From: Escherichia coli
GTDB lineage: Bacteria; Pseudomonadota; Gammaproteobacteria; Enterobacterales; Enterobacteriaceae
Length of the DNA: 64,000 nucleotides
NCBI RefSeq assembly: GCF_009931435.1
Contig: NZ_CP043414.1
Reading direction: 5' to 3' (one strand)
In this document: positions 1 through 64,000 of the stretch, in pieces
How the letters are laid out: each line of letters starts with the position of its first letter
Position numbering within the stretch: the stretch's first letter is position 1
Program-made: the position numbers and the translations under genes
The notes under the pieces: generated by a model
What the model was told of the DNA's origin: nothing
Database searches by the model: none
The model's input: only the letters and a program-made list of their open reading frames with translations

Positions 1-648
1 CATTACTTCCCAGACGTTCGCCAGGTGCTGTTCCAGTTCTTCTTTGCTGTGCAGCGCCAGCTCGTTTTTCATCATCAGACCAGAGAGTGACAGCCCGGTC
101 TCCTGACAATGTTTTTGAAGATCGGCAGCGGAACTGTACGGATAAGGAACTTCAACCGGTGCGCTATCCTGCTGGCCAAAATGTTCTTCATCAACAATAA
201 AGCCACCGCCGATAGAGTAGTAAGTCTGGCTGTAAACGACTTTATCGCCCGCCAGCGCGGTAATGCGCATGCCGTTTTCATGCAGAGAAAGGTTATCGGC
301 ATGGAAGTTCATGCACTGATCAACCGGGAACTCCACTTCGTGCTGACCGTTTGCCAACATCAGGCGACCATGAGTATTCACATCCTGAATAAAACCAGGG
401 ATGGAATCGATATCCACGGTATCCGGCAGGTTACCCGCCAGACCCATAATTATGGCGATATCTGTGTGGTGGCCTTTACCGGTCAGAGAGAGCGAGCCGT
501 ACACGTCAACCACCACGCGGGTCACGTCTTTAAGCAGGTTACGGGCAATCAGATCGTCGGTAAATTGCTTACCCGCTTTCATTGGTCCAACGGTATGAGA
601 ACTGGAAGGGCCAATGCCGATTTTGAAAATATCGAATACGCTAATCAT
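1..648 (-). CDS. sdaB: L-serine dehydratase 2, N-terminal 216 codons (gene continues beyond window start)
   Basis: ATG at 648-646 on minus strand; translation MISVFDIFKIGIGPSSSHTVGPM... and the in-frame segment ...ALHSKEELEQHLANVWEVM at the window edge match the Fe-S L-serine dehydratase family; lies directly downstream of sdaC as in the sdaCB operon. Confidence 0.9.
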   Translation of the reverse strand, partial: MISVFDIFKIGIGPSSSHTVGPMKAGKQFTDDLIARNLLKDVTRVVVDVYGSLSLTGKGHHTDIAIIMGLAGNLPDTVDIDSIPGFIQDVNTHGRLMLANGQHEVEFPVDQCMNFHADNLSLHENGMRITALAGDKVVYSQTYYSIGGGFIVDEEHFGQQDSAPVEVPYPYSSAADLQKHCQETGLSLSGLMMKNELALHSKEELEQHLANVWEVM

Positions 649-705
649 AGGAAATACATCGCGTTAAAACGGAGGAAGCGCCGCCCGAAAGCGGCGCGAA
701 AGGAC

Positions 706-1995
706 TTAGCTGAACAGAGAGTAGAAGATTGCGGAGATTGCAATCAGACCCATCACGACAACGAATACGTTGCTGATGTGACCGCTGTATTTACGCATTG
801 CCGGTACTTTCTGAATTGCGTACATCGGCATCAGGAACAGGATCATCGCGATGATTGGGCCGCCCAGGGTTTCAATCATACCCAGGATGCTCGGGTTCAG
901 GGTGGCAACAATCCAGGTCGTTACCAGCATGAACAGCGCAGTGATACGGTTCAGCTTGTTGATTTCGATAGACTTACCTTTACCACGCAGAGATTTAATC
1001 ACCATACCGTTGAAGCCTTCACGTGCACCCAGGTAGTGGCCGAGGAAGGATTTGGTGATAGCGATAATCGCGATAATCGGAGCCATCCACGCGATAACCG
1101 GTGCGTTAAAGTGGTTAGCCAAGTAAGACAGAATCGAGATGTTCTGCTCTTTAGCCGCAGCCAGGTCTGCCGGAGTCAGGCTCAGTACGCAGCTGAATAC
1201 GAAGAACATTACGGTCAGCACCATCATGATGTGTGCGAATGCCAGGATCTTCGAGCATTTCTGTTCTGCCATATCGCCGTACTCTTCACGCTTCGCAACG
1301 GCGAAAGAAGAGATGATTGGAGAGTGGTTGAACGAGAACACCATGACCGGAATCGCCAGCCACAGGGTCATCCACAGACCGTTGCCGGTTGCCGATGCAG
1401 TGTCCAGAGACAGCGTTTCCAGTGCTGCGCCGTTCCACTGCGGGATCAGGTACAGAGCCAGCAGCATCAGTACACCAACAAACGGGAATACCAGAATACT
1501 CATCGCCTTCACGATCATCTGCTCACCGAAGCGAACAATGGTCATCATACCCACGATCAGGATCAGAGACAGAATCGCACGCGGCGGCGGCGTCATACCC
1601 AGCTGGTGAGACATGAAGCTTTCAACCGTGTTGGTGATTGCCACACTGTAAACCAGCAGGATCGGGTAGATAGCAAAGAAGTAGAGCAGGGTAATCAGTT
1701 TACCTGCACCAATACCAAAGTGTTCTTCTACAACCTCGGTGATGTCTTCGCCCGGGTTTTTACCAGACAGTACGAAGCGAGTCAGGCCGCGGTGAGCAAA
1801 AAACGTCATCGGGAACGCAAGGATAGCCATGATGATCAGCGGGATCATACCGCCAACACCGGCGTTGATTGGCAGGAACAGCACGCCCGCGCCGATTGCC
1901 GTGCCGTAAAGGCCCAGCATCCACATGGTGTCTGTCTTGCGCCATGCACTACGTGAGTCTTTCGACACAATCGTGCTGGTTTGAGTCGTTTCCAT
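706..1995 (-). CDS. sdaC: serine:H+ symporter SdaC (HAAAP family)
   Basis: ORF track 706..1998 begins with TTG; the ATG one codon downstream (1995-1993) gives [20 protein letters not shown]..., 429 aa, with AGGAGA RBS upstream; polytopic membrane protein. Confidence 0.93.
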
Positions 1996-2551
1996 CAATT
2001 TCTCCTGGAGGAATGCAAATAATTCAGCTTTTAGCCAGTTCAGCCCGGGAAGGTGCCTGACCGTAAAAATGAAATCTGTCTATCGGCGATGGCTTAATCA
2101 TTTTCCGCCGTAATAATTTGAGGGCGGAAAGATACACACAAGTTATGTATCTATCAGTGATCTTGATCTCAAATACAATAATCTACTTGGAAGATAGATA
2201 ATCTCAACGCTTTACTCTGTAAATCAAAAGTAAAAGAGAATTTAAGGGCAATATTTGCCCATTAAACGACATCTGACCTCTTCCGGGGCGCGCAATATAT
2301 GTAGGTTGAGCTGAAAAAATCAATACTTTTAGTGAATAATGGGGATAATTTATTTTTCATAGCGATAAAATGTGGTTTGTGAAAACAGGGAAACGTTTGC
2401 GTTGCAATATAAATTGTATGACATATTAACTGTGATGATATTTATCGCGTGAGGATGGTAAGAAACATTTATATAACAAATGAAATGAATTGATGAGTAA
2501 GTAACCAAAAACGAGAAAACCCGGCAACAAACGTCACCGGGGAAGGGGAGA

Positions 2552-3916
2552 TTACGTGCAGATTTCGTAGCAAGGGATGTAGGCTGAGCCTGGCAACTTC
2601 ATACGATGCTGGGCAACAAAACCCTGTAGCAGGTCGTCCATACGACGCATAATCTCTTTATCGCCGTTGATTTTGTAAGGACCAAACTCTTCAATGGCGC
2701 GAATACCGACTTCTTTTACGTTACCCGCCACAATACCGGAGAACGCACGACGCAGATCAGCGGCCAAAACTTCTACTGGCTGATCCGGATACAGTTTCAG
2801 ATTAGCCATGTTCTCGTGAGACGGCTCAAACGGCATTTGCAGATCGGGCGCAATGCGCATTGACCAGTTAAAGCTGTAGGCATCGCCCGTATCGCGACGG
2901 TTTTCTTTCACCAGCGGCATCGATTTTTTCATCTGACGAGCGACTTCAGCGGCGTCATCAATGATGATGCGATAATGGCGTCGCGCGTTTTCTCCCAGCG
3001 TATGCACGACAAACTCGTCCAGTACGCGGAAGTAGTCTGCGCTCTCTTTCGGGCCGGTGAGGATCAATGGTAAAACCTGATCTTTGTTGGCCGGGTTCAT
3101 TAAAATTCCCAGCAAATACAGCAACTCTTCTGCCGTACCCACACCGCCAGGGAAGATAATGATACCGTGAGCGATACGGACAAACGCTTCCAGACGTTTT
3201 TCGATATCTGGCATGATGATCAATTCGTTGACCAGCGGGTTAGGCGGTTCAGCGGCGATAATCGACGGCTCTGTCATACCAATAAAACGACTGTCTTTGT
3301 AACGCTGCTGTGCGTGTCCGACCGCAGCACCTTTCATCGGCGCTTCCATCGCTCCCGGACCACAGCCGGTGCAGATATTCAGCTCACGCAGGCCCAGCTG
3401 ATTCCCGACGCGACGGGCATACAAATACTCGTTTTCGTTAATTGAGTGCCCGCCCCAGCAGACCACCATATTTGGCGCTTCACCGACATGCAGTGCGCGA
3501 GCGTTACGCAAGATGGAAAAGACCAGGTTAGTGATGTGGACGGAGTTGTCGAGATTCAGGTTGGGAAAACGAACGGTGTTATGGATTTGCCCGTAAACGA
3601 AGAGAATGTCACGCAGAACCGCGAACAAGTTGGCCTGCAAAGCGCGGATAATACGCCCATCGACAAAAGCTTCTTCCGGGGGATTAATCAGTTCCAGCTT
3701 TACGCCGCGTTCACGGCGCAGGACGTTAATATCGAAATTTTCAAAACGAGACAGCAATTCTTTGCTGTTATCGGTCAAACTACCGGAGTTCAGTACGGCA
3801 AGTGAACAGTTGCGAAACAGTTGATAGAGGTCGCTGCTGGCGGTGCGTTTAAGCATATCCACTTCCAGCTGCGACAACATATCCATGGAGCCAAGCGGGC
3901 TAATATGTGTAATCAA
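2552..3916 (-). CDS. ppnN: pyrimidine/purine nucleotide 5'-monophosphate nucleosidase (LOG-family, YgdH)
   Basis: 454-aa [28 protein letters not shown]..., recognised as the YgdH/PpnN family. Confidence 0.9.
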
Positions 3917-4027
3917 GAAAAACTCCTTATGGGACGAATATCGTCATTCCCTTTGATTACAATAGCCCTGCCTGATGACCTTTCACAACCTTCTGCGTGA
4001 ATCCAGCACGCAAAATTGAGAAAAAAT

Positions 4028-4876
4028 TTATTGCCGAACCAGTCTTGTGGTCGATGGGACAAAATCGCTATTACTGCGCCACGGGTTAATGTCCAGACCG
4101 CCACGACGGGTATAACGTGCGTAAACGCTCAATTTCTCTGGCTGGCAGAAGCGTAACAGGTCATTAAAGATGCGTTCCACGCACTGTTCGTGGAACTCGT
4201 TGTGATGACGGAATGAGACCAGGTAACGCAGCAGTTTTTCTCTGTCAATTTGGCGTCCACGATACTGAATTTGGATCGAACCCCAATCTGGTTGATGGGT
4301 GATCAGGCAGTTTGATTTCAGCAGGTGGCTGACGAGCGTCTCTTCTACTACTTTTTCACCACTGGTGGCATTCTCAAGATAGTCAGTAGTGAATTCATAG
4401 TTATCGATAGTGATATCCTGGTCATCAATGCAGGTGCCATTGAAATGACCTATCGGCTGGCCTTCCAGTTCATCAAGACGATATAACGCCACGCTAACCT
4501 TACCCTGAGCGCAAGTGCTTAAGTCGCGCTCCAGCGTCTGGCGCACCTCATCCCAGTTATTAAAACGCGTCTGGTTAAAACTGTTGAGATAAAGCTTAAA
4601 ACTCTTCGACTCAATCAGATTTACGCTGGTGTAATCAAGTTCAACATGACCGACAGCGACCTGCGGCAAACCTTTCGCATTCAGCCAGGAAAGTTCATAC
4701 AGCGTCCAGATATCCGTACCGTGAAAAGGCAGGTTATCCGCTTTCAGACCCAGCGGGTCGCGATTCAGGCTGCGTGGAACGCCTTGCAGTAGGCTAGCGT
4801 CATAGGTATCCCGGTAATCGGTTGATTTTCCAAGAGTCAGGCCCGCAAGTGCCTGATGGTTTGCATAAGAAGACAT
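4028..4876 (-). CDS. queF: NADPH-dependent 7-cyano-7-deazaguanine reductase
   Basis: 282-aa [26 protein letters not shown]..., ATG at 4876-4874; two-domain QueF type. Confidence 0.93.
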
Positions 4877-4943
4877 GTTTCACCGTCATAAACCAGATAA
4901 ACTAAACGACAAGTGTATCTGGTTTAAGTGAAGAGAGAAATTA

Positions 4944-5489
4944 GTGGACGATTTGACCGCACAAGCCCTGAAAGATTTTACTGCACGCTACTGCGATGCG
5001 TGGCATGAAGAGCATAAAAGCTGGCCGTTAAGTGAGGAACTGTACGGCGTTCCTTCACCGTGCATTATTTCAACCACCGAAGACGCTGTATACTGGCAAC
5101 CCCAGCCGTTTACCGGTGAACAAAATGTAAACGCGGTTGAACGTGCTTTTGATATTGTGATACAACCCACGGTTCATACTTTTTACACGACCCAGTTTGC
5201 CGGGGATATGCACGCGCAGTTTGGCGATATCAAACTGACATTGCTGCAAACCTGGAGTGAAGACGACTTCCGTCGGGTGCAGGAAAATCTGATTGGTCAT
5301 CTGGTGACTCAGAAAAGGCTAAAACTGCCGCCCACGCTATTTATCGCAACGCTGGAAGAAGAGTTAGAGGTCATCTCGGTGTGTAATCTCTCCGGTGAAG
5401 TGTGCAAAGAGACGCTGGGAACACGCAAACGGACGCATTTAGCCTCAAATCTTGCGGAATTCCTTAATCAACTTAAGCCTCTTCTGTAA
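4944..5489 (+). CDS. syd: SecY-interacting protein Syd
   Basis: 181-aa [46 protein letters not shown]...; GTG start at 4944. Confidence 0.9.
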
Positions 5490-5699
5490 TCCAAATACCC
5501 CATCTTGTTGTGAGAGATCTCTTACAGACTCTGTAGGAGATCGCCAGGAAATAAGCGAATACTTAAAAAGATAAGAATCGTTATTTTCATTTAAAATCAA
5601 TATATTGCTTGTTAATTCTTAACTTTCATATGAAATTTTCCTTAAGGCATTGTCTGTAAGCGCCTTGTAAGACTTCGCGAAAAAGACGATTCTATCTTC

Positions 5700-6066
5700 G
5701 TCGACAGGGAGTCAGACAACGAAGTGAACATCAGGATGATGACACTTCTGAAGGACACACCAGGAGGGTGTTTCAGGGAAAGGCTTCTGGATGAAGCGAA
5801 GAGGATGACGCAGGACGCGTTAAAGGACACCTCCAGGATGGAGAATGAGAACCGGTCAGGATGATTCGGTGGGTCAGGAAGGCCAAGGACACTTCAGGAT
5901 GAAGTATCATATCGGGGTGGTGTGAGCAGGAAGCAATAGTTCAGGATGAACGATTGGCCGCAAGGCCAGAGGAAAAGTTGTCAAGGATGAGCAGGGAGCA
6001 ACAAAAGTAGCTGGAATGCTGCGAAACGAACCGGGAGCACTGTGAATACAGTGCTCCCTTTTTTTA
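5700..6066 (+). ncRNA. csrB: CsrB small RNA (CsrA-sequestering)
   Basis: Starts GTCGACAGGGAGTCAGACAACGAAGTGAACATCAGGATGATGAC...; about 18-20 reiterated CAGGA(U/A)G / AGGA motifs across about 360 nt; ends in hairpin GGGAGCACTGTGAATACAGTGCTCCC plus T8 (6031-6066); no long ORF in the region. Confidence 0.93.
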
Positions 6067-6110
6067 TTCCTGCTATCCTTCGCGGCAGTTTTTCTTATTG
6101 AGGTTGCTTT

Positions 6111-6440
6111 ATGACCACTCATGACCGCGTTCGTCTCCAGTTGCAGGCGCTTGAAGCGTTACTGCGTGAACATCAGCACTGGCGAAACGATGAACCCCAG
6201 CCGCATCAATTTAACAGTACCCAACCGTTCTTTATGGACACCATGGAACCACTGGAGTGGTTGCAGTGGGGGCTGATCCCGCGAATGCACGATTTGTTAG
6301 ATAATAACCAGCCATTACCGGGCGCTTTTGCTGTTGCACCCTATTATGAAATGGCGCTGGCGACGGACCATCCGCAACGCGCGCTTATTCTGGCTGAGCT
6401 GGAAAAACTGGATGCTCTTTTTGCGGATGATGCGAGCTGA
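6111..6440 (+). CDS. yqcC: DUF446-family protein YqcC
   Basis: 109-aa ORF MTTHDRVRLQLQALEALLREHQHW...; GAGG RBS at 6100-6103; stop overlaps the truC start. Confidence 0.85.
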   Translation: MTTHDRVRLQLQALEALLREHQHWRNDEPQPHQFNSTQPFFMDTMEPLEWLQWGLIPRMHDLLDNNQPLPGAFAVAPYYEMALATDHPQRALILAELEKLDALFADDAS

Positions 6441-7222
6441 TGCTGGAAATAATCTACCAGGATGAATGGCTGGTTGCGGTAAATAAACCCTCCGGCTGGC
6501 TGGTTCACCGCAGCTGGCTGGATCGCGACGAGAAAGTAGTGGTCATGCAAACCGTGCGTGACCAGATTGGTCAGCATGTATTTACCGCGCATCGGCTGGA
6601 TCGACCGACGTCCGGCGTATTGCTGATGGGACTATCCAGCGAGGCCGGACGGCTGTTGGCACAACAGTTTGAACAGCACCAAATCCAGAAACGTTACCAT
6701 GCGATTGTGCGCGGCTGGCTGATGGAAGAGGCTGTGCTGGATTATCCGCTGGTGGAAGAACTGGACAAAATCGCTGATAAATTCGTCCGCGAAGATAAAG
6801 GTCCACAGCCAGCGGTGACACATTATCGCGGTCTGGCGACCGTAGAAATGCCTGTAGCGACCGGACGTTACCCGACTACGCGCTACGGTCTGGTGGAACT
6901 GGAGCCGAAAACAGGACGCAAGCATCAGCTCCGTCGCCATCTTGCCCACTTGCGCCATCCGATTATTGGCGACAGCAAACATGGTGATTTACGTCAAAAT
7001 CGTAGCGGTGCTGAACATTTTGGCCTTCAGCGGTTAATGCTGCATGCCAGTCAGTTGTCATTGACACATCCTTTTACTGGCGAGCCGTTGACTATTCACG
7101 CGGGCCTGGACGGCACCTGGATGCAGGCGTTATCACAATTTGGCTGGCGGGGTCTGCTTCCTGAAAATGAAAGGGTTGAGTTCAGTGCGCCATCGGGTCA
7201 GGATGGAGAGATAAGTTCCTAA
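6440..7222 (+). CDS. truC: tRNA pseudouridine(65) synthase
   Basis: 260-aa [27 protein letters not shown]... with RluA-family pseudouridine synthase motifs (HRLDRPTSG); start overlaps yqcC stop (TGATG). Confidence 0.92.
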
Positions 7223-7239
7223 TCCAGGGAGAAAACGGT

Positions 7240-7689
7240 ATGGCGGAAATTGGTATTTTTGTGGGCACAATGTACGGAAATTCGCTGTTAGTGGCGGAAG
7301 AAGCGGAAGCAATTCTGACCGCGCAGGGCCACAAAGCAACGGTATTTGAAGATCCTGAATTAAGCGACTGGCTGCCCTATCAGGATAAGTATGTTCTGGT
7401 GGTTACGTCCACGACCGGGCAGGGCGACCTTCCTGATAGCATTGTGCCGCTCTTTCAGGGAATTAAAGATACCCTGGGCTTCCAGCCGAATCTGCGTTAT
7501 GGCGTGATTGCGCTCGGCGACAGTAGTTATGTGAATTTCTGCAATGGCGGCAAACAGTTCGATGCCTTGTTGCAGGAACAGAGTGCGCAGCGGATAGGGG
7601 AAATGCTGCTGATTGACGCCAGTGATAACCCGGAACCGGAAACGGAATCAAATCCGTGGGTCGAACAGTGGGGCACGCTGTTGTCCTGA
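7240..7689 (+). CDS. yqcA: flavodoxin-like FMN protein YqcA
   Basis: 149-aa [26 protein letters not shown]... (flavodoxin fold signature). Confidence 0.88.
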
Positions 7690-8108
7690 AAAATTGCCGT
7701 TTTAAGCAAACTGAATCGAATCTTTTCAGGCAAATGCCAGTAAAAACTGCTTCATAGCGCGGATTTTTACTGGCGTTTGCCTGGAGTCAAGCGATCCATT
7801 TCATACTCTTCTTTATTTCTTCGTTTTAATCCTTCCTTTCTTGTTCTTGTTTTCATTTCCGTGAAGTGGATTCCACCGTCCAGGGCTAATGCCAAAATCG
7901 GGCCTCATTGAACGCATTAATGTTGTGTTGTTGCACGGTGAGCCGCTATGGCGCGCTTTTTATACTGCTATTGCCAGATATAAACACGCGCCGTATTCGG
8001 CGAACGACCTATAAAAACGGCAAAAAACACCCTACGTCACCTCTGATTTCCTGGCGATGTCGCAGTCCAGAGTGAGCGTGGCTAACGCGAATTTTCAGGA
8101 GTGCAACA

Positions 8109-9461
8109 ATGAGTTCTTTAAGTCAGGCTGCGAGCAGTGTGGAAAAACGCACGAATGCTCGTTACTGGATAGTGGTGATGTTGTTTATCGTCACATCCTT
8201 CAACTACGGCGACCGCGCTACGCTCTCTATCGCCGGTTCGGAAATGGCCAAAGATATCGGCCTTGATCCTGTGGGAATGGGCTATGTGTTCTCTGCTTTC
8301 TCATGGGCTTATGTTATCGGGCAGATCCCTGGTGGCTGGTTGCTGGACCGTTTTGGTTCAAAACGCGTCTACTTCTGGTCGATCTTTATCTGGTCGATGT
8401 TTACCTTGCTGCAAGGCTTCGTCGATATCTTTAGTGGATTCGGCATTATCGTTGCCCTGTTTACGCTGCGCTTCCTGGTCGGGCTTGCTGAAGCGCCATC
8501 TTTCCCCGGTAACAGTCGCATTGTAGCGGCCTGGTTTCCGGCGCAGGAAAGGGGAACTGCAGTGTCTATTTTTAACTCCGCCCAATACTTCGCAACGGTG
8601 ATCTTCGCGCCGATTATGGGCTGGCTGACTCATGAAGTGGGTTGGTCACATGTCTTCTTCTTCATGGGCGGTCTGGGCATTGTCATCAGCTTTATCTGGT
8701 TGAAAGTCATCCATGAGCCAAATCAACATCCGGGCGTAAATCAGAAAGAGCTGGAGTACATCGCCGCGGGTGGTGCGCTGATCAATATGGATCAGCAAAA
8801 TACCAAAGTTAAAGTGTCGTTCAGCGTGAAGTGGGGGCAGATCAAACAGCTGCTCGGGTCACGGATGATGATCGGCGTTTATATCGGTCAGTACTGTATC
8901 AACGCCCTGACTTACTTCTTCATTACCTGGTTTCCGGTTTATCTGGTGCAGGCACGCGGGATGTCGATTCTGAAAGCGGGCTTTGTGGCTTCCGTACCGG
9001 CGGTTTGCGGTTTTATCGGCGGCGTGTTGGGGGGGATTATTTCAGACTGGCTGATGCGCCGCACAGGTTCGCTGAACATTGCGCGTAAAACACCGATCGT
9101 GATGGGCATGTTGCTATCAATGGTGATGGTGTTCTGTAACTACGTCAACGTTGAGTGGATGATCATCGGCTTTATGGCGCTGGCCTTCTTCGGTAAGGGC
9201 ATTGGGGCGCTGGGTTGGGCAGTAATGGCAGATACCGCGCCAAAAGAGATCAGCGGTCTTTCCGGTGGCCTGTTCAATATGTTTGGTAACATTTCCGGTA
9301 TCGTCACGCCAATCGCAATTGGTTATATCGTTGGCACGACTGGCTCCTTTAATGGGGCGCTGATTTATGTTGGTGTTCATGCCCTAATCGCGGTACTGAG
9401 CTACCTGGTGCTGGTGGGCGATATCAAGCGTATCGAGCTGAAACCTGTCGCGGGGCAATAA
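8109..9461 (+). CDS. gudP: glucarate/galactarate MFS transporter
   Basis: 450-aa [27 protein letters not shown]..., 12-TM MFS profile; CAGGAG RBS at 8096-8101. Confidence 0.92.
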
Positions 9462-9462
9462 G

Positions 9463-10803
9463 ATGACGACACAATCCAGTCCTGTTATTACTGATATGAA
9501 GGTTATTCCGGTCGCCGGGCACGACAGCATGTTGCTTAATATTGGTGGTGCACATAACGCATATTTCACCCGCAATATTGTGGTACTCACCGATAACGCC
9601 GGGCATACCGGTATTGGTGAAGCGCCCGGCGGAGAGGTGATTTATCAAACACTGGTCGATGCTATTCCGATGGTGCTGGGCCAGGAGATCGCACGACTGA
9701 ATAAAGTGGTTCAGCAGGTGCATAAAGGTAATCAGGCAGCCGATTTTGATACCTTCGGCAAAGGTGCCTGGACTTTTGAATTGCGCGTTAATGCCGTGGC
9801 GGCGCTGGAAGCTGCCTTGCTTGACCTGCTAGGTAAGGCGCTGAATGTTCCGGTCTGCGAACTGTTAGGGCCAGGCAAGCAACGCGATGCTATTACTGTC
9901 CTTGGTTATCTGTTTTATATCGGTGATCGGACCAAAACCGATCTTCCTTATCTGGAAAATACGCCGGGCAACCATGAGTGGTATCAATTGCGGCATCAGA
10001 AAGCGATGAACAGCGAAGCCGTTGTGCGTCTGGCGGAAGCTTCACAGGATCGCTATGGCTTTAAAGATTTCAAACTTAAGGGCGGAGTGTTACCTGGCGA
10101 GCAAGAAATCGACACTGTTCGTGCATTGAAGAAACGCTTCCCGGATGCGCGAATTACCGTTGATCCCAACGGTGCATGGCTGCTTGATGAAGCCATTTCT
10201 CTGTGCAAAGGGCTGAATGATGTTCTCACCTATGCCGAAGACCCGTGCGGCGCTGAGCAGGGTTTCTCCGGACGTGAAGTGATGGCGGAGTTTCGACGGG
10301 CGACCGGCTTGCCCGTCGCGACTAACATGATCGCCACCAACTGGCGCGAAATGGGCCATGCGGTGATGCTCAATGCGGTAGATATTCCACTTGCCGATCC
10401 GCATTTCTGGACGCTTTCCGGTGCAGTCCGCGTGGCGCAACTTTGCGACGACTGGGGGCTGACCTGGGGCTGCCATTCTAATAACCACTTTGATATCTCT
10501 CTGGCGATGTTTACCCATGTGGGCGCGGCGGCACCGGGTAATCCTACCGCTATCGATACCCACTGGATTTGGCAGGAGGGCGATTGTCGTCTGACCAAAA
10601 ATCCGCTGGAGATTAAAAACGGAAAAATTGCCGTTCCTGATGCGCCCGGTCTGGGCGTGGAACTGGACTGGGAACAGGTACAAAAGGCACATGAGGCCTA
10701 TAAACGTCTGCCTGGCGGTGCGCGTAACGACGCAGGCCCGATGCAATACCTGATCCCCGGCTGGACCTTTGACCGTAAACGTCCCGTTTTCGGCCGTCAT
10801 TGA
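9463..10803 (+). CDS. gudX: glucarate dehydratase-related protein (enolase superfamily paralogue)
   Basis: 446-aa [34 protein letters not shown]...; tandem paralogue of the following gudD. Confidence 0.9.
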
Positions 10804-10823
10804 TTTTGAAAAAGGACATAGAT

Positions 10824-12164
10824 ATGAGTTTTCAATTTACGACGCCTGTTGTTACTGAAATGCAGGTCATCCCGGTGGCGGGCCATGACAGTATGCTGAT
10901 GAATCTGAGTGGTGCACACGCACCGTTCTTCACGCGTAATATTTTGATTATCAAAGATAATTCTGGTCACACTGGCGTAGGGGAAATTCCCGGCGGCGAG
11001 AAAATCCGTAAAACGCTGGAAGATGCAATTCCGCTGGTGGTGGGTAAAACGCTGGGTGAATACAAAAACGTTCTGACGCTGGTGCGTAATACATTTGCCG
11101 ATCGTGATGCCGGCGGGCGCGGTTTGCAGACATTTGATTTGCGGACCACTATTCATGTGGTTACTGGGATAGAAGCGGCAATGCTGGATCTGCTGGGGCA
11201 GCATCTGGGGGTTAACGTGGCATCGCTGCTGGGCGATGGTCAACAGCGTAGCGAAGTCGAAATGCTCGGTTATCTGTTCTTCGTCGGTAATCGCAAAGCC
11301 ACACCGCTGCCGTATCAAAGCCAGCCGGATGACTCATGCGACTGGTATCGCCTGCGTCACGAAGAAGCGATGACGCCGGATGCGGTGGTGCGCCTGGCGG
11401 AAGCGGCATATGAAAAATATGGCTTCAACGATTTCAAACTGAAGGGCGGTGTACTGGCCGGAGAAGAAGAAGCCGAATCTATTGTGGCACTGGCGCAACG
11501 CTTCCCGCAGGCGCGTATTACCCTCGATCCTAACGGTGCCTGGTCGCTGAACGAAGCGATTAAAATCGGTAAATACCTGAAAGGTTCGCTGGCTTATGCA
11601 GAAGATCCGTGTGGTGCGGAGCAAGGTTTCTCCGGGCGTGAAGTGATGGCAGAGTTCCGTCGCGCGACTGGCCTGCCGACCGCAACCAATATGATCGCCA
11701 CCGACTGGCGGCAGATGGGCCATACGCTCTCGTTACAATCCGTTGATATCCCGCTGGCGGATCCGCATTTCTGGACGATGCAAGGTTCGGTACGTGTGGC
11801 GCAAATGTGCCATGAATTTGGCCTGACCTGGGGGTCACACTCTAACAACCACTTCGATATTTCCCTGGCGATGTTTACCCATGTAGCCGCTGCTGCACCG
11901 GGTAAAATTACTGCTATTGATACGCACTGGATCTGGCAGGAAGGCAATCAGCGTCTGACCAAAGAACCGTTTGAGATCAAAGGCGGGCTGGTACAGGTGC
12001 CGCAAAAACCAGGATTGGGCGTAGAAATCGATATGGATCAGGTGATGAAAGCCCACGAGCTGTATCAGAAACACGGGCTTGGCGCGCGTGACGATGCAAT
12101 GGGAATGCAGTATCTGATTCCTGGCTGGACGTTCGATAACAAGCGTCCGTGCATGGTGCGTTAA
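10824..12164 (+). CDS. gudD: D-glucarate dehydratase
   Basis: ORF track starts at 10800; the ATG at 10824 gives [39 protein letters not shown]..., the expected enolase-superfamily N-terminus. Confidence 0.92.
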
Positions 12165-12199
12165 GACAGAAAACCAAAACCGGCTCTGTCAGGAGCCGG

Positions 12200-12335
12200 G
12201 TTGAGTCTGATGCCAAACGCAAAATTGCTTGTTGCGCTACGTATCAGGCCTACATTATTTTTTTAATTCATTGAATTTAATTGGTGTTTATGCCGGATAA
12301 GGCGTTAACGCCGCATCCGGCATAAACACAGGCAC
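12200..12335. repeat. REP/BIME-like palindromic units in the convergent gudD-barA intergenic region
   Basis: GCGCTACGTATCAGGCCTACA and the imperfect palindrome GCCGGATAAGGCGTTAACGCCGCATCCGGC match the REP consensus style. Confidence 0.6.
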
Positions 12336-12395
12336 CTTGTCACCAGTCTGAAACCAGCGTTATAAAAAGCCGATTGCTACTCGACAAGACGTCCA

Positions 12396-15152
12396 TTACC
12401 CAAGAATTTTGCTGGCTTCGCGCGCCACATTATCCATCTCGTCCAGCAGTTCCAGAAGCTCTGGCTCCAAATCTTCTTCTTTAGTACCGCTGCGTAGCTG
12501 TTGTTCGATCAGTTGGCAGAGATTCTTCATACGCGGCACACCGCTATAGCCGCAACTGCCATGCAGTTTATGAATCAAATCAACCAGGCCTTCCGGGTTT
12601 TCTCCAACCAGCTGTTCCTCAACTTTGTTGCGAACTTCAGGCAGGAAATCGAGTAACATTTGCAGCATATCGCGCGCTAAATCGGTTTTTCCTGCTGCCT
12701 GGCGTAGTGCCAGTTGCCAGTCGAGGGTCGCATTCGGGTTCACCACAATTTCATTGAATTCGGGGGTCACGACGCGAGAGGAAATACCGCTGCCAGGCTT
12801 GTAGCGCAACAGCAAATTATGCAATCGTTCTTCTTCAATCGGTTTCGCCAGATAATCGCTCATCCCTGCGCCAAGCAGCTTCTCTTTTTGCCCGGCCATT
12901 GCATGCGCCGTTACCGCGATAACCGGCGTTTGTTGCTGATGGGGGAGCTGGTGGATGAGTTCGCAGGCCCGAATACCGTCCATGTCCGGCATTTGAATAT
13001 CCATTAAGATCAAATCGAACGGCATCTGTTTCGCCCGTTCAACCGCCTGATGCCCGCTATCGCAAAGTTCCACATGTTGCACCATATCTTCCAGCAATGC
13101 GCCGATAAGTTTCAGGTTAGCGGGGTTGTCATCAACCGCCATGACTGTCATTGCCAGCTTACTTTCATCGGTTACAGGCAAAAGCGTGTTTTGTTTGTGA
13201 TGACAAAATTCCGTCAGGGCAGGGAACAGGCGCGTAGGTGTTAATGGTTTCAGCAGACACGCGCCGATACCATCTTGCTTAAGTTTTTCAGCATTGACTT
13301 GTGCATGGCAAGGAAGTGCCAGCATCAGAAAATCGGTCATCGATACCGCTTTCGCTAATCGCTCATGTTGCATTGTTAGCGGCTCGCGGAAGGTCACCGC
13401 AATGCCTAATAACATCATGTCGTAATGCGCGGGAGGCAGCGCGGAGAACGTTGGGCTATAAACCACTTCCAGCGGCGTTTCACTTAAAATATCCAGCGTG
13501 CATTGCGCTGCTGCGGAGTTTGGTTCGACATAGGCCAGGCGCTTGCCGGCGAGGCACTGGGTGGATGGCCCTTCGATAATAATGTTCGGATTCAGATCGA
13601 GATTAATGTGGAACCAGAAAGTTGAACCGCGATTCGGCTGGCTATGGAACGAAATATCGCCGCCCATTTCATTAACCAGTTTCTGTGTGATCACCAGCCC
13701 CAGCCCGGTGCCACCATGACGGCGGGAAATACTGGCATCAGCCTGTCGGAAGGCCTGGAATAAGCGCGATTGATCGCGTTCAGGAATACCAATGCCGGTA
13801 TCCCGAATCTGCACTTCAATCTGCACTTTGGTATTACTCAGCGCACGTTTTTCTACCAGAATATCAATGTTGCCATTCTCGGTGAATTTAATTGCATTCC
13901 CTACCAGGTTAGTGATGATTTGCTGTAATCGCAGTGGGTCGCCAATTACGTTATCGGGCACGTCGCTCTTAATATTGAGCGTCAGTTCCAGCCCTTTATC
14001 GTGAGAAGAATGTGCCAGCAGGGTAACGACTTCATCCAGCGTGCTGCGTAGTGGGAATGGAATACTTTCCAGAATCAGCTTACCTGCTTCCAGTTTCGAG
14101 AAGTCGAGAACATCATTAATAATTGCCAGCAAATTATTTGCCGAACGTTCAATCGTATTCAGGTGATCGCGCTGCGTTGGTGTTAATTCTGTTTTCAGCG
14201 TCAGGCGGGTAAAGCCAATAACACCATTCAGTGGTGTACGCAGCTCGTGTGACATATTTGCCAGAAACTCGGATTTAATACGCGCCGCTTCCTGGGCGCG
14301 CTTTTTCGCCAGATCCAACTCAACGTTCTGAATTTCCATCTGCTCCAGCGTTTCACGCAGATCGGACGTCGCCTGGTCGATATTGTGCTGCATCTCTTCG
14401 TGATAAGCTGCCAGCGACATTGCCATCGAGTTGATGCCATTTTTCAGCATATCCAGCTCGCCGAGCATAAATCCTTCCACTCGGCTGTCGAGTTGTCCGC
14501 GACGGATACGGTCGACGGTATTCACCATGTTGCGAATTGGACCGGTTACATCACGCATGAGTCGCCAGCCAAAAATAAGCGCAATACCGATACAAAACAG
14601 CATCATCACGCTGGAAATAAAGATCTCTTTATATTGCTGCAAGCGAACCGATTTAAGATCCAGCTCAAGCGCAATATATCCCAACATATTTTGACTATTT
14701 TTGGCATCGCTACTGGGCGATTCGTCGGGGGAGTAACTCTCAGAAATAATCGGCGTGCGGAGGATCATAATATCGCCGTCACGAGTGACAGTGAGCTGGC
14801 GAGGAAACGGCACGTTGCTGCCGAGCTGCATTGATGAGGGATCAAGATGAAAATTGGAGGTGACAAAGAGTCGGTTATTTTCATCATAAACCGAAATCGC
14901 GCGAACAATATCGGAATGGCGACGATGCAGTACGCTTATTAACTGACCGATAGATTCGCGATTTTGCAGGCTCATGCCATATTCAGTAGAAACTGCAAGC
15001 GGCTCAATAATGCTGGCTCCGGCATCTTCCAGTTGACGCTGCAAGTCGTTATAGCGATGCACGACGAAAAAGATACTCAGCAATAAACCAATAAGGACGG
15101 TCGGTGCCAGGATCAGAATCATCATGCGTGCGCGCAGGCTGTAGTTGGTCAT
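12396..15152 (-). CDS. barA: hybrid sensor histidine kinase BarA (BarA/UvrY two-component system)
   Basis: 918-aa [27 protein letters not shown]... with HAMP, HisKA (SHELRTPLN), ATPase, receiver ([14 protein letters not shown]) and HPt domains. Confidence 0.95.
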
Positions 15153-15208
15153 GGAGTTCCGTTATGGGACAATTAAGGTCACACTGTTAAATTGAGAAAG
15201 TCTCGCCA

Positions 15209-16510
15209 ATGGCGCAATTCTACTCTGCAAAACGACGCACGACGACGCGTCAGATCATAACTGTTTCAGTCAACGACCTCGACTCTTTTGGTCAGGGCGT
15301 GGCACGACATAACGGCAAAGCGTTATTTATTCCTGGATTATTGCCACAGGAAAACGCGGAAGTTACTGTTACTGAAGATAAAAAACAGTACGCCCGCGCT
15401 AAAGTCGTGCGCCGGTTAAGCGATAGCCCGGAACGCGAAACGCCACGCTGCCCTCATTTTGGCGTATGCGGTGGCTGTCAGCAACAACACGCCAGCGAGG
15501 ATTTACAGCAGCGAAGCAAAAGTGCGGCACTCGCCCGATTAATGAAACACGAAGTCTCTGAAGTGATCGCCGATGTTCCCTGGGGCTATCGCCGTCGCGC
15601 GCGTTTAAGTCTGAACTACTTACCGAAAACACAGCAACTTCAGATGGGGTTTCGCAAAGCGGGCTCCAGTGACATTGTCGACGTTAAACAATGCCCCATT
15701 TTAGTGCCCCAACTTGAAGCATTGCTGCCCAAAGTCAGGGCATGCCTGGGCAGCTTACAAGCTATGCGCCATCTTGGTCATGTTGAACTGGTACAGGCAA
15801 CCAGCGGCACGCTGATGATTTTGCGCCATACCGCACCGCTAAGTTCGGCAGATCGCGAAAAACTGGAACGCTTTTCGCATTCTGAAGGCCTGGATCTGTA
15901 TCTCGCCCCCGATAGTGAGATACTCGAAACCGTCTCTGGTGAGATGCCCTGGTATGACTCAAACGGGTTGCGCTTAACTTTTAGCCCGCGCGATTTTATT
16001 CAGGTCAATGCGGGTGTGAACCAAAAAATGGTAGCGCGTGCGTTGGAATGGCTGGATGTACAACCTGAAGATCGCGTACTGGATCTGTTCTGCGGTATGG
16101 GCAACTTTACACTGCCATTGGCGACACAAGCTGCCAGTGTGGTGGGTGTAGAAGGCGTTCCGGCGCTGGTTGAAAAAGGCCAGCAGAATGCGCGTCTTAA
16201 TGGCTTACACAATGTGACGTTTTATCACGAAAATCTTGAAGAAGATGTCACAAAGCAGCCGTGGGCGAAAAACGGCTTCGATAAAGTGTTGCTGGACCCG
16301 GCGCGAGCAGGTGCCGCAGGTGTTATGCAGCAAATTATAAAACTGGAACCTATTCGTATAGTTTATGTATCCTGTAATCCTGCAACGCTGGCTCGGGATA
16401 GCGAAGCGTTATTAAAAGCAGGATATACCATTGCGCGACTGGCGATGCTGGATATGTTCCCACACACGGGACATCTGGAATCGATGGTACTTTTCTCGCG
16501 CGTTAAATAG
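15209..16510 (+). CDS. rlmD: 23S rRNA (uracil1939-C5)-methyltransferase
   Basis: 433-aa [33 protein letters not shown]... with TRAM domain, Cys cluster ([11 protein letters not shown]) and SAM-MTase motif. Confidence 0.93.
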
Positions 16511-16557
16511 TTACGATTTGTCGATTTCGGCAGGTCTGGTCCCTAAAGGAGAGGACG

Positions 16558-18792
16558 ATGGTTGCGGTAAGAAGTGCACATATCAATAAGGCTGGTGAAT
16601 TTGATCCGGAAAAATGGATCGCAAGTCTGGGTATTACCAGCCAGAAGTCGTGTGAGTGCTTAGCCGAAACCTGGGCGTATTGTCTGCAACAGACGCAGGG
16701 GCATCCGGATGCCAGTCTGTTATTGTGGCGTGGTGTTGAGATGGTGGAGATCCTCTCGACATTAAGTATGGACATTGACACGCTGCGGGCGGCGCTGCTG
16801 TTCCCTCTGGCGGATGCCAACGTAGTTAGCGAAGATGTGCTGCGTGAGAGCGTCGGTAAGTCGGTCGTTAACCTTATTCACGGCGTGCGTGATATGGCGG
16901 CGATCCGCCAGCTGAAAGCGACGCATACTGATTCTGTTTCCTCCGAACAGGTCGATAACGTTCGCCGGATGTTATTGGCGATGGTCGATGATTTCCGCTG
17001 CGTGGTCATCAAACTGGCAGAGCGTATTGCTCATCTGCGCGAAGTAAAAGACGCGCCGGAAGATGAGCGCGTACTGGCGGCAAAAGAGTGCACCAATATC
17101 TACGCGCCGTTGGCGAACCGTCTTGGGATTGGACAACTGAAATGGGAGCTGGAAGATTACTGCTTCCGTTATCTCCACCCGACCGAATACAAACGCATCG
17201 CAAAACTGCTGCATGAACGCCGTCTCGACCGCGAACACTATATCGAAGAGTTTGTCGGTCATCTGCGCGCTGAGATGAAAGCTGAAGGCGTTAAAGCTGA
17301 AGTGTATGGTCGTCCGAAACACATCTACAGTATCTGGCGCAAAATGCAGAAAAAGAACCTCGCCTTCGATGAGCTGTTTGATGTGCGTGCGGTACGTATT
17401 GTCGCCGAGCGTTTACAGGATTGTTATGCCGCACTGGGGATAGTGCACACTCACTATCGCCACCTGCCGGATGAGTTTGACGATTACGTTGCTAACCCGA
17501 AACCAAACGGTTATCAGTCTATTCATACCGTGGTTCTGGGGCCGGGTGGCAAAACCGTTGAGATCCAAATCCGCACCAAACAGATGCATGAAGATGCAGA
17601 GTTGGGTGTTGCTGCGCACTGGAAATATAAAGAAGGCGCGGCAGCTGGCGGCGCACGTTCGGGACATGAAGACCGAATTGCCTGGCTGCGTAAACTGATT
17701 GCGTGGCAGGAAGAGATGGCTGATTCCGGCGAAATGCTCGACGAAGTACGCAGCCAGGTCTTTGACGACCGGGTGTATGTCTTTACGCCGAAAGGTGATG
17801 TCGTTGATTTGCCTGCGGGATCAACGCCGCTGGACTTCGCTTACCACATCCACAGTGATGTCGGACACCGCTGCATCGGGGCAAAAATAGGCGGGCGCAT
17901 TGTGCCGTTCACCTACCAGTTGCAGATGGGCGACCAGATTGAAATTATCACCCAGAAACAGCCGAACCCCAGCCGTGACTGGTTAAACCCAAACCTCGGT
18001 TACGTCACAACCAGCCGTGGGCGTTCGAAAATTCACGCCTGGTTCCGTAAACAGGACCGTGACAAAAACATTCTGGCAGGGCGGCAAATCCTTGACGACG
18101 AGCTGGAACATCTGGGGATCAGCCTGAAAGAAGCAGAAAAACATCTGCTGCCGCGTTACAACTTCAATGATGTCGACGAGTTGTTAGCAGCGATTGGTGG
18201 CGGGGATATCCGTCTCAATCAGATGGTGAACTTCCTGCAATCGCAATTTAATAAGCCGAGTGCCGAAGAGCAGGATGCCGCCGCGCTGAAGCAACTTCAG
18301 CAAAAAAGCTATACGCCGCAAAACCGCAGTAAAGATAACGGTCGTGTGGTGGTAGAAGGTGTCGGCAACCTGATGCACCACATCGCGCGTTGCTGCCAGC
18401 CGATTCCTGGAGATGAGATTGTCGGCTTCATTACCCAGGGGCGCGGTATTTCAGTACACCGCGCCGATTGCGAACAACTGGCGGAACTGCGCTCCCATGC
18501 GCCAGAACGCATTGTTGACGCGGTATGGGGTGAGAGCTACTCCGCCGGATATTCGCTGGTGGTCCGCGTGGTGGCTAATGATCGTAGTGGGTTGTTACGT
18601 GATATCACGACCATTCTCGCCAACGAGAAAGTGAACGTGCTTGGCGTTGCCAGCCGTAGCGACACCAAACAGCAACTGGCAACCATCGACATGACTATTG
18701 AGATTTACAACCTGCAAGTGCTGGGCCGCGTGCTGGGTAAACTCAACCAGGTGCCGGATGTTATCGACGCGCGTCGGTTGCACGGGAGTTAG
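16558..18792 (+). CDS. relA: GTP pyrophosphokinase ((p)ppGpp synthetase I)
   Basis: 744-aa ORF MVAVRSAHINKAGEFDPEKWIASLG...; GGAGAGG RBS 9 nt upstream. Confidence 0.96.
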   Translation: MVAVRSAHINKAGEFDPEKWIASLGITSQKSCECLAETWAYCLQQTQGHPDASLLLWRGVEMVEILSTLSMDIDTLRAALLFPLADANVVSEDVLRESVGKSVVNLIHGVRDMAAIRQLKATHTDSVSSEQVDNVRRMLLAMVDDFRCVVIKLAERIAHLREVKDAPEDERVLAAKECTNIYAPLANRLGIGQLKWELEDYCFRYLHPTEYKRIAKLLHERRLDREHYIEEFVGHLRAEMKAEGVKAEVYGRPKHIYSIWRKMQKKNLAFDELFDVRAVRIVAERLQDCYAALGIVHTHYRHLPDEFDDYVANPKPNGYQSIHTVVLGPGGKTVEIQIRTKQMHEDAELGVAAHWKYKEGAAAGGARSGHEDRIAWLRKLIAWQEEMADSGEMLDEVRSQVFDDRVYVFTPKGDVVDLPAGSTPLDFAYHIHSDVGHRCIGAKIGGRIVPFTYQLQMGDQIEIITQKQPNPSRDWLNPNLGYVTTSRGRSKIHAWFRKQDRDKNILAGRQILDDELEHLGISLKEAEKHLLPRYNFNDVDELLAAIGGGDIRLNQMVNFLQSQFNKPSAEEQDAAALKQLQQKSYTPQNRSKDNGRVVVEGVGNLMHHIARCCQPIPGDEIVGFITQGRGISVHRADCEQLAELRSHAPERIVDAVWGESYSAGYSLVVRVVANDRSGLLRDITTILANEKVNVLGVASRSDTKQQLATIDMTIEIYNLQVLGRVLGKLNQVPDVIDARRLHGS

Positions 18793-18804
18793 GCCGAAAT
18801 TAGC

Positions 18805-18860
18805 TCGTATCTACAATGTAGATTGATATATACTGTATCTACATATGATAGCGGTTTGAG
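18805..18860 (+). promoter_or_regulatory. mazEF promoter/operator region with alternating palindrome
   Basis: ATCTACAATGTAGAT perfect palindrome (18809-18823) and the related TATCTACATATGATAG immediately upstream of the mazE RBS. Confidence 0.6.
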
Positions 18861-18869
18861 GAAAGGGTT

Positions 18870-19118
18870 ATGATCCACAGTAGCGTAAAGCGTTGGGGAA
18901 ATTCACCGGCGGTGCGGATCCCGGCTACGTTAATGCAGGCGCTCAATCTGAATATTGATGATGAAGTGAAGATTGACCTGGTGGATGGCAAATTAATTAT
19001 TGAGCCAGTGCGTAAAGAGCCCGTATTTACGCTTGCTGAACTGGTCAACGACATCACGCCGGAAAACCTCCACGAGAATATCGACTGGGGGGAGCCGAAA
19101 GATAAGGAAGTCTGGTAA
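18870..19118 (+). CDS. mazE: antitoxin MazE
   Basis: 82-aa [50 protein letters not shown]... Confidence 0.95.
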
Positions 19119-19453
19119 TGGTAAGCCGATACGTACCCGATACGGGCGATCTGATTTGGGTTGATTTTGACCCGACAAAAGGTAGCGAGCAAGCCGGACA
19201 TCGTCCGGCTGTTGTCCTGAGTCCGTTCATGTACAACAACAAAACAGGTATGTGTCTGTGTGTTCCTTGTACAACGCAATCAAAAGGATATCCGTTCGAA
19301 GTTGTTTTATCCGGTCAGGAACGTGATGGTGTAGCGTTAGCTGATCAGGTAAAAAGTATCGCCTGGCGGGCAAGAGGAGCAACGAAGAAAGGAACGGTTG
19401 CCCCAGAGGAATTACAACTCATTAAAGCCAAAATTAACGTGCTGATTGGCTAG
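19118..19453 (+). CDS. mazF: mRNA interferase toxin MazF
   Basis: 111-aa [60 protein letters not shown]...; start overlaps mazE stop. Confidence 0.95.
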   Translation: MVSRYVPDTGDLIWVDFDPTKGSEQAGHRPAVVLSPFMYNNKTGMCLCVPCTTQSKGYPFEVVLSGQERDGVALADQVKSIAWRARGATKKGTVAPEELQLIKAKINVLIG

Positions 19454-19524
19454 GTGTTACTAACTCACTTCTATTCTGGTCACAGGTTTCCACCTGACAG
19501 ACCCGCAATTTTCAGGACATTCTA

Positions 19525-20316
19525 ATGAATCAAATCGACCGTTTGCTCACTATTATGCAGCGTCTTCGCGACCCGGAAAACGGCTGCCCGTGGGATAAAG
19601 AGCAGACATTTGCCACCATTGCACCTTACACCCTTGAAGAAACCTACGAAGTGCTGGACGCCATCGCCCGCGAAGACTTTGACGATCTGCGCGGTGAACT
19701 CGGCGATCTGTTGTTCCAGGTGGTGTTTTACGCGCAAATGGCTCAGGAAGAAGGGCGCTTTGACTTTAATGATATTTGCGCTGCGATTAGCGATAAATTA
19801 GAGCGTCGCCATCCGCATGTTTTTGCTGACAGTTCTGCCGAAAACAGTAATGAAGTGCTCGCCCGTTGGGAGCAAATCAAAACCGAAGAGCGCGCGCAGA
19901 AAGCGCAGCATTCGGCGCTGGACGATATTCCTCGTAGTTTGCCGGCTTTAATGCGTGCGCAAAAAATCCAGAAACGTTGCGCCAACGTTGGCTTTGACTG
20001 GACGACGCTCGGCCCGGTAGTCGATAAGGTCTACGAAGAGATCGACGAGGTGATGTACGAGGCGCGGCAGGCTGTTGTCGACCAGGCTAAACTGGAGGAG
20101 GAAATGGGTGACCTGCTGTTTGCCACGGTCAATCTGGCTCGTCATTTAGGGACAAAAGCGGAAATCGCATTGCAAAAAGCCAATGAAAAATTCGAGCGCC
20201 GTTTTCGCGAAGTGGAGCGTATTGTTGCCGCGCGTGGACTGGAAATGACAGGTGTTGACCTCGAAACAATGGAAGAAGTCTGGCAACAGGTAAAACGGCA
20301 GGAAATTGATCTCTAA
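19525..20316 (+). CDS. mazG: nucleoside triphosphate pyrophosphohydrolase MazG
   Basis: 263-aa ORF MNQIDRLLTIMQRLRDPENGCPWDKEQTF... Confidence 0.93.
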   Translation: MNQIDRLLTIMQRLRDPENGCPWDKEQTFATIAPYTLEETYEVLDAIAREDFDDLRGELGDLLFQVVFYAQMAQEEGRFDFNDICAAISDKLERRHPHVFADSSAENSNEVLARWEQIKTEERAQKAQHSALDDIPRSLPALMRAQKIQKRCANVGFDWTTLGPVVDKVYEEIDEVMYEARQAVVDQAKLEEEMGDLLFATVNLARHLGTKAEIALQKANEKFERRFREVERIVAARGLEMTGVDLETMEEVWQQVKRQEIDL

Positions 20317-20528
20317 GGGAATTACGCGGTCAAGCGCGATTTGTGTCATTTTTTAAATGACAAGCGCTTGATTTGCGTCAAAAACATTTACCCCAAAGGG
20401 GCTATTTTCTCACTCCTGATTTCAATAGTGCGCTGGCGAAGAGGAGGGATAATGAAAGTTTGTGGCACAGGTCATGTTCGGGTATACTGCTTTCCCGTCC
20501 TGGTTATTCCATCGTCTTTTCAACCTAA

Positions 20529-22181
<1,653 letters not shown>

Positions 22182-22198
22182 GTAAAAAAGTTAGAACG

Positions 22199-22232
22199 GC
22201 AACGCGTACCCAGGGTACGCGTTGTTTGTCTG
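22199..22232 (+). terminator. hairpin plus T-rich tract between pyrG and eno
   Basis: CAACGCGTACCCAGGGTACGCGTTG (11-bp stem) followed by TTTGTCT. Confidence 0.5.
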
Positions 22233-22253
22233 GAGTTTCAGTTTAACTAGTGA

Positions 22254-23567
<1,314 letters not shown>

Positions 23568-23589
23568 GCCTGACTTTATCTGATTTAAA

Positions 23590-23619
23590 AATGCCAGCCT
23601 TCGGGCTGGCATTTTTTAT
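23590..23619. terminator. bidirectional intrinsic terminator between convergent eno and the TPM gene
   Basis: AAAAATGCCAGCCTTCGGGCTGGCATTTTTTAT: GC-rich stem with a U-run on the plus strand and an A-run giving a U-run on the minus strand. Confidence 0.8.
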
Positions 23620-23626
23620 GGTTGAG

Positions 23627-24520
23627 TTACCAGCGGCCAGACGCGCCGCCACCGCCAGAAGAACCGCCACCTCCGCTAAATCCGCCGCCACTTGAGCCGC
23701 CACCGGAAGAGGATGAAGAAGAACCTTTTCTTGAAGCTCTTTCTTTACCGAGCGTCTTGTATTTGGCTCGTAGCTTTTTATTAACGATAAGCCAAAAGAT
23801 AAGCAGCGCTACGATCGCAAAAGGCGTTAACATACCGCAGGCAACGATTAAATTCGTCCATGGTCCTGGCTCGGCAACATAGAGGAATACCATCCCGTAA
23901 ATTGCGGCAGTGAGAGTTATCCAGGGTAAATTCGACGGATCGGTAAAAACAATAAAATATGAAAGCACTGCCAGCAATATAATTACAGCAAGCGAAAATG
24001 GGATAGGGGGATTGATACTGTAATAATTCCCCCTGCCTTCCGGTAATTCACCATTCATCAGAAGTGCGCCGATATTTTCGCTTGCCAGTGTTAACCCCCC
24101 CATCAGGTCATCACTTTTGAAAGCAGGGATTAATATATCACGGATAATCTTTGCCGCTTGCAGGTCGGTAACCACCCCTTCCAGCCCATAGCCGACTTCT
24201 ATACGAACAGCATGATCTTCCCAGGCAACCAGAAGTAAAATGCCATCGTTTCGCTGCTTATCTCCCAGTTTCCAGCTATCAAAAACGCGTGTTGCATATT
24301 GTTCAATGGTATCGTCTCCGGTGGATGGCACTATTAATACGGCAACCTGTGCCCGTGTTTTTTGTGTAATATCCTGCAGCTGTTGTGTCAGTGATTGTTG
24401 TTCAGACGTGCTTAAGGTACCAGTAATATCGGTCACCTGTTGGCGCAGCTCCGGCACAGCAATTTGCTGGGCAAGCACAGGAAGGCACCATAAAGTGAGT
24501 AGAAAAAGGATTATACGCAT
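23627..24520 (-). CDS. TPM-domain membrane protein (YgcG-like), paralogue 1
   Basis: ORF 23627..24532 starts with TTG; the ATG at 24520 gives MRIILFLLTLWCLPVLAQQ... (signal peptide), TPM-type N-terminal domain, hydrophobic segments and a C-terminal Gly/Ser tail ending GGGGASGRW. Confidence 0.8.
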   Translation of the reverse strand: MRIILFLLTLWCLPVLAQQIAVPELRQQVTDITGTLSTSEQQSLTQQLQDITQKTRAQVAVLIVPSTGDDTIEQYATRVFDSWKLGDKQRNDGILLLVAWEDHAVRIEVGYGLEGVVTDLQAAKIIRDILIPAFKSDDLMGGLTLASENIGALLMNGELPEGRGNYYSINPPIPFSLAVIILLAVLSYFIVFTDPSNLPWITLTAAIYGMVFLYVAEPGPWTNLIVACGMLTPFAIVALLIFWLIVNKKLRAKYKTLGKERASRKGSSSSSSGGGSSGGGFSGGGGSSGGGGASGRW

Positions 24521-24525
24521 AACGA

Positions 24526-25674
24526 TCACCAACGGTCGGATGAACCGCCACCGCCAGAAGAACCGCCGCCACCGCGGAAAGAGTTTTTCGACGAAGAACG
24601 AGAATGAGCATTACGATTCCCCGTTTTCTTGTTGCTTTTATGCCCTGATCCCAGTTTAAGATTGCCAGTAGATTTGGCCACAATGATCAGCAGAACGATG
24701 CCAGCAATGGTTATTGGGCCGATAAAATGATCAATTAGCCCAATAATTGTTGAGATGAACGCAATATCTTTATTACTGGCAAATACCAGGCACCATCCCA
24801 CAACAATTATCAGCAGCACGACAAACAATGAATTTCGTCCTGATTCACGAACCTGCGGAGCCTTCTTTTGTTTTTTCACTTTAGCGTTTTTATTTTGGGG
24901 GGCCAGCATCATAGGAAATGCGCGGCATATATTAAAAACTACCGCGAGACGCTGCCAGCAGATTGCTGCGAAAAATAAACTAAAACAAACGACCGATATC
25001 CGTCGAATGATGACATCGTTCTGAAAGCAGAAAAACCAGACCATAGGGGTAATCATCGATATCATCCATATGCCAGGCCCTGGATGGGTGGTAAATCGCC
25101 AGAGGACAACGATGGCAACGATCATCAGCAGTGTCCAGGCAAGACATGGCAGAGAGCGTTGCGGATTAGCAAACAGATGATTGGCTAAAGCATCCAAAGG
25201 GCTAAGATTCGCTTTTATATAGGTAAACTGTGCGATGCCTTCAATTCCCTGCGTTAACCCGGAGAAGAGATTATTTTTTTTGAATTCCGGTTGCATATGG
25301 TAATGAACAATTTGCGCAGCTTGTTCCGGTGGCAGCATCTCTTCCAGTCCATGCCCAATCTTCATTGACGCCAGCCCTTCCGGCCAAACGACGAGAATTA
25401 AGATACCTTCGCCGTACCGCTTCTCTCCAACAGGTTTCCAGTGATATAACCCGTAGCTTTGCGAGGCTGCAAGTTTAATGTCTTTACCCCCAGTGGTCGG
25501 CGTTACCAACACGGCCACCTGAAAGTGGTTTTGCTGCTCGAGAGTCTGTAATTGTTGAGTTAAAGCAGTTTGTTCTTCTGTCGTTAATGTCCCGGTTAAG
25601 TCAGTTACTGAAGGCAATTGTTCAGCGAATGCCTGGAAACCACATAGCATCAGAAGTAAGAGAAAAATACGCAT
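24526..25674 (-). CDS. TPM-domain membrane protein, paralogue 2 (longer, polytopic)
   Basis: 382-aa ORF MRIFLLLLMLCGFQAFAEQLPSVTDLTGTLTTEEQ...; ATG at 25674-25672 with AAGGAA RBS; C-terminus GGGGSSGGGGSSDRW. Confidence 0.8.
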   Translation of the reverse strand: MRIFLLLLMLCGFQAFAEQLPSVTDLTGTLTTEEQTALTQQLQTLEQQNHFQVAVLVTPTTGGKDIKLAASQSYGLYHWKPVGEKRYGEGILILVVWPEGLASMKIGHGLEEMLPPEQAAQIVHYHMQPEFKKNNLFSGLTQGIEGIAQFTYIKANLSPLDALANHLFANPQRSLPCLAWTLLMIVAIVVLWRFTTHPGPGIWMISMITPMVWFFCFQNDVIIRRISVVCFSLFFAAICWQRLAVVFNICRAFPMMLAPQNKNAKVKKQKKAPQVRESGRNSLFVVLLIIVVGWCLVFASNKDIAFISTIIGLIDHFIGPITIAGIVLLIIVAKSTGNLKLGSGHKSNKKTGNRNAHSRSSSKNSFRGGGGSSGGGGSSDRW

Positions 25675-25688
25675 TTCAATTCCTTTTG

Positions 25689-26621
25689 TTACCAGCGCCC
25701 GGAGGCGCCACCGCCGCCAGATGAACCGCCGCCGCCGCTGAAATTATCATTGTCAAAAGAGGATGAAGAGGAAGATGACGACGATGATGAAGAACGCCAG
25801 GAGGCCGAGTTACTTCTTTCGTAGCGTGACGGTCGGTTGGCACTGCGCATCGAATCCCGAACCTTTTTGCCGAAGGGGGTAAAAGCGATAGCGACAGCCA
25901 GGAACGGTGTGGCGAAGCAGAGTAATGTTGCGAGTACTCCCCAGCTTCCGCCGAAACCTGCTATAGGTAAAACAAAGGCCAGTACAATAGCTGTGAAGCA
26001 AATTAGTCCCAGCGTTTTGAAATATCCTCTGGCGGAAATAAAGGTCAGTACTATTGCCCAGACTAACAAAGCCCACCAACCGCTAAAGGGCAAAGGGTGA
26101 TCGGTCGGTGTTATCGTTGCTAAATTATTCCCCGTCAGACGATTATCAATATCGCTTATTCCCTTTTGCAAGCCGCCAGCAAGGTCGCCATTTTTAAATG
26201 CCGGAATAATACTGTTGCGAATAATTTTCCCGGACTGCGCATCCGTAATAACGCCTTCCAGTCCGTAACCGATTTCAATACGCACGGTATGATCCTGCCA
26301 GGCGACTAACAGTAGAACGCCATCATCGCGGTCTTTATCACCCGGTTTCCAGCTATCGAATACCCGCGTAGCGTACTGCTCGATGGTTTCATCGCCCGTT
26401 GTTTCAACCACTAACACGACCAGTTGTGCGTGGCTTTTTTGCGTCAGCTCTTTAATCTGATTGGTCAAAGTATTTACTTCATCGTTCGTCAATTTACCGG
26501 TTAAGTCATTCACATACCTGGGTGATTCAGGCACTGGAATTTGTATGGCAAACACAGATGAACAAAAGAAAGCCATAAGGAAGATAAAATTTCGCACAGG
26601 ACTTCCTCGCTTAATGAGCAT
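25689..26621 (-). CDS. TPM-domain membrane protein, paralogue 3
   Basis: 310-aa ORF; shares identical stretches with paralogue 1 (TIEQYATRVFDSWK); C-terminal poly-Ser then GGGGSSGGGGASGRW; start codon uncertain (ATG at 26621 overlaps lemA by 11 nt; an internal Met before the signal peptide is possible). Confidence 0.75.
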   Translation of the reverse strand: MLIKRGSPVRNFIFLMAFFCSSVFAIQIPVPESPRYVNDLTGKLTNDEVNTLTNQIKELTQKSHAQLVVLVVETTGDETIEQYATRVFDSWKPGDKDRDDGVLLLVAWQDHTVRIEIGYGLEGVITDAQSGKIIRNSIIPAFKNGDLAGGLQKGISDIDNRLTGNNLATITPTDHPLPFSGWWALLVWAIVLTFISARGYFKTLGLICFTAIVLAFVLPIAGFGGSWGVLATLLCFATPFLAVAIAFTPFGKKVRDSMRSANRPSRYERSNSASWRSSSSSSSSSSSSFDNDNFSGGGGSSGGGGASGRW

Positions 26622-27213
26622 TAGTATTCTGGCTAAAATCTATTGTCGGGGCTTTACTCACAGCGGCGACATCATCCGGCAAATAATTTTTCTTTGGTGT
26701 GTAATCCATGACTTTTGCGGTTAACACTGCGGGGAATTTGCGGATAGTGACATTATATTGTTCGATGGCTTTAATATATCTTCCTCGCGCAACGGCAATT
26801 CGATTTTCACTTCCTTCGAGCTGTACCATCAAATTTTGATAGAGTTCCTGGGCCTTTAGCTCAGGGTAACGTTCACTAATTATCGTTAACTGACCGAGAG
26901 TGCGAGACACCTGCGCCTGAGCTTGTTGCCAGGTTTGTAATTTTTGTTCATCTCCCGGAGTTTGCTGAAGAGCGTTACTGGCGCGATTAGCCTGACTACG
27001 TGCCAATGTTACGGCTTCCAGTACCTCTTGTTCATGGCTGGAATAACCTTTAATACTGGCGACAAGATTAGGAATAAGATCGGCGCGACGTTGATATTGA
27101 TTTAATACCTCAGACCAGGAAGCGTTAACCTGCTCATCATAGGTTTGAATATCGTTATATCCACAGCCTGATAAATTGAAAATAAATATAATTACGATGA
27201 ATGTTCTGAGCAT
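26611..27213 (-). CDS. lemA: LemA-family lipoprotein
   Basis: 200-aa ORF MLRTFIVIIFIFNLSGCGYNDIQ... with lipobox LSGC and LemA-like coiled region; first gene of a four-gene minus-strand operon. Confidence 0.8.
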   Translation of the reverse strand: MLRTFIVIIFIFNLSGCGYNDIQTYDEQVNASWSEVLNQYQRRADLIPNLVASIKGYSSHEQEVLEAVTLARSQANRASNALQQTPGDEQKLQTWQQAQAQVSRTLGQLTIISERYPELKAQELYQNLMVQLEGSENRIAVARGRYIKAIEQYNVTIRKFPAVLTAKVMDYTPKKNYLPDDVAAVSKAPTIDFSQNTNAH

Positions 27214-27385
27214 GGTTAAATCCCTTTTAATTAATTCCTTAAAACATAATACGCCACTTCATTTTATTCTTTATGATCTAATCCACTTTTTGCCTTAAAC
27301 CTGCCTGTAACAGAATGTTAATAAGGCATGATTGTTGTGGCAGGATCTGCAATAATTAACAATTATCCACTTCACAGAGAATGCT

Positions 27386-28057
27386 ATGCAGTACCCGATT
27401 AACGAGATGTTCCAGACCCTGCAAGGTGAGGGTTACTTTACCGGCGTCCCCGCCATTTTTATTCGTTTACAGGGATGCCCGGTCGGCTGTGCCTGGTGCG
27501 ACACCAAACACACCTGGGAAAAGCTTGAGGATCGGGAAGTCTCCCTTTTCAGCATTCTGGCGAAGACCAAAGAGAGTGATAAGTGGGGGGCGGCGAGCAG
27601 TGAAGATTTGCTGGCTGTCATTGGTCGTCAGGGATACACCGCGCGGCATGTGGTGATTACGGGTGGTGAGCCTTGCATTCATGATTTGCTGCCACTGACT
27701 GACCTGCTCGAAAAGAACGGTTTTAGCTGCCAGATCGAAACCAGCGGTACTCATGAAGTACGCTGCACGCCGAATACCTGGGTTACCGTATCGCCAAAGC
27801 TGAACATGCGCGGCGGCTATGAAGTGTTGTCACAGGCACTGGAGCGAGCCAACGAAATCAAGCATCCAGTGGGACGCGTACGTGATATTGAAGCACTGGA
27901 TGAACTACTGGCAACGCTGACCGATGATAAACCACGAGTCATTGCACTGCAGCCGATTAGCCAAAAGGATGATGCCACACGTTTGTGCATTGAAACCTGC
28001 ATTGCGCGCAACTGGCGTTTGTCGATGCAAACACATAAATATTTAAATATTGCCTGA
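27386..28057 (+). CDS. queE: 7-carboxy-7-deazaguanine synthase (radical SAM)
   Basis: 223-aa ORF MQYPINEMFQTLQGEGYFTGVPAIFIRLQGCPVGCAWCDTKHTW... with CxxxCxxC radical-SAM cluster motif. Confidence 0.93.
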   Translation: MQYPINEMFQTLQGEGYFTGVPAIFIRLQGCPVGCAWCDTKHTWEKLEDREVSLFSILAKTKESDKWGAASSEDLLAVIGRQGYTARHVVITGGEPCIHDLLPLTDLLEKNGFSCQIETSGTHEVRCTPNTWVTVSPKLNMRGGYEVLSQALERANEIKHPVGRVRDIEALDELLATLTDDKPRVIALQPISQKDDATRLCIETCIARNWRLSMQTHKYLNIA

Positions 28058-28226
28058 TTAAACATTTATAAGCGTTATAAATGGGTGGAACCTGTAAAGA
28101 CTTCTGCTCATTTATATTCTTTGTCGCCTCTGAAAAACCTCCATTTTGCCCGTCCTGGACTAATCATTATCATTCTCTACAAATTCTCTGGCGTTAATTT
28201 TTCGCTGGAGTGAAAATTATTGCAGT

Positions 28227-28395
28227 GAAGTTTGGTAGATTTTAGTGGGTATAGAGTTATCTTAAACATTTACCTTTTTAATCAATGGATTAAGTGTTCT
28301 TTAACATAATGGATGTGTTGTTTGTGTGATCCTGTAAAGTTGGTAGATTGTGACTGGCTTAAAAAATCATTAATTAATAATAGGTTATGTTTAGA
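28227..28395 (+). promoter_or_regulatory. CRISPR leader of the queE-proximal array
   Basis: AT-rich; AGTTGGTAGATTGT motif at 28339-28352, 43 bp before repeat 1, and a related TTTGGTAGATTTT at 28231-28243. Confidence 0.7.
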
Positions 28396-29218
28396 GAGTT
28401 CCCCGCGCCAGCGGGGATAAACCGGCGGTAAAATTGTTGCTACCGTCTGGCCCTTGCGAGTTCCCCGCGCCAGCGGGGATAAACCGACGGTGCAGGATCT
28501 GTAATTCTTGCTCGCGATGAGTTCCCCGCGCCAGCGGGGATAAACCGAGTTATCAGGATTATTCCCGCTCCGCCGCCAGGAGTTCCCCGCGCCAGCGGGG
28601 ATAAACCGTCGTTTTTGTGGTGGGAGTGTGCGGATTGGTAGAGTTCCCCGCGCCAGCGGGGATAAACCGGCTGACATTGTCAGCTATAACCTTACAATGT
28701 GGAGTTCCCCGCGCCAGCGGGGATAAACCGACGTCCCGCTATTTCCTGGACAGTGTGTAGCGGAGTTCCCCGCGCCAGCGGGGATAAACCGGCGGCGCTA
28801 ACGTGATAATCACGATCAATTATGAGTTCCCCGCGCCAGCGGGGATAAACCGCGGGCGTTAACCTTTTTATAGGCATCTTCCTTGAGTTCCCCGCGCCAG
28901 CGGGGATAAACCGGCTTGCAGCAGCTGCGCCAACATCTGAATACGGAGTTCCCCGCGCCAGCGGGGATAAACCGCTTTTTCCCGTGACAAGATCCAGTTA
29001 ACTGTTGAGTTCCCCGCGCCAGCGGGGATAAACCGCATCACTGGACGCCCATTTGAATAACTCACAGGAGTTCCCCGCGCCAGCGGGGATAAACCGATTC
29101 AGCAAATAGCGAATTTCATAAATATGATGTGTTCCCCGCGCCAGCGGGGATAAACCGTACGTTAAACGCCATCTGTCATGGGTCGTCATGTGTTCCCCGC
29201 GCCAGCGGGGATAAACCA
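28396..29218 (+). CRISPR. type I-E CRISPR array: 14 repeats, 13 spacers (32-33 bp)
   Basis: 29-bp repeat GAGTTCCCCGCGCCAGCGGGGATAAACCG at 28396, 28458, 28519, 28580, 28641, 28702, 28763, 28824, 28885, 28946, 29007, 29068; last two repeats (29129, 29190) are GTGTT variants and the final one ends ...AAACCA. Confidence 0.97.
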
Positions 29219-29671
29219 CCATATAACCCGTTATCTCTTTCTCAAGTTTTTATATTAGCTGTACTTGTAATAAGCAACATATCCACATAACACCTCATGT
29301 TCAAAATAGTTCCCCATGCCAGATAAGTTCACAATTATCGATACAAAAAATCAAATTTAATCAAAGTGTTATATGTATAATCCTTAAACCGTTAAGAAAT
29401 TTTAATATATTATTTTTTTAATATTAATTAATGCCTGTTAATTTTTTCTTTAGAATAACAGTGTATTTTTTAAGCTTGTTATTCATTGATTAAGTAATAA
29501 ATCTGGAAGTTTGTCTTTGTTTTGAGGCTAATGAGTGGTTTTACATAACCGCCTCTATACGCTGTTGATGAATAGTTCTTATGAATAAAGATATCCAGTT
29601 CATACTTTAAGTGAAAATTGATAAAGTGCGATTCGTATTGTCTTTTATTCTAAAGACATCGAGTGTAGTTA

Positions 29672-29809
29672 ATATTCCTTGTAAAAACAGGGATAAACCG
29701 AACTAGTTAAAGTTTTTATTATGTTCCCTGCATCAGCGGGGATAAACCGGACTTGTTATCATTTTTTAAGTTGTCGAACTTATGTTCCCCGCGCCAGCGG
29801 GGATAACCA
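29672..29809 (+). CRISPR. degenerate mini-array remnant (about 3 decayed repeats, one clear 32-bp spacer)
   Basis: TTCCTTGTAAAAACAGGGATAAACCG (ends 29700), ATGTTCCCTGCATCAGCGGGGATAAACCG (29721-29749), 32-bp spacer 29750-29781, ATGTTCCCCGCGCCAGCGGGGATAACC (29782-29808). Confidence 0.75.
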
Positions 29810-29855
29810 TTCAGGTATGTTCAGGCCGGGCAGTTTCCCGCCCGGCCTTCCTCAC

Positions 29856-31334
29856 TTACGCATTCGACCAGCTCTGGATCGAATCTGCATTCCCCAACTC
29901 ACCATGCATCACTTCATACGATTTTTTCAGGATCACATCAGTGTGTTTGGTTAGGTCTTTGAAAATGCCTTTATTCATCGCGTCGTAGCGTTTGGCATTG
30001 CTCTCAATCGGCATAAAGATATCTTTCACGCGAACCATTTTGTCGACAGCCGTTGCGTAATCCGGGTATAGCCCCAGACCTATCGCTGTATTAATCGCGG
30101 CCCCCAGACTTGCGCAACCGTTAATGGCGTTACGGCGTGCCGGAAGGTTGAACACGTCGGCAAAAATCTGCATAAACAGATCGCTGTTCGAACCACCGCC
30201 AGTAATGATCACATGTTTCGCAAAGTGATTCATTTCATGACACATATTGTCGTAATTGTTCTTCAGCGTCAGCGCCACGCTTTCCAGTATCGAACGATAA
30301 ATCCATGCGTAATCCATGCTGGAATCAAAGCCGATCATAATTCCGCGTTTGTACGGTTCCCACGGATTGGTCAGCCAGTCCAGCACCGTCATCAGACCAT
30401 TACAGCCAGGCGGCACACAACAAGCTTTTTTGTTGAGCAAATCTTCCGGTGAAAGATCCTGCGCCCTGGCATCCTGAATTAACGATTCGCCTAGCATGTC
30501 GCGCAGCCAACTCACCGTCCACATACCTTTTCGAATACCATAACCTTCATACAGCAAGGTTTCCGGAATAGAAGACATGATCGGCCAGTACGCAACCGGA
30601 TCTTTCGGCAGTGCTTTGCCGTTCATCATCAACGCGATGTAGGTACCAAGAGAAATTACCGCCGTTTCATCATCCAGTAACCCTGCTCCCAGTGCTTCTA
30701 CCGGTTTATCACTGGTGGTACAAACAACGGGCAGTCCAACCGGGAAATGTGTCGCCAGCGCGGCTTGTGGTGTGATATGCCCAAGTACAGTGCCCGGCAT
30801 TTGCACATCAAAAAGCATCTGTCGGGGAATATTAAACTTCTCCATTACCGCGGTATCTTCGCTCCATGCCCAGGTCTTATAATCCACCGGCCACTGACCA
30901 AAATAGTTGGCGATATTGTCTTTAAACTCGCCGGTTAAACGGTGTGTCAGATAACCTGAAAAAGAGGTGACATATGCCACATCAGGATTGATGTGCTCGT
31001 AGGGACGTGTTACGCGTGCATCCTGCCAGCTAATCAACGGCGCAGCTGGCGTGCCATCGGCTTTCAATAACGCACGGCAGCAACGGATAGATCCCAGACC
31101 AATGCCGACAATATCTTCTTTATTCCCGGCAAACTGGCTCATCAAATCGTGACCAGCAAAACATAATGATGCCCATAAATCATCGTCAGGATGTTCTGCG
31201 GTATCGGCATCTGGAGTGTGCATCGGTTGTAATAAGCCTTTGCCTTCGCAAACCACGTTACCTTCCAGATCGTACATCACCACTTTTGTGCTCTGACTTC
31301 CGCCATCAATCCCTATGATGTATTTTTTCGACAT
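29856..31334 (-). CDS. ygcE: FGGY-family sugar (pentulose/hexulose-type) kinase
   Basis: 492-aa ORF MSKKYIIGIDGGSQSTKVVMYDLEGNVV... (FGGY N-terminal signature). Confidence 0.88.
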   Translation of the reverse strand: MSKKYIIGIDGGSQSTKVVMYDLEGNVVCEGKGLLQPMHTPDADTAEHPDDDLWASLCFAGHDLMSQFAGNKEDIVGIGLGSIRCCRALLKADGTPAAPLISWQDARVTRPYEHINPDVAYVTSFSGYLTHRLTGEFKDNIANYFGQWPVDYKTWAWSEDTAVMEKFNIPRQMLFDVQMPGTVLGHITPQAALATHFPVGLPVVCTTSDKPVEALGAGLLDDETAVISLGTYIALMMNGKALPKDPVAYWPIMSSIPETLLYEGYGIRKGMWTVSWLRDMLGESLIQDARAQDLSPEDLLNKKACCVPPGCNGLMTVLDWLTNPWEPYKRGIMIGFDSSMDYAWIYRSILESVALTLKNNYDNMCHEMNHFAKHVIITGGGSNSDLFMQIFADVFNLPARRNAINGCASLGAAINTAIGLGLYPDYATAVDKMVRVKDIFMPIESNAKRYDAMNKGIFKDLTKHTDVILKKSYEVMHGELGNADSIQSWSNA

Positions 31335-31360
31335 GATTTTTCTCCTGTAATTTTCCTGGC

Positions 31361-32638
31361 TTACTTGCTGCTAGCCATTGCGGGGGCGCTATCAGCAGTA
31401 CGAATTTTTTGGAACAGCAAAAAGGTAAAGACGATCACCATGGCAAGCGCCGCCATGCCCATCAGCCACATATTGCGGTAGGCTTCTGCTGCGGGCAGGG
31501 TGTCTTGCCAGTGGCCGATAATTGGGTAAACGAAGACATCCGGCAGAAATCCAATCACCGAACAAATACCTACCGTGGTGCCCATAATGTAAGACGGTGT
31601 TCTCGCTTCGCCAGGGCAGGCCCAGTACAGCCCGCGTGAGGCGTAACAGGTGAATCCCAGAAGTAAAATCAGACCAATCCCCATCGCGACCGATTGCGGG
31701 TTAGAGTTCGTGATGAGCAGGGCAGTTAACGCCAGCAGGCCGAGTACGGAAAGGATTTGGATCACGCGGGTAGGGGATTTCACTTTGCTGTAGGTGGTGA
31801 TAATGCCACCAAGTGGGCCGCACAGTGCGCGGAAGATTTTGTTGATCACAATCCCCATGTAGCTCGCCGCCACCAGCGACATGCCGTACATTTCGGTCAG
31901 ATAGTTGGTGGAGTAACTCAGAATGGCGTAGATGGTGAAGACGCCAAAAATCACCATGCTGCAGTACCATGTGGTGCTGATACGCAAAACGGCAAGGATG
32001 TCGCTAAGCTGGAATGACTGTTTTTCTTCGGTGTTGGTATTGCACAGGTTGTTGTTATCGCTAACAAAAAACCAGCACAGAATCCCCAACAAGATGTAAA
32101 CCACACTATAGATGATAATGACCGTTTTCAGGCTGGCGCTGTCATCCGGTGCAAAGCGAGAAAAGACCCACATGGTAAACACCGCCAGCGACATTACACC
32201 GACGCCGCGCAGCCCTTCCATCCAGCCCATAATTTTCCCTTGCTCGCTATGATCGCCAAGCAACGATGCGGCTTTAATCGACACCGACCACAGCATTAAA
32301 ATCGTCGTTATCGCAAAGGCGACCTGAATACAGAGCATTACCCACAGCGGTGGATACGTTGCCATTAACAGACCCAGCAATCCGGTAATGATCATCGCGG
32401 AAGTAATCATTTTGCGATGCGAAAATTTATCGGCAATAACGCCGCTGGGGGCATAAAGAATAATAGCCGCAATACCAAAGGTACTCATTATTAAACCTAT
32501 CTCGGTATTGCTGAATCCCATAAATTTCGCCATGGGAATTTGATAAATATAACGTAAATAAGCCAGATCAAAACTAACGCCGCCACTAAAACTAATTATC
32601 GCTAGGGTTATCCAACGGCGATATGAGTTGTGTTGCAT
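31361..32638 (-). CDS. yqcE: MFS transporter
   Basis: 425-aa ORF MQHNSYRRWITLAIISFSGGVSFDLAYLRYIYQ..., polytopic. Confidence 0.85.
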   Translation of the reverse strand: MQHNSYRRWITLAIISFSGGVSFDLAYLRYIYQIPMAKFMGFSNTEIGLIMSTFGIAAIILYAPSGVIADKFSHRKMITSAMIITGLLGLLMATYPPLWVMLCIQVAFAITTILMLWSVSIKAASLLGDHSEQGKIMGWMEGLRGVGVMSLAVFTMWVFSRFAPDDSASLKTVIIIYSVVYILLGILCWFFVSDNNNLCNTNTEEKQSFQLSDILAVLRISTTWYCSMVIFGVFTIYAILSYSTNYLTEMYGMSLVAASYMGIVINKIFRALCGPLGGIITTYSKVKSPTRVIQILSVLGLLALTALLITNSNPQSVAMGIGLILLLGFTCYASRGLYWACPGEARTPSYIMGTTVGICSVIGFLPDVFVYPIIGHWQDTLPAAEAYRNMWLMGMAALAMVIVFTFLLFQKIRTADSAPAMASSK

Positions 32639-32662
32639 ATCGTATTCCCATTTGTAATAGAC

Positions 32663-32710
32663 AAAAAAAAGAGAAAAGTAAGCCGCCCTTTCAGGTGGAT
32701 TACTTTTCTC
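32663..32710 (-). terminator. intrinsic-terminator-like hairpin in the yqcE 5' leader (minus-strand sense)
   Basis: On the minus strand: 11-bp perfect stem GAGAAAAGTAA / TTACTTTTCTC (plus 32671-32710) followed by U8 (plus 32663-32670), ending about 25 nt upstream of the yqcE ATG. Confidence 0.6.
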
Positions 32711-32885
32711 AGGTCTCTAGTAATTGCAATAAGAAATAACATGGAAAGCAGGGGGGTTGTGTGAGAGTAGTCACGCTTCTGCTTTTTAAAATTATTTGAT
32801 AATACGAATATCACACTGTGATTACGATCACATTAGCGCTTATGCCCTTATGCTAAAAATTATCTCCAGTTACCAGAGATAATGA

Positions 32886-32932
32886 GAAAGGTAACTTCCC
32901 TCTCGCGGGGGAAGTTACCTTTCTTTTTTTTT
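32886..32932 (+). terminator. canonical intrinsic terminator hairpin in the ygcW 5' leader
   Basis: 15-bp perfect stem GAAAGGTAACTTCCC / GGGAAGTTACCTTTC with 8-nt loop, followed by T9 (32924-32932); ends 24 nt before the ygcW ATG. Confidence 0.7.
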
Positions 32933-32956
32933 GCCTTACGGAAATTGGAGCTAACT

Positions 32957-33742
32957 ATGTCAATCGAATCTCTCAATGCGTTCTCAATGGATCTTTTCTC
33001 CCTGAAAGGTAAAACCGCAATTGTTACCGGCGGGAATAGCGGTTTAGGCCAGGCATTTGCCATGGCGCTGGCAAAAGCAGGCGCAAATATCTTTATTCCA
33101 AGTTTCGTTAAAGATAATGGCGAAACAAAGGAAATGATTGAAAAACAGGGTGTTGAGGTGGACTTCATGCAGGTGGATATCACCGCAGAAGGCGCGCCGC
33201 AGAAGATAATTACCGCCTGTTGTGAACGTTTCGGCACCGTCGATATTCTGGTTAACAATGCCGGTATATGTAAGCTGAATAAGGTGCTGGATTTCGGTCG
33301 TGCCGACTGGGACCCGATGATTGACGTGAACCTGACCGCCGCATTCGAGTTAAGCTATGAAGCGGCAAAAATTATGATCCCGCAGAAAAGCGGTAAAATC
33401 ATTAATATCTGTTCATTATTCTCTTACTTAGGTGGTCAATGGTCACCTGCTTATTCTGCCACTAAACACGCCCTTGCCGGATTTACCAAAGCCTATTGCG
33501 ATGAATTAGGTCAATATAATATTCAGGTAAATGGTATTGCCCCAGGATATTACGCTACCGATATCACCCTGGCGACACGCAGTAATCCAGAAACCAATCA
33601 GCGCGTTCTTGATCATATTCCAGCAAACCGTTGGGGCGATACTCAGGATTTAATGGGCGCAGCCATATTTCTCGCAAGTCCGGCATCGAATTATGTCAAC
33701 GGGCATTTATTAGTGGTTGATGGCGGTTATTTAGTGCGCTAA
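32957..33742 (+). CDS. ygcW: short-chain dehydrogenase/reductase (KduD/FabG-like)
   Basis: ORF track starts 32882; the ATG at 32957 with GGAG RBS gives MSIESLNAFSMDLFSLKGKTAIVTGGNSGLGQA... (TGxxxGxG NAD-binding motif), 261 aa. Confidence 0.88.
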   Translation: MSIESLNAFSMDLFSLKGKTAIVTGGNSGLGQAFAMALAKAGANIFIPSFVKDNGETKEMIEKQGVEVDFMQVDITAEGAPQKIITACCERFGTVDILVNNAGICKLNKVLDFGRADWDPMIDVNLTAAFELSYEAAKIMIPQKSGKIINICSLFSYLGGQWSPAYSATKHALAGFTKAYCDELGQYNIQVNGIAPGYYATDITLATRSNPETNQRVLDHIPANRWGDTQDLMGAAIFLASPASNYVNGHLLVVDGGYLVR

Positions 33743-33811
33743 TCCATAACGGTGGTTTCTGATTTCTTTTATTAATGACTATTCCATTTTTATTATCAGG
33801 AAGGAATTACT

Positions 33812-35266
33812 ATGTCTTTATCTCGCGCAGCGATTGTCGACCAGCTAAAGGAAATTGTTGGTGCAGATCGCGTAATTACCGATGAAACGGTATTGAAGAA
33901 AAACAGTATTGATCGTTTTCGTAAATTTCCGGATATTCATGGTATTTATACTTTGCCTATTCCGGCAGCGGTCGTAAAACTCGGTTCCACTGAGCAAGTG
34001 TCCCGTGTGCTGAATTTTATGAATGCACACAAAATTAACGGCGTACCACGTACCGGTGCTTCCGCTACCGAAGGCGGGCTGGAAACCGTTGTGGAAAACT
34101 CGGTGGTGCTTGATGGCTCTGCAATGAATCAAATCATTAATATTGATATAGAGAATATGCAGGCGACGGCGCAATGTGGCGTTCCGCTGGAAGTGCTGGA
34201 AAACGCGTTGCGTGAAAAAGGTTACACCACGGGGCACTCTCCGCAGTCAAAACCGTTGGCACAGATGGGGGGACTGGTGGCGACCCGTAGTATCGGGCAG
34301 TTCTCCACACTCTACGGCGCAATCGAGGATATGGTCGTTGGCCTGGAAGCAGTACTGGCTGATGGCACCGTGACACGCATTAAAAACGTGCCACGACGCG
34401 CGGCGGGTCCGGACATTCGTCACATCATCATCGGCAACGAAGGCGCATTGTGCTATATCACTGAAGTTACTGTGAAAATCTTTAAATTCACCCCGGAAAA
34501 CAACCTCTTCTACGGCTATATCCTGGAAGACATGAAAACCGGCTTCAACATCCTGCGTGAAATCATGGTGGAAGGATATCGTCCGTCGATCGCTCGTTTG
34601 TATGACGCTGAAGATGGCACCCAACACTTCACCCATTTTGCCGACGGAAAATGCGTGCTGATCTTTATGGCTGAAGGTAACCCTCGCATTGCGAAGGCGA
34701 CGGGCGAAGGGATTGCTGAAATCGTGGCACGTTACCCGCAATGCCAGCGCGTGGACAGCAAGCTGATCGAAACCTGGTTTAACAACCTGAACTGGGGACC
34801 GGATAAAGTGGCTGCCGAACGTGTGCAGATCCTCAAAACCGGCAACATGGGCTTTACCACCGAAGTCTCCGGCTGCTGGAGCTGCATCCACGAAATCTAC
34901 GAAAGTGTTATTAACCGTATTCGTACCGAGTTCCCACATGCCGACGACATCACTATGCTGGGCGGTCACTCTTCCCACAGCTATCAGAACGGCACCAACA
35001 TGTATTTTGTCTACGACTACAACGTTGTTGACTGTAAGCCGGAAGAGGAAATCGACAAATACCACAATCCGCTCAACAAAATCATCTGCGAAGAAACCAT
35101 TCGCCTCGGCGGTTCGATGGTACACCATCACGGTATCGGTAAACATCGTGTTCACTGGAGCAAACTGGAACACGGCAGCGCGTGGGCGTTGCTGGAAGGG
35201 CTGAAAAAGCAGTTCGATCCTAACGGCATTATGAATACGGGTACTATCTATCCGATTGAAAAATAA
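33812..35266 (+). CDS. ygcU: FAD-linked oxidase (alkyl-DHAP synthase / D-lactate dehydrogenase-like)
   Basis: 484-aa ORF MSLSRAAIVDQLKEIVGADRVITDETVLKKNSIDRF..., FAD-binding PCMH-type domain. Confidence 0.88.
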   Translation: MSLSRAAIVDQLKEIVGADRVITDETVLKKNSIDRFRKFPDIHGIYTLPIPAAVVKLGSTEQVSRVLNFMNAHKINGVPRTGASATEGGLETVVENSVVLDGSAMNQIINIDIENMQATAQCGVPLEVLENALREKGYTTGHSPQSKPLAQMGGLVATRSIGQFSTLYGAIEDMVVGLEAVLADGTVTRIKNVPRRAAGPDIRHIIIGNEGALCYITEVTVKIFKFTPENNLFYGYILEDMKTGFNILREIMVEGYRPSIARLYDAEDGTQHFTHFADGKCVLIFMAEGNPRIAKATGEGIAEIVARYPQCQRVDSKLIETWFNNLNWGPDKVAAERVQILKTGNMGFTTEVSGCWSCIHEIYESVINRIRTEFPHADDITMLGGHSSHSYQNGTNMYFVYDYNVVDCKPEEEIDKYHNPLNKIICEETIRLGGSMVHHHGIGKHRVHWSKLEHGSAWALLEGLKKQFDPNGIMNTGTIYPIEK

Positions 35267-35359
35267 TGTGTCAGGTAGCGTTTCGCGATGACGGGACGTT
35301 GCCTTTTCGGCTTCTCAACCGGGAAGCCGTTCTTATTACCGGACAATGAAGGGGTAAAG

Positions 35360-36697
35360 ATGAACACTTCACCGGTGCGAATGGATGATTTACCACTTAA
35401 CCGTTTTCACTGTCGAATTGCTGCGCTGACTTTCGGCGCACACCTGACCGACGGTTATGTTCTCGGCGTCATTGGTTACGCCATAATTCAGCTTACTCCA
35501 GCCATGCAACTGACGCCGTTTATGGCGGGAATGATCGGCGGCTCGGCGCTACTTGGCCTGTTTATCGGCAGCCTGGTTTTGGGCTGGATCTCCGACCATA
35601 TCGGGCGGCAAAAAATCTTCACCTTCAGCTTTATGCTGATTACACTCGCCTCGTTCCTGCAATTTTTTGCCACCACGCCAGAGCATCTTATTGGACTGCG
35701 CATTTTGATCGGCATTGGGCTGGGAGGCGATTACTCAGTAGGCCACACCTTGCTGGCTGAATTTTCTCCGCGCCGCCATCGCGGTATTTTGCTGGGCGCA
35801 TTCAGCGTGGTGTGGACCGTAGGCTATGTGCTGGCAAGTATTGCCGGACATCACTTTATTAGCGAAAGCCCCGAAGCCTGGCGATGGTTACTTGCATCGG
35901 CGGCATTTCCTGCCCTGTTGATTACGTTGTTACGTTGGGGAACGCCAGAATCGCCACGCTGGCTACTGCGCCAGGGGCGTTTTGCAGAAGCTCACGCTAT
36001 CGTGCATCGCTATTTTGGTCCCCATGTTTTACTGGGCGATGAAGTGGCAACGGCGACCCATAAACACATCAAAACCTTGTTCTCTTCGCGCTACTGGCGG
36101 CGCACGGCGTTTAACAGTGTCTTCTTTGTCTGCCTCGTAATCCCATGGTTTGTAATTTACACCTGGCTGCCAACTATCGCCCAGACTATTGGACTGGAAG
36201 ATGCGCTGACTGCCAGCCTGCTGCTTAACGCGTTATTAATTGTGGGTGCGCTGCTGGGATTATTTCTGACGCACCTGCTGGCACATCGCAAATTTTTACT
36301 TGGCAGTTTTTTGTTGCTGGCGGCAACGCTGGTAGTGATGGCCTGTTTGCCTTCTGGCTGTTCATTAACGCTGCTGCTTTTTGTTCTCTTCAGTACCACC
36401 ATTTCGGCAGTCAGTAATCTGGTGGGCATTTTGCCTGCGGAAAGTTTTCCTACTGACATTCGCTCGCTGGGCGTCGGTTTTGCCACCGCCATGAGTCGGT
36501 TGGGCGCGGCGGTAAGTACTGGCCTGCTGCCGTGGGTGCTGGCACAGTGGGGAATGCAAGTCACCTTATTGCTCCTGGCGGCAGTGTTGTTGGTTGGTTT
36601 TGTTGTGACCTGGCTATGGGCGCCAGAAACCAAAGCACTCCCGCTGGTGGCGGCGGGAAATGTAGGAGGTGTGAATGAACATTCTGTTAGCGTTTAA
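35360..36697 (+). CDS. ygcS: MFS transporter (sugar/acid porter type)
   Basis: ORF track starts 35288; the ATG at 35360 with GAAGGGG RBS gives MNTSPVRMDDLPLNRFHCRIAALTFGAH..., polytopic. Confidence 0.85.
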   Translation: MNTSPVRMDDLPLNRFHCRIAALTFGAHLTDGYVLGVIGYAIIQLTPAMQLTPFMAGMIGGSALLGLFIGSLVLGWISDHIGRQKIFTFSFMLITLASFLQFFATTPEHLIGLRILIGIGLGGDYSVGHTLLAEFSPRRHRGILLGAFSVVWTVGYVLASIAGHHFISESPEAWRWLLASAAFPALLITLLRWGTPESPRWLLRQGRFAEAHAIVHRYFGPHVLLGDEVATATHKHIKTLFSSRYWRRTAFNSVFFVCLVIPWFVIYTWLPTIAQTIGLEDALTASLLLNALLIVGALLGLFLTHLLAHRKFLLGSFLLLAATLVVMACLPSGCSLTLLLFVLFSTTISAVSNLVGILPAESFPTDIRSLGVGFATAMSRLGAAVSTGLLPWVLAQWGMQVTLLLLAAVLLVGFVVTWLWAPETKALPLVAAGNVGGVNEHSVSV

Positions 36698-37454
36698 AGC
36701 CGAACCGGATGCCGGAATGCTGGCGGAAAAAGAGTGGCAGGCGGCGGCTCAGGGTAATAGCGGACCGGATGTTTCGCTGCTGCGAAGTTTACTCGGTGCT
36801 GATGAACAGGCCGCTGCCGCGCTTCTGTTAGCGCAGAGAAAAAACGGTACGCCGATGTCTTTAACCGCGTTGAGCATGGGGGATGAACGGGCGTTGCACT
36901 GGCTGCGCTATCTCATGGCTCTTGGGTTTGAGGAAGCTGTATTGCTGGAGACGGCGGCAGATCTGCGCTTTGCGCCGGAATTTGTCGCTCGCCATATTGC
37001 CGAATGGCAGCGCCAGAATCCGCTGGATCTGATCATTACTGGCTGCCAGAGCAGCGAAGGGCAGAACGGGCAAACGCCATTTTTGCTGGCGGAAATGCTG
37101 ACCTGGCCCTGTTTTACCCAGGTGGAGCGTTTTACTCTCGACGCACCGTTTATCTCGCTCGAACAGCGTACTGAACATGGATTACGCTGTTGTCGGGTTC
37201 GCTTGCCTGCGGTGATTGCCGTGCGCCAGTGTGGCGAGGTGGCCTTGCCAGTACCGGGAATGCGCCAGCGAATGGCTGCGGGGAAAGCTGAAATTATCCG
37301 CAAAACTGTTACTGCTGAATCGTCAGCGATGCAGTGCCGGCAACTGGAAAGGCCAGAGCAACGACGCGGTGCAACGCTTCTTGATGGGCAAACGGTAGCA
37401 GAAAAAGCGCAAAAGCTATGGCAGGACTATTTACGCCAAAGGATGCAGCCATGA
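36675..37454 (+). CDS. ygcR: electron-transfer flavoprotein beta-subunit-like (FixA-type)
   Basis: 259-aa ORF MNILLAFKAEPDAGMLAEKEWQAAAQG...; GGAGGTG RBS; overlaps the ygcS 3' end. Confidence 0.85.
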   Translation: MNILLAFKAEPDAGMLAEKEWQAAAQGNSGPDVSLLRSLLGADEQAAAALLLAQRKNGTPMSLTALSMGDERALHWLRYLMALGFEEAVLLETAADLRFAPEFVARHIAEWQRQNPLDLIITGCQSSEGQNGQTPFLLAEMLTWPCFTQVERFTLDAPFISLEQRTEHGLRCCRVRLPAVIAVRQCGEVALPVPGMRQRMAAGKAEIIRKTVTAESSAMQCRQLERPEQRRGATLLDGQTVAEKAQKLWQDYLRQRMQP

Positions 37455-38311
37455 ATATCGCCATTGTGACAATAAATCAGGAACATGCCGCAATAGCGGG
37501 CTGGCTGGCGGAGCAGGATTTCAGCGGCAGCACATTAACGCACTGGCAAATCGAGCCGCAGCCGATGGTCGCGGAACAGGTGCTGGATGCGCTGGTAGAA
37601 CAGTGGCAGCGAACGCCTGCGGACGTTGTTCTCTTTCCGCCGGGAACGTTTGGCGATGAACTGGCTACCCGCCTGTCCTGGCGTTTACATGGTGCCAGTA
37701 TATGCCAGGTGACTTCATTAAATATTCCAACCGGAAGCGTACGCAAATCCCAGTGGGGAAATGCGCTAACGGCGACGCTGCAAACAGAAAAACGCCCGCT
37801 ATGCCTTTCCCTTGCCCGCCAGGCGGGAGCAGTGAAAAATGCCACGTTGCCCTCTGGTATGCAGCAACTGAACATTGTCCCCGGCGCGCTTCCCGACTGG
37901 CTGGTTAGCACAGAGGATCTGAAAAATGTTACCCACGACCCATTAGCTGAGGCCAGACGGGTGCTGGTGGTGGGGCAGGGCGGAGAGGCAGATAACCAGG
38001 AAATCGCTATGCTGGCAGAAAAGCTGGGAGCCGAAGCGGGCTACAGTCGGGCGCGAGTAATGAACGGTGGCGTTGATGCCGAAAAAGTGATTGGTATTTC
38101 CGGACATCTGCTGGCACCTGAGGTGTGTATTGTTGTTGGCGCTTCCGGCGCAGCAGCGTTAATGGCGGGCGTCCGCAATAGCAAGTTTGTGGTGGCGATT
38201 AATCATGACGCCAGCGCGGCGGTATTTTCACAGGCAGATGTTGGCGTGGTAGATGACTGGAAAGCGGTGCTGGAGGCACTGGTGACAACCATTCACGCAG
38301 ATTGCCAATAA
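37451..38311 (+). CDS. ygcQ: electron-transfer flavoprotein alpha-subunit-like (FixB-type)
   Basis: ATG at 37451 gives MNIAIVTINQEHAAIAGWLAEQ...; ATGA overlap with the ygcR stop. Confidence 0.85.
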   Translation: MNIAIVTINQEHAAIAGWLAEQDFSGSTLTHWQIEPQPMVAEQVLDALVEQWQRTPADVVLFPPGTFGDELATRLSWRLHGASICQVTSLNIPTGSVRKSQWGNALTATLQTEKRPLCLSLARQAGAVKNATLPSGMQQLNIVPGALPDWLVSTEDLKNVTHDPLAEARRVLVVGQGGEADNQEIAMLAEKLGAEAGYSRARVMNGGVDAEKVIGISGHLLAPEVCIVVGASGAAALMAGVRNSKFVVAINHDASAAVFSQADVGVVDDWKAVLEALVTTIHADCQ

Positions 38312-38315
38312 CGTG

Positions 38316-38428
38316 CTGCCGGATGATCCTGTCTACGGTTCTGGGCTGGGGACTGTAGGCCTGATAAGACGCGTCAAGCGTCGTATCAGGCGCTGAATGC
38401 CGGATTTGGCATGTGGCCTACAAATCAG
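38316..38428. repeat. REP/BIME palindromic units in the convergent ygcQ-ygcP intergenic region
   Basis: GTAGGCCTGATAAGACGCGTCAAGCGTCGTATCAGGCGC plus the flanking TGCCGGAT...GGCCTACA. Confidence 0.7.
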
Positions 38429-38456
38429 ACAAATTCAACTCGTTACGAGTATCCCG

Positions 38457-39032
38457 TCAAAGCAATTTTTTCGCTAACGTCCAGACCCCGGTATTCGTGG
38501 TGGAAAGCGCCACGACACCGGCGTTAATCGCATTACGCGCATCTTCTTCATCGCACACCAGCCCGCCAGCAATCAGCGGCTGGTGGATTTTCTCCGTTAC
38601 CCAGCCCAGCACTTTAGGCATACAGCCTGGCAGAATTTCAATACAATCAGGATTCGATTGCGCAACCTGCTTATCAATGTTGTGAAAAGAAATCGAGTCG
38701 ACAATAAACAAGCGATGAATACAGAAAAAGCCTTCCGCTCTCGCCGCTTTTAGCATTGACGCTTTGGTACTGATAATGCCGTCCGCCTCGGTCACCAGTT
38801 TCAGAAACTGAATTACTACTTCTTTATTTGATGCGCCTTCCAGCAAATCGACATGAATAAAGGCATATTTCCCGGCACTTTTAATCTTTTTGACGATATG
38901 ACTGATGGTGCAGATATTGCCGTATAACACGGAAATAAACTGGCATTCAGAATCGATTGCCAACTGCAGGCTGGCATTATCTTTAACGGCAGCAATCACC
39001 GGATTCTGGCGGAGCAGGTGTAAGAGGGGCAT
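38457..39032 (-). CDS. ygcP: GlpP-family (glycerol-3-phosphate-responsive-type) transcription antiterminator
   Basis: 191-aa ORF MPLLHLLRQNPVIAAVKDNASLQLAIDSECQFISVLYGNI... Confidence 0.85.
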   Translation of the reverse strand: MPLLHLLRQNPVIAAVKDNASLQLAIDSECQFISVLYGNICTISHIVKKIKSAGKYAFIHVDLLEGASNKEVVIQFLKLVTEADGIISTKASMLKAARAEGFFCIHRLFIVDSISFHNIDKQVAQSNPDCIEILPGCMPKVLGWVTEKIHQPLIAGGLVCDEEDARNAINAGVVALSTTNTGVWTLAKKLL

Positions 39033-39048
39033 AAATTATCCTTATTAT

Positions 39049-39309
39049 TTATCCAAAGCGGTAGGTGATGCCGAATCCGGAAGGCGGATAGCGCCACTGT
39101 TGTAGGTTTTTTTCATCACACAGTAAACGGCAGGTGCCACACTCCAGGCAGCCGCGATAATCAACGCGTAAGTCGCCTTCCGGCGTGAGCGAAAAAAGAC
39201 CAGCCGGACAAGCGTTAATCAACCGTTCTGCCGTCTGGCGCTCAACGGAGTCTGCCGGAACAATATGTGGCGCATCAGCAGCGCGCCAGAGATTACGGGC
39301 TACAGACAT
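39049..39309 (-). CDS. ygcO: ferredoxin-like protein (FixX-type)
   Basis: ORF track 39049..39345; the ATG at 39309 gives MSVARNLWRAADAPHIVPADS... with Cys motif CLECGTCRLLC; 86 aa. Confidence 0.8.
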   Translation of the reverse strand: MSVARNLWRAADAPHIVPADSVERQTAERLINACPAGLFSLTPEGDLRVDYRGCLECGTCRLLCDEKNLQQWRYPPSGFGITYRFG

Positions 39310-40571
39310 CGAATACTCCTGACAACATCGCCCGCCAGATGCCACAGGCCATGACGACGTAAATGACGCCAGAGCAACTGACGCAGCGGCGGAACAGGTT
39401 TATCACCCTGATCCCATAAATCACGGGAAATATCCTGCATTAACACAGGCCACTTACGGTACCATCCAGGGCGTTGCAAAAGCGCCGGAACATGCTGATA
39501 GCGCTGTAGAACATCCCACAGCAGGCTGCGCTCTACGTTGTAATGATAAAGCGGAAACAGATTTTGCGGCTCGCGGTGCTGGCAGGCGCTTATCAGCGTT
39601 TGTGCCGCCGCCTGTGCGCCAGCCAGCGCCATATCCATGCCGCGCACGGAAATTCCGGTATTGACGCAACTGCGCAACGTATCGCCCACCAGCAGCCAGC
39701 CGTTACCGGCGTATTGCACCGGCATACTGTGCAAGCCACCTTCTGGCACCAGATGCGCACCATACTCCAGTGATTCCGTGTTTTTGATAAGCGGGCGCAC
39801 TGCCGGATGCGTTTTAAAGCGAGCCAGCAGCTCGCTTGCCGGAACACGACTTTGCGTAAGTGAAGAGAGCGGGCAAACAATCCCTAACGAGAGCGTTTGT
39901 TGATTAGTATAAAGAAATGCGCCGCCGGGTAAGTCATCACAGATTCCGCCGCTGAACAGCAACGCTGCGCCTTCGTTATTCTCCAGATGAAAACGTTCTT
40001 CAATAGCGGATGTTTCCAGTGAAAGAACTTCTTTGATCCCCAACGCCATCGCTTCGCCAGCAGGACGAGTCACTAACCCGTGACGCTCAGCCAGGACGCT
40101 GTTGGCACCTTCTGCCAGCGCCACATAACGGGCGCGGAGAATATCGTCACCGCAAATGACACCACACACCCTGCCGTTTTCTTCATACAGCGCATCTACC
40201 GTCGCACCAGGGATGCATTCGACACCTTCTTTTTCGGCTTCGGCAACCAGCCACGGATCGAACCGTGCACGTAATACGCTCCAGGATTCACCGCCGGGCT
40301 GTAAGCTGGAAAACGTCGTTGCGCCATCCGGCGTTAGCAGAGAAAGACTTTCGTGAGTGATGCGTCGTTCAAGAGGCGCGGTCAGGTGAAACTGAGGGAG
40401 GAGTTCCGCGAGCGCATGGGTGTATAAACGCCCGCCGGAAAGGTTTTTACTGCCGGGAATTTCAGCGCGTTCCAGTAACAGAACGGATAAACCTGCCCGC
40501 GCGCAGCGTAAAGCACAAGCGGTGCCTGCTATACCCGCACCAATAATAATAATGTCGCAGTCGTCTTCCAT
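39300..40571 (-). CDS. ygcN: FAD-dependent oxidoreductase (FixC / ETF-quinone oxidoreductase-like)
   Basis: The ATG at 40571 gives MEDDCDIIIIGAGIAGTACALRCARAGLSVLLLER (Rossmann GxGxxG immediately N-terminal); the ORF track's longer GTG start at 40601 lacks support. Confidence 0.83.
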   Translation of the reverse strand: MEDDCDIIIIGAGIAGTACALRCARAGLSVLLLERAEIPGSKNLSGGRLYTHALAELLPQFHLTAPLERRITHESLSLLTPDGATTFSSLQPGGESWSVLRARFDPWLVAEAEKEGVECIPGATVDALYEENGRVCGVICGDDILRARYVALAEGANSVLAERHGLVTRPAGEAMALGIKEVLSLETSAIEERFHLENNEGAALLFSGGICDDLPGGAFLYTNQQTLSLGIVCPLSSLTQSRVPASELLARFKTHPAVRPLIKNTESLEYGAHLVPEGGLHSMPVQYAGNGWLLVGDTLRSCVNTGISVRGMDMALAGAQAAAQTLISACQHREPQNLFPLYHYNVERSLLWDVLQRYQHVPALLQRPGWYRKWPVLMQDISRDLWDQGDKPVPPLRQLLWRHLRRHGLWHLAGDVVRSIRCL

Positions 40572-40648
40572 GTCATGCCCCAGATATCCAGAGCGCAACA
40601 CCCTAACATAGCGTTACTTAAGGGAAATTGACCGCCGACACACTCTTA

Positions 40649-41014
40649 TCATTCGCCGCGATAGATGCAACCTGCGGTGCAGGTTTCTTTCACCATAACC
40701 GCACTTAACAGCGGAACAACCGGTTTAACCTGATTCCAAATCCATTTTGCTAAAACCTCGCTGGTCGGGTTTTCCAGGCCAGGAATATCATTGAGATAAT
40801 AGTGATCGAGGCGATCATAGGTTGGTTTAAATGCCGCTTTCAGTTCAGCGAAATCGATAATCCAGCCCGTATGCGGATCGACTTCCCCGGTAATTTCCAG
40901 TCGCACCATAAAGGAATGCCCGTGCAGGCGACCACATTTATGTCCTTCCGGGACGTGTGGTAAGCGGTGAGCGGCTTCGAAGGTGAAATCTTTAAATAAC
41001 GTGGTGGACATCAT
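40649..41014 (-). CDS. queD: 6-carboxy-5,6,7,8-tetrahydropterin synthase
   Basis: The ATG at 41014 gives [35 protein letters not shown]..., 121 aa. Confidence 0.9.
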
Positions 41015-41329
41015 AATTTCTCTACATGACGATAAAACCGCCGTAGAGTACCGGAAAGGCTTTTTTTTCGCATTATCTAAAACGACTTTGTTGCGCAAAA
41101 TCGCTGATTTATCTTAATGATTGGCTAAATTCATTTGTTTTTCATTGGGTTGGTTAATCTGTTTTGTTGTTAAAGACTATTGCTAAAACAGGTTAGTCGA
41201 TTTGGTTATTAGTTATCGCTATCCCGTCTTTAATCCACACCGTTCACCCCGTTAACCTTACCTTCTCTTCTGTTTTATGGGCGCTGACAGGGCGCAGAAA
41301 CAGCTTTGCTTACTGGAACATAACGACGC

Positions 41330-43135
41330 ATGACGACACAGGTCCCACCTTCCGCGTTGCTTCCGTTGAACCCGGAGCAACTGGCACGCCTTCAGGCGGC
41401 CACGACCGATTTAACTCCCACCCAGCTTGCCTGGGTTTCTGGCTATTTCTGGGGCGTGCTCAACCAACAGCCTGCTGCGCTTACAGCGACGCCAGCGCCC
41501 GCCCCCGCCGCAGAAATGCCGGGTATAACTATTATCTCCGCTTCGCAAACCGGCAATGCGCGCCGGGTTGCTGAAACATTACGCGATGATTTATTAGCGG
41601 CAAAACTGAACGTTAAGCTGGTGAACGCGGGCGACTATAAATTCAAACAAATCGCCAGCGAAAAACTGCTCATCGTGGTGACGTCAACGCAAGGTGAAGG
41701 GGAACCGCCGGAGGAGGCCGTCGCGCTGCATAAGTTCCTGTTCTCCAAAAAAGCGCCGAAGCTGGAAAACACCGCGTTTGCTGTGTTTAGTCTCGGCGAT
41801 AGCTCTTATGAATTTTTCTGCCAGTCCGGGAAAGATTTTGACAGCAAGCTGGCGGAACTGGGCGGTGAACGCCTGCTCGACCGTGTCGATGCCGACGTTG
41901 AATACCAGGCTGCTGCCATCGAGTGGCGCGCCCGCGTGGTTGATGTTCTGAAGTCCCGTACGCCTGTCGCGGCACCTTCGCAATCCGTCGCTACTGGCGC
42001 GGTAAATGAAATCCACACCAGCCCGTACAGCAAAGACGCGCCGCTGGTGGCGAGCCTCTCTGTTAACCAGAAAATTACCGGGCGTAACTCTGAAAAAGAC
42101 GTTCGCCATATCGAAATTGACTTAGGTGACTCGGGCCTGCGTTACCAGCCGGGTGACGCGCTGGGCGTCTGGTATCAGAACGATCCGGCACTGGTGAAAG
42201 AACTTGTCGAACTGCTGTGGCTGAAAGGCGATGAACCTGTCACCGTCGAGGGCAAAACGTTACCTCTGAACGAGGCCCTACAGTGGCACTTCGAACTGAC
42301 CGTCAACACCGCCAACATCGTTGAGAACTACGCCACGCTTACCCGCAGTGAAACGCTGCTGCCGCTGGTGGGCGATAAAGCGAAGTTACAGCATTACGCC
42401 GCGACGACGCCGATTGTCGATATGGTGCGTTTCTCTCCGGCACAGCTTGACGCTGAAGCCCTCATTAACTTGCTGCGCCCGCTGACGCCGCGCCTGTATT
42501 CCATCGCCTCCTCGCAGGCGGAAGTCGAGAACGAAGTACACGTCACCGTTGGTGTCGTTCGTTATGACATTGAAGGCCGCGCCCGTGCCGGTGGTGCCTC
42601 TAGTTTCCTCGCGGATCGTGTGGAAGAAGAGGGCGAAGTCCGCGTCTTTATCGAACATAACGACAACTTCCGTCTGCCAGCCAACCCGGAAACGCCGGTG
42701 ATTATGATTGGTCCAGGCACCGGCATCGCGCCGTTCCGCGCCTTTATGCAGCAACGTGCTGCTGACGAAGCGCCGGGTAAAAACTGGCTGTTCTTTGGCA
42801 ACCCACACTTTACGGAAGATTTCCTCTATCAGGTGGAGTGGCAGCGCTACGTCAAAGAGGGCGTGCTGACACGTATCGATCTTGCCTGGTCGCGCGATCA
42901 AAAAGAAAAAATTTACGTACAAGACAAACTGCGCGAACAGGGCGCAGAGCTGTGGCGCTGGATCAATGACGGAGCCCACATTTATGTCTGCGGCGACGCT
43001 AATCGCATGGCGAAAGACGTTGAACAGGCACTTCTGGAAGTGATTGCCGAATTTGGTGGCATGGACACCGAAGCGGCGGATGAATTTTTAAGTGAGCTGC
43101 GCGTAGAGCGCCGTTATCAGCGAGATGTCTACTAA
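41330..43135 (+). CDS. cysJ: sulfite reductase (NADPH) flavoprotein alpha subunit
   Basis: 601-aa [33 protein letters not shown]... with flavodoxin and FNR-like domains. Confidence 0.96.
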
Positions 43136-44847
43136 TGAACGAAAAACATCCAGGGCCTTTAGTGGTCGAAGGAAAACTGACAGACGCCGAGCGCATGAAG
43201 CTTGAGAGCAACTACCTGCGCGGGACCATTGCGGAAGATTTAAACGACGGTCTGACCGGCGGCTTTAAGGGCGACAACTTCCTGCTGATCCGTTTCCACG
43301 GTATGTATCAGCAGGATGACCGCGATATCCGCGCCGAACGTGCTGAACAGAAGCTGGAACCGCGTCATGCGATGCTGCTGCGCTGCCGTCTGCCGGGTGG
43401 GGTGATCACCACTAAACAGTGGCAGGCAATTGATAAATTCGCCGGTGAAAACACCATTTATGGCAGCATTCGCCTGACCAACCGCCAGACGTTCCAGTTC
43501 CACGGCATTCTGAAAAAGAACGTCAAACCGGTGCACCAGATGCTGCACTCGGTCGGTCTTGATGCGCTGGCGACCGCCAACGACATGAACCGTAATGTAC
43601 TCTGCACCTCGAACCCATTTGAATCTCAGTTGCACGCGGAAGCGTATGAGTGGGCGAAGAAAATCTCTGAACATCTGCTGCCGCGAACCCGCGCCTATGC
43701 GGAGATCTGGCTCGATCAGGAGAAAGTCGCCACTACTGACGAAGAACCGATCCTCGGTCAGACCTATCTGCCGCGTAAATTCAAAACCACGGTAGTGATC
43801 CCGCCGCAGAACGATATCGATCTGCACGCCAACGACATGAACTTTGTGGCGATCGCGGAAAACGGCAAGCTGGTGGGCTTCAACCTGCTGGTGGGCGGTG
43901 GGCTTTCTATCGAACACGGCAACAAGAAAACCTACGCCCGCACGGCGAGTGAGTTTGGTTATCTGCCGCTGGAGCATACGCTGGCGGTGGCGGAAGCCGT
44001 CGTGACAACTCAGCGCGACTGGGGTAACCGAACCGATCGTAAAAATGCCAAAACCAAATACACGCTGGAGCGCGTGGGGGTCGAGACGTTTAAAGCAGAA
44101 GTGGAACGTCGCGCGGGGATCAAATTTGAGCCGATCCGTCCATATGAATTTACCGGGCGCGGCGATCGTATCGGCTGGGTAAAAGGGATCGACGACAAAT
44201 GGCACCTGACGCTGTTTATCGAAAATGGCCGAATTCTTGATTATCCGGGGCGTCCGCTGAAAACCGGCCTGCTGGAGATCGCGAAGATCCACAAAGGTGA
44301 TTTCCGCATTACGGCGAACCAGAATCTGATCATCGCTGGTGTACCGGAAAGCGAGAAAGCGAAGATTGAGAAGATCGCCAAAGAGAGCGGATTGATGAAT
44401 GCCGTCACGCCGCAGCGCGAAAACTCAATGGCCTGCGTGTCATTCCCGACTTGCCCGTTGGCGATGGCGGAAGCGGAGCGTTTCCTGCCGTCGTTTATCG
44501 ATAACATCGATAATTTAATGGCGAAACATGGTGTCAGCGATGAGCACATCGTGATGCGTGTAACAGGCTGCCCGAACGGTTGTGGTCGCGCGATGCTGGC
44601 GGAAGTTGGCCTGGTGGGTAAAGCGCCGGGTCGCTACAACCTGCATCTTGGTGGCAACCGCATTGGGACACGTATCCCACGGATGCATAAAGAAAACATC
44701 ACCGAGCCGGAAATCCTGGCGACGCTTGATGAACTGATAGGGCGCTGGGCGAAAGAACGTGAAGCGGGTGAAGGCTTCGGCGACTTTACGGTGCGTGCGG
44801 GCATCATTCGCCCGGTGCTCGATCCGGCGCGTGATTTGTGGGATTAA
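43135..44847 (+). CDS. cysI: sulfite reductase hemoprotein beta subunit
   Basis: 570-aa [45 protein letters not shown]... Confidence 0.96.
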
Positions 44848-44860
44848 CCATCAGTCCAGT

Positions 44861-44903
44861 CTTGTAGGCCTGATAAGACGCGTAAGCGTCGCATCAGGCA
44901 AGG
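44861..44903. repeat. REP palindromic unit between cysI and cysH
   Basis: CTTGTAGGCCTGATAAGACGCGTAAGCGTCGCATCAGGCAAGG. Confidence 0.7.
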
Positions 44904-44920
44904 CAAACAGTGAGGAATCT

Positions 44921-45655
44921 ATGTCCAAACTCGATCTAAATGCCCTGAACGAACTGCCGAAGGTAGATCGCATTCTGGCGCTGGCGGAAACTAACGCCGA
45001 GCTTGAAAAACTGGATGCTGAAGGCCGTGTTGCCTGGGCGCTGGATAATCTGCCCGGTGAATATGTGCTTTCTTCCAGCTTCGGTATCCAGGCGGCGGTT
45101 AGTCTGCATCTGGTGAATCAGATTCGCCCGGATATTCCGGTGATCCTCACCGATACCGGTTATCTGTTTCCGGAAACCTACCGCTTTATTGACGAGTTAA
45201 CGGACAAACTCAAGCTCAACCTGAAAGTGTACCGCGCTACCGAAAGCGCCGCCTGGCAGGAAGCACGCTACGGCAAACTGTGGGAGCAGGGCGTTGAAGG
45301 CATTGAAAAGTACAACGATATCAACAAAGTCGAACCGATGAACCGGGCGCTGAAAGAACTGAACGCACAAACGTGGTTTGCTGGCCTGCGCCGTGAACAA
45401 TCCGGCAGCCGCGCTAATTTACCGGTGTTGGCAATTCAGCGTGGCGTATTTAAAGTGCTGCCGATTATCGACTGGGATAACCGAACTATTTATCAGTATC
45501 TGCAAAAACATGGCCTGAAATATCACCCATTATGGGACGAAGGATATTTATCGGTTGGTGATACCCATACAACCCGTAAATGGGAACCTGGTATGGCGGA
45601 AGAAGAAACGCGTTTCTTTGGCTTAAAAAGGGAATGTGGGCTGCACGAAGGGTAA
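44921..45655 (+). CDS. cysH: phosphoadenosine phosphosulfate (PAPS) reductase
   Basis: ORF track starts 44759; the ATG at 44921 with GAGGAA RBS gives [57 protein letters not shown]..., 244 aa. Confidence 0.95.
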
Positions 45656-45671
45656 ATATTGCCGGATAAAA

Positions 45672-45712
45672 TAAACGCCTCTGTCAGAAATGATGGGGGC
45701 GTTTTTATTTTG
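45672..45712 (+). terminator. cysH terminator-like hairpin
   Basis: AAACGCC...GGCGTTT stem followed by TTATTTT. Confidence 0.5.
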
Positions 45713-45918
45713 CGAGCCGCATTCCGGCATTTAAACATGAATATAGCAGGGGAAATCAACAGTTATAGAATGGCGTCGGGTGCTTGAGGCTGTCTGGCGT
45801 TGAGCATTCGCGAGGTTCCAGATGGACAAAAGCCCCGGGCGATATTTCTATCAACCTGAGGCTCGCGTTCGAACGTAGCAATTCGAATGTTAGTCTCTTC
45901 TTTGCAGGGAGGCAAGAC

Positions 45919-46071
45919 ATGCTGACAAAATATGCCCTTGTGGCAATCATCGTACTGTGTTGTACAGTACTGGGATTCACGCTGATGGTAGGCGACTCGT
46001 TGTGTGAGTTGAGTATCAGAGAACGTGGTATGGAGTTTAAGGCAGTTCTCGCTTACGAACCGAAGAAGTAG
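45919..46071 (+). CDS. Hok/Gef-family type I toxin (hok-like; position corresponds to the K-12 sokX locus)
   Basis: 50-aa [53 protein letters not shown] with GGGAGG RBS; N-terminal TM helix, conserved SLCE and AYE motifs; upstream GCTTGAGGCT element typical of hok mRNA 5' ends. Confidence 0.7.
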
Positions 46072-46139
46072 CCACCACGCGGGGGTAAAACCCCGCGTAT
46101 TGAATTGTGATGGTTTGGTCTCCTGCACCCTTTTTTTCA

Positions 46140-46309
46140 TTTATATTGTTTTTGTGAATATTATGCCTGTGTTTATTATTTATATATATCACAGATGAAA
46201 ATCATTGAATTATTCATAATGTAAATATTTTATTGAACGATATATATCACAGATAATTTTTAATATATGCGTAAATATCCTTTAAGTTTTACTGAAGGAT
46301 AAAAACATT
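46140..46309 (+). promoter_or_regulatory. AT-rich cas3 upstream region with 15-bp direct repeat
   Basis: ATATATATCACAGAT at 46182-46196 and 46240-46254 within a strongly AT-rich tract immediately upstream of the cas3 start. Confidence 0.45.
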
Positions 46310-48967
46310 GTGACTTTCTTTGATTTCTGGGGAAAAACCCGACGTGGCGAGAAAGAGGGTGGCGACGATTATCACCTTCTTTGCTGGCATTCGCTGGATG
46401 TAGCCGCGATAGGCTATTTAATGGTCAAAAACAACTGTTTCGGGCTGGCTGACTATTTTCGTCAATTAGGTTTCGCTGACACGGATCAGGCAGCACAATT
46501 TTTCGCCTGGTTGTTGTGCTGGCACGATACTGGAAAATTTGCCCGCTCATTTCAGCAACTTTACCTGCACCCACAACTCAAGGTTCCGGAAGGCGCAAGA
46601 AAGAATTACGAAAAGATCTCTCATTCAACGCTGGGTTACTGGTTGTGGCATCATTATTTAATTGAATGTGAAGAGTTGCTTCCTTCATCTTCACTCTCTT
46701 TGCGCAAACTTAAACGAGTAATAGATATGTGGATGCCCGTGACGACCGGGCATCATGGTCGGCCTCCTGACCGTATCGATGAACTGGACAACTTTCTGCC
46801 TGAAGACAAAGCTGCCGCACGGGATTTTCTCCTTGAAATCAAGGTACTGTTTCCGCTCATCGAGATCCCTACATTCTGGGATGATGACGAGGGCGTTGAA
46901 CTTATAAAACATTTTTCCTGGTATATCTCTGCAACCGTCGTACTCGCAGACTGGACGGGATCGTCAACGCGGTTTTTTCCACGCGTTGCACAGGCAATGG
47001 ATATTAAAGATTACTGGCAGAAGGCTTTAGTTCAGGCTCAAAACGCATTAACCGTCTTTCCCCCAAAAGCAGAAAGCGCGCCTTTCACTGGAATTAATAC
47101 GCTGTTTCCTTTTATTGAGAACCCAACACCGTTACAGCAAAAGGTGTTGGATCTGGATATCAGCCAGCCAGGACCACAGTTGTTTATTCTGGAAGATGTG
47201 ACTGGCGCAGGTAAAACAGAAGCGGCGCTTATCCTGGCGCACAGGTTGATGTCTGCGGGGAAAGCACAGGGTTTGTTTTTTGGCCTGCCAACAATGGCAA
47301 CGGCCAATGCCATGTACGATAGGCTGGTAAAAACCTGGCTTGCTTTCTATTCGCCACAATCCCGCCCCAGCCTGGTGCTGGCACACAGCGCTCGTTCGCT
47401 AATGGATCGCTTTAACGCATCGCTGTGGTCTGGTGATTTTGTGGGGTCAGAAGAACCGGATGAACAAGCGTTCAGTCAGGGATGTGCGGCCTGGTTTGCT
47501 GACAGTAACAAGAAGGCGTTGCTGGCTGAAATTGGCGTCGGCACGCTGGATCAGGCGATGATGGCGGTGATGCCGTTCAAACATAATAATCTGCGGCTTC
47601 TGGGGCTGAGTAACAAAATCCTGCTAGCCGATGAGATCCACGCCTGTGACGCTTATATGTCGTGCATTCTTGAAGGGCTGATCGAGCGGCAGGCGCGTGG
47701 CGGAAACAGCGTTATTTTGCTTTCTGCTACGTTGTCTCAACAGCAGCGTGACAAACTCGTCGCCGCCTTTGCGCGTGGTGCAGAGGGCCAGCAAGAAGCT
47801 CCGTTGCTGGAAAAAGATGATTATCCCTGGCTGACGCATGTCACGAAATCCGATGTGCATTCGCACCGGGTAGCGACGCGCAAAGACGTTGAGCGCAGCG
47901 TGAGTGTGGGTTGGCTTCATAGCGAACAAGAGTGTATTGCGCGTATCGAATCGGCGGTAAGTCAGGGGAAATGCATCGCCTGGATTCGGAATTCTGTCGA
48001 TGACGCCATCCAGGTTCATCGTCAGCTGCTTGCCCGCGGCGTCATTCCTGCTTCCAGCCTTTCACTTTTTCATAGCCGCTTTGCTTTCAGCGATCGCCAG
48101 CGAATTGAAACGGAGACGCTGGCACGCTTTGGTAAAGAAGACTGTTCACAGCGTGCCGGAAAAGTCCTCATTTGTACTCAGGTCCTGGAGCAGAGCGTCG
48201 ACTGCGACCTGGACGAAATGATTTCCGACCTTGCCCCTGTTGATTTACTGATCCAGCGAGCAGGGCGATTACAGCGACATATCCGCGATATTAATGGTCA
48301 GTTAAAGCGTGACGGTAAAGACGAGCGTCACCCTCCTGTATTGCTGATTCTGGCCCCCGTCTGGAACGACTCTCCGGGTGAAGAATGGTTTGGCTGTGCC
48401 ATGCGTAACAGTGCATTTGTCTATCCCGATCATGGGCGAATCTGGTTGACGCAGCGTGTGCTGCGTGAACAAGGCGCGATTCAGATGCCACACTCAGCCC
48501 GGCTTCTGATTGAATCAGTCTACGGTGAGGACGTGGTAATGCCGGAAGGGTTTGCCCGCAGCGAGCAGGAGCAAGTGGGCAAATACTACTGCGATCGTTC
48601 AATGGCTAATAAGTTTGTGCTGAACTTCAGGCCCGGCTATGCCGCCAATATCAACGATTACCTCCCGGAAAAACTGTCGACACGTCTGGCTGAAGAGTCT
48701 GTTTCCCTGTGGCTGGCTAGCTGTATTGGCGGTGTGGTGAAGCCTTATGCCACCGGTGCACACGCATGGGAAATGAGCGTTGTCAGAGTGCGCCAAAGCT
48801 GGTGGAAAAAACATCGGGATAAGTTTTCTTTACTGGAAGGGGATGCGTTCAGGCAGTGGTGCGTTGAACAGCGGCAAGATCCGGAGATGGCAAACGTGAT
48901 TTTGGTCACCGATGACGAAAGTTGTGGATATTCGGCTACGGAGGGATTGATTGGCAAGGTTGGTTGA
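46310..48967 (+). CDS. cas3: Cas3 HD-nuclease/helicase (type I-E)
   Basis: 885-aa ORF (GTG start, AAGGA RBS); HD motif ...LLCWHDTGKF..., Walker A VTGAGKTEA, DEIH box LLADEIHACD, then helicase C-terminal region. Confidence 0.93.
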   Translation: MTFFDFWGKTRRGEKEGGDDYHLLCWHSLDVAAIGYLMVKNNCFGLADYFRQLGFADTDQAAQFFAWLLCWHDTGKFARSFQQLYLHPQLKVPEGARKNYEKISHSTLGYWLWHHYLIECEELLPSSSLSLRKLKRVIDMWMPVTTGHHGRPPDRIDELDNFLPEDKAAARDFLLEIKVLFPLIEIPTFWDDDEGVELIKHFSWYISATVVLADWTGSSTRFFPRVAQAMDIKDYWQKALVQAQNALTVFPPKAESAPFTGINTLFPFIENPTPLQQKVLDLDISQPGPQLFILEDVTGAGKTEAALILAHRLMSAGKAQGLFFGLPTMATANAMYDRLVKTWLAFYSPQSRPSLVLAHSARSLMDRFNASLWSGDFVGSEEPDEQAFSQGCAAWFADSNKKALLAEIGVGTLDQAMMAVMPFKHNNLRLLGLSNKILLADEIHACDAYMSCILEGLIERQARGGNSVILLSATLSQQQRDKLVAAFARGAEGQQEAPLLEKDDYPWLTHVTKSDVHSHRVATRKDVERSVSVGWLHSEQECIARIESAVSQGKCIAWIRNSVDDAIQVHRQLLARGVIPASSLSLFHSRFAFSDRQRIETETLARFGKEDCSQRAGKVLICTQVLEQSVDCDLDEMISDLAPVDLLIQRAGRLQRHIRDINGQLKRDGKDERHPPVLLILAPVWNDSPGEEWFGCAMRNSAFVYPDHGRIWLTQRVLREQGAIQMPHSARLLIESVYGEDVVMPEGFARSEQEQVGKYYCDRSMANKFVLNFRPGYAANINDYLPEKLSTRLAEESVSLWLASCIGGVVKPYATGAHAWEMSVVRVRQSWWKKHRDKFSLLEGDAFRQWCVEQRQDPEMANVILVTDDESCGYSATEGLIGKVG

Positions 48968-49063
48968 TATGCCTGCGACAGGATTCTCTGAATAGTTGAT
49001 ACACAAAAAAGGATGGAAGGATGGATAACCGACCTGGGATGGTCTTTTTACGAGAGGATGCGT

Positions 49064-50626
49064 ATGAACTCGTTTTCACTTCTGACAACCCCGTGGTTGC
49101 CCGTTCGTTATAAAGACGGAACGACAGGCAAACTGGCGCCAGTCGATCTGGCGGATGAAAATGTTGTCGATATCGCTGCGCCGCGGGCAGATCTCCAGGG
49201 TGCGGCATGGCAGTTTTTGCTGGGACTACTACAAACCAGCTTCGCGCCCAAAAATCACGGTCGTTGGGATGATATATGGGAAGACGGACTGGAAGCTGAA
49301 AAGCTAAGGGAAGCATTGCTGTCTTTAGAACATGCTTTCCAGTTTGGCCCAGATTCCCCTTCATTTATGCAGGATTTCGAGGCGCTTACGGGAGATAAAG
49401 TTCCTGTCGCTTCGTTACTGCCTGAAATTCCCGGCGCTCAAACAACGAAGTTCAATAAAGACCACTTTATTAAGCGTGGCGTGACTGAACACATATGCCC
49501 TCATTGTTCCGCGTTAGCGCTGTTTTCCCTACAGTTAAATGCGCCGTCAGGCGGCAAAGGCTATCGCACCGGTTTGCGCGGCGGTGGGCCAATGACGACG
49601 CTGATTGAATTACAGGAATATCAGGGCAATCAACAAACACCCTTGTGGCGCAAACTGTGGCTCAACGTGATGCCGCAGGATGAATCTGACTTACCGCTAC
49701 CCAAAAAATTTGGCGATCTGGTTTTCCCCTGGCTTGGCCCGACGCGTACCAGTGAACTGGCCGGTGCGGTGGTAACTGATGATCAGGTCAACAAACTCCA
49801 GGCGTACTGGGGAATGCCTCGGCGCATACGTGTTGATTTTAATACCACGACAGTCGGCAACTGCGATATTTGCGGTGAGCAGAGCGACGCGCTCCTGAGC
49901 CTGATGACGACCAAAAATTACGGTGCGAATTATGCCATGTGGCAGCATCCCTTAACGCCCTACCGTATACCACTTAAAGAGGGCGGCGAGCTTTACTCGG
50001 TTAAACCACAACCGGGCGGTTTAATCTGGCGCGACTGGCTAGGACTTATCGAAACGGGTAAGTCAGAAAACAATACGGAACTTCCCGCGCTGGTGGTGAA
50101 ACTCTTTAATGCCAGCAGTCTGAAACAGGCAAAAGTGGGCCTGTGGGGATTTGGCTATGATTTCGACAACATGAAAGCGCGCTGTTGGTACGAACACCAT
50201 TTCCCGCTACTGCTCAATAAAAAAGAAGGCCAGATACCAAAGCTGCGGCTGGCTGCGCAAACGGCTTCACGGATTCTAAGTCTGTTACGGAGTGCATTGA
50301 AAGAAGCATGGTTCTCCGATCCAAAAGGTGCACGGGGTGATTTCAGTTTTGTGGATATCGACTTCTGGAACAAAACTCAGCATCGCTTCCTGAGGTTAGT
50401 GCGTCAAATTGAAGAAGGTCAGGAGCCGGATGAATTACTCAGCAAATGGCAAAAGGAAATGTGGTTATTCGCGCGTCAGGATTTTGACGAGCGGGTATTC
50501 ACTAATCCTTATGAGCCCGTTGATTTGAAACGCGTCATGACCGCGCGCAAGAAATATTTTACAACATCGGCGGAGAAGCAAAGTGCTAAAGCCGCCAGGG
50601 AGAAAAAGCAGGAGGCTGCTGAATGA
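49064..50626 (+). CDS. casA: Cse1/CasA, Cascade large subunit
   Basis: ORF track starts 49013; the ATG at 49064 has a GAGAGG RBS and gives MNSFSLLTTPWLPVRYKDGTTGK..., a Cse1-family N-terminus; about 520 aa. Confidence 0.85.
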   Translation: MNSFSLLTTPWLPVRYKDGTTGKLAPVDLADENVVDIAAPRADLQGAAWQFLLGLLQTSFAPKNHGRWDDIWEDGLEAEKLREALLSLEHAFQFGPDSPSFMQDFEALTGDKVPVASLLPEIPGAQTTKFNKDHFIKRGVTEHICPHCSALALFSLQLNAPSGGKGYRTGLRGGGPMTTLIELQEYQGNQQTPLWRKLWLNVMPQDESDLPLPKKFGDLVFPWLGPTRTSELAGAVVTDDQVNKLQAYWGMPRRIRVDFNTTTVGNCDICGEQSDALLSLMTTKNYGANYAMWQHPLTPYRIPLKEGGELYSVKPQPGGLIWRDWLGLIETGKSENNTELPALVVKLFNASSLKQAKVGLWGFGYDFDNMKARCWYEHHFPLLLNKKEGQIPKLRLAAQTASRILSLLRSALKEAWFSDPKGARGDFSFVDIDFWNKTQHRFLRLVRQIEEGQEPDELLSKWQKEMWLFARQDFDERVFTNPYEPVDLKRVMTARKKYFTTSAEKQSAKAAREKKQEAAE

Positions 50627-51159
50627 GTATTGTAAAAGAGGAGCACAAAGCCACGCTGCGCAAATGGCACGAGGAATTGCAGGAAAAACGCGGCAATCGT
50701 GCCAGTCTGCGGCGTAGTACGACGGTTAATGATGTTTGTTTGTCAGAAGGGTTTCGTTCTCTGCTGATGCAGACCCACACGTTGTGGAAAGTTGAAGCGC
50801 AAGAGTGGCGTTTTACCGCACTGGCACTGGTCGCTGCAGTTAGCGCCAATGTAAAAGCCATTGATGAACGGCAGCCTTTTGCCGCGCAGCTGGCGGCAGT
50901 AATGTCAGAAGGGCGGTTTTCGCGCCTGTCGGCAGTAAAAACGCCGGATGATTTACTGCGCCAGTTACGTCGCGCGGTCAAATTATTAAACGGTTCCGTC
51001 AATCTTATCTCTTTGGCAGACGATATTTTCCGCTGGTGCCAGGAGAGTGACGACCTGCTCAACCATCACCGCCGTCAGCAGCGGCCAACAGAATTTATCC
51101 GTATCCGCTGGGCGCTGGAATATTACCAGGCTGGCGACGCCGATAACGAACAAAATTAA
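50623..51159 (+). CDS. casB: Cse2/CasB, Cascade small subunit
   Basis: 178-aa ORF; GGAGG RBS; ATGA overlap with the casA stop; operon position. Confidence 0.85.
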   Translation: MSIVKEEHKATLRKWHEELQEKRGNRASLRRSTTVNDVCLSEGFRSLLMQTHTLWKVEAQEWRFTALALVAAVSANVKAIDERQPFAAQLAAVMSEGRFSRLSAVKTPDDLLRQLRRAVKLLNGSVNLISLADDIFRWCQESDDLLNHHRRQQRPTEFIRIRWALEYYQAGDADNEQN

Positions 51160-51173
51160 TAAAGGACTATCTC

Positions 51174-52229
51174 ATGACGACATTTATTCAGCTCCATTTG
51201 TTAACCGCTTACCCTGCAGCCAACCTTAACCGTGATGACACCGGTGCGCCGAAAACCGTGGTGCTGGGTGGAGCAACGCGTCTGCGCGTTTCCTCGCAAA
51301 GTCTGAAACGTGCGTGGCGCACTTCTGCACTTTTTGAACAGGCGCTGGCGGGCCATATTGGTATTCGTAGTGGGCGTATCGCGCGCGAGGCAGCAACTAT
51401 CATGATTGAGAAAGGAATCGAAGAAAAAAAAGCCATCGAATGGGCGGCAGATATTGCCGATTATCTTGGTAAAGCCAAAAAAGACAAAAAAACAAAAGAT
51501 CCGCTCACTAACGCTGAAACTGAACAGCTCGTCCATATCAGCCCTGCAGAATTTGACGCCGTAAAAGCGCTGGCCCATCAACTGGCAGAAGAAAAGCGCG
51601 CGCCAAAAGAGGACGATCTCGCTTTGTTACGTAAAGATCGTATGGCGGTAGATATCGCCATGTTTGGTCGTATGCTGGCGAATAAACCCGAGTTTAATGT
51701 TGAAGCCGCCTGTCAGGTCGCGCACGCGTTTGGTGTCAGTGAAACGATTGTCGAAGATGATTTTTTCACCGCCGTTGATGATTTGCGCCAGGCCTCTGAA
51801 GATGCTGGTGCAGGGCATCTTGGTGAAACTGGGTTTGGTTCTGCGCTGTTCTACACCTATATCTGCATTGATAAAGATCTGCTGGTCGAAAACCTCGGCG
51901 GTGACGAAGCATTAGCTAATCAGACCCTGCGCGCCTTTACGGAAGCAGCGTTTAAAGTTTCCCCAACCGGTAAACAAAACAGCTTTGCCAGCCGTGCCTA
52001 CGCCTCCTGGGCGCTGGCAGAAAAAGGCACCGAACAACCGCGTTCTCTGGCGGCGGCTTTCTATGAACCCATTAATGGCACACGTCAGTTAGATGTGGCA
52101 GTGCAGCGTATTACAACGCTTCGCGAAAACATGAATACGGTTTACGAACAGAAGACCGAATGCGCAAGTTTTGACGTGATGAACAAACAGGGAAGCATGA
52201 AGGACGTGCTGGACTTTATCTGCGCGTAA
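51174..52229 (+). CDS. casC: Cas7e/CasC, Cascade backbone
   Basis: 351-aa ORF MTTFIQLHLLTAYPAANLNRDDTGAPKTVVLGGATRLRVSSQSLKRAWR... (Cas7 RAMP signature). Confidence 0.9.
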   Translation: MTTFIQLHLLTAYPAANLNRDDTGAPKTVVLGGATRLRVSSQSLKRAWRTSALFEQALAGHIGIRSGRIAREAATIMIEKGIEEKKAIEWAADIADYLGKAKKDKKTKDPLTNAETEQLVHISPAEFDAVKALAHQLAEEKRAPKEDDLALLRKDRMAVDIAMFGRMLANKPEFNVEAACQVAHAFGVSETIVEDDFFTAVDDLRQASEDAGAGHLGETGFGSALFYTYICIDKDLLVENLGGDEALANQTLRAFTEAAFKVSPTGKQNSFASRAYASWALAEKGTEQPRSLAAAFYEPINGTRQLDVAVQRITTLRENMNTVYEQKTECASFDVMNKQGSMKDVLDFICA

Positions 52230-52239
52230 GGGGCGGCTT

Positions 52240-52986
52240 ATGAGCCAATATCTGATTTTTCAGCTTCATGGGCCAATGGCATCCTGGGGCGTTGATGCAC
52301 CCGGTGAGGTGCGTCATACCCATGAACTGCCTTCGCGTTCAGCATTGCTGGGGCTGCTGGCTGCCGGGTTAGGGATACGGCGTGATGACACCGAATGCTT
52401 AAACGCGTTTAATCGCCACTATTCACTGGTGGTTTGCGCCAGCCGTAACCCGCGCTGGGCACGGGATTATCACACGGTCCAGATGCCAAAAGAGGTGCGT
52501 AAAGCGCGTTATTTCAGCCGTCGCGAAGAGTTGAGCGACCCTGATCTTCTAAGCGCGATTATCTCCCGGCGCGACTACTACACCGATGCCTGGTGGATGG
52601 TGGCCGTGGCAACAACAGCTGATGCGCCTTACAGCCTCGAACAGTTGCAGGAAGGTTTACGCCATCCGGTTTTTCCGCTTTATCTGGGGCGAAAAAGCCA
52701 TCCGCTGGCGTTACCCCTTGCGCCGTTACTGCTCGAAGGCAACGCGTCTGATGCCTTACGTACCGCATATCAACAGTATCAGGATCGTTTCCACGAACTA
52801 AAAGTCTCACTCCCGAAACTTCAGGATGAATGCTGGTGGGAAGGGGAACACGACGGCCTGGTCGCGAGCAAAATATTACGCCGCCGGGATGTTCCTTTAA
52901 ATCGTCAGCAGTGGCTGTTTGGGGAACGCACTGTCAATCAGGGGCCGTGGCTCAGCAAGGAGGAACCATGTACCTCTCAAGAATAA
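52240..52986 (+). CDS. casD: Cas5e/CasD
   Basis: 248-aa ORF MSQYLIFQLHGPMASWGVDAPGEVRHTHELPSRSALLGLLAAGLGIRRDD... (Cas5e N-terminal signature). Confidence 0.9.
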   Translation: MSQYLIFQLHGPMASWGVDAPGEVRHTHELPSRSALLGLLAAGLGIRRDDTECLNAFNRHYSLVVCASRNPRWARDYHTVQMPKEVRKARYFSRREELSDPDLLSAIISRRDYYTDAWWMVAVATTADAPYSLEQLQEGLRHPVFPLYLGRKSHPLALPLAPLLLEGNASDALRTAYQQYQDRFHELKVSLPKLQDECWWEGEHDGLVASKILRRRDVPLNRQQWLFGERTVNQGPWLSKEEPCTSQE

Positions 52987-53614
52987 CCTTACATACCGGC
53001 CAGCTTTCCCCAGCGCAGTTGCTGCATCTGGTGGATCGCGGTGAATATGTGATGCATCAGTGGCTGTGGGATCTTTTCCCTGGCGGCAAAGAAAGGCAAT
53101 TTCTTTATCGTCGGGAAGAACTCCAGGGCGCGTTTCGCTTTTTTGTCCTGTCGCAGGAACGCCCGGCGGAAAGTGAAACGTTCACCATCGAATGCCGGTC
53201 ATTTGCGCCGGAGCTGCGTACCGGACAATCCCTTTTTTTCAACCTGCGAGCGAATCCAACAGTCTGTAAAGCGGGTAAGCGCCACGATCTGCTGATGGAG
53301 GCGAAACGGCAGGTGAGGGGGCAGGCGGAAGGAAGTGATGTCTGGTTGCATCAACAACAGGCGGCGCTGGGCTGGCTGGCTGCGCAGGGAGAGAGAAGTG
53401 GTTTTACACTGCTGGATACCTCGGTCGATGCCTACCGACAACAGCAACTGCGGCGGGAAAATGCCCGGCAACTGATCCAGTTCAGTAGCGTGGATTATAC
53501 GGGGATGCTGACGGTCACCGAGCCAGGGTTATTTCTGCAACGTCTCTGCCTGGGGTATGGCAAAAGCCGGGCGTTCGGCTGTGGTCTGATGTTAATCAAA
53601 CCCGGAGCAGAGGC

Positions 53615-53618
<4 letters not shown>
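52968..53618 (+). CDS. casE: Cas6e/CasE, pre-crRNA endoribonuclease
   Basis: ORF track starts 52830; the ATG at 52968 with AGGAGG RBS gives MYLSRITLHTGQLSPAQLLHL...; contains FNLRANP and C-terminal glycine-rich GYGKSRAFGCGLM motifs. Confidence 0.88.
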
Positions 53619-54828
<1,210 letters not shown>

Positions 54829-54924
54829 GTTACCCGTTCTTTAAAAATAAGGAAATGTTTGAATTTAGTTGGTAGATTGTTGATGTGGAATAAAATTGTT
54901 TAAAAACAGATACGTATGCTTAGT
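54829..54924 (+). promoter_or_regulatory. CRISPR leader of the cas2-proximal array
   Basis: AT-rich 96 bp; AGTTGGTAGATTGT at 54868-54881, 43 bp upstream of the first repeat. Confidence 0.8.
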
Positions 54925-56050
54925 GTGTTCCCCGCGCCAGCGGGGATAAACCGTGGATTATGACGCCAGAGAGCTTCCTGTTTGCGTGTTCCCCGCGCCA
55001 GCGGGGATAAACCGCTGGCTAATAACATCCCACTGAATATTATTTCGTGTTCCCCGCGCCAGCGGGGATAAACCGAGGTGTGGCATGCGGGGAATTATGA
55101 TCCGGTAGTGTTCCCCGCGCCAGCGGGGATAAACCGTGACAACGGCCGGCCGCTCTTTTTGCGGTCATGTGTTCCCCGCGCCAGCGGGGATAAACCGATC
55201 ATCGGCATCATCTCGTGATACTCATCCGGCGTGTTCCCCGCGCCAGCGGGGATAAACCGCCCAGGCTTTACGTGAGCTGGCGGATGTGGCCGTGTTCCCC
55301 GCGCCAGCGGGGATAAACCATACGGTCAAGCGATATCAGGGGTACTGTGTCGTGTTCCCCGCGCCAGCGGGGATAAACCGGGCGCCGCATCTTTATCGTA
55401 AAGCATGTAAAGGTGTTCCCCGCGCCAGCGGGGATAAACCGACCGCTCACACCCAGACAAGCGCCACTAACGTGTGTTCCCCGCGCCAGCGGGGATAAAC
55501 CGAACGCCGCATCAGCTAAATACGCTAAAAAAATGTGTTCCCCGCGCCAGCGGGGATAAACCGCGGCTGATACTCAGGAGCAGGCCAGAGAGCGTGTGTT
55601 CCCCGCGCCAGCGGGGATAAACCGTACCACCTGTGTATTGAGTTACGTCGCCGGGGGTGTTCCCCGCGCCAGCGGGGATAAACCGGAGCTTCATCGGTGG
55701 TTCTGGGAGCAACGGGAGTGTTCCCCGCGCCAGCGGGGATAAACCGGCACAAGTGACTACATCAAGGATGGGGAATGGGTGTTCCCCGCGCCAGCGGGGA
55801 TAAACCGATTAACATTGCAATTGAATTGACGCGTATGAGGTGTTCCCCGCGCCAGCGGGGATAAACCGCAGGCAGCACGGCGGGTTTTGCCCGGATATTT
55901 GTGTTCCCCGCGCCAGCGGGGATAAACCGCAAAACCAATAGGTGCTTTCCACATTGCAGAAGTGTTCCCCGCGCCAGCGGGGATAAACCGCTCTCGGTTC
56001 TGGGGTACTGTTACCCATAACTGAGCTCCCCCGCGTCAGCGGGGGAACTC
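54925..56050 (+). CRISPR. type I-E CRISPR array: 19 repeats (18 canonical plus degenerate terminal), 18 spacers
   Basis: 29-bp repeat GTGTTCCCCGCGCCAGCGGGGATAAACCG at 54925, 54986, 55047, 55108, 55169, 55231, 55292, 55352, 55413, 55474, 55535, 55596, 55657, 55718, 55779, 55840, 55901, 55962; terminal degenerate GAGCTCCCCCGCGTCAGCGGGGGAACTC (56023-56050); spacers 31-33 bp. Confidence 0.97.
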
Positions 56051-56072
56051 CCAGCTCCCATTTTCAAACGCC

Positions 56073-57110
56073 TCATGACGCCTTCACCAGCTCCTTCACC
56101 AGCGGTAGCATTATCCGCATAACGTCACGGCAGCGACGTTCTATTCTTCCAGGAAGCGCCTTATCAATATGCTGTTGATTATCAAGCCTTACATCATGCC
56201 AGCTATTTCCCGCCGGGAAGGCCGGTGTTTTTGCGCGTTGCTGATAACCATCCTTATTTCCAAGATTCCAGTTGGTCGCCTCCACCGAAAGTACCGCAAT
56301 ACCGGCTTTGTCGAAAACTTCTGCATCATTACAACACCCGGTGCCTTTCGGATAGTTTTTATTCAAACCTGGATTTGTTGTCGCTGCAATCCCATGATTA
56401 CGCGCAATTGCCAGCGCTCGATCACGGGTTAATTTCCTGACAGCCTCTGGTGTATTTACACCACTATTAAAATACAATTTATCGCCAACAATTAAGTTAT
56501 CGAGATTAATCACCAGCAGCGTATTTTTCTTTTCGGTGTCACTCATCCGTTTGAGTAAATTCTCAGCGCCTAATTTTCCTTCCTCTTCGCCGCTGGTCGC
56601 CACAAATCGAATACCATACTCGGTAGGCGTATTTTTCAGGCGTTCAGCCAGTTCCAGCATGACACCTAAACCTGCGGCGTTATCATCCATTCCTTGTAAC
56701 GTTAGCCCGCCGAGATTGGCATCGGCGTCAGCATCGCTCAGCGGGGCGTAAGTATCCAGATGCGCCATAATGATGATCTGCTGCGGCGCTTTGCCTTCAT
56801 GAGCGGCAATCACCGTACTTCCCGTCACGTTATGCCAGCTCTTGCGATTATCGCGGGCGGTGTAAATATATCGGCTATTAAATGTCCGAATATCACTGCG
56901 ATAACCCATCTGTTGAAACTGTTGGCGAATATAATCGGCAGATAACATTTCTGCAGGAGTTCCGGTCATGCGTCCCGGAAAGAAAGTAGCAATATGTCGT
57001 GCCTGTGTATTAGCAAAATCACCAGGTTTAGGTGACGAGGCGTGTACGGGGAGAATAAAGCATACGCCGAGCGCCAGGGCAGCGGTACGGTGGCGCAATG
57101 CGGAAAACAT
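56073..57110 (-). CDS. iap: alkaline phosphatase isozyme conversion aminopeptidase
   Basis: 345-aa ORF MFSALRHRTAALALGVCFILPVHASSPKPGDF... (signal peptide, M28-type peptidase). Confidence 0.92.
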   Translation of the reverse strand: MFSALRHRTAALALGVCFILPVHASSPKPGDFANTQARHIATFFPGRMTGTPAEMLSADYIRQQFQQMGYRSDIRTFNSRYIYTARDNRKSWHNVTGSTVIAAHEGKAPQQIIIMAHLDTYAPLSDADADANLGGLTLQGMDDNAAGLGVMLELAERLKNTPTEYGIRFVATSGEEEGKLGAENLLKRMSDTEKKNTLLVINLDNLIVGDKLYFNSGVNTPEAVRKLTRDRALAIARNHGIAATTNPGLNKNYPKGTGCCNDAEVFDKAGIAVLSVEATNWNLGNKDGYQQRAKTPAFPAGNSWHDVRLDNQQHIDKALPGRIERRCRDVMRIMLPLVKELVKAS

Positions 57111-57361
57111 AGTGAGTCCTTAAATACCATGCAAATTTTTTTACCGCCATAGTATGAAACTGCCGCTGCGCTAAAACAATTTCAAATCTTCCTAAACGCC
57201 CGAAATCCGGTGCCTTAAGCACTTTTTGATATTAGCTTTGCCAAATCGTTATTCCGTTAAGGAACTACTCATTCTAATTGGTAATTTCATTCGTTCTCTT
57301 ACGCTCCCTATAGTCGAAACATCTGATGGCAAGAAAATAGCGGTATTGCAAAGGAACGGTT

Positions 57362-58270
57362 ATGGATCAAAAACGACTTACTCACCTGCGGCAACTGGAG
57401 GCGGAAAGCATCCACATTATTCGCGAGGTGGCGGCAGAATTCTCAAATCCGGTGATGCTCTACTCTATCGGTAAAGATTCCAGCGTCATGCTGCATCTGG
57501 CGCGCAAGGCGTTTTATCCGGGTACGCTGCCTTTCCCTCTGCTGCATGTTGATACTGGCTGGAAATTCCGCGAGATGTATGAGTTTCGCGATCGTACGGC
57601 TAAAGCCTATGGCTGCGAGTTGCTGGTGCATAAAAACCCGGAAGGCGTGGCGATGGGGATTAATCCATTCGTACACGGCAGCGCAAAACATACCGATATT
57701 ATGAAAACCGAAGGTTTGAAGCAGGCGTTGAACAAGTACGGTTTTGATGCCGCCTTCGGTGGCGCACGTCGTGACGAAGAGAAATCCCGCGCTAAAGAGC
57801 GTATCTACTCTTTCCGTGATCGCTTCCATCGCTGGGACCCGAAAAATCAGCGCCCGGAACTGTGGCACAACTACAACGGGCAAATTAACAAAGGCGAAAG
57901 TATTCGTGTCTTCCCGCTCTCTAACTGGACCGAGCAGGATATCTGGCAATACATCTGGCTGGAAAATATTGACATTGTCCCACTGTATCTCGCCGCTGAA
58001 CGTCCGGTTCTGGAACGCGACGGTATGTTGATGATGATTGATGACAACCGTATCGACCTGCAACCGGGCGAAGTGATTAAAAAACGGATGGTGCGTTTCC
58101 GTACGCTGGGCTGCTGGCCGCTGACCGGCGCGGTGGAGTCAAATGCGCAAACACTGCCGGAAATCATCGAAGAGATGCTGGTTTCCACCACCAGTGAACG
58201 TCAGGGGCGCGTGATTGACCGCGACCAGGCGGGATCCATGGAGCTGAAAAAACGTCAGGGGTATTTTTAA
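57362..58270 (+). CDS. cysD: sulfate adenylyltransferase subunit 2
   Basis: 302-aa [30 protein letters not shown]... Confidence 0.96.
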
Positions 58271-58271
58271 G

Positions 58272-59699
58272 ATGAACACCGTACTTGCACAACAAATCGC
58301 CAACGAAGGCGGCGTCGAAGCCTGGATGATTGCGCAACAACATAAAAGCCTGCTGCGTTTTCTGACCTGTGGTAGCGTCGATGACGGCAAAAGTACCCTG
58401 ATTGGTCGCCTGCTGCACGATACCCGCCAAATCTACGAAGATCAGCTCTCATCACTGCATAACGACAGTAAACGTCACGGCACCCAGGGCGAAAAACTGG
58501 ATCTGGCCCTGCTGGTGGACGGCCTGCAAGCTGAGCGTGAACAGGGCATCACCATTGATGTGGCTTACCGCTATTTCTCCACCGAGAAGCGTAAATTTAT
58601 CATTGCCGACACTCCCGGGCACGAGCAGTACACCCGCAATATGGCGACTGGCGCATCGACATGCGAACTGGCGATCTTACTGATCGATGCCCGTAAAGGC
58701 GTGCTCGATCAAACCCGTCGTCACAGTTTTATCTCCACGCTGTTGGGTATCAAACATCTGGTCGTGGCGATCAACAAAATGGATCTGGTGGGTTACAGCG
58801 AAGAGACGTTCACCCGCATTCGTGAAGATTATCTGACCTTTGCCGGGCAGCTGCCGGGTAATCTGGATATCCGCTTTGTGCCGCTCTCCGCACTGGAAGG
58901 CGACAACGTGGCTTCGCAAAGTGAAAGTATGCCGTGGTACAGCGGTCCGACACTGCTCGAAGTGCTGGAAACCGTGGAAATCCAGCGAGTGGTGGATGCT
59001 CAGCCAATGCGCTTTCCGGTGCAGTACGTTAACCGCCCGAATCTCGATTTTCGTGGCTACGCCGGAACGCTGGCATCCGGTCGCGTGGAAGTCGGGCAAC
59101 GTGTCAAAGTGCTGCCCTCTGGTGTGGAATCAAACGTCGCGCGGATCGTGACCTTTGATGGCGATCGCGAAGAAGCCTTTGCCGGAGAAGCGATCACCCT
59201 GGTGCTGACGGATGAGATCGACATCAGCCGTGGCGATCTGCTGCTGGCGGCAGACGAAGTGTTACCGGCTGTGCAGAGTGCGTCGGTGGATGTGGTGTGG
59301 ATGGCGGAACAGCCGCTTTCCCCGGGCCAGAGTTACGACATCAAAATTGCCGGTAAGAAGACGCGTGCTCGTGTTGATGGCATTCGTTATCAGGTTGATA
59401 TCAATAACCTTACCCAACGCGAAGTTGAAAACCTACCGCTGAACGGCATCGGCCTGGTAGATCTCACCTTTGACGAGCCACTGGTGTTAGATCGTTATCA
59501 GCAAAACCCGGTTACCGGTGGGCTGATTTTTATCGATCGCCTGAGTAATGTGACCGTAGGTGCCGGTATGGTGCACGAGCCAGTTAGCCAGGCAACTGCT
59601 GTGCCATCTGAATTCAGTGCATTCGAACTGGAATTGAATGCCCTGGTCCGTCGTCATTTCCCGCACTGGGGCGCTCGCGATTTACGGGGAGATAAATAA
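58272..59699 (+). CDS. cysN: sulfate adenylyltransferase subunit 1 (GTPase)
   Basis: 475-aa ORF with G-domain motifs ([21 protein letters not shown]). Confidence 0.96.
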
Positions 59700-60304
59700 T
59701 GGCGCTGCATGACGAAAACGTCGTCTGGCATAGCCATCCGGTCACAGTGCAACAACGCGAGCAACACCACGGTCATCGTGGTGTTGTGTTGTGGTTTACC
59801 GGCCTATCCGGGTCCGGTAAATCCACGGTCGCCGGGGCGCTGGAGGAGGCGTTACATAACCTTGGTGTCAGTACGTATTTGCTGGATGGCGACAACGTCC
59901 GCCACGGCTTATGCAGCGATCTCGGTTTTAGCGATGCCGATCGTAAAGAGAATATCCGTCGCGTCGGTGAAGTGGCGAATTTAATGGTTGAAGCTGGACT
60001 GGTGGTGCTGACCGCTTTTATCTCGCCACACCGCGCCGAACGCCAGATGGTTCGCGAACGCGTAGGAGAAGGGCGTTTTATCGAAGTGTTTGTCGATACG
60101 CCGCTGGCGATTTGCGAGGCCCGCGATCCAAAAGGCTTATATAAGAAAGCACGTGCCGGTGAACTGCGTAACTTTACGGGAATAGATTCCGTTTACGAAG
60201 CACCTGAATCGGCAGAAATTCATCTCAATGGTGAACAATTAGTAACAAATTTGGTACAGCAATTATTAGATCTGTTGAGACAGAACGATATTATCAGATC
60301 CTGA
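59699..60304 (+). CDS. cysC: adenylyl-sulfate (APS) kinase
   Basis: 201-aa ORF with P-loop GLSGSGKST; start overlaps the cysN stop. Confidence 0.96.
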
Positions 60305-60353
60305 GACACCACCGGGTTTCCATGCCCGGTCCGTCAAAGTTACAGGATCAAAT

Positions 60354-60677
60354 ATGCGTAATAGCCATAACATTACACTAACAAATAACGACAGCCTTAC
60401 TGAGGATGAAGAAACCACATGGTCACTGCCAGGTGCTGTGGTCGGTTTTGTCTCCTGGTTATTTGCGCTGGCGATGCCGATGTTGATTTATGGCTCTAAC
60501 ACGCTGTTCTTCTTTATCTACACCTGGCCTTTCTTTCTGGCACTGATGCCTGTCGCGGTGGTGGTGGGGATTGCACTGCATTCATTGATGGACGGAAAGC
60601 TACGCTACAGTATTGTTTTCACCCTGGTGACAGTCGGCATTATGTTTGGCGCACTGTTTATGTGGCTACTGGGCTAA
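60354..60677 (+). CDS. ygbE: DUF3561 inner-membrane protein
   Basis: 107-aa hydrophobic ORF MRNSHNITLTNNDSLTEDEETTWSLPGAVVGFVSWLF... Confidence 0.8.
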   Translation: MRNSHNITLTNNDSLTEDEETTWSLPGAVVGFVSWLFALAMPMLIYGSNTLFFFIYTWPFFLALMPVAVVVGIALHSLMDGKLRYSIVFTLVTVGIMFGALFMWLLG

Positions 60678-60870
60678 TTTGTACTTTCCCGTCTCCTCTG
60701 TTCATAATTCAAACCGTAACGAATAATGAGATTATGTTCTGCACGCCCTGGGTATACGTAACAATGGACAAATGTGGTACATTTGCCCGCGTTGTCGCGG
60801 TATCCCCAACAGAGGATGTAGAGTCGTCTTCGGATGCATGGGATGATGATGCCGTTTTTCAGGGGGCAGG

Positions 60871-61182
60871 ATGGGTAAACTAACGCTGCTGTTGCTGGCT
60901 ATTCTGGTCTGGCTACAGTATTCGCTGTGGTTCGGTAAGAACGGTATACATGACTATACCCGCGTCAATGATGATGTGGCGGCACAGCAAGCTACAAACG
61001 CGAAACTTAAAGCGCGAAACGATCAACTTTTTGCCGAAATTGACGATCTCAATGGCGGCCAGGAGGCGCTCGAAGAGCGTGCGCGTAATGAACTCAGCAT
61101 GACCAGGCCGGGCGAAACTTTTTATCGTCTGGTGCCTGACGCGTCGAAACGCGCACAGTCTGCGGGGCAAAACACTCGATAA
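60871..61182 (+). CDS. ftsB: cell division protein FtsB
   Basis: 103-aa [56 protein letters not shown]... (TM plus coiled coil). Confidence 0.93.
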
Positions 61183-61200
61183 ATCAGCCCGGGAATTAAC

Positions 61201-61911
61201 ATGGCAACCACTCATTTGGATGTTTGCGCCGTGGTTCCGGCGGCCGGATTTGGCCGTCGAATGCAAACGGAATGTCCTAAGCAATATCTCTCAATCGGTA
61301 ATCAAACCATTCTTGAACACTCGGTGCATGCGCTGCTGGCGCATCCCCGGGTGACTCGTGTCGTCATTGCCATAAGTCCTGGCGATAGCCGCTTTGCACA
61401 ACTTCCTCTGGCGAATCATCCGCAAATTACCGTTGTAGATGGCGGTAATGAGCGTGCCGATTCCGTGCTGGCAGGTCTGAAAGCCGCTGACGGCGCGCAG
61501 TGGGTATTGGTGCATGACGCCGCTCGTCCTTGTCTGCATCAGGATGACCTTGCGCGATTGTTGGCGTTGAGCGAAACCAGTCGCACAGGGGGGATCCTCG
61601 CCGCACCGGTGCGCGATACCATGAAACGTGCCGAACCTGGCAAAAATGCCATTGCTCATACCGTTGATCGCAACGGCTTATGGCACGCGCTGACGCCGCA
61701 ATTTTTCCCTCGTGAGCTGTTACATGACTGTCTGACGCGCGCTTTAAATGAAGGTGCGACTATTACCGACGAAGCCTCGGCGCTGGAATATTGCGGATTC
61801 CATCCGCAGTTGGTCGAAGGCCGCGCGGATAACATTAAAGTCACGCGTCCGGAAGATTTGGCACTGGCCGAGTTTTACCTCACCCGAACCATCCATCAGG
61901 AGAATACATAA
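61201..61911 (+). CDS. ispD: 2-C-methyl-D-erythritol 4-phosphate cytidylyltransferase
   Basis: 236-aa [25 protein letters not shown]... Confidence 0.95.
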
Positions 61912-62390
61912 TGCGAATTGGACACGGTTTTGACGTACACGCCTTTGGCGGTGAAGGCCCAATTATCATTGGTGGCGTACGCATTCCTTACGAAAAAGGG
62001 TTGCTGGCGCATTCTGATGGCGACGTGGCGTTACATGCGCTGACCGATGCATTGCTTGGTGCAGCGGCGTTGGGGGATATCGGCAAGCTGTTCCCGGATA
62101 CCGATCCATCATTTAAAGGGGCCGACAGCCGCGAATTGCTGCGCGAAGCCTGGCGTCGTATTCAGGCGAAGGGGTATACCCTCGGTAACGTCGATGTCAC
62201 TATCATCGCTCAGGCACCGAAGATGTTGCCGCATATTCCACAAATGCGCGTGTTTATTGCCGAAGATCTCGGCTGCCATATGGATGATGTTAACGTGAAA
62301 GCCACTACTACGGAAAAATTAGGATTTACCGGGCGTGGGGAAGGGATTGCCTGTGAAGCGGTGGCGCTACTCATTAAGGCAACAAAATGA
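61911..62390 (+). CDS. ispF: 2-C-methyl-D-erythritol 2,4-cyclodiphosphate synthase
   Basis: 159-aa [47 protein letters not shown]...; 1-nt overlap with the ispD stop. Confidence 0.96.
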
Positions 62391-63436
62391 TTGAGTTTGA
62401 TAATCTCACTTACCTCCACGGTAAACCGCAAGGTACCGGGCTGCTGAAAGCCAATCCGGAAGACTTTGTGGTGGTGGAAGATTTGGGCTTTGAGCCTGAT
62501 GGTGAAGGTGAGCATATTCTGGTTAGAATCCTCAAAAACGGCTGTAATACCCGTTTTGTGGCGGATGCACTGGCGAAATTCCTGAAAATTCATGCCCGTG
62601 AAGTCAGCTTCGCTGGGCAAAAAGACAAACATGCTGTTACGGAACAGTGGTTATGCGCTCGCGTGCCAGGCAAAGAGATGCCCGATCTCAGTGCTTTTCA
62701 ACTGGAAGGTTGTCAGGTGCTGGAGTATGCGCGGCACAAGCGTAAGCTGCGTTTAGGGGCGCTGAAAGGTAACGCTTTTACCCTGGTACTCCGCGAAGTG
62801 AGCAATCGTGATGACGTTGAACAACGTCTGATCGATATTTGCGTAAAAGGTGTACCGAACTACTTTGGTGCCCAACGTTTTGGTATTAGCGGCAGCAACT
62901 TGCAGGGTGCGCTGCGCTGGGCGCAAACCAATACTCCGGTGCGTGATCGCAATAAACGGAGTTTTTGGTTGTCGGCAGCCCGCAGTGCGTTGTTTAATCA
63001 GATTGTTGCTGAGCGCCTCAAAAAAGCAGACGTTAATCAAGTTGTTGACGGCGATGCGCTACAATTAGCCGGACGTGGCAGCTGGTTTGTTGCCTCCAAT
63101 GAAGAACTGGCGGAATTACAGCGTCGCGTCAACGATAAAGAGCTGATGATTACTGCTGCATTGCCGGGCAGTGGCGAATGGGGAACTCAGCGTGAAGCGC
63201 TGGCATTCGAACAAGCAGCTGTCGCCGAAGAAACTGAATTGCAAGCCTTACTGGTGCGCGAAAAAGTTGAAGCCGCGCGCAGAGCGATGCTGCTGTATCC
63301 GCAACAATTAAGCTGGAACTGGTGGGATGACGTCACCGTAGAAATCCGTTTCTGGCTTCCGGCAGGCAGTTTTGCGACCAGCGTTGTCAGGGAACTTATC
63401 AACACAACAGGTGATTATGCGCATATTGCTGAGTAA
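62387..63436 (+). CDS. truD: tRNA pseudouridine(13) synthase
   Basis: 349-aa [49 protein letters not shown]... Confidence 0.94.
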
Positions 63437-64000
63437 TGATGACGGGGTACATGCACCCGGTATACAAACGCTGGCGAAAGCCTTGCGTGAGTTTGCTGAC
63501 GTTCAGGTGGTCGCCCCCGATCGTAACCGCAGCGGCGCTTCAAATTCTCTGACACTGGAATCCTCCTTGCGCACGTTTACCTTTGAAAATGGTGATATTG
63601 CTGTGCAAATGGGAACCCCGACCGATTGCGTCTATCTTGGCGTGAATGCTCTGATGCGTCCGCGCCCGGACATTGTTGTGTCGGGGATTAACGCCGGGCC
63701 GAATCTGGGGGATGATGTTATTTATTCCGGTACGGTAGCCGCCGCGATGGAGGGCCGTCATTTAGGCTTTCCGGCGCTTGCTGTCTCGCTTGACGGGCAT
63801 AAACATTACGACACTGCCGCGGCGGTAACCTGTTCCATTTTGCGCGCACTGTGTAAAGAGCCGTTGCGCACCGGGCGTATTCTCAATATTAACGTACCGG
63901 ATTTACCGTTGGATCAAATCAAAGGTATTCGCGTGACGCGCTGCGGTACCCGACATCCGGCAGATCAGGTGATCCCGCAGCAAGATCCGCGCGGCAATAC
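63417..64000 (+). CDS. surE: 5'/3'-nucleotidase SurE (N-terminal part; gene continues past window end)
   Basis: The ATG at 63417 gives [48 protein letters not shown]...; overlaps the truD 3' end by 20 nt. Confidence 0.9.

Follow-up and report, generated by a model that had tools for sequence, protein, structure and literature searches.

Sequence-based assignment of a GGA-rich non-coding locus between syd and yqcC to the csrB gene of Escherichia coli

A GGA-rich interval that begins at position 5700 of a 64,000-nucleotide stretch of DNA (the whole stretch analyzed, hereafter the window) raises the question of whether it is the gene for CsrB, the RNA that antagonises CsrA, and whether the copy is intact. 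A preliminary description had named positions 5700 to 6066 csrB from a density of CAGGATG-like motifs, the lack of an open reading frame and a strong terminator at the end, and had placed the gene for the BarA kinase about 6 kb away. The identification was borne out by the match to Rfam family RF00018, 98.6% identity to K-12, synteny, the UvrY repeat upstream and covariation in the hairpins. From this sequence evidence, a probability of roughly 0.98 is given to window 5700-6068 (+) being the csrB gene on the chromosome of an Escherichia coli-type genome. Coordinates of the features are collected in Table 1.

Table 1. Features of the csrB locus and its surroundings, in window coordinates.
Feature	Position	Strand	Description
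syd	4944..5489	+	NF003439 (SecY-interacting protein), 285.9 bits; annotated syd in E. coli records; upstream flank
UvrY-P binding site	5509..5526		inverted repeat TGTGAGAGATCTCTTACA (18 nt); centre at -183/-182 relative to the TSS (5700)
TGTAGGAGA extra element	5532..5540	+	partially conserved; follows the inverted repeat by 5 bp; matched alongside it
IHF consensus match AATCAATATATTG	5595..5607	+	pattern WATCAANNNNTTR; ~-105 to -93
Likely core promoter	5665..5693	+	-35 TTGTAA (5665-5670), 17-bp spacer, -10 GATTCT (5688-5693)
csrB	5700..6068	+	369-nt non-coding RNA, CsrA-sequestering by K-12 analogy; RF00018 match and K-12 identity
Mechanical ORF, 46 aa	5724..5864	+	overlaps csrB
Mechanical ORF, 45 aa		-	overlaps csrB
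Mechanical ORF, 62 aa		-	overlaps csrB
Mechanical ORF, 71 aa	5907..6122	-	overlaps csrB
Single-stranded AAACGAACC	6024..6032	+	directly 5' of the terminator; unpaired in the predicted fold
Intrinsic terminator	6033..6065	+	stem-loop 6033-6058 (11 bp, 7 G-C, 4-nt loop), T7 at 6059-6065
yqcC (DUF446)	6111..6440	+	PF04287, 114 bits; downstream flank, synteny anchor
truC	6440..7222		after yqcC; NF008321, 496 bits
barA	12396..15152	-	918-aa ORF; sensor kinase; outside the csrB transcription unit

The motif density noticed at the outset was confirmed by counting. The exact heptamer CAGGATG occurs five times in 5700-6068 and 16 times in the remaining ~127.6 kb (both strands), a 108-fold enrichment (Poisson P ~2e-9). 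The shorter AGGA was found 15 times (15.7-fold enriched, P ~2e-13) and GGA 22 times (4.5-fold enriched). The antisense of the interval contains no AGGA and two GGA, and the enrichment is therefore strand-specific. For AGGA density per 369 nt on either strand of the window, csrB ranked first with 15, versus 7 for the next best segment. Second in GGA density was a segment at ~48786-49154 (+), with 17 per 369 nt versus 22 in csrB; the density scan revealed no matching AGGA excess and Rfam no match in that segment, and its GGA content probably reflects coding-sequence composition.

The predicted fold of the csrB RNA had a minimum free energy (MFE) of -117.7 kcal/mol, with a z-score of -4.07 against dinucleotide shuffles. 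Hairpin loops contained half of the 22 GGA (11) and unpaired linkers another 7, leaving 2 partly paired and 2 fully paired, one of the latter within the terminator stem of the MFE fold. The mean unpaired probability was at least 0.76 for 18 of the 22. The trait of the CsrB/RsmB family, namely many GGA that are mostly exposed in loops or linkers, is accordingly present in the predicted fold.

The Rfam search that had been proposed as a check on the identification returned a full-length match to CsrB (RF00018) at window 5709-6068 (+), with 379.8 bits (E 1.9e-110), five times the gathering score of 71. The match spans model positions 1-356 of 356 and is not truncated. Alignment with csrB of K-12 (b4408; NC_000913.3 2924156-2924524, minus) was gapless over the same 369 nt, of which 364 were identical (98.6%). 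On account of this gapless alignment the 5' end was set at 5700 and the K-12-equivalent 3' end at 6068, such that the start given in the preliminary description coincides with the annotated 5' end of K-12 and its end at 6066 is moved to 6068. The gene lies between syd and yqcC-truC, the position that it holds in K-12, and the two copies also agree in the flanking syd, yqcC and truC and in UvrY repeat, promoter region and terminator.

A 661-nt query around csrB was compared with complete E. coli genomes and was matched in 5425 of 5426. The best match was 99.8% identical, with one difference in the 661 bases compared, and 455 genomes were at least 99% identical over the query; the csrB allele is therefore not private to one strain. 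In the closest genome, that of strain 2017-02-2CC (L001, NZ_AP027764.1), csrB occupies 10251-10619. The yqcC and truC genes are annotated in the records of both K-12 and this strain. The automated RefSeq/PGAP annotation of the latter is shown without a csrB feature between syd and yqcC, though K-12 has the ncRNA there; this is an annotation gap and not evidence of absence.

The upstream control region was examined for the elements known from E. coli. The inverted repeat TGTGAGAGATCTCTTACA has a single exact match in the window, against an expectation of 0 from shuffles, and equals in both sequence and position the UvrY site of E. coli csrB established by Zere et al. through a DNase I footprint with phosphorylated UvrY and ChIP-exo (PMC4682653). 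Of the 24 other Enterobacterales loci, 21 have a TGTRAG-N6-CTYACR box 179-204 nt upstream of csrB; the strict regular expression missed the remaining three (L027, L012 and L038), and L012 has only ~220 nt of upstream sequence. The extra element next to the repeat has been described for csrB of E. coli and Salmonella (PMC4682653). Optimal UvrY binding and csrB expression also need a putative IHF site located between the UvrY site and the promoter (PMC4682653), and the location of the IHF consensus match in the window suggests that it is this same site.

The promoter hexamers listed in Table 1 were read by eye from the sequence and agree with the consensus at 7 of 12 positions. A sigma-70 consensus scan of 5300-6300 at a threshold of 9/12 found no site because the core promoter is weak (7/12). 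Such a weak promoter would be consistent with an activator-dependent gene rather than evidence against one, and the core promoter region is identical to that of K-12.

At the 3' end, the strong terminator that had been claimed was found in the form of an 11-bp stem followed by T7. Across genera, compensatory changes were present at 4 of 10 pairs of this stem, with 96% of cells paired. The AAACGAAC(C) stretch that precedes it is almost invariant; over 27 homologues, 7 of the 9 positions at 6024-6032 never vary and an eighth reaches at least 90% conservation. According to a review, CsrD-dependent decay of CsrB starts with RNase E cleavage at an unstructured site before the terminator (PMC7652899). 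Positions 6024-6032 are the probable RNase E entry site for this decay, the exact bases of which we infer.

A side observation concerns the same region in other strains. At least eight E. coli genomes carry an IS200/IS605-family element (~709 bp, with tnpA) within the U-tract of the csrB terminator. In E. coli E200086 (L003, NZ_CM128605.1) the element lies at ~915-1623, and its junction joins CAGTGCTCCCTTTTT to GTGCACAG, so that csrB there retains the stem and five T's. Insertions of this kind could alter how the 3' end of CsrB forms or affect read-through to yqcC. The csrB of the window lacks the insertion.

Relative to K-12, the RNA of the window contains five substitutions. These change CAGGA of K-12 to AAGGA (5751), CAGGAUG in a loop to CAGGAGG (5766), GGGA to AGGA (5886), a base outside any motif (5910), and G to A at 6039, where a G.U pair of the terminator stem becomes A-U and the stem is stronger. 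A further four differences occur in 210 nt upstream, at 5506, 5601, 5604 and 5608; of these, 5601 and 5604 correspond to N positions of the IHF pattern and 5608 lies just outside the IHF core. All nine differences leave the GGA cores, the UvrY repeat and the core promoter untouched and are allelic variation within the species. It is improbable that the allele of this lineage differs functionally from that of K-12; if it did, the substitutions at 5751, 5766, 5886 and 6039 together could measurably affect the capacity to bind CsrA or the stability of the RNA, thereby shifting the Csr set-point in the E. coli lineage of the window.

The same five RNA and four upstream positions are what would speak for a csrB relic, a copy whose expression or function was lost in the strain of the window, but every GGA survives the substitutions, and the terminator stem gains strength from the one at 6039. 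With the UvrY repeat, IHF core, promoter and terminator all intact, and with the closest genome differing at 1 of 661 bases and 455 E. coli genomes at least 99% identical, such a loss is very unlikely. The copy is an intact, normal csrB allele at its usual chromosomal place, and the gene is already known.

A different Csr/Rsm sponge, either a CsrC paralogue or an RNA of the RsmX/Y/Z type, would likewise possess hairpins with GGA and be under UvrY/GacA control. Rfam also groups CsrB with these other sponges in a single clan (CL00106) for which only the best family is reported. The clan-best family here was nevertheless CsrB, over the whole model. Furthermore, the near-identity to K-12 csrB is accompanied by the csrB-specific position between syd and yqcC, and the repeat is the perfect csrB version rather than the weaker csrC version (PMC4682653). 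Sequence identity, synteny and the clan-best match thus refute this explanation, to which almost no probability is given. No second match to the CsrB clan was found by the Rfam scan of the window.

Homologues were collected with the conserved 3' word TCANGGATGAGCAGGGAGCA, a pattern of 19 specified bases, which was scanned against a single genome of each species. The scan yielded at least 120 loci and, among the matches listed, nearly all belonged to the Enterobacterales. All 24 Enterobacterales loci tested were full-length CsrB by Rfam (195-380 bits). The order syd-csrB-yqcC-truC was present in 23 of these 24 other loci, the remaining one being without upstream sequence. Pattern matches in Algoriphagus, Anaerolineae, Obscuribacterales and Desulfovibrio were dropped as chance matches because Rfam found no CsrB at any of the four; a fifth match to the 19-base pattern outside the Enterobacterales was in an Acidobacteria MAG.

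Covariation was assessed by projecting the Rfam consensus structure, which is the family model and not independent of prior family knowledge, onto a structure-blind MAFFT alignment of 27 sequences. Standard pairs occupied 89.3% of alignment cells, versus 37-54% when partners were slid by 1-3 columns, and compensatory (both-side) changes were detected at 30 of 54 pairs, as opposed to 10-18 with slid partners. Covariation scored 0.264, compared with at most 0.084 for the controls, and none of 500 shuffles reached the observed value. The homologues retain 19-30 GGA though their identity to the window drops to ~60%.

The statement that the interval has no ORF held in substance and not to the letter. 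Four mechanical ORFs of 45-71 aa overlap csrB, but a Pfam scan gave no match for any of them at E up to 0.1, and no ORF was conserved in position or length across 26 homologues. In nearly every homologue the longest ORF lies elsewhere, has another length and is in another frame, and of the 260 indel events counted between pairs, 229 had lengths not divisible by 3. Coding is therefore excluded by sequence comparison, since the longest ORF varies between genera and most indels break the frame, and the interval is read as non-coding. The idea that it encodes one or more small proteins, for instance from 5724-5864 (+) or 5907-6122 (-), with the GGA as a coding by-product, has the mechanical ORFs in its favor and next to no probability, given that no ORF is conserved and that substitutions in the RNA stems are compensatory.

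The barA gene was recovered at exactly the coordinates in the preliminary description, on the minus strand and 6.3 kb from the 3' end of csrB. Residues 1-917 of the 918 in its product matched the BarA equivalog NF008318 of NCBIfam with 1623 bits (cut-off 890). The relative position of barA is shared with K-12 and strain 2017-02-2CC. Going by the K-12 map, uvrY, csrA, csrC and csrD are expected to lie outside the window. The spacer between gudD and barA is ~231 bp in the window (12165-12395) and in K-12, and 57 bp in strain 2017-02-2CC (16731-16787 of L001), which suggests a small insertion or deletion, possibly of a REP-type element.

Two further observations were made elsewhere in the window. 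A chromosomal hok/sok-type toxin-antitoxin locus is located at 45778-45934 (+), directly downstream of an ORF at 44759-45655, and matches Rfam sok (RF01794) with 103.2 bits (gathering score 59). A frame overlapping sok, within 45784-46071 (+), ends in a 50-aa peptide; from the translations, the peptide is presumably Hok-like and the ORF at 44759-45655 presumably cysH-like. Two CRISPR arrays are present at 28458-28915 and 54925-55929, with repeats GAGTTCCCCGCGCCAGCGGGGATAAACCG / GTGTTCCCC... at a 61-bp period, which we take to be of the E. coli I-E type.

BarA is known to phosphorylate UvrY and to act through it (PMC4682653), and CsrB of K-12 binds multiple CsrA dimers and antagonises CsrA in vivo (PMC7652899). 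CsrB turnover depends on RNase E, PNPase and CsrD, with unphosphorylated EIIA-Glc as the trigger (PMC7652899, PMC4682653). Following the K-12 literature (PMC7652899, PMC4682653), BarA encoded 6.3 kb away on the opposite strand would phosphorylate UvrY, and UvrY-P on the upstream repeat, aided by IHF-induced bending, would activate csrB transcription. The many high-affinity GGA sites of CsrB would capture CsrA dimers and titrate the protein off its mRNA targets, which would relieve both the translational repression and the activation mediated by CsrA. Removal of CsrB would begin with RNase E cleavage in the single-stranded stretch before the terminator, gated by CsrD and EIIA-Glc. For the allele of the window, CsrA sequestration is expected by analogy with the 98.6% identical K-12 RNA, for which it is known; transcription under BarA-UvrY is likewise presumed from K-12, and the cis elements and barA are intact.

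CsrB is among the best-characterised bacterial regulatory RNAs, and the present copy has no discovery value. Its practical use is that of a positive control, in which an ncRNA gene, its boundaries and its regulator were recognised from raw sequence.

Compared with the wider CsrB/RsmB family (RF00018), the locus shares the GGA hairpins, the synteny and the UvrY box, as well as the invariant 3' module UCANGGAUGAGCAGGGAGCA ... AAACGAAC ... terminator. In Enterobacillus tribolii DSM 103736 (L077, 7700-9499, minus), three tandem full-length csrB copies lie between syd and yqcC, at 7700-8078, 8311-8690 and 8922-9299, and score 232-239 bits each. Each copy has its own UvrY-box 18-mer ~180-190 nt upstream (8260, 8871 and 9482), and the whole transcription unit has therefore been triplicated, with a period of ~611 bp. 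Duplication of csrB is described in Vibrio (PMC6262261).

In the homologues from Pantoea, Erwinia and Mixta, the middle part of the RNA is shorter by ~50 nt. CsrC and RsmX/Y/Z are shorter than CsrB and have fewer sites. CsrC of E. coli and RsmX/Y/Z of Pseudomonas follow the same principle of multiple GGA sites, and are controlled by BarA-UvrY or GacS-GacA via an upstream palindrome (PMC4682653, PMC7652899). They are other genes at other loci, whereas the RNA of the window is assigned to csrB by both its sequence and its position.

Follow-up and report, generated by a model that had tools for sequence, protein, structure and literature searches.

Introduction

Operator spacers in which the length is fixed and the sequence is free are known from phased or looped complexes, including araO2-araI and the lac and gal operator pairs. 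At the RNA level, Peters and colleagues reportedly proposed in 2012 a model that places the Rho loading (rut) site beyond a 3′ stem-loop with a protective role. In Escherichia coli, Rho-dependent 3′ ends were described as a stable stem-loop without a U-tract, followed by sequence in which C exceeds G; Rho terminates transcription downstream, PNPase and RNase II trim the RNA to the hairpin, and REP elements can act as the protective hairpin (Dar & Sorek, 2018; PMC6061677).

A polypyrimidine tract between yqcA and gudP of E. coli is compared here with these systems. The whole intergenic region, tract included, drives a CdaR biosensor with 168-fold glucarate induction, and the biosensor papers use the region undissected (PMC4551912). 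No paper naming gudP together with yqcA was found in a literature search. The tract was analysed within a stretch of 64,000 nucleotides of E. coli DNA, referred to below as the window.

In common with the Rho-dependent 3′ ends of Dar & Sorek, the locus has an operon-end hairpin without a U-tract, followed by G-poor, unstructured sense RNA, and in other genera REP hairpins are present at the equivalent position, as their model describes. Classical rut sites, however, are C-rich, whereas this tract is 60 % U and only 25 % C; rut sites also need no exact length, whereas the spacer that forms the core of the tract is fixed at 41 or 42 bp. With the looped operator pairs of ara, lac, and gal the locus shares an invariant length, a free sequence, and a box-to-box distance of 155 ± 1 bp, one lineage being shorter by about one helical turn; it differs from them in that the flanking sites are putative and the upstream half is absent in about half of the genera.

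Position and composition of the tract

The tract lies between yqcA (flavodoxin; 7240-7689, + strand; b2790 in K-12), which is the final gene of the yqcC-truC-yqcA run, and gudP (glucarate/galactarate transporter; 8109-9461, + strand), where the first-pass annotation had placed it. Both coding sequences are present in the open reading frame (ORF) list and in the K-12 annotation, and csrB (5709-6068), yqcC, truC, yqcA, and gudP are all on the + strand. An Rfam search of 5000-9000 (E ≤ 1) returned CsrB, at 5709-6068, as the sole match. Of 5426 complete E. coli genomes, 5425 have the 419-bp intergenic region at 95-100 % identity, and it carries no annotated features in K-12 or in the best-matching RefSeq records.

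Several length differences and rearrangements are seen around this region. Directly after the yqcA stop codon, 15 bp of K-12 are missing here (window 7690-7700 versus K-12 2922534-2922510), and among Escherichia lineages the intergenic length ranges from 419 to 443 bp, with the variation entirely upstream of the yqcA hairpin. A search of the 3 kb downstream of yqcA gave no gudP homologue in E. albertii, C. braakii, and several other species (loci L012, L013, L016, L018, L020, L053, L064, L070, and L072), and in one further locus (L014) an insertion of about 2 kb separates the two genes; the yqcA-gudP junction is thus a site of rearrangement. Just past the yqcA stop codon, CTGAATCG (7712-7719) is conserved in many genera and has a presumed likeness to the left half of the Cra (FruR) consensus GCTGAATCGATTCAGC.

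The sequence at 7801-7860 is identical to that quoted in the first-pass annotation, and its estimate of about 85 % pyrimidine holds: there are 36 T, 15 C, 6 A, and 3 G, giving 51 pyrimidines out of 60. This is the greatest purine/pyrimidine skew in the 64 kb on either strand, whether windows of 40, 50, 60, 70, or 80 nt are used, and the maximal-scoring skew segment is 7795-7860. The binomial probability of at least 51 pyrimidines in 60 is 1.5e-8 per window, or about 0.002 expected occurrences in 64 kb on both strands, and among 200 simulated sequences of 64 kb (first-order Markov model) the highest count was 49 out of 60 (mean 45.4, sd 1.2). Because it is beyond both expectations, the pyrimidine skew at 7801-7860 exceeds chance. 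The tract is of low complexity, containing TTCTT four times and TTCTTG twice in tandem, although there is no tandem repeat array. It is a real and statistically unusual low-complexity spacer, the pyrimidine-rich form of which is restricted to Escherichia. Other compositional extremes of the window are a purine-rich run beginning AAAAGAGGATGAAGAGGAAGATGACGACGATGATGAAG at 25755-25804 (+ strand) and a 60-nt stretch at 54840-54899 (− strand) with 14 C and no G.

The hairpin at the end of yqcA

The 3′ stem-loop of yqcA (7725-7785, + strand) has a predicted RNA folding energy of −39.1 kcal/mol (z = −8.9), with a 26-bp stem in E. coli. The full E. coli stem is followed by GTCAAGCG and has no U-tail; the tail is GUCAAGCG after the full stem and GUUUGCC after the inner stem. 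When tested as an intrinsic terminator, the yqcA hairpin has the stem and lacks the U-tract, and a simple scanner makes no terminator call.

Only the inner stem, at about 7735-7775, is conserved across genera, with modest covariation (0.176 versus 0.143 in shuffled alignments, reached by 2 of 500 shuffles). The outer 10 pairs of the E. coli hairpin are unpaired in most other genera, in which GTTTTCAT stays free as a tail. The Escherichia tail, GTTTGCCTGGA, forms part of the lengthened stem, and no U-tract is left.

A spacer of fixed length between conserved blocks

To place the tract in an evolutionary setting, 80 orthologous yqcA loci from across the Enterobacteriaceae were compared, most of which have gudP downstream. 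At a fixed distance past the hairpin there is a block, GTCAAGCGATCCATTTCATACTC (7786-7808; block 1), which is conserved in 31-33 species with the consensus GTCAAGCGAyC..TTTCAyACTC. A second conserved block (block 3; 7850-7876) consists of TTTTCATTTCCGTGAAG (7850-7866) and then TTCCAC, and has a CGTGAA core at 7860-7865; neither block is assigned a strand. Between them runs a 41-bp spacer (7809-7849, + strand), which makes up the core of the polypyrimidine tract.

In all 31 species with both blocks the spacer is either 41 bp (13 species) or 42 bp (18 species), its length being fixed and its sequence free: it is conserved within Escherichia only and is unalignable between genera. The first-pass annotation had named a lack of conservation in orthologous intergenic regions as the outcome that would speak against its proposal, and for the sequence of the tract this is largely what is found. 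The pyrimidine fraction of the spacer ranges from 0.52 to 0.85 in the 31 species, being 0.83-0.85 in Escherichia, 0.83 in C. koseri, 0.76 in Salmonella, 0.73 in Raoultella, and 0.52-0.57 in Phytobacter and Kosakonia; the Leclercia spacer is visibly pyrimidine-rich. On the sense strand, C exceeds G in 28 of the 31 species and T exceeds A in the same number.

About 35 further species, including Enterobacter, the C. freundii group, Lelliottia, Buttiauxella, and Cedecea, lack block 1 and the spacer and have a REP-like hairpin directly upstream of the CGTGAA core. In these loci (L010, L025, L031, L035-L040, and others), the REP-like palindrome GCCGGGTAAGGCG..GCCGCCACCCGGC stands between yqcA and the core in place of the native yqcA hairpin, block 1, and the spacer, and is followed by a short C/A-rich, G-poor stretch. 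In all, about half of the Enterobacteriaceae genera examined lack the whole module and have a REP element there instead. Among the species with REP-like hairpins C also exceeds G, in 34 of 35. The trait that the species have in common is therefore the G-poverty of the sense strand, and neither the sequence nor the pyrimidine richness; the tract is the Escherichia version of a fixed-length, free-sequence spacer between the yqcA hairpin and the gudP control region.

The two blocks do not behave as the arms of an RNA stem. Although a 10-bp stem can be drawn between blocks 1 and 3 in E. coli, 78.7 % of cells are paired across species versus 77.6 % in shuffled alignments, with 130 of 500 shuffles reaching the observed value, and only the invariant TTCAC/GTGAA core pairs. 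No conserved RNA structure was found with RNAalifold. Given this absence of covariation, the blocks behave as DNA sites. On the minus strand, block 1 reads TGTGA-N6-TCGCT in most genera, with TATGA in Escherichia, and is weakly CRP-like. Against a CRP weight matrix made from 40 sites measured at Kd ≤ 10 nM, block 1 scores 1.1-7.6 bits (2.7 in E. coli), versus at least 9.8 for all 40 measured sites; the conserved GTGA...TCNC pattern is suggestive of CRP, though the matrix match is weak.

Stronger CRP-like sites are present elsewhere in the window. ATGGTGATTTACGTCAAAAT, at 6981-7000 inside truC and about 240 bp upstream of yqcA, is CRP-like with 16.3 bits, the second best score in the 64 kb, and the best CRP-like site (32815-32834, 17.0 bits) matches the sequence of the published ygcW/yqcE CRP site. 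A promoter-like match on the minus strand (TTGACT-16-AAAAAT, 7790..7763) overlaps block 1 and the right hairpin arm; the CRP-like site would be centred about 41 bp upstream of its start, in class II geometry, and the match would fire antisense into the yqcA hairpin and yqcA. On the plus strand, the promoter scanner found no promoter within the tract.

The gudP control region

From the CGTGAA core onwards, the gudP control region is shared throughout the family. The core precedes TGCACGGTGAG by exactly 72 nt in 67 of 67 species, and for block 3 the distance from its start to GTTGCACGGTGAG, further downstream, is 80 nt in every case found. In 67 of 68 species a palindrome, GGGCTTATGCC, precedes TGCACGGTGAG by 49 nt; its arms are conserved and its centre varies. 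These exact spacings of 72, 80, and 49 hold across 67-69 Enterobacteriaceae species. In E. coli the palindrome (box II; GGGCTAATGCC, 7883-7893, strand unassigned) has GGC and GCC arms around a variable 4-nt centre and lies some 85 bp ahead of the presumed start of gudP; it is a candidate for an operator of the CdaR type, and its best matches are in the cdaR and gar control regions. A similar GGC-N4-GCC palindrome, GGCAAATGCC (box I; 7729-7738, likewise without a strand), is in the left arm of the yqcA hairpin and is also a candidate operator; its GC....GC columns are invariant in alignment A2. Box I and box II stand 154-156 bp apart in 23 of 30 species and 146 bp apart in Salmonella, about one helical turn less.

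The box core GCAWWTGC is found in the garP-garD intergenic region (locus L082, 7039 and 7081, within 7034-7093) and upstream of cdaR (locus L083, 2401, within 2396-2413). There are four exact matches in 947 bp of regulatory DNA, versus about 0.1 expected from the density elsewhere, for a motif that was defined post hoc. On this comparison of sequences, the GGC-N4-GCC palindrome common to gud, gar, and cdaR is a candidate CdaR operator.

Further downstream, AATGTTGTGTTGTTGCACGGTGAG (7919-7942, no strand assigned) is a block of invariant columns in alignment A1. Judged by its position, it is probably where an activator binds, across the −35 region and with its centre some 41 bp ahead of the inferred start. 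The putative −10 hexamer of gudP is TATACT (7961-7966, + strand), the only conserved −10-like hexamer, TTATACT being invariant across genera. With TATACT taken as the −10, gudP would start near 7973 and the tract would span roughly −172 to −113. Inside the putative gudP 5′ leader is a perfect GC-rich hairpin, CGCCGTATTCGGCG (7989-8002, + strand), which was flagged by the scanner as terminator-like on the minus strand; this hairpin is possibly a pause point for RNA polymerase, at most 150 nt from the candidate rut site described below.

Possible Rho entry downstream of yqcA

The preferred reading, held tentatively and at somewhat under even chances, is that Rho enters at the tract and thereby shields the gudP promoter from read-through out of yqcA, with the length of the spacer separately constrained at the DNA level. 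Transcribed in the sense of both genes, the tract would give about 65-80 nt of untranslated, unstructured, G-poor, and pyrimidine-rich RNA. Lying directly past a stable stem-loop without a U-tail, this RNA would serve as a Rho loading site, and Rho would release the polymerases that pass the weak yqcA terminator within a further 50-150 nt, ahead of the CdaR-dependent gudP promoter or on it. The RNA would afterwards be shortened by exonucleases as far as the hairpin that protects it. The outcome would be that gudPXD stays off without inducer and that its promoter is kept clear of incoming polymerases. Transcription through the hairpin and the action of Rho are steps that we infer from the arrangement of the locus.

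Several observations are consistent with Rho entry. The tract begins 1-10 nt past the −39 kcal/mol hairpin without a U-tract. The RNA of 7795-7860 is predicted to be unstructured, with a minimum free energy of 0 kcal/mol. Using the RhoTermPredict description of rut sites (78 nt, C/G > 1, spaced C, and a downstream hairpin; PMC6407284), the best candidate window of 78 nt is 7785-7862 (+ strand), which runs through block 1 and the spacer into the first part of block 3. It contains 19 C and 7 G (C/G 2.71), with six C at 11-13 nt spacing, and agrees with the published description. The base criteria are permissive, since 12 % of + strand windows pass them; when a C/G ratio of at least 2.5 is demanded, only 0.10 % of + strand windows pass. 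The 60-nt tract, with its 15 C versus 3 G, ranks among the highest 0.08 % of all windows of that size, both strands counted.

The excess of C over G in the spacer is not a signal unique to it. On the sense strand the tract has C > G, opposite to the yqcA coding flank, where G exceeds C, while the gudP coding flank is unskewed; the skew is +0.38 at the spacer end, +0.16 in the core, and +0.25 in the promoter and untranslated region, versus −0.11 and 0.00 in the coding flanks. As C exceeds G all along the intergenic sense strand, the spacer stands at the far end of a general trend, and the argument from C > G has been downgraded. Within Escherichia, loss of the free GTTTTCAT tail coincides with the strongest tract, a correlation that comes from a single lineage; no clear trend between U-tail quality and tract strength was seen across genera beyond it.

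Rho entry would require RNA that is transcribed and free of ribosomes; the tract is past the yqcA stop codon and outside any conserved ORF. In the Term-seq tables of Adams (2021) the csrB 3′ end is present and there is none between rlmD and csrB, which suggests that expression of the operon was below what could be scored. The RhoTermPredict supplements list nothing close to the tract.

Alternative explanations

Because a rut site needs no exact length, the 41/42-bp invariance points to an additional constraint at the DNA level. This could be the whole explanation, in that the tract could be purely a phasing spacer setting the distance and helical phase of block 1 and box I relative to block 3, box II, and the promoter, within a multi-protein activation complex of CdaR and perhaps CRP. 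Composition would then be incidental, or selected only for a stiff duplex without competing sites. Such a spacer accounts well for a length that is kept in 31 of 31 species despite unalignable sequences, for the box-to-box distance with its one-turn change in Salmonella, and for the exact downstream spacings; the boxes shared with the gar and cdaR control regions, the absence of RNA covariation between the blocks, and the glucarate induction driven by the whole region with the tract inside it are all in keeping with it. It leaves unexplained, however, a strong strand-specific bias that several genera show again, each with another sequence. About half of the genera have no block 1, box I, or spacer yet keep the core, and the module is thus unneeded for basic gudP control. 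In addition, protein binding at the flanks is putative, block 1 is a weak CRP match, and the box motif was defined after the data had been seen. Phasing as the sole role is the main rival of Rho entry, judged credible but somewhat unlikely.

Rho entry and phasing may also be combined. The tract would then be a composition-constrained linker in a previously undescribed, exactly spaced gudP activation module, acting as a DNA ruler for CdaR and CRP and as an RNA entry site for Rho, with GGC-N4-GCC as the CdaR operator. Taken together, these propositions are considered unlikely.

A functionless remnant of low complexity, left by a decayed terminator tail or by replication slippage of TTCTT-like units, with transitions preserving the pyrimidines, is more doubtful still. 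It is in agreement with the end of sequence conservation at the genus boundary, with the short internal repeats, with the loss of the module in many genera, and with the finding that four of the five variable spacer positions in six Escherichia lineages are pyrimidine-to-pyrimidine transitions. Nevertheless, 85 % pyrimidine over 41-60 nt is far beyond neutral expectation, and the absence of indels argues for constraint. In spacers that are saturated and unalignable, transversions should have erased any inherited bias, and its recurrence in C. koseri, Salmonella, Raoultella, and Leclercia therefore counts against neutrality.

H-DNA requires a long uninterrupted homopurine/homopyrimidine mirror repeat, and intrinsic curvature requires A/T tracts phased at about 10-11 bp. 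The first-pass annotation had proposed that the strand asymmetry could form H-DNA or curved DNA and so contribute to the regulation of gudP. The tract shares its 85 % asymmetry with H-DNA mirror repeats and its T-rich, promoter-upstream position with curved A-tract DNA and UP elements, but the resemblance ends there. The 60 nt are broken up by nine purines. The longest stretch of pyrimidines alone, at 7830-7842, covers 13 nt, a length that six other places in the window equal or surpass with runs of 13-16 nt, and mirror symmetry extends no further than arms of 8 nt (7807-7814 and 7816-7822). At 10-11 bp the A/T tracts show a spectral power of 0.00-0.06; they follow one another at uneven distances of 4-13.5 bp, and T4 length is attained by just two runs, 26 bp apart. 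From the inferred start, the tract is 113-172 bp upstream and out of UP-element contact range, and it is unconserved beyond Escherichia. An intramolecular triplex or a bend that modulates the gudP promoter is therefore very improbable. What stands of the earlier proposal is that a role in gudP regulation is possible, since the tract is inside the conserved architecture upstream of gudP; the structural mechanism is unsupported.

Least credible of all is that the tract is part of a gene product, either a small protein (44 aa on the + strand; 42 or 29 aa on the − strand) or a small RNA: ORFs are present at 7777-7911 (+) and 7767-7895 (−), the + frame is open in six Escherichia lineages, and the minus strand has the promoter-like match, but ORF length ranges from 2 to 86 aa in other genera, the change between 41 and 42 bp of spacer puts the ORF out of frame, the minus-strand ORF is cut short by a premature stop in E. 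coli E69, the starts are TTG or are without a usable Shine-Dalgarno sequence, and the tract has no Rfam match, no consensus RNA structure, and no annotation in K-12 or RefSeq. A conserved small protein on either strand was rejected as a candidate, as the ORFs are not kept open or in frame in related genera.

Implications for the yqcA-gudP region

If the tract is a Rho entry site, the locus would be another case of a weakly terminated housekeeping operon that is insulated from a tightly inducible neighbour. Loss of the U-tail and gain of Rho entry would apparently have taken place in the same lineage, matching the terminator switching of Dar & Sorek (PMC6061677). If the combined reading is true, the order of the module would be box I, hairpin, CRP-like block 1, 41/42 bp, block 3, box II, and promoter, and the same 85 bp would serve both DNA and RNA roles.

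As the CdaR glucarate biosensor carries the whole region, trimming or inverting the tract could alter its background signal. The exact spacings and the GGC-N4-GCC boxes amount to a concrete proposal for the CdaR operator of the gud, gar, and cdaR promoters. The stakes are modest, and the most useful by-product of the analysis is the exactly spaced gudP architecture with its candidate shared operator.

Follow-up and report, generated by a model that had tools for sequence, protein, structure and literature searches.

The enolase superfamily includes paralogues of low activity or without a known function, such as the low-efficiency members of the D-mannonate dehydratase subgroup, which keep their catalytic residues, have altered specificity loops and have no efficient substrate known. 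GudX, the glucarate dehydratase-related protein (GlucDRP), resembles them in these respects, but differs in being fixed in tandem with an active paralogue, the D-glucarate dehydratase (GlucD) GudD, and in having apparently been co-crystallised with it. For E. coli K-12, structures exist of GudD (1EC7, 1EC8, 1EC9 and 1ECQ) and of GudX, formerly ygcY (4IL0, and chains C and D of 4GYP). At the DNA level, a known comparison is with tufA and tufB of Salmonella and E. coli, which undergo concerted evolution by gene conversion, have near-identical DNA and group by species. Like gudX and gudD, these are two paralogues in one chromosome with identical protein stretches; gudX and gudD, in contrast, have saturated synonymous sites and group by gene. 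The gudPXD operon channels oxidised sugars (glucarate, galactarate) into central metabolism, and use of these sugars has been connected with the way E. coli and Salmonella colonise the inflamed gut (PMC3877842, PMC11775122). Recent pathway descriptions omit gudX, although it is kept beside gudD in no fewer than three gammaproteobacterial orders: PMC11775122 lists five core pathway genes and does not mention it.

The window analysed here is a stretch of 64,000 nucleotides of an E. coli genome. It carries the operon in the E. coli order gudP-gudX-gudD, with a single direction of transcription:

8109..9461, plus strand: gudP, first gene of the operon, MFS glucarate/galactarate transporter (from the ORF, TIGR00893 and RefSeq)
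9463..10803, plus strand: gudX, glucarate dehydratase-related protein (GlucDRP), ATG start, 446 aa
10804..10823, plus strand: gudX-gudD spacer of 20 nt, read directly
10824..12164, plus strand: gudD, D-glucarate dehydratase (GlucD), ATG start, 446 aa
12177..12202, strand not assigned: G+C-rich hairpin between the convergent genes gudD and barA, from consensus scans only

The TIGR00893 match of gudP (537 bits) is above the cut-off, and a single nucleotide separates its TAA stop (9459-9461) from the gudX ATG. For gudD we used the ATG at 10824 instead of the upstream TTG at 10800 given in the mechanical ORF list; an AAGGA that is Shine-Dalgarno-like by consensus resemblance only (10812-10816) lies 7 nt 5' of this ATG. 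Long antisense ORFs inside gudX and gudD (e.g. 10090-10800 and 10797-11318, minus strand) were taken as mechanical ORFs. The T-run of the hairpin is on the minus strand, making it a likely terminator for barA, and termination possibly occurs in both directions. The pair is a textbook one, with gudX and gudD annotated in the same stretch in 5,403 of 5,426 complete E. coli genomes (RefSeq), and the original prediction recognised it correctly. The coordinates of the two adjacent 446-aa genes are confirmed; their extensive shared identity amounts to 281 of 443 residues in BLASTP (63%, with 78% positives and E = 0); and RefSeq annotation and PDB matches bear out both the names and the enolase-superfamily paralogy. 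The predicted common motifs are also present, as a 28-aa block (residues 257-284 of GudX and 258-285 of GudD) followed by ATNMIAT and WR.MGH. In DNA, the gudX allele shares 96-98% identity with the alleles of other E. coli, and exactly this GudX protein is on record from 43 contigs (MULTISPECIES, Escherichia). An imported, unusually divergent gudXD allele was ruled out: both flanks show the same 95-99% pattern relative to E. coli, so that the divergence belongs to the strain lineage and not to gudXD.

GudD scores 897.8 bits against TIGR03247, the NCBIfam equivalog for D-glucarate dehydratase (cut-off 828.7), and 1028.7 bits against PDB 1EC7_A. It shares its length of 446 aa, the equivalog score and all active-site residues with the K-12 enzyme, and differs from the crystallised protein only by S3F, V41L and E394Q, none of which is at a tracked active-site position. 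Judged by the equivalog score and near-identity to a solved enzyme, the product is D-glucarate dehydratase, and its 99% identity to the crystallised protein predicts that it dehydrates D-glucarate or L-idarate to 5-keto-4-deoxy-D-glucarate. On sequence grounds, both GudX and GudD belong to the GlucD family of the mandelate racemase subgroup of the enolase superfamily. The original prediction proposed a comparison of active-site residues, and all 16 tracked GlucD residues (H32, T103, Y150, K205, K207, D235, N237, E260, D261, E266, N289, D313, H339, N341, H368 and R422) are kept in GudX, being invariant in 44 of 44 GudX-clade sequences. Barrel strand 2 ends with a KxK motif (K205 and K207 in GlucD), which lies within FKLKGG in both products; its lysines, whose roles are those known from the work of Gulick et al. 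in 2000 and 2001, are kept in 78/78 GudD-type and 44/44 GudX-clade sequences. The metal ligands D235, E260 and N289, at the ends of strands 3, 4 and 5, occur in both proteins of the window and do not vary in any of the 122 aligned sequences. The same invariance in both clades is seen for the His-Asp dyad H339/D313 and for N341, H368 and R422, with N341 having been a target of mutagenesis (PDB 1JDF, N341D; 1JCT, N341L).

Residues 1-446 or 2-446 of GudX match the PDB chains 4IL0_A at 1038.5 bits and 4GYP_C at 1037 bits. The TIGR03247 score of GudX, 750.5 bits, is under the cut-off, so the gene should not be classed as a glucarate dehydratase. The prediction was fair in calling its catalytic role uncertain, given this score and the lack of an assigned function in the literature: our search found no paper assigning a function to gudX, with "gudX" mostly matching unrelated text, and nothing usable on GlucDRP, glucarate dehydratase-related protein, 4GYP, 4IL0 or the active-site residue names. 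The fixed differences of GudX lie mainly in two capping loops, with others at a few barrel positions that adjoin catalytic residues:

9541..9561, plus strand: gudX codons 27-33, the '20s' capping loop, with the clade-specific residues I27, G28 and A33
9724..9801, plus strand: gudX codons 88-113, a remodelled capping loop, from the 122-sequence alignment

In the '20s' loop, L28, S29 and P34 occur in 97-100% of the 78 GudD-type sequences and I, G and A in 89-98% of the 44 GudX-clade sequences; the GlucD mutants in PDB 3PWG (S29G+P34A) and 3PWI (P34A) are altered at exactly these GudX-signature positions. The second loop has a 2-aa insertion (G89 N90), followed by F95, K100, W103 and E106, then a 2-aa deletion opposite GudD T108/T109, followed by N110 and A113. 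W103, E106 and N110 are found in 44 of 44 GudX-clade members, where 99% of GudD-type sequences have Q102, D105 and H111. The clade signature is complete in the window protein (I27, G28, A33, W103, E106, N110, A113, N293, A321, C337 and both indels), with each feature 89-100% conserved among the 44 members; A77 and V285 are likewise specific to GudX. The K-12 protein has the same length, the same slot between gudP and gudD and all of these residues; the two are near-identical and their differences are allelic only.

An enzyme that scores below an equivalog cut-off beside its better-scoring paralogue could be a redundant or decaying duplicate, either a reserve glucarate dehydratase or a pseudoenzyme that is being lost. 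Hubbard et al. are said to have found in 1998 that GudX has only feeble GlucD activity, and the gene is occasionally lost, as in the hybrids described below and in E. coli 2452, where a deletion extends from gudX nt 498 through gudD. The selection data already contradict such a reading. Omega is 0.012-0.06 for gudX as compared to 0.018-0.11 for gudD, over divergences with dS > 1, and within the Enterobacteriaceae gudX evolves no faster than gudD (dN ratio 0.6-1.15), showing that purifying selection on gudX is as strong as on gudD. Intact gudX is retained in at least 40 genomes from three orders, and the 16 invariant active-site residues together with omega values of 0.01-0.06 identify it as a maintained gene. 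In S. Typhi, ygcY (= gudX) was reported as apparently intact, and growth on glucarate needed functional gudD in trans (bioRxiv 10.1101/2024.02.14.580360). We infer that gudX cannot substitute for gudD in that organism, a conclusion which is ours and was not the authors' test; the lack of rescue of a GudD-defective strain also argues against a back-up enzyme. Decay or redundancy is thus a very improbable explanation for gudX.

The distribution of the pair points to an old duplication. gudX followed by gudD is found in tandem in 40 genomes of Enterobacterales, Orbaceae and Pasteurellaceae, and in a neighbour-joining (NJ) tree of these genomes GudX and GudD are reciprocally monophyletic, with the window gudX in the GudX clade. 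Two separate clades across 40 genomes imply that the duplication is ancient. The tandem order is kept in 40 of the 44 GudX-clade loci; the exceptions are one incomplete locus, one hybrid and two loci with X alone. These two are in Paludibacterium, where garK and gudP precede X, and in Halomonas, where X adjoins KdgD (5-dehydro-4-deoxyglucarate dehydratase).

Does the DNA of this genome carry traces of exchange between the copies? The original prediction took the nucleotide-level similarity of the pair to make it a potential site of gene conversion. The features bearing on this idea are:

10501..10520, plus strand: longest perfect gudX/gudD run, 20 nt (CTGGCGATGTTTACCCATGT), partner copy at 11865..11884
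11865..11884, plus strand: 20-nt run in gudD, spanning codons L348-V354
10396..10413, plus strand: second-longest perfect gudX/gudD run, 18 nt (GATCCGCATTTCTGGACG), partner copy at 11760-11777
10231..10314, plus strand: 28-aa identical block, gudX copy, containing the metal ligand E259 and F268 (which aligns with GudD F269)
11595..11678, plus strand: 28-aa identical block, gudD copy, containing E260, E266 and F269 (codon 11628-11630)

The similarity itself is real in that the genes form a direct tandem repeat: an independent repeat finder places the repeat starts 1364 nt apart, at 71-79% identity. Local identity reaches 85% in 60-nt windows. Both observations would be in line with concerted evolution, i.e. 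conversion now homogenising parts of gudX and gudD. Overall, however, DNA identity is only 66% (70%, 82% and 46% at codon positions 1, 2 and 3), and the longest perfect run is no more than 20 nt. Synonymous divergence is near saturation (pS 0.65, dS 1.49). Among conserved degenerate codons, 135 of 266 (51%) are identical vs. 109 expected, and synonymous matches between the genes show no clustering (permutation p 0.98 and 0.70). The longest within-genome run equals the cross-genome median (p 0.62), and in 43 sliding windows of this genome the excess of within-genome over cross-genome X-D identity is never above z = 2.0, for measures that genome-specific codon usage could inflate. In the 28-aa block, only 70 of the 84 nt are identical at the DNA level and all 14 differences are synonymous; its codon identity, counted from the alignment as 14/28, is close to the gene average. 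Eight E. coli alleles contain no run of paralogue-matching variants, and the minor alleles that do match are scattered. The sole cluster, gudD nt 511-516 of FDAARGOS_1290, is a multi-base change (GAC TCA TGC -> GAT AAA TGT) and was rejected because it does not reproduce gudX sequence.

Efficient RecA-dependent exchange in E. coli is generally said to need at least some 20-30 nt of identity, and the longest run here is at or under that length; a divergence of 34% is strongly anti-recombinogenic. With every test negative in this window, including the DNA-level alignment of the two genes for conversion tracts, and with the X and D clades cleanly apart, recent conversion events in this genome are refuted, and ongoing homogenisation of the pair is exceedingly unlikely. 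The likeness of gudX and gudD here is kept by selection on the protein and not by DNA exchange. Taken jointly, the identity of the genes, their ancient duplication and the lack of conversion in this window constitute a conclusion that we hold with high confidence. No result alters the status of the locus as a known gene pair without conversion in this genome.

Recombination between the copies has nevertheless occurred in relatives. In E. coli 2018-01-1CC a single 1338-nt gudX/gudD hybrid lies between gudP and barA. It shows 4 mismatches against the nearest X/D allele pair, and its junction falls within hybrid nt 1039-1059, corresponding to the 20-nt run at 10501..10520. A junction probe found this junction in 2018-01-1CC only among the E. 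coli genomes. An independent gudX/gudD hybrid is present in Pantoea stewartii, with a crossover interval of ~27 nt in the ATNMIAT motif, for which the homologous segment in the window is:

10315..10341, plus strand: gudX codons 285-293 (VATNMIATN), homologous to the P. stewartii crossover interval

This segment contains a 12-nt identical X/D run (10327-10338). Both natural hybrids score under the TIGR03247 cut-off (763.7 and 781.8 bits), and their predicted products combine the capping domain and the greater part of the barrel of GudX with the C-terminus of GudD. The E. coli hybrid was recognised by a match in a single piece with a 1338-nt span; a count of matches with at least 80% query coverage did not single it out, as normal genomes also matched as two joined pieces. 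A query with a synthetic chimera for the reciprocal D5'-X3' hybrid gave no single-piece match of high identity in the 5,426 E. coli genomes, its best matches being ordinary loci joined from two pieces. Recombination at short identical runs deletes one 1364-nt repeat unit and leaves an in-frame gudX/gudD hybrid. The products resemble Lepore-type fusions, in which the 5' part of the upstream gene is joined in frame to the 3' part of the downstream gene and exactly one repeat unit is lost. The differences are that the gudX/gudD hybrids are seen only in relatives and not in the window, and that the crossovers used very little homology (20 nt in E. coli, an interval of ~27 nt in P. stewartii). Short identical runs are thus real, if rare, substrates for recombination.

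Further hints of exchange come from the wider family. Within-genome identical runs of 59, 49 and 40 nt (genomes L023, L008 and L035) are longer than in any of the 78 cross-genome comparisons of these genomes, and runs of at least 38 nt occur in 6 of 18 high-GC3 genomes vs. 0.29 expected. In the sliding-window outliers L033, L032 and L028, the excess is spread over the whole gene, which we read as probably due to shared codon usage rather than tracts. Finally, in 39 of 40 genomes, against an expectation of 21, the two paralogues agree at residue 269 (F or Y). The number of independent switches, which depends on the NJ tree, is at least two and probably three or four. Family-wide, then, the conversion idea retains some substance, in the form of rare hybrids, long identical runs and in-step changes at residue 269, but it does not hold for the genome studied here.

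What, then, might a strongly conserved GudX do? It may quite possibly, at a confidence just short of even, be a competent partner subunit of GudD in a mixed tetramer. GudX, catalytically competent and co-produced with GudD, would assemble with it in the tetramer and there change or extend the activity of the complex rather than act as a second glucarate dehydratase. This model rests on one unpublished crystal entry plus synteny: PDB 4GYP, known here by its chain names, holds GlucD and GlucDRP chains, and we count the 40/44 tandem loci and the matching residue 269 in its favour. Against it, GudX crystallises alone (4IL0, 8 chains), as does an orthologue (3N6H, 792.6 bits), and the X-only loci of Paludibacterium and Halomonas also count against a heteromer. 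These same observations fit an independent dehydratase or epimerase that acts on another acid sugar without needing GudD and stays in the operon solely to share its regulation and transport. Such an enzyme would also explain why catalytic and metal-binding residues are invariant, why the capping loops were remodelled and then frozen, and why purifying selection on gudX is strong. On the other hand, GudX scores as a sub-threshold GlucD and has no substrate on record, 4GYP suggests that pairing with GudD is possible, and linkage to gudD is pervasive (40 of 44 loci). We regard a stand-alone enzyme as a serious but somewhat doubtful possibility.

The lone phenotypic hint in the open literature is a Tn-seq study of Dickeya solani, which lists gudP, gudX, gudD and garL as needed on galactarate. 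In that species gudP, gudX, gudD, garL, garR and garK are co-directional, so that a polar effect of gudX insertions on garL, garR and garK is expected, and polarity explains the phenotype without a separate role for GudX. A function as galactarate dehydratase was dropped for the same reason and because D. solani has garD.

A stricter form of the mixed-tetramer model has GudX and GudD co-evolve as an obligate heteromer, in which the F/Y switches at residue 269 would mark a contact across the mixed interface. We consider this rather unlikely. Short-tract conversion can explain the pattern equally well; alternatively, the switches may mark a short-tract conversion hotspot that keeps the mixed interface matched. 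If the obligate heteromer were true, the natural hybrids would be ready-made domain-swap experiments on the role of GudX. For future experiments it is useful that gudX is strongly constrained, that its differences are mainly in capping loops and that natural hybrids exist. Residue 269 itself sits in the middle of the 28-residue block, the only stretch of that length that is identical in GudX and GudD.

The tandem genes gudX and gudD were originally predicted to be paralogues and a potential site of gene conversion. This raises two questions: whether the two copies exchange sequence, and what the less well understood GudX (GlucDRP) does beside GudD (GlucD). The pair itself is as predicted, with two adjacent open reading frames whose products share 281 of 443 residues in BLASTP (63%; E = 0) and both carry the motifs quoted in the prediction.

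9463-10803, + strand: gudX, 446 codons
10824-12164, + strand: gudD, 446 codons from the ATG at 10824

A repeat finder independently reported direct repeats over both genes (1364-nt spacing, 71-79% identity). In a mechanical ORF list gudD begins further upstream, at a TTG at 10800; AAGGA sits 7 nt 5' of the ATG at 10824, and the 446-residue GudD starting at this ATG corresponds over its full length to the crystallised enzyme, with three substitutions (S3F, V41L and E394Q) relative to PDB 1EC7. Only 1 nt separates the end of gudP from gudX and 20 nt separate gudX from gudD, so that the three genes look like one translationally compact operon. The gene pair is already known and ordinary: both proteins belong to known families and have solved structures (1EC7 and others for GudD; 4IL0 and chains C and D of 4GYP, at 1037-1038 bits, for GudX as 'glucarate dehydratase-related protein'). 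The 2.7-kb gudX-gudD stretch is found in 5,422 of 5,426 complete E. coli genomes, with gudP on one side and convergent barA on the other. GudD passes the NCBIfam glucarate dehydratase equivalog (897.8 bits; cut-off 828.7) and, judged from its sequence, would be the D-glucarate dehydratase that carries out the first step after GudP uptake. GudX, at 750.5 bits, falls short of the same cut-off, and its proper name is therefore GlucDRP and not glucarate dehydratase; E. coli annotation calls gudX 'enolase C-terminal domain-like protein' and gudD 'glucarate dehydratase'. The 90%-identity cluster containing the window GudX (18,102 members) includes 450-residue proteins called GudP, presumably a clustering artefact.

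For the window, gene conversion between the two genes is contradicted by five concurring tests, and the DNA alignment run in search of conversion tracts revealed none. In a codon-aware alignment the genes are 66% identical (70%, 82% and 46% at codon positions 1, 2 and 3), and synonymous divergence is near saturation (Nei-Gojobori pS 0.65, dS 1.49). Perfect matches extend to at most 20 nt (CTGGCGATGTTTACCCATGT, at 10501-10520 in gudX and 11865-11884 in gudD), the next longest being 18 nt (starting at 10396 and 11760). Identical codons number 135 of 266 degenerate same-residue codons, where the codon usage of the two genes predicts 109 ± 8. Synonymous matches show no clustering: a permutation test gives p 0.98 when scored on the best window of 20 codons and p 0.70 when scored on the longest run. 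Even the 28-residue block that is identical in both proteins (GudX 257-284, GudD 258-285) has 70 of 84 nt in common with all 14 differences synonymous, and its 14 identical codons out of 28, counted from the alignment, are close to the gene average. In a comparison of eight E. coli alleles, paralogue-matching variants lie scattered and form no runs. The pair behaves unlike tufA/tufB, which are converting duplicates. One allele, that of E. coli FDAARGOS_1290, has five base changes within 8 nt at gudD nt 508-516 (GAC TCA TGC to GAT AAA TGT, giving S171K), the source of which is not gudX.

The comparative data indicate that the duplication is old. In a scan with each species represented by a single genome (80 loci), gudX followed by gudD was present in 40 genomes, from Enterobacteriaceae, Erwiniaceae, Pectobacteriaceae, Yersiniaceae, Budviciaceae, Orbaceae, Pasteurellaceae and one MAG. 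A neighbour-joining tree of 122 proteins separates GudX and GudD into two clades with similar internal species order, and places the single-copy genes of Pseudomonas, Bacillus, Bradyrhizobium and others with GudD. Median gudX-gudD DNA identity is hardly higher within genomes (0.668) than between them (0.657). Two clades without a within-genome excess imply a duplication older than the split of these orders. In the window pair, all 43 overlapping 120-nt windows stay at or below z = 2.0 relative to the cross-genome distribution, so each copy evolved on its own along the lineage of this genome. Across 6440-16510, no complete E. coli genome exceeds 99.0-99.4% identity over gudXD or either flank, most being 95-99% identical, which implies that the source of the window is an Escherichia lineage with few sampled genomes. 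A comparison locus labelled E. coli (L027) has a dS of about 0.45-0.5 to the window and probably belongs to a different Escherichia species. Lucifera butyrica has tandem glucarate dehydratase genes at about 2511 and 3907 of its locus (L056); both are GudD-type, a sign that a separate duplication took place outside the GudX clade.

Recombination between gudX and gudD does occur in relatives, rarely. Two natural hybrids, both Lepore-type fusions, were found, the first of them with a synthetic gudX 5'-gudD 3' query.

L083 3001-4338 (NZ_AP021892.1 3928138-3929475; second record NZ_AP027869.1): hybrid of E. coli 2018-01-1CC
L031 4001-5335: hybrid of Pantoea stewartii subsp. stewartii CCUG 26359

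In E. coli 2018-01-1CC a single 1338-nt in-frame gudX/gudD gene lies between gudP and barA, with 4 mismatches over 1338 nt to the closest normal allele pair. Its switch from gudX-type to gudD-type, at hybrid nt 1039-1059, falls within the 20-nt run, the longest stretch that the window genes share perfectly. A 120-nt junction probe matches at 100% only in this strain (at most 95% in the rest of the 5,426 complete E. coli genomes), and the exact protein is recorded from one contig. The P. stewartii hybrid, which arose independently, is a 445-codon gene in the order gudP, hybrid, garL, garR, garK. It is gudX-type through GlucD codon 286 and gudD-type from codon 294, placing the crossover in the ATNMIAT motif (homologous window sites 10315-10341 and 11679-11705). 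Seven contigs, up to 4.6 Mb long and one with a source named strain DC283, encode the identical protein, so the hybrid is not an assembly accident. A search of 5,426 E. coli genomes for the reciprocal gudD 5'-gudX 3' hybrid returned none. E. coli 2452 has a plain deletion of gudX from nt 498 onward plus all of gudD, leaving a remnant (L081 4001-4498) annotated as a partial pseudogene. The conversion proposal thus fails for the window itself, and what survives of it is rare recombination within the family at the very conserved tracts it had named.

Shorter exchanges are possible in some relatives. Short conversion tracts may be present in Enterobacter sp. R1, E. asburiae and Acerihabitans, where the longest identical gudX-gudD run within the genome (59, 49 and 40 nt, respectively) is longer than in any of the 78 cross-genome comparisons made for that genome. 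Runs of at least 38 nt occur in 6 of 18 high-GC3 genomes, compared with 0.29 expected (Mann-Whitney p 3e-4), and long runs lie mostly in codons 252-278. The sole variable position of the 28-residue block, F or Y at residue 269, lies within this region.

10264-10266: gudX codon 268
11628-11630: gudD codon 269

The paralogues agree at this residue in 39 of 40 genomes (21 expected; loci L001-L045), E. cloacae being the only discordant one. On a concatenated neighbour-joining tree it changes 4 times in GudX and 5 times in GudD; as we read the tree, four changes fall on the same branches in both, and accepted family relationships require a minimum of two to three joint events. This match could stem from short-tract conversion within the most conserved block or, alternatively, from a shared contact that co-evolves; old conversion tracts get erased at synonymous sites.

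With regard to function, gudX is a conserved, constrained paralogue with its catalytic set intact and its capping loops altered. The active-site comparison suggested in the prediction covered 16 residues (H32, T103, Y150, K205, K207, D235, N237, E260, D261, E266, N289, D313, H339, N341, H368 and R422), known from the work of Gerlt and Rayment; the PDB mutants 1JDF and 1JCT, both at N341, support this list in part. All 16 are kept in 44 of 44 GudX-clade and essentially all 78 GudD-type sequences. Clade-fixed differences (GudD to GudX) lie mostly in two loops of the capping domain.

20s loop: L28I, S29G, P34A
Segment 88-114: 2-residue insertion, R94F, R99K, Q102W, D105E, loss of T108 and T109, H111N, T114A
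Either side of metal ligand N289: T286V, D294N
Next to H339: S322A, S338C
Remaining, outside the loops: G78A, Q140K, L234V, A257T

Structures 3PWG (chain A, GlucD S29G+P34A) and 3PWI (chain A, GlucD P34A), compared here with window 10824-12161, put the GudX residue into GlucD at two clade-diagnostic positions, suggesting that others have already probed the 20s loop.

Purifying selection on gudX is strong (omega 0.012-0.06) and similar to that on gudD (0.018-0.11). GudX evolves no faster than GudD within Enterobacteriaceae (dN ratio 0.6-1.15) and 1.3-1.7 times faster at greater distances. These selection data speak against a redundant or decaying copy, which we consider very unlikely. So does S. 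Typhi, where ygcY (= gudX) is reported apparently intact and growth on glucarate needed functional gudD in trans (bioRxiv 10.1101/2024.02.14.580360); that gudX cannot substitute for gudD there is our inference and not a test by those authors. One of the S. Typhi GudD substitutions, G78D (same preprint, with our alignment), falls on a clade-distinguishing position. Our tentative first choice is that GudX would be made together with GudD and work in a mixed tetramer, its active site functional with specificity or kinetics unlike those of GudD; PDB 4GYP holds both proteins in one crystal entry. The main rival, somewhat less probable, is a stand-alone enzyme for another acid sugar, as favoured by GudX-type genes without an adjacent gudD in Paludibacterium yongneupense (L029 4001-5335, after garK and a gudP-like transporter) and Halomonas eurihalina (L041 4001-5335, beside 5-dehydro-4-deoxyglucarate dehydratase, KdgD). 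Small new items, useful but modest as leads on the old question of what GudX does, are the two hybrids, the agreement at F/Y269 and the catalogue of loop-specific differences.

Other features were noted in the window.

5709-6068, + strand: CsrB small RNA (Rfam RF00018, 379.8 bits), about 2 kb upstream of gudP
12177-12202: G+C-rich hairpin between gudD and barA
12284-12329: palindrome between gudD and barA, 23+23 nt with a perfect centre (GTGTTTATGCCGGATAAGGCGTT / AACGCCGCATCCGGCATAAACAC), which looks REP-like
45778-45934, + strand: sok antitoxin RNA (Rfam RF01794, 103.2 bits), implying a hok/sok-type locus

Follow-up and report, generated by a model that had tools for sequence, protein, structure and literature searches.

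The 77-nt gap between relA and mazE in the window (the whole 64-kb stretch of Escherichia coli DNA that was analyzed) harbors a cluster of inverted and direct repeats that we identify, with high confidence, as the autoregulatory operator-promoter of the chromosomal E. coli mazEF toxin-antitoxin operon. This assignment is based on the sequence identity of both the operator and MazE to characterized counterparts, the three-arm geometry of the repeats, the gene context, and the conservation of the element in E. coli. The binding constants, stoichiometry, repression and activation by FIS discussed below come from the literature on identical DNA and an identical MazE, and by analogy would be expected to apply to the present strain. 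The operator is already known, as the original prediction itself stated: it is identical to the published E. coli mazEF element, and the window contains an ordinary copy of this well-studied sequence. The finding is of little importance beyond correct annotation, as it marks the promoter-operator of a toxin-antitoxin module that is among the best studied. It serves as a positive control, in that a characterized regulatory site was recognized from the sequence alone by a reader without tools, and it comes with small comparative additions, namely that a 45-nt core is nearly invariant in mazEF-bearing E. coli and that the operator moves together with the mazEF cassette, not with relA.

Gene context and match to the published operator

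The gene order across positions 15209-22181 is rlmD, relA, mazE, mazF, mazG, pyrG, as established from ORFs, Pfam matches and the annotation of matching E. coli genomes. The genes and gene-level features that are relevant here are the following:

16558-18792, plus strand: relA (GTP diphosphokinase), a 744-aa ORF; the matching region is annotated as relA in E. coli genomes
18790-18792, plus strand: stop codon of relA (TAG), from the reading of the ORF
18793-19490, plus strand: mazEF cassette (operator, promoter, mazE and mazF); 1007 of the 5426 complete E. coli genomes lack it
18858-18867, plus strand: ribosome-binding stretch of mazE, purine-rich GAGGAAAGGG, 3-12 nt 5' of the ATG, read directly
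18870-19118, plus strand: mazE, an 82-aa antitoxin with an AbrB-type DNA-binding N-terminal domain (PF04014, E-value 3.5e-14)
19118-19453, plus strand: mazF, a 111-aa toxin, ACA-specific endoribonuclease and co-repressor (PF02452, E-value 5e-24)
19525-20316: mazG (match to PF03819)

The gap of 77 nt (sequence GCCGAAATTAGCTCGTATCTACAATGTAGATTGATATATACTGTATCTACATATGATAGCGGTTTGAGGAAAGGGTT) extends from the relA stop codon to the mazE ATG at 18870, and the repeats are located within it, 3' of relA and just 5' of the ribosome-binding stretch, exactly where the original prediction had placed them. The start of mazF shares one base (19118) with the end of the mazE stop codon, and the two genes form one operon. 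The MazE protein is identical over all 82 residues to the crystallized E. coli protein (PDB 1MVF chain D, 1UB4), and its residues 2-50 agree with the chain in 2MRN/2MRU, so that the residues reported to contact DNA (K7, R8, W9, N11 and R16) are all present. The MazF protein matches the E. coli MazF structures PDB 3NFC, 5CK9 and 1UB4 and is identical to K-12 MazF in 110 of 111 positions, the single difference being M9T (codon 9, at 19142-19144, encodes Thr here and Met in K-12).

Binding of MazE to its operator has been characterized with the 'cab' oligonucleotide, 5'-CTCGTATCTACAATGTAGATTGATATATACTGTATCTACATATGATAGCGT-3' (Zorzini et al. 2015, PMC4333400). In an exact search, positions 18804-18853 matched the first 50 of the 51 bases of this oligonucleotide without a single difference, and the match occurs once in the window; the last (51st) base of the oligonucleotide is T, and the window has G there. 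The comparison was made to binding oligonucleotides derived from Marianovsky et al. 2001. The arrangement of the operator, together with candidate promoter elements and a putative FIS site in the same gap, is as follows:

18792-18806, unstranded: putative FIS site GGCCGAAATTAGCTC, which fits the G-N3-A/T-rich-N3-C FIS pattern by eye and is located immediately 5' of the operator
18804-18853: mazEF operator ('cab' region) with three MazE-dimer sites, from the 50/50 match to the cab oligonucleotide
18807-18825: site c, GTATCTACAATGTAGATTG, holding the palindrome ATCTACA-A-TGTAGAT; identical to the published 'c' oligonucleotide
18823-18836: site a, TTGATATATACTGT, with an ATATAT palindrome at 18826-18831; matches the published 'a' duplex
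18828-18846: site b, ATATACTGTATCTACATAT, holding the third arm ATCTACAT; identical to the published 'b' oligonucleotide
18823-18849, plus strand: best sigma-70-like match, TTGATA (18823-18828)-15 nt-TATGAT (18844-18849), scoring 10/12 in a hexamer scan of the gap
18829-18834, plus strand: second candidate -10 element, TATACT, from the same hexamer scan

Misalignment with the characterized operator, the outcome that the original prediction had named as contrary to it, was thus not observed, and the exact match, the relA-mazE-mazF-mazG neighborhood and the identical MazE bear out its identification of a MazE/MazF autoregulatory operator. The description of the sites was incomplete: the palindrome that it reported corresponds to site c and its half-site to site b, but site a was overlooked and the geometry was left unnamed. 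In E. coli K-12, the mazEF (chpA) operator is likewise located in the relA-mazE gap (Marianovsky et al. 2001; Lah et al. 2003; Zorzini et al. 2015). Over the whole 77 nt, a K-12 genome shows a single substitution relative to the window, T in place of A at 18802, a position that belongs to the putative FIS site and not to the operator; the differences from K-12 are this base and the M9T substitution in MazF, the operator itself being identical.

According to isothermal titration calorimetry with MazE dimers (Zorzini et al. 2015, PMC4333400), site c is the tightest single site (Kd 0.6 uM, n=1), followed by site b (Kd 2.1 uM, n=1) and site a (Kd 5.1-5.6 uM, n=1), and the whole cab operator binds with a Kd of 0.6 uM and n=3. 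The same study presents an NMR/SAXS model built on site a (PDB 2MRU) and gel shifts in which MazF strengthened the binding of MazE, an effect that was gone at a high MazF:MazE ratio; its authors regard the operator as three consecutive independent sites. Some inconsistencies in the literature concern site a. The label denotes the ATATAT site in Zorzini et al. 2015 and, as the earlier work is described by others, the middle arm of the palindrome in Marianovsky et al. 2001. A 2016 review states that MazE binds 'a' best, whereas in the calorimetry table (PMC4333400) c is best (c 0.6, b 2.1, a about 5 uM). In addition, the 5' and 3' labels of the 'a' reverse oligonucleotide in Zorzini et al. 2015 (PMC4333400) are apparently swapped.

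Secondary sources describe two promoters in the relA-mazE gap, P2 and P3, which are located 13 nt apart, with the upstream P2 about 10 times stronger; according to these sources, MazE represses both, and MazEF does so more strongly. The overlap of P2 and P3 with the operator in the window is drawn from these secondary descriptions and from our reading of the hexamers, and the assignment of individual hexamers to the two promoters is putative. The best sigma-70-like match, with its 15-nt spacer, lies entirely inside sites a and b, which makes repression by occlusion plausible. A standard promoter scan with spacers of 16-18 nt yielded no site inside the operator. The only match of that scan nearby, ATGATA-18-TATGAT (18845-18874), was rejected: its -10 element coincides with the mazE start codon, and such matches occur at the frequency expected by chance. 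Reviews mention that FIS activates from a site located upstream of the alternating palindrome, for which positions 18792-18806 are a predicted location. Natural E. coli variation concentrates at this putative site, and the window itself carries a minority base there: position 18802 is A (TTAGCT), as opposed to T (TTTGCT) in the six other sampled alleles, K-12 and EDL933 among them. This substitution might alter activation by FIS in the present lineage.

Repeat geometry and alternative readings

The 15-mer ATCTACAATGTAGAT (ATCTACA-A-TGTAGAT), detected with a repeat finder at 18809-18823, is an inverted repeat with two 7-nt arms (18809-18815 and 18817-18823) separated by a single central A. The arms are perfectly complementary, in agreement with the 'perfect palindrome' of the original prediction; given the odd central base, however, the 15-mer as a whole is not strictly self-complementary. 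The second, related half-site that had been proposed is present as a third arm, ATCTACAT, at 18837-18844, which is complementary in 8 of 8 positions to the middle arm ATGTAGAT (18816-18823), with 13 nt between the two. The third arm also exactly repeats the first one, within a direct repeat of GTATCTACA at 18807-18815 and 18835-18843. The middle arm accordingly complements both the upstream and the downstream arm, such that either pairing is possible, and the three arms reproduce the published 'alternating palindrome' geometry of the mazEF operator.

This geometry is the basis of the original 'alternating palindrome' idea, under which MazEF would recognize an alternative DNA secondary structure, a cruciform or a hairpin switch, instead of three linear sites. 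The arms required for such a switch exist, as the middle arm (18816-18823) can pair with either 18809-18815 or 18837-18844, and one review reports that many mutations in the palindrome left the binding of MazEF unaffected, from which it concludes that the structure is more important than the sequence. Nevertheless, folding of the two strands of 18804-18853 as single-stranded DNA gives only -4.4 and -4.6 kcal/mol (z-scores of -0.57 and -0.95 against shuffled sequences), the c-a pairing between the upstream and middle arms would leave a 1-nt loop, and MazE binds separate, annealed linear duplexes, with n=3 for the whole operator (PMC4333400). We therefore consider recognition of an alternative structure highly improbable and favor three linear MazE sites.

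The repeats lie 17 nt past the relA stop codon, and mazEF-less E. coli genomes carry a very stable hairpin with a U-rich stretch at the equivalent position, which could be taken to indicate that the repeats are not an operator but act in the RNA, as an intrinsic terminator or a stabilizing hairpin at the 3' end of relA. However, the predicted folding energy of the 77-nt intergenic RNA (-14.2 kcal/mol, z-score -0.39) is no better than that of shuffled sequences, the arms are A/T-rich and no T-run comes after them, a terminator scan of the plus strand was empty here, no Rfam match was obtained at E<=1, and co-transcription of relA with mazEF(G) has been described in the literature. The probability of this reading is negligible compared to that of a MazE/MazEF operator.

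With regard to statistical significance, the 7+7 palindrome by itself is not unusual: palindromes of this kind (7-nt arms, spacer no longer than 1 nt) number 10 in the window, against 9.3 +/- 3.1 expected from 200 first-order Markov simulations. The complete arrangement is a different matter. The combination of such a palindrome with a third copy of one of its arms within 40 nt occurs only once in the window, and three of the six ATCTACA heptamers of the window are located within these 35 nt. A palindrome with a third arm appeared anywhere in 64 kb in 18 of the 200 simulated runs, and scaling of these simulations gives a probability of about 1e-4 for the pattern falling by chance in this one 77-nt gap. 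Thus, the possibility that the palindrome is a functionless coincidence, which is compatible with the ordinary frequency of such palindromes in the window and with four occurrences of the exact three-arm pattern in unrelated genomes that have no MazEF nearby, can be practically dismissed, considering that the window has no other three-arm arrangement, that this one lies in a 77-nt promoter gap, and, provided that the published data hold, that binding of MazE has been measured on the identical DNA sequence (PMC4333400).

Conservation of the operator core and distribution of the mazEF cassette

Of 5426 complete E. coli genomes, 4418 contain the 301-nt region around the operator, in each case as one chromosomal copy. 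Within this region, at least 4344 of the 4418 mazEF-bearing genomes share an identical 45-nt core (18805-18849) with the window; this count is a lower bound because megablast misses seeds for some single-mismatch variants, so that at most 74 genomes may differ. The 77-nt gap in its entirety is matched exactly in 343 of these 4418 genomes. Among seven alleles chosen to span the entire range of divergence (100% to 94.8% identity over the 77 nt), all substitutions map to 18792-18804 or to 18850 and 18852, sparing the core. Given that the overall divergence is only 1-5%, invariance of the core within the species is weak evidence of constraint. One of the seven alleles is that of B95.deltaA (locus L011, 91-105), where relA ends with TAA and the next bases are ATTACTTCTTTG instead of GGCCGAAATTTG, such that the putative FIS site is rewritten and the core is intact. 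Judging by its name and by the rewritten stretch, this strain appears to have been engineered by stop-codon recoding, and its allele should be left out of the natural variation.

In the 1007 genomes that lack the cassette, the match to the window covers relA up to the stop codon and then breaks off, which indicates that the operator belongs to the mazEF cassette and not to relA. The left junction of the cassette lies exactly after the relA stop codon and the right junction at about 19484-19491; no direct repeats flanking the cassette were seen. In the empty allele, relA is followed by 95 nt (2594-2688 in both L001 and L002) and then by mazG, with no mazEF. The segment that replaces positions 18793 to about 19490 is about 55-60 nt long and forms a very stable hairpin, with a U-rich run after it (-33.2 kcal/mol, z-score -6.0), neither of which is found in the occupied allele. 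The absence of mazEF from an intact relA-mazG operon in many strains, such as UTI89, has already been published (PMC7167474).

We further searched for the three-arm pattern beyond these genomes. In a scan of one genome per species, ATCTACANTGTAGAT-N8-18-ATCTACA was not found next to any mazEF. The scan produced no match in Escherichia, presumably because the representative E. coli genome lacks mazEF. Four matches to the pattern, in one Saccharibacteria, one Heimdallarchaeota and two Actinomycetes assemblies, were rejected as chance occurrences, with no MazE or MazF homologue detected (tblastn E > 1). A distant blastn search of plasmids with the cassette as the query detected the operator on none of them, save for a single E. 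coli record of 4.8 Mb in the plasmid collection; the plasmid matches to the cassette otherwise show about 70% identity and are confined to the coding region. The exceptional record, NZ_OL790696.1, is the sole full-length 'plasmid' match to the cassette (98.1%) and is almost certainly a chromosome that was mislabelled.

Proposed mechanism and related systems

Based on the published calorimetry, gel-shift and reporter data for identical DNA and MazE, we propose that three MazE dimers, through their AbrB-type swapped-hairpin DNA-binding domains, would occupy three adjacent duplex sites, namely the 7-1-7 palindrome of site c, the ATATAT of site a and the third arm in site b, the centers of which are roughly 12-13 bp apart. 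MazF dimers are expected to bind the disordered C-terminal tails of MazE and to raise its affinity for DNA, so that the toxin-antitoxin complex would be a much stronger repressor than MazE alone; a large excess of MazF would probably abolish this effect. The sites are predicted to coincide with the -35, -10 and start regions of the closely spaced P2 and P3, so that RNA polymerase would be blocked when MazE or MazEF occupies them. FIS bound just upstream would activate transcription.

The ACA triplet that is cleaved by MazF is present in both ATCTACA arms, at 18813-18815 in site c and at 18841-18843 in site b; there are two such triplets in the 77 nt, close to the number of about 1.2 that chance would give. 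It is conceivable, even if very unlikely, that the operator arms have a second role at the RNA level, with the DNA sites for MazE doubling as RNA cleavage sites for MazF, or that the base at 18802 has an effect on FIS. Under such an RNA-level role, the mazE leader of a transcript reading through from relA, or of one that starts 5' of arm b, would contain sites for MazF, and transcriptional and post-transcriptional autoregulation would be coupled.

The multi-site organization of the mazEF operator has parallels in several related systems. The parD (kis-kid) system of plasmid R1 and the pem system of R100 belong to a homologous antitoxin-toxin family, with an AbrB-type antitoxin and a toxin of the PemK/MazF fold. 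According to the literature, the parD/pem promoter contains more than one palindromic region, and the toxin:antitoxin stoichiometry tunes repression; its operator is described as having another sequence and two regions (I, perfect, and II, imperfect), as opposed to the three mazEF sites. A more distant case is VapB2 of Rickettsia felis, an AbrB-type antitoxin that recognizes the same ATATAT palindrome through equivalent contacts (Zorzini et al., PMC4333400); its toxin partner is VapC and its overall operator differs.

Homologues of MazE encoded on plasmids of Klebsiella and Providencia (L013 and L014, respectively) are 40-46% identical to MazE, with K7, W9, G10, N11 and R16 invariant. Similarity of these loci to the window at the DNA level begins inside the coding region, and each locus has multi-arm repeats of its own in the 100 nt 5' of mazE. 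In Providencia (L014, 435-465), these are TATCAACA-T-TGTTGATA and a third copy of TTGATAC located 13 nt downstream; in Klebsiella (L013, 407-467), there are two 21-22-nt repeats of the TGTTTAAACA type. Both sets of repeats are unrelated to ATCTACA and differ from it in the orientation of the arms. We consider them candidate operators that may follow the same multi-site logic with unrelated sequences, and these two plasmid examples fit a scenario in which operators would co-evolve with their antitoxins.

Follow-up and report, generated by a model that had tools for sequence, protein, structure and literature searches.

Between queE and eno, the 64-kb stretch of Escherichia coli DNA analysed here (the window) carries an intact operon of four genes, lemA-tpm1-tpm2-tpm3 (23,627–27,213, minus strand), with a promoter region shared with queE on one side and, on the other, a hairpin common to the operon and eno. 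Comparative analysis identifies this operon, at the level of sequence, as the form taken in Escherichia by a gene module that is widespread among beta- and gamma-proteobacteria, and as the fuller, older state of a locus that K-12 retains as the reduced derivative yqcG-ygcG. The operon would most likely encode a stress-active accessory complex at the periplasmic membrane face. Taken as a whole, this account of an older, intact operon with periplasm-facing topology that encodes a stress-active accessory membrane complex is, in our judgement, about evenly balanced between right and wrong. The locus is already annotated yet uncharacterised and polymorphic, and is not a new kind of system.

Coordinates and sizes proved exact on re-examination, and all four reading frames are intact in the window copy. 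lemA (26,611–27,213, minus strand) encodes a 200-aa lipoprotein that forms a four-helix bundle in its mature part. Three genes follow on the same strand: TPM1 (25,689–26,621; 310 aa from the ATG at 26,621), in which a signal peptide and a canonical TPM domain are accompanied by three hydrophobic segments, a Ser-rich region and a GRW-terminated Gly tail; TPM2 (24,526–25,674; 382 aa), whose TPM domain is degenerate and which also has a signal peptide, five predicted transmembrane helices with a Lys-rich loop, and a DRW-terminated tail; and TPM3 (23,627–24,520; 297 aa from its ATG), with a signal peptide, a TPM domain of canonical type, three hydrophobic segments and a GRW-terminated Gly/Ser tail. 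The co-directional operon with overlapping or near-abutting junctions described in the original prediction is borne out: lemA and TPM1 overlap by 11 nt when the ATG at 26,621 is taken as the start, 14 nt separate TPM1 from TPM2, and 5 nt separate the TPM2 stop from the TPM3 ATG. The GTG at 26,597 is the more likely start of TPM1, since it is preceded by a GAGGA Shine-Dalgarno motif and corresponds to the annotated EDL933 start; it would yield a protein of 302 aa.

Upstream lies a 172-nt divergent intergenic region shared with queE (27,214–27,385, minus strand), which is presumed to contain the lemA-operon promoter and leader and is ~90% identical to the K-12 queE-yqcG region; a consensus promoter scan of these 172 nt returned nothing above chance. 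Downstream, a perfect hairpin with flanking A and T runs (23,587–23,616), read from the sequence and also recovered as an inverted self-match, is probably a bidirectional terminator common to eno and the TPM operon. The tail-coding 3′ ends of the TPM genes form an imperfect direct repeat in three copies (23,609–23,680, minus strand; 24,508–24,579; 25,671–25,742) with 67–76% identity (repeat family D2), or 79–84% over 48–55 nt by self-BLAST, and this repeat contains one of the boundaries that separate the K-12 haplotype from the four-gene one. Within the locus, the window departs from the nearest genome only at a homopolymer inside TPM3 (24,088–24,094, minus strand), G7 on the coding strand here and G9 there, where TPM3 is annotated as frameshifted.

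Pfam supports all four proposed assignments, one LemA and three TPM proteins of 310, 382 and 297 aa. LemA matches PF04011 over model positions 1–149 of 149 (E = 2.6e-48), is very strongly conserved in sequence and has the four-helix-bundle fold of the solved Thermotoga LemA structure 2ETD. Its hydrophobic N terminus ends in the lipobox L-S-G-C17, where predicted lipidation would provide the membrane anchor, with Gly at position +2 and helix 1 following without a linker. This lipobox (LSGC/GYN) recurs in 79 of 82 LemA homologues; as an anchor it differs from the N-terminal transmembrane helix reportedly predicted in the original family description. LemA scores 91.4 bits against a cutoff of 250 for MamQ, the LemA-family magnetosome protein (NCBIfam NF040966), and is ruled out as its equivalog.

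Each TPM protein matches TPM_phosphatase (PF04536) over positions 1–124 of the 125-position model (E = 3.4e-40, 2.2e-22 and 1.3e-38 for TPM1, TPM2 and TPM3, respectively). All three also have the expected layout of signal peptide, TPM domain, hydrophobic transmembrane segment(s) and Gly-rich G-x-W C terminus, with Gly/Ser tails ending in GRW or DRW as foreseen. No YgcG model was among the matches in an NCBIfam scan, and membership of the YgcG type (PGAP name ‘YgcG family protein’) is judged by this architecture. The TPM fold, a four-stranded sheet with flanking helices, is supported in TPM2 by an AF2 model, in TPM1 by sequence matches to the same chains (PDB 7TBR, 5ANP and 2KW7) and in TPM3 by the Pfam match. 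In the TPM2 model the fold has pLDDT values of 80–89 and matches 5ANP, 2KW7, 7TBR, 3PTJ and 8C7I with a Foldseek probability of 1.00; helices then span residues 171–335, followed by a disordered tail, with a confidence of only 55–70 in the membrane part. TPM1 and TPM3 keep the family-conserved residues, including Asp, Glu and Arg. In TPM2 about 14 such residues are substituted, with the acidic ones largely lost and most conserved polar ones absent. Full-length relatives of TPM2 were found only in Escherichia, and a Klebsiella relative has lost the TPM domain while keeping the signal peptide, membrane part and tail.

TPM1 and TPM3 had been proposed as recent duplicates on the basis of identical peptide stretches, a proposal that did not hold. 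The two proteins share 46% identity (about 70% at the DNA level over the domain core), and the peptide common to both, TIEQYATRVFDSWK, occurs also in K-12 YgcG and a Klebsiella homologue and fits the proteobacterial consensus, which marks it as a motif conserved across the family.

We infer that LemA lies on the periplasmic side, as do all three TPM domains. The Ser/Gly tail ending in W of each TPM protein would be cytoplasmic, since each protein is predicted to span the inner membrane an odd number of times. This topology draws on hydropathy, including the profile computed for TPM1, on the AF2 helices at 171–335 and the disordered tail beyond them, and on Lys/Arg clusters following the last helix.

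In the canonical module, which we take to be the COG1704, COG1512 and COG3762 neighbourhood, a LemA lipoprotein gene is directly followed by a long TPM gene and usually, in third place, by a short one (~170 aa). A TPM gene stands immediately after lemA in nearly all of the about 80–82 LemA-gene loci compared. The long protein combines a TPM domain with a signal peptide, with membrane helices that usually number three and with a Gly-rich tail whose last residues are G-x-W (72 of 79 long homologues end in W), and a hydrophobic segment is absent from all 31 short proteins. The window operon resembles this module in its LSGC/GYN lipobox, in a long TPM gene that overlaps or abuts lemA on the same strand, in an odd number of helices and in the tail GGGGxSGGGGASGxW. 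It differs in lacking the short cytoplasmic TPM gene and in having three long paralogues instead of one, of which TPM2 combines a degenerate TPM domain with a larger membrane part of five helices. No short (~170 aa) TPM reading frame without a hydrophobic segment was found in the 64-kb window or in the Escherichia, Entomohabitans and Klebsiella loci.

At the same chromosomal site, K-12 MG1655 has queE, yqcG (46 aa; b4682), ygcG (290 aa; b2778) and eno. The single ygcG that the original prediction placed there is thus present, and the small yqcG had been missed. The last ~80 nt of TPM3, together with the terminator, match the 3′ end of K-12 ygcG at 97% identity. YgcG shares its architecture with TPM1 and TPM3, is 37–43% identical to them and constitutes a fourth paralogue type, which is also the last gene of the lemA array in strain SCPM-O-B-8794. 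K-12 has no LemA; the lemA leader and signal-peptide codons survive only inside yqcG, whose 5′ end is homologous to the leader and first ~12 codons of lemA, with a 1-nt deletion after the lemA ATG. In the outgroups E. albertii, Klebsiella spallanzanii and Entomohabitans, the interval between queE and eno contains lemA in intact form together with two or three genes for tail-bearing membrane proteins, of which at least one has a TPM domain, and the locus holds a fixed chromosomal position in three genera. Because the outgroups keep intact lemA-TPM arrays and yqcG retains lemA leader and signal-peptide codons, K-12 is a deletion derivative, which reverses the earlier view of the operon as an expansion relative to K-12. 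yqcG, whose product is named a cell envelope stress response protein in RefSeq, has been studied as encoding a small envelope-stress protein, and its deletion raises queE expression; it is now to be read as a lemA remnant overlying the regulatory region shared with queE.

Synteny of the eno-queE interval across 5,426 complete E. coli genomes agrees with the prediction that the locus is variable and differs from K-12. Present in about 1,102 genomes, the four-gene form accounts for about a fifth; the K-12 form (yqcG plus ygcG) occurs in about 3,900–4,300, and lemA, TPM1 and an unrelated 120-aa gene occur together in 340, with at least four haplotypes in the species. A TPM1 nonsense codon (TGA at codon 233) marks the O157:H7 lineage in 300 four-gene genomes, and codon 233 is intact in 813. 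IS1 insertions interrupt ygcG in some strains, chimeric TPM paralogues exist (for example, L005), and E. albertii TPM2 occurs as many alleles of 78–91% identity. Alleles at the locus diverge by 5–20%, compared with 1–2% in flanking genes, and dS is 2–4 times that of the flanks. The four operon genes are under purifying selection, with dN/dS between the window and EDL933 of 0.12 for lemA, 0.15 for TPM1, 0.28 for TPM2 and 0.15 for TPM3. CRISPR arrays adjoin the queE-eno locus in both E. coli and K. spallanzanii. We found no defence or mobile-element signature at the lemA-TPM locus: no PADLOC-DB family was matched by any of the four operon proteins or by the 120-aa product of the alternative haplotype, and the window’s copy has no integrase, IS or tRNA. 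With these results and the position fixed in three genera, the suggested link to the neighbouring CRISPR array is not supported.

As the original prediction stated, the LemA-TPM pair has no established function: literature searches returned no functional study of it, and a 2025 preprint surveying the family sees no consensus function for TPM domains and no clear structure-function link. We propose that LemA and the TPM proteins would come together as a membrane complex at the periplasmic face, with TPM1 and TPM3 as canonical subunits and TPM2 as a diverged, probably non-catalytic partner, and that this complex would dock onto, or maintain, another envelope membrane complex in stationary phase or envelope stress. 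We know of no client complex for the operon in E. coli. Both lemA and two or three paralogues are absent from about 72–79% of E. coli genomes, and the function is therefore dispensable.

By analogy, such a complex would match the TPM proteins of known role: tethered to the membrane, these serve large membrane complexes from the outer face as accessory or assembly factors. Foldseek matched the TPM2 model to BA41, TLP18.3, Psb32, LMTP1 and, in the actinobacterial CIII2CIV2 respiratory supercomplex, an accessory chain of ~143 residues. TLP18.3 and LMTP1, which act in photosystem II repair or assembly, have the TPM fold in common with the model (Foldseek probability 1.00; target-normalised TM-scores 0.57–0.74), as does Psb32, a much longer chain annotated as a PSII assembly factor (probability 1.00; TMt 0.28), and all three are membrane-tethered on the extracytoplasmic side. 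A cryo-EM structure of a Psb32-PSII assembly intermediate has been solved. The three are only 11–17% identical to TPM2 in sequence, have no reported LemA partner or Gly tail and serve a photosystem that E. coli does not have; assignment of the TPM proteins to photosystem II repair protein Psb32 (NCBIfam NF047379) was rejected on scores of 33.4 and 34.8 bits, short of the 160-bit cutoff. The supercomplex chain (6adq_J, 6hwh_O, 8ovc_V and 8hcr_J) has the same fold (target-normalised TM-scores 0.62–0.68) at 16–18% identity to TPM2, and sits on a large membrane complex. This chain is presumably PRSAF1/AscA, and to our knowledge E. coli has no CIII2CIV2-like complex partner. The link to stress comes from K-12, itself without lemA, because its queE/ygcG promoter region (queE-yqcG) is bound by sigma-S holoenzyme, PhoP-P binding is reported there, and YqcG bears its envelope-stress name. 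In other bacteria, lemA and a TPM gene increase in a Flavobacterium sppA mutant, and in Cupriavidus evolution experiments, including one on salt tolerance, mutations recurred at a single position of a YgcG-family protein.

A periplasmic metal-dependent phosphatase or nucleotidase seems to us unlikely. Here the TPM1 and TPM3 domains would hydrolyse a phosphorylated periplasmic or lipid substrate, with LemA and TPM2 in regulatory or scaffolding roles. The Pfam family name points this way, as do the best structure and sequence matches, BA41 (5ANP, the closest structural match), BA42 and TLP18.3, for which ATPase/ADPase or acid-phosphatase activity is reportedly known. The closest solved structures by sequence and fold, the TPM domains of BA41 and BA42 (Bizionia) and Rhom172_1776, were studied as isolated domains, for which metal binding and weak hydrolase activity are reported; Mg, Ca or Mn is bound in several TPM structures, and the conserved Asp, Glu and Arg kept in TPM1 and TPM3 may be consistent with catalysis. 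However, metal sites differ between family members, the family survey sees no consensus function, the better-characterised members are assembly or accessory factors, and TPM2 is without most conserved polar residues, one relative even without the whole domain.

The haplotypes, chimeric paralogues, raised allele divergence and dS, many E. albertii TPM2 alleles and adjoining CRISPR arrays would also fit a conflict locus in phage defence, superinfection exclusion or bacteriocin interaction, with diversifying selection driving paralogue shuffling. We regard this as very improbable given the absence of PADLOC matches and of mobile-element genes in the window copy, a position fixed across three genera, dN/dS well below 1, a very strongly conserved LemA and a core module widespread in beta- and gamma-proteobacteria. 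Decay of a functionless operon, lost piecemeal from E. coli, would explain why lemA and two or three paralogues are gone from most genomes, as well as the O157:H7-lineage TGA codon, the frameshifted TPM3 of the nearest genome and IS1 in ygcG, but is highly unlikely in the face of four intact reading frames in the window, 813 genomes that keep the TPM1 codon, dN/dS of 0.12–0.28 and an arrangement kept in E. albertii. Rather improbable, too, is that queE-eno serves as a cassette-exchange locus, in which recombination between near-identical tail-coding 3′ ends and signal-peptide 5′ ends would swap, fuse or delete tail-bearing TPM membrane proteins, and deeply diverged allele classes, shared with E. 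albertii, would be held by diversifying or balancing selection as phages, bacteriocins or host factors contact the periplasmic and membrane parts. If true, YqcG would be an expressed fossil of a lipoprotein signal peptide, and the natural haplotypes would form a ready allelic series for the function of the LemA-TPM module.

We favour the stress-active accessory complex on the periplasmic membrane face. Many proteobacteria pair lemA with TPM genes, and screens in K-12, the strain used for E. coli work, are unable to reveal the role of the module because K-12 keeps only an orphan TPM gene and a lemA fossil. The O157:H7 nonsense allele and the K-12 deletion are natural knockouts and, together with the full operon in about a fifth of strains, make the question testable in a tractable organism.

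A six-frame ORF list placed four co-directional genes on the minus strand at 23627-27213, exactly where the original prediction had put them. Namely, lemA (26611-27213; 200 aa) is followed by TPM1 (25689-26621; 310 aa), TPM2 (24526-25674; 382 aa) and TPM3 (23627-24520; 297 aa counted from ATG), with junctions that overlap or almost abut. The plus-strand genes eno (22269-23567) and queE (27386-28057) flank the locus on its TPM3 and lemA sides, respectively, and a perfect hairpin flanked by A and T runs (23587-23616) lies 3′ of TPM3 and is common to eno. Because GAGGA precedes it and it matches the annotated EDL933 start, GTG 26597 is a more likely start for TPM1 than 26621. GC content is 46.4% in the locus versus 50.8% in the window.

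Pfam HMM searches upheld the predicted family assignments, with strong matches to LemA (E = 2.6e-48) and to TPM_phosphatase for TPM1 (3.4e-40), TPM2 (2.2e-22) and TPM3 (1.3e-38). LemA carries an N-terminal lipobox, LSGC17. As predicted, all three TPM proteins combine an N-terminus resembling a signal peptide with several hydrophobic segments and a Ser/Gly tail ending in GRW (TPM1 and TPM3) or DRW (TPM2). The four proteins show every feature tested for and belong to the LemA and TPM families. No further LemA or TPM genes were found elsewhere in the 64-kb window, and Rfam at gathering thresholds gave no matches across 20000-32000. A promoter/terminator consensus scan showed no excess over shuffled sequence and overlooked the obvious hairpin at 23587-23616. 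We rejected a plus-strand ORF at 23622-23882 (86 aa, Pro-rich, PPPPEEPPPP...) as an artefact antisense to the codons of the Gly-rich TPM3 tail.

A survey of 5,426 complete E. coli genomes bore out the proposal that the locus differs from K-12 and varies within the species. MG1655 has the order queE, yqcG (46 aa), ygcG (290 aa), eno, and K-12-type ygcG was present in 3,929-4,289 genomes. The four-gene segment, counted where at least 80% of it was contained in a genome, occurred in 1,102, and lemA in 1,451-1,454. A third haplotype, found in 340 genomes, consists of lemA, TPM1 and an unrelated membrane ORF of 120 aa. Its copies are >99% identical to one another, and the 120-aa hypothetical protein (2224-2586 in L002, the third-haplotype locus), which takes the place of TPM2 and TPM3, matched nothing in PADLOC and does not resemble the TPM proteins. 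Alleles of the locus diverge by 5-9% within E. coli, and by up to 20% for third-haplotype TPM1, as against 1-2% for eno and queE. Between the window and EDL933, dS is 0.17-0.29 in the locus, 0.06 in eno and 0.10 in queE; dN/dS of 0.12-0.28 for the locus genes indicates purifying selection.

Individual alleles carry further changes. TPM1 codon 233 (window 25923-25925) is TGA instead of TTA in EDL933 (L084 3541-4448) and 299 other complete genomes, all O157:H7 or relatives among the examples listed; this shortens TPM1 to 224 aa, with the frame beyond the codon still open to GRW. The sense codon is kept in 813 genomes. PGAP flagged TPM1 as 'incomplete, missing C-terminus' in two genomes (L001 5292-6224; L002 2622-3557), which we regard as an annotation artefact: both have an uninterrupted ORF (310 and 311 aa), and the pipeline appears to have used the truncated 224-aa O157 protein as the model for them. 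The genome nearest to the window, 2020CK-00188, has an identical locus except at one TPM3 homopolymer, G7 in the window (24088-24094, coding strand) versus G9, and in that record the G9 leaves TPM3 annotated as 'frameshifted'. This difference could be a sequencing error or mark a slippage-prone site. The G7 tract is missing in the other alleles examined.

The four-gene arrangement had been read as expanded compared with K-12; the evidence argues for the reverse, with K-12 as the reduced form, given intact lemA-TPM arrays at the same site in other species and a lemA fossil in yqcG. Between queE and eno, lemA is accompanied in E. albertii by genes for proteins of 293, 378 and 306 aa, in Entomohabitans teleogrylli by genes for proteins of 290 and 312 aa, and in Klebsiella spallanzanii by genes for one TPM protein (294 aa) and one TPM2-like protein (285 aa). 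K-12 and the window are homologous across eno, the terminator and the last ~80 nt of ygcG/TPM3 on one side (97% identity), and queE, the intergenic region and the first ~12 lemA codons on the other (90%); between these flanks, the sequences are at most 71% identical or unalignable. YqcG starts MSEENKENGFNHVKTFTKIIFIFSVLVF... and LemA starts MLRTFIVIIFIFNLSGC, and K-12 has a 1-nt deletion right behind the lemA ATG and an upstream ATG opened in frame. By sequence comparison the 5′ homology of yqcG and lemA is solid and, together with the deletion and the in-frame upstream ATG, identifies the hydrophobic core of YqcG as the fossil LemA signal peptide. The 3′ half of yqcG aligned locally with the lemA 3′ end of the E. 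albertii allele (score 28, equalled in 0 of 200 shuffles). The corresponding alignment with the window lemA allele was not significant, and MAFFT placed the region differently. An origin of this half from the lemA 3′ end through an in-frame internal deletion is thus only suggested.

A peptide, TIEQYATRVFDSWK, was found to be identical in TPM1 and TPM3, as originally noted. The recent duplication read from it is unsupported, since the two are only 46% identical in protein and ~70% in core DNA and the peptide also fits the family consensus. We likewise rejected K-12 ygcG as a plain TPM1/TPM3 recombinant, as only its last ~80 nt fit TPM3 and the remainder is at most 71% identical. YgcG of K-12 is 37-43% identical to TPM1 and TPM3 and, on these comparisons, represents a fourth paralogue type. 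In E. coli SCPM-O-B-8794 (L005), the array runs lemA, TPM1, TPM3 and then a TPM3/YgcG chimera whose 3′ 700 nt are 94.8% identical to K-12 ygcG. Two adjacent TPM genes there (8462-10251), the second being the chimera, are almost identical over their first ~40 codons, direct evidence that paralogues have recombined at this locus. In addition, the tail-coding 3′ ends of the TPM genes form imperfect direct repeats, and the eno-side haplotype boundary falls inside one of them, consistent with recombination between paralogue ends.

Type I-E-like CRISPR arrays adjoin the lemA-TPM locus in both Klebsiella and E. coli, on opposite sides: between the TPM genes and eno in K. spallanzanii (L085, about 6860-8130) and between queE and ygcE in the window (about 28380-29210). 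The window spacers are wholly unlike those of the nearest genome, from which its repeat also departs at two positions. A lone CRISPR-like repeat, TGTTCCCCGCGCCAGCGGGGATAA, lies apart from the main array near the ygcE 3′ end (about 29785-29810).

We analysed by ORF and HMM the 80 loci returned by a LemA scan with one genome per species. The canonical module of beta- and gamma-proteobacteria has three genes, encoding a LemA lipoprotein, a long TPM protein and a short TPM protein. Of 82 LemA proteins, 79 have the lipobox LSGC followed by GYN, without a linker ahead of the first helix. Conservation of LemA is very strong, with 42 invariant columns among sequences ~50% identical to the LemA of the window. 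Long TPM proteins combine a signal peptide and a TPM domain with hydrophobic segments, usually three, and the tail GGGGxSGGGGASGxW, with a C-terminal W in 72 of 79; short ones, ~170 aa without a hydrophobic segment, are presumably cytoplasmic. The short TPM is missing from the loci of Escherichia, Entomohabitans and Klebsiella, which have two or three long ones instead. The window operon, in which a short cytoplasmic TPM was looked for and is absent, is therefore a variant of the canonical module.

TPM1 and TPM3 retain nearly all family-conserved polar residues in a column-by-column comparison, whereas ~14 are replaced in TPM2 (for example Y83A, R86Q, R114S, E116K, D127P and D146N in TPM1 numbering). 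The search recovered full-length TPM2-type proteins from E. coli and E. albertii only, as many alleles of 78-91% identity. The K. spallanzanii relative (L085 6001-6858) has lost the TPM domain and retained the signal peptide, membrane part and tail, so the membrane-plus-tail part persists by itself. In this protein, ~45 residues stand in place of the domain.

In the TPM2 model, the TPM fold is confident (pLDDT 80-89) and is followed by five helices at 171-335 (pLDDT 55-70), with disorder in both a Lys-rich loop (253-279) and the tail. Helices after the TPM domain number three, five and three in TPM1, TPM2 and TPM3; from these odd numbers and the Lys/Arg clusters behind the last helix in all paralogues, we infer a cytoplasmic Gly tail. 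Foldseek matches to the TPM2 model included BA41, PG0361, Rhom172_1776, TLP18.3, BA42, the PSII assembly factor Psb32, LMTP1 and a ~143-residue accessory chain of the actinobacterial CIII2CIV2 supercomplex. NCBIfam returned matches only to MamQ and Psb32, all far below cutoff, so the window LemA is not a MamQ equivalog and its TPM proteins are not Psb32 equivalogs.

A recent paper notes a lack of consensus on what TPM proteins do, and the literature searched contained no functional study of LemA with TPM, or of yqcG with LemA. Where TPM proteins have a known role, as do Psb32, TLP18.3 and the supercomplex subunit, they are factors tethered to the membrane that sit on large membrane complexes at the extracytoplasmic face; Psb32 has been seen on a PSII intermediate late in assembly. 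A Flavobacterium sppA mutant shows induction of lemA and one TPM gene. Evolution experiments with Cupriavidus, of which one was for salt tolerance, repeatedly yielded mutations at a single position of a YgcG-family protein. In our best reading, LemA and the TPM proteins would form a complex on the periplasmic face that may serve the envelope under stress in an accessory or maintenance role, TPM2 being a putative diverged, non-catalytic partner. Taken as a whole, we consider this reading about evenly balanced between right and wrong; its mechanistic part alone falls short of an even chance. A periplasmic phosphatase or nucleotidase is unlikely. We consider a conflict or defence locus very improbable, as a PADLOC scan for defence functions gave no matches, mobile-element genes are lacking and the chromosomal position is fixed. 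Equally improbable is a decaying remnant, against which both the dN/dS values and the number of intact copies argue.

The haplotype may also matter for the neighbouring queE (upstream region, window 27214-27385; 1920-2057 in L086, the K-12 locus). In K-12, the promoter region common to queE binds sigma-S and PhoP-P. PhoP-P occupies a stretch 300-600 bp upstream of queE, and deletion of yqcG raises queE expression (PMC4974570). RefSeq names YqcG an envelope-stress protein. The K-12 stretch bound by PhoP-P corresponds to lemA coding sequence in lemA-carrying strains, and haplotype may thus change both the regulation of queE and filamentation that depends on PhoQ.

More than 1,000 RefSeq genomes, EDL933 included, already carry annotations of the four-gene arrangement, so its genes as such are known. 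The literature searched contained no description of the locus as a multi-haplotype paralogue array, of K-12 as its reduced form or of yqcG as a lemA fossil. The locus is unlikely to surprise a specialist, and it offers a useful route into the uncharacterised, widespread LemA-TPM module.

Follow-up and report, generated by a model that had tools for sequence, protein, structure and literature searches.

A conserved C-terminal peptide probably accounts for the repeated 3' ends of three tandem TPM genes in Escherichia coli, which occasionally recombine

The three direct repeats at the 3' ends of the tandem genes TPM-A, TPM-B and TPM-C, in the E. coli eno–queE region, are best read as the coding DNA of a 17-residue C-terminal signature that these old paralogues have each retained, and whose copies (hereafter tails) occasionally recombine. 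We put the probability of this reading at about three in four. The locus was analysed in a 64,000-nt stretch of E. coli contig NZ_CP043414.1 (the window) and compared with other E. coli genomes and with homologous proteins. The cause of the DNA similarity between the tails is mainly selection on the protein. Overall, the finding is mostly an ordinary one.

The gene order at this locus is lemA–TPM-A–TPM-B–TPM-C, with the TPM genes in tandem on the minus strand (Table 1). All three TPM products match the Pfam profile PF04536 (TPM_phosphatase) over positions 1–124 of 125, with scores of 137.7 (TPM-A), 80.3 (TPM-B) and 132.6 bits (TPM-C) against a gathering threshold of 22.1, the E-values in the three genes being 2.7e-40, 1.5e-22 and 1e-38. 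The lemA product matches PF04011 over the full length (164.4 bits, gathering threshold 26.2) and falls below the MamQ equivalog cut-off (91 versus 250 bits). TPM-A more likely starts at the GTG at 26582, which has GAGGA upstream and gives 297 aa (as judged from the sequence and from how PGAP annotates the L009 orthologue), than at the ATG at 26621. TPM-A, TPM-B, TPM-C and K-12 YgcG all display a YgcG-type layout, i.e. a signal peptide, a TPM domain, transmembrane (TM) helices and a Gly-rich extension leading to GGGGASGxW. As assessed by hydrophobicity, the segment between TPM domain and tail consists of three TM helices and a Ser-rich linker in TPM-A, of about five TM helices in TPM-B, and of three TM helices, a K/R-rich segment and a Ser/Gly linker in TPM-C. 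The hairpin between eno and TPM-C, which is absent from the list given by a consensus scan, is probably a bidirectional terminator for these two genes. Membership of an anti-phage defence system was rejected for the TPM/LemA locus, with zero matches of PADLOC defence models to LemA, TPM-A, TPM-B, TPM-C, YqcG or the hypothetical protein of the L001-type locus described below. A YxzE-like bacteriocin match in the Gly-rich region (Pfam, 21.9 bits against a cut-off of 40) was put down to composition.

Table 1. Genes, tails and hairpin at the TPM locus, in window positions
Feature	Coordinates	Strand	Description
lemA	26611..27213	-	200 aa; LemA-family product with lipobox LSGC; opens the operon
TPM-A gene	25689..26621	-	310 aa counted from the ATG at 26621
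tail A	25689..25742	-	final 17 codons of TPM-A (FSGGGGSSGGGGASGRW) plus TAA stop
TPM-B gene	24526..25674	-	382 aa
tail B	24526..24579	-	final 17 codons of TPM-B (FRGGGGSSGGGGSSDRW) plus TGA stop
TPM-C gene	23627..24520	-	297 aa from the ATG at 24520; position of K-12 ygcG
tail C	23627..23680	-	final 17 codons of TPM-C (FSGGGGSSGGGGASGRW) plus TAA stop
hairpin AAAAATGCCAGCC-TTCG-GGCTGGCATTTTTT	23587..23617	none	between convergent eno and TPM-C; read from the sequence

The initial annotation had reported closely similar DNA at the 3' ends of all three TPM genes, and this similarity is real. Over 51 nt, the tails are 0.78 (A–B), 0.82 (A–C) and 0.80 (B–C) identical, whereas the codon-aligned gene bodies are 0.48–0.53 identical in DNA, with protein identities of 33–50%. 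A repeat search recovers the tails as a single family of three copies in register with the stop codons, spaced 899 nt (C to B) and 1163 nt (B to A) apart. The sequences quoted at the time were correct; the positions were off by 2–4 nt, and one quoted string was shorter than its span. The longest exact runs between the tails are 23 nt for B–C (in the window only), 11–16 nt for A–B and 8 nt, in register, for A–C. The non-Gly residues F, S, S, A/S, S and W keep the same register from the stop in all three genes and in the wider family.

This family was sampled by searching 1.84 billion representative proteins with residues 1–265 of TPM-C, i.e. with the tail removed, which returned 22,392 matches. 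Among the 150 best matches, 109 end with [FYW]xGGGGx[SF]GGGGASGxW-COOH, and the other 41 are mostly short fragments or apparent frameshifts. Counted from the C terminus, the 109 signature-bearing homologues show no gaps: Gly occupies −15 to −12 and −9 to −6 in 96–109 of them, Ala −5 in 99, Ser −4 in 108, Gly −3 in 97, and Trp −1 in all 109. Judging from these alignments, this 17-residue signature terminates most long (YgcG-type) bacterial TPM membrane proteins. The motif is, on this sequence evidence, clearly functional, since it is nearly invariant throughout the TPM family. In the literature, searches for the motif strings returned nothing, those for ygcG or for LemA together with TPM returned almost nothing, and no established function was found for any YgcG/COG1512-type family member in E. 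coli; one preprint remarks on a glycine-rich extension.

How much of the DNA similarity follows from the peptide was estimated by resampling codons with the amino acids held constant. The mean identity under this null was 0.71 with housekeeping codon usage and 0.66 with the usage of the genes themselves (sd 0.03), against an observed 0.80 (P = 0.003 with housekeeping usage). Since the motif consists mostly of GGN glycine codons and uses few serine codons, the same peptide by itself imposes ~70% DNA identity, and the remainder is due to a preference for GGC/GGT and to occasional short gene conversion among the tails. Where amino acids are identical, the same codon is used at 44–54% of positions in the tails versus 31–38% in the bodies. 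Against this reading, the excess over the codon null shows that DNA-level homogenisation or codon selection also acts to some degree. Across seven lineages, four to five codons per tail vary synonymously, versus one amino acid change. Of the "conserved nucleotide module" described initially, the similarity stands, but the synonymous variation between lineages marks it as mostly a by-product of the conserved peptide and not a DNA-level element. TPM-A, TPM-B and TPM-C are old paralogues, because their bodies share only 33–50% protein identity, and purifying selection has retained the signature in each of them.

The tails are also the only parts of the three genes where usable exact homology occurs (11–23 nt, in frame and in register), and they therefore bring about an occasional precise deletion of the gene between two tails. 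Such a crossover leaves a hybrid yet intact tail and keeps the junction with the downstream gene. We searched 1114 complete E. coli genomes bearing the operon for such junctions. TPM-B is present in 1104, and the A/B recombinant junction that had been predicted occurs in the other 10, which have lost TPM-B precisely and in frame by a crossover within tails A and B. In the O157-type deletion (nine genomes) the junction falls within a 16-nt sequence common to both tails (GCGGTGGTGGCGGTTC), and in strain 2017-02-2CC within an 11-nt one (GGCGGCGGTTC). There were at least two independent losses, and only two are certain, since the nine O157 genomes may form one clade. Junction queries for a B/C deletion, an A/C deletion or a duplication of TPM-B found zero genomes each among complete E. 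coli genomes. The proposal that the tails are a recombination substrate driving copy-number change is supported by this population survey, of the kind which the initial annotation had itself proposed, with events that are rare and, among the deletions and the duplication searched for, confined to A/B deletions. In E. coli, the minimal efficient processing segment for RecA-dependent recombination is about 23–27 bp. The junction homologies of 16 and 11 nt are shorter than this, and the 23-nt B–C run occurs in the window only.

Tail B of the window has a tract of three consecutive codons (TCT-GGC-GGT, at gene positions 1119, 1122 and 1125) that is identical to tail C. Compared with tail B in seven other lineages, these codons carry three synonymous changes that are private to the window and all as in tail C, a match whose chance probability is about 5e-5. 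In sequence terms, the tract looks like a short gene conversion from tail C. Tails A and B also covary in their Gly codons from lineage to lineage; this was rejected as a further case of conversion, haplotype linkage being sufficient to explain it.

The locus is polymorphic on a larger scale. In the L001-type locus (lemA–TPM-A–hypothetical gene, 340 genomes), homology to the window begins exactly at tail A, with the last four codons differing, which hints at a junction in this tail. Homology between the window and the L003-type locus stops just beyond tail C, and in its central part TPM-C represents a very divergent ygcG allele. The K-12 locus follows the L003 type over nt 1–779, continues with 263 nt of unrelated AT-rich DNA and then resumes in the lemA upstream region; the idea that K-12 yqcG–ygcG is a product of tail-mediated deletion was rejected, neither breakpoint lying within a tail.

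The notion that the tails merely reflect low-complexity Gly-codon bias, with no positional conservation or significance, is scarcely credible, even though 9 (tail B) or 10 (tails A and C) of the 17 residues are Gly, GGN sets two bases in three, the codon null alone already yields 66–71% identity, and the linkers upstream are likewise Ser/Gly-rich. The initial annotation had itself named such bias as fatal to its claim; it is refuted by the ungapped alignment in register with the stop codon and by the conservation of F−17, S−10, A−5, S−4 and W−1 in the three genes and 109 diverse homologues, whereas the neighbouring Ser/Gly linkers fail to align between the TPM genes. It is also highly improbable that the similarity comes mainly from recent duplication or from frequent gene conversion (concerted evolution) among the three paralogues. 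In its favour, the window lineage shows one clear case of a C-to-B conversion-like tract, and tail A of SMS-3-5 opens with TTC CGC, like tail B. However, the B–C tract is absent from seven of eight lineages, the divergence of the bodies speaks for an old duplication, and each tail is nearer to its orthologue (~90–92% identity between the window and O157) than to its paralogues within one genome (73–86%, i.e. 7–14 differences in 51 nt).

We consider it very unlikely, too, that the repeats are a DNA module maintained for promoting recombination, i.e. a device for copy-number change or cassette shuffling at a hypervariable locus. Such a device would fit with actual deletion alleles whose junctions lie in the tails, with the conversion tract, with a highly polymorphic locus (three architectures of the eno–queE locus among 5426 genomes), with mosaic boundaries of alleles at or near the tails, and with an identity slightly above the codon null. 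Yet single-copy TPM genes across bacteria, including K-12 ygcG, still carry the motif with no partner repeat, the events are rare and of one kind, synonymous sites drift freely, and the exact homology is a mere 8–23 nt. Finally, it was suggested that the terminal (G/D)RW might be a sorting or anchoring signal, and a terminal G-[R/S]-W could in principle serve in sorting, anchoring or quality control, being sortase- or exosortase-like, an OMP-like aromatic C terminus of the kind that PDZ proteases recognise, or a degron. In favour of this, the last residue is always Trp, the position of the motif is fixed from the free C terminus, and aromatic C-terminal residues act as signals in other systems. 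We nevertheless strongly doubt this interpretation, because the motif is the extreme C terminus, predicted to be cytoplasmic, with neither a hydrophobic helix nor a basic cluster beyond it; because AlphaFold2 (AF2) shows a strand docked on a domain, not a free tag; and because no sorting-signal model of NCBIfam or Pfam matched the window TPM proteins. In LPXTG/sortase, PEP-CTERM/exosortase and GlyGly-CTERM/rhombosortase systems, envelope proteins likewise carry a short conserved C-terminal motif, which is sometimes Gly-rich. There, however, the motif is followed by a TM helix and basic residues and lies outside the cytoplasm, whereas the TPM tail comes after the TM helices and a basic stretch, and its terminal Trp ends the protein.

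If the peptide is what selection maintains, structure models suggest what it may do. When TPM-C is modelled in full length with AF2, its linker (residues 256–285) has pLDDT < 50 and the final 10 residues form a β-strand with pLDDT 93, whereas the tail modelled without the TPM domain is a coil with pLDDT 47–50, the two runs differing in alignment depth (75 and 32 sequences). The TPM domain of the full-length model (pLDDT > 90) has the TPM fold, in which helices flank a four-stranded β-sheet, as assessed by Foldseek matches to 5anp_A (E = 4.4e-11, target-normalised TM-score 0.92) and also to 7tbr, 2kw7, 3pvh, 8c7i and 4oa3. The tail is predicted to lie on the cytoplasmic side because the TM helices before it are odd in number and a stretch rich in K/R also precedes it, the helix count being a crude, hydrophobicity-based one in which three and two TM helices are about equally frequent among homologues. 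On that side, the tail would terminate a disordered Ser/Gly linker. Most likely, it would act as a docking β-strand that grips a partner domain via its free C-terminal Trp, and AlphaFold points to a domain of TPM fold as the partner. As predicted, the topology places the TPM domain in the periplasm and the tail in the cytoplasm, which is at odds with docking of one on the other. It also counts against this reading that the E. coli operon lacks the short TPM protein without signal peptide that is found beside long TPM genes elsewhere.

Similar arrangements are known in part. YgcG/COG1512 (K-12 ygcG) has the same eno/queE position, architecture and terminal FSGGGGSSGGGGASGRW as the window TPM genes; K-12 has yqcG–ygcG, whereas the window strain has three tail-bearing paralogues and lemA. 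A LemA–TPM cluster elsewhere (L007) has, as in E. coli, a lemA lipoprotein gene and, directly downstream, a long TPM gene that ends in this tail. In the two non-E. coli loci examined, the next gene encodes a 165-aa TPM protein without signal peptide, TM helix or tail, in place of which E. coli has two more long tail-bearing TPM genes. Psb32/TLP18.3, involved in photosystem II repair and assembly, shares the TPM fold and likewise has its TPM domain on the lumenal/periplasmic side, held to the membrane by one or more C-terminal TM helices, but has no glycine-rich C-terminal extension, unlike the window proteins, which score 33–40 bits against a cut-off of 160 with the NCBIfam Psb32 equivalog NF047379. 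Deletion and conversion between short direct repeats of E. coli tandem paralogues, by short-homology or RecA-independent routes, resemble the events at this locus, with in-register repeats ~1.16 kb apart, crossovers inside whichever exact match is longest (16 or 11 nt) and one conversion tract. In contrast to ordinary short repeats, those of the window are held by selection on the encoded protein motif, and the recombination substrate therefore cannot decay.

The repeat is thus to be seen as the footprint of a conserved protein motif and should not be classed among regulatory or mobile DNA elements. It offers a natural example of protein-level constraint preserving a recombination substrate, which has led to the loss of a paralogue in two or more lineages of E. 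coli, O157:H7 among them, and to a conversion tract. A tentative and, on balance, unlikely extension is that the tail is a dedicated strand inserting into the β-sheet of a TPM fold by its C-terminal Trp, while the DNA encoding it, because the motif must be kept, is a permanent in-frame recombination joint for TPM cassettes. If true, the tail would link TPM modules, e.g. a periplasmic TPM/LemA assembly to a cytoplasmic TPM partner, or act as an autoinhibitory plug, and TPM cassettes would be deletable, convertible and swappable in frame. Thousands of bacterial YgcG-type TPM proteins end in a near-invariant ...GGGGASGxW, and the tail provides a handle on the role of LemA/TPM systems.

The window is E. 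coli chromosomal DNA. Between eno and queE (23568-27385), it carries a minus-strand lemA-TPM operon that is convergent with pyrG-eno; strain 2020CK-00188 is 100% identical to the window across the locus. As modelled by AF2, TPM-C aligns structurally with solved TPM domains (5anp, with E = 4e-11, 7tbr, 3pvh, and 8c7i). In the gap where eno and TPM-C converge, a GC-rich hairpin (23587-23617) with an A-run on one side and a T-run on the other looks like a bidirectional intrinsic terminator, although a consensus scan did not pick it up. Downstream of queE, an array of type I-E CRISPR repeats (GAGTTCCCCGCGCCAGCGGGGATAAACCG, 61-nt period) is present at 28458-28915 and in the surrounding 28280-29220, and the short ORFs at this array (translation ...VYPRWRGEL...) are the repeats themselves.

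Coordinates of genes in the window and, in the last two lines, of the short TPM genes in the lemA/TPM clusters of two other bacteria (L007 and L008)
Gene	Position	Strand	Remarks
pyrG	20544-22181	+	
eno	22269-23567	+	
TPM-C	24520-23627	-	Pfam PF04536, strong match; position of K-12 ygcG
TPM-B	25674-24526	-	Pfam PF04536, strong match
TPM-A	26621/26582-25689	-	Pfam PF04536, strong match
lemA	27213-26611	-	first operon gene; LemA match (Pfam search)
queE	27386-28057	+	past the lemA-TPM operon
165-aa TPM protein	L007 4855-5352		no signal peptide, TM helix, or Gly-rich tail
165-aa TPM protein	L008 912-1406		no signal peptide, TM helix, or Gly-rich tail

A repeat search grouped the final 17 codons of each TPM gene (tails A, B, and C) into a single direct-repeat family of three copies, which are in register relative to the stop codons and spaced by 899 and 1163 nt. 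The encoded peptides are FSGGGGSSGGGGASGRW in TPM-A and TPM-C, and FRGGGGSSGGGGSSDRW in TPM-B. Across the 51 nt, the tails have a pairwise DNA identity of 0.78-0.82, compared with 0.48-0.53 for the codon-aligned remainder of the genes, where the proteins are 33% (A-B), 50% (A-C), and 36% (B-C) identical. When codons were resampled for the given tail peptides, the expected mean pairwise identity was 0.71 with housekeeping usage and 0.66 with the TPM genes' own usage, whereas 0.80 was observed. Positions with identical amino acids share the same codon in 44-54% of cases in the tails, versus 31-38% in the bodies.

That the tails are conserved as a DNA element does not fit their variation across seven E. 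coli lineages, since in each tail 4-5 codons vary synonymously and only one varies in amino acid. Recent duplication does not fit either, because each tail is closer to its O157 orthologue (about 90-92% identity for the window tails) than to the paralogous tails of its own genome (73-86% within one genome). Together, these comparisons argue that tail DNA similarity is mainly the result of purifying selection on the peptide. The "conserved nucleotide module" of the initial annotation, whose tail coordinates were 2-4 nt off but whose content was correct, is hence real as a similarity, but it is best read as the trace that a conserved protein tail leaves in the DNA. At its extreme 3' end, tail B may be under an additional translational-coupling constraint, because its terminal TGG TGA provides a Shine-Dalgarno-like GGTGA for TPM-C, which starts 5 nt after the TPM-B stop (24518-24532).

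The tails had also been proposed to be recombination substrates capable of driving copy-number change. A set of 5426 complete E. coli genomes was searched for the junctions that in-register tail crossovers would produce. Ten genomes carry the A/B product, in which TPM-B is deleted: nine O157:H7-type strains with identical junctions and strain 2017-02-2CC, which has the flanks of a lineage ∼12-13% diverged from O157. Consistent with 10 deletions, 1114 genomes have the TPM-B flanks and 1104 have TPM-B. Neither B/C and A/C deletion junctions nor the reciprocal TPM-B duplication junction occurred in any of the 5426 genomes. The O157 hybrid tail follows A through ...AGC GGT GGT GGC GGT and then B from TCT TCA GGA, which places the crossover within an exact match of 16 nt between tail A and tail B in L006, an O157 genome with all three genes. 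In 2017-02-2CC, the crossover falls within the 11-nt GGCGGCGGTTC. In their respective lineages, no in-register exact A-B run is longer than these matches. The deletion leaves the frame unbroken, the hybrid tail complete (...GGGGSSDRW or ...SSVRW), and the TPM-B/TPM-C junction in place. In O157:H7-type genomes (L006 and L005), TPM-A has a premature stop at codon 225 (LAT*LCF) that leaves tail A untranslated, still intact as DNA; PGAP calls TPM-A a pseudogene also in several other strains, despite an apparently open frame.

The window itself bears a probable gene-conversion signature. Its tail B has TCT TCT GGC GGT in place of the TCT TCA GGA GGC of seven other lineages. The difference amounts to one synonymous change in each of three consecutive codons (gene positions 1119, 1122, and 1125); it makes tail B identical to tail C there and creates a 23-nt B-C run. 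In a simple permutation, the probability of such a cluster falling in the tail and matching a paralogue was ∼5e-5. With only 11-23 nt of shared homology, short-homology or slippage-type events would be as good an explanation as classical RecA recombination, or a better one. Recombination between the tails, as proposed, does occur, but as a rare side effect.

Three main architectures of the eno-queE interval occur across the 5426 genomes: the lemA-TPM operon (1114 genomes), lemA-TPM-A and then a gene for a 120-aa hypothetical membrane protein (340 genomes), and the K-12 type, yqcG-ygcG, in the remainder. Locus comparison rejected the K-12 arrangement as a tail-mediated deletion. In the 340-genome variant, represented by strain 2018-05-2CC, tail A is the exact point from which homology to the window begins. 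The 3' end of its TPM-A (2120-2180 of locus L001) terminates in TCA GGA AGA TGG, including the rare Arg codon AGA. The 17 nt ahead of these codons match tail C exactly, and a further tail-internal junction may lie here. TPM-C/ygcG is mosaic. Between the window and E. coli locus L003, identity is 92% or more on the eno side, up to and including the tail, and again in the first 230 nt of the gene (its 5' quarter), whereas the TM-encoding middle (∼23690-24290) is essentially unalignable with L003; global alignments of this middle part with L003 and L002 gave 32-48% identity. This pattern implies allele replacement with breakpoints beside the tail and within the TPM domain. In SMS-3-5 (L013 1-983), an IS4 transposase gene lies directly downstream of TPM-C, on the eno side.

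All three TPM proteins consist of a signal peptide, the TPM domain, hydrophobic helices (three in TPM-A and TPM-C, about five in TPM-B), a K/R-rich stretch, a Ser/Gly linker, and the motif. The positive-inside rule predicts a cytoplasmic tail and a periplasmic TPM domain; LemA, with its lipobox (LSGC), should be periplasmic as well. The suggestion that the terminal residues are a sorting or anchoring signal found no support, because no sorting-signal model in Pfam or NCBIfam matches the TPM proteins, and tripartite sorting signals are excluded by the absence of any residue past the terminal Trp. In an AlphaFold model of full-length TPM-C, the linker is disordered (pLDDT <50) and the last ten residues form a β-strand (pLDDT 93), with GGGGASGRW at residues 288-296 (23633-23659, minus strand). 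The same residues are coil (pLDDT 47-50) in a construct without the TPM domain, although the two runs differ in alignment depth and their contrast is a lead only. This dependence suggests that the tail might add as a β-strand to the TPM sheet, but such docking would contradict the predicted topology. In two unrelated bacteria, lemA is followed by a long TPM gene with the tail and then by one for a 165-aa, presumably cytoplasmic TPM protein, whose domain would be a natural partner in trans for a cytoplasmic tail. The E. coli operon has no gene for such a signal-peptide-less protein. Foldseek matched the TPM-C model weakly (E about 1e-2, probability 1.00) to 6adq_J, 8ovc, and 8hcr, subunit J of the mycobacterial CIII2CIV2 respiratory supercomplex, hinting that TPM-fold proteins may recur as accessory subunits in membrane complexes.

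To avoid biasing matches by the tail, TPM-C residues 1-265, without linker and tail, were used to query 1.84 billion representative proteins. A C-terminal Trp is present in 109 of the 150 best matches, the other 41 being mostly short fragments or apparently frameshifted. Aligned ungapped from the C terminus, the 109 sequences share the signature [F/Y/W]-[S/G/R]-GGGG-[S/G/R]-[S/F]-GGGG-A-S-G-[R/S/G/K]-W, in which the Gly blocks, A -5, S -4, G -3, and W -1 are near-invariant. The tail is thus a signature of long standing across the family, with its position set by the free C terminus. Apart from one preprint remark on a glycine-rich extension, the literature offered nothing about the motif, and ygcG and the combination of LemA with TPM have received very little coverage. 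The tail repeats are ordinary in kind, and the one worthwhile lead is the nearly invariant, uncharacterised C-terminal signature of YgcG-type TPM proteins.
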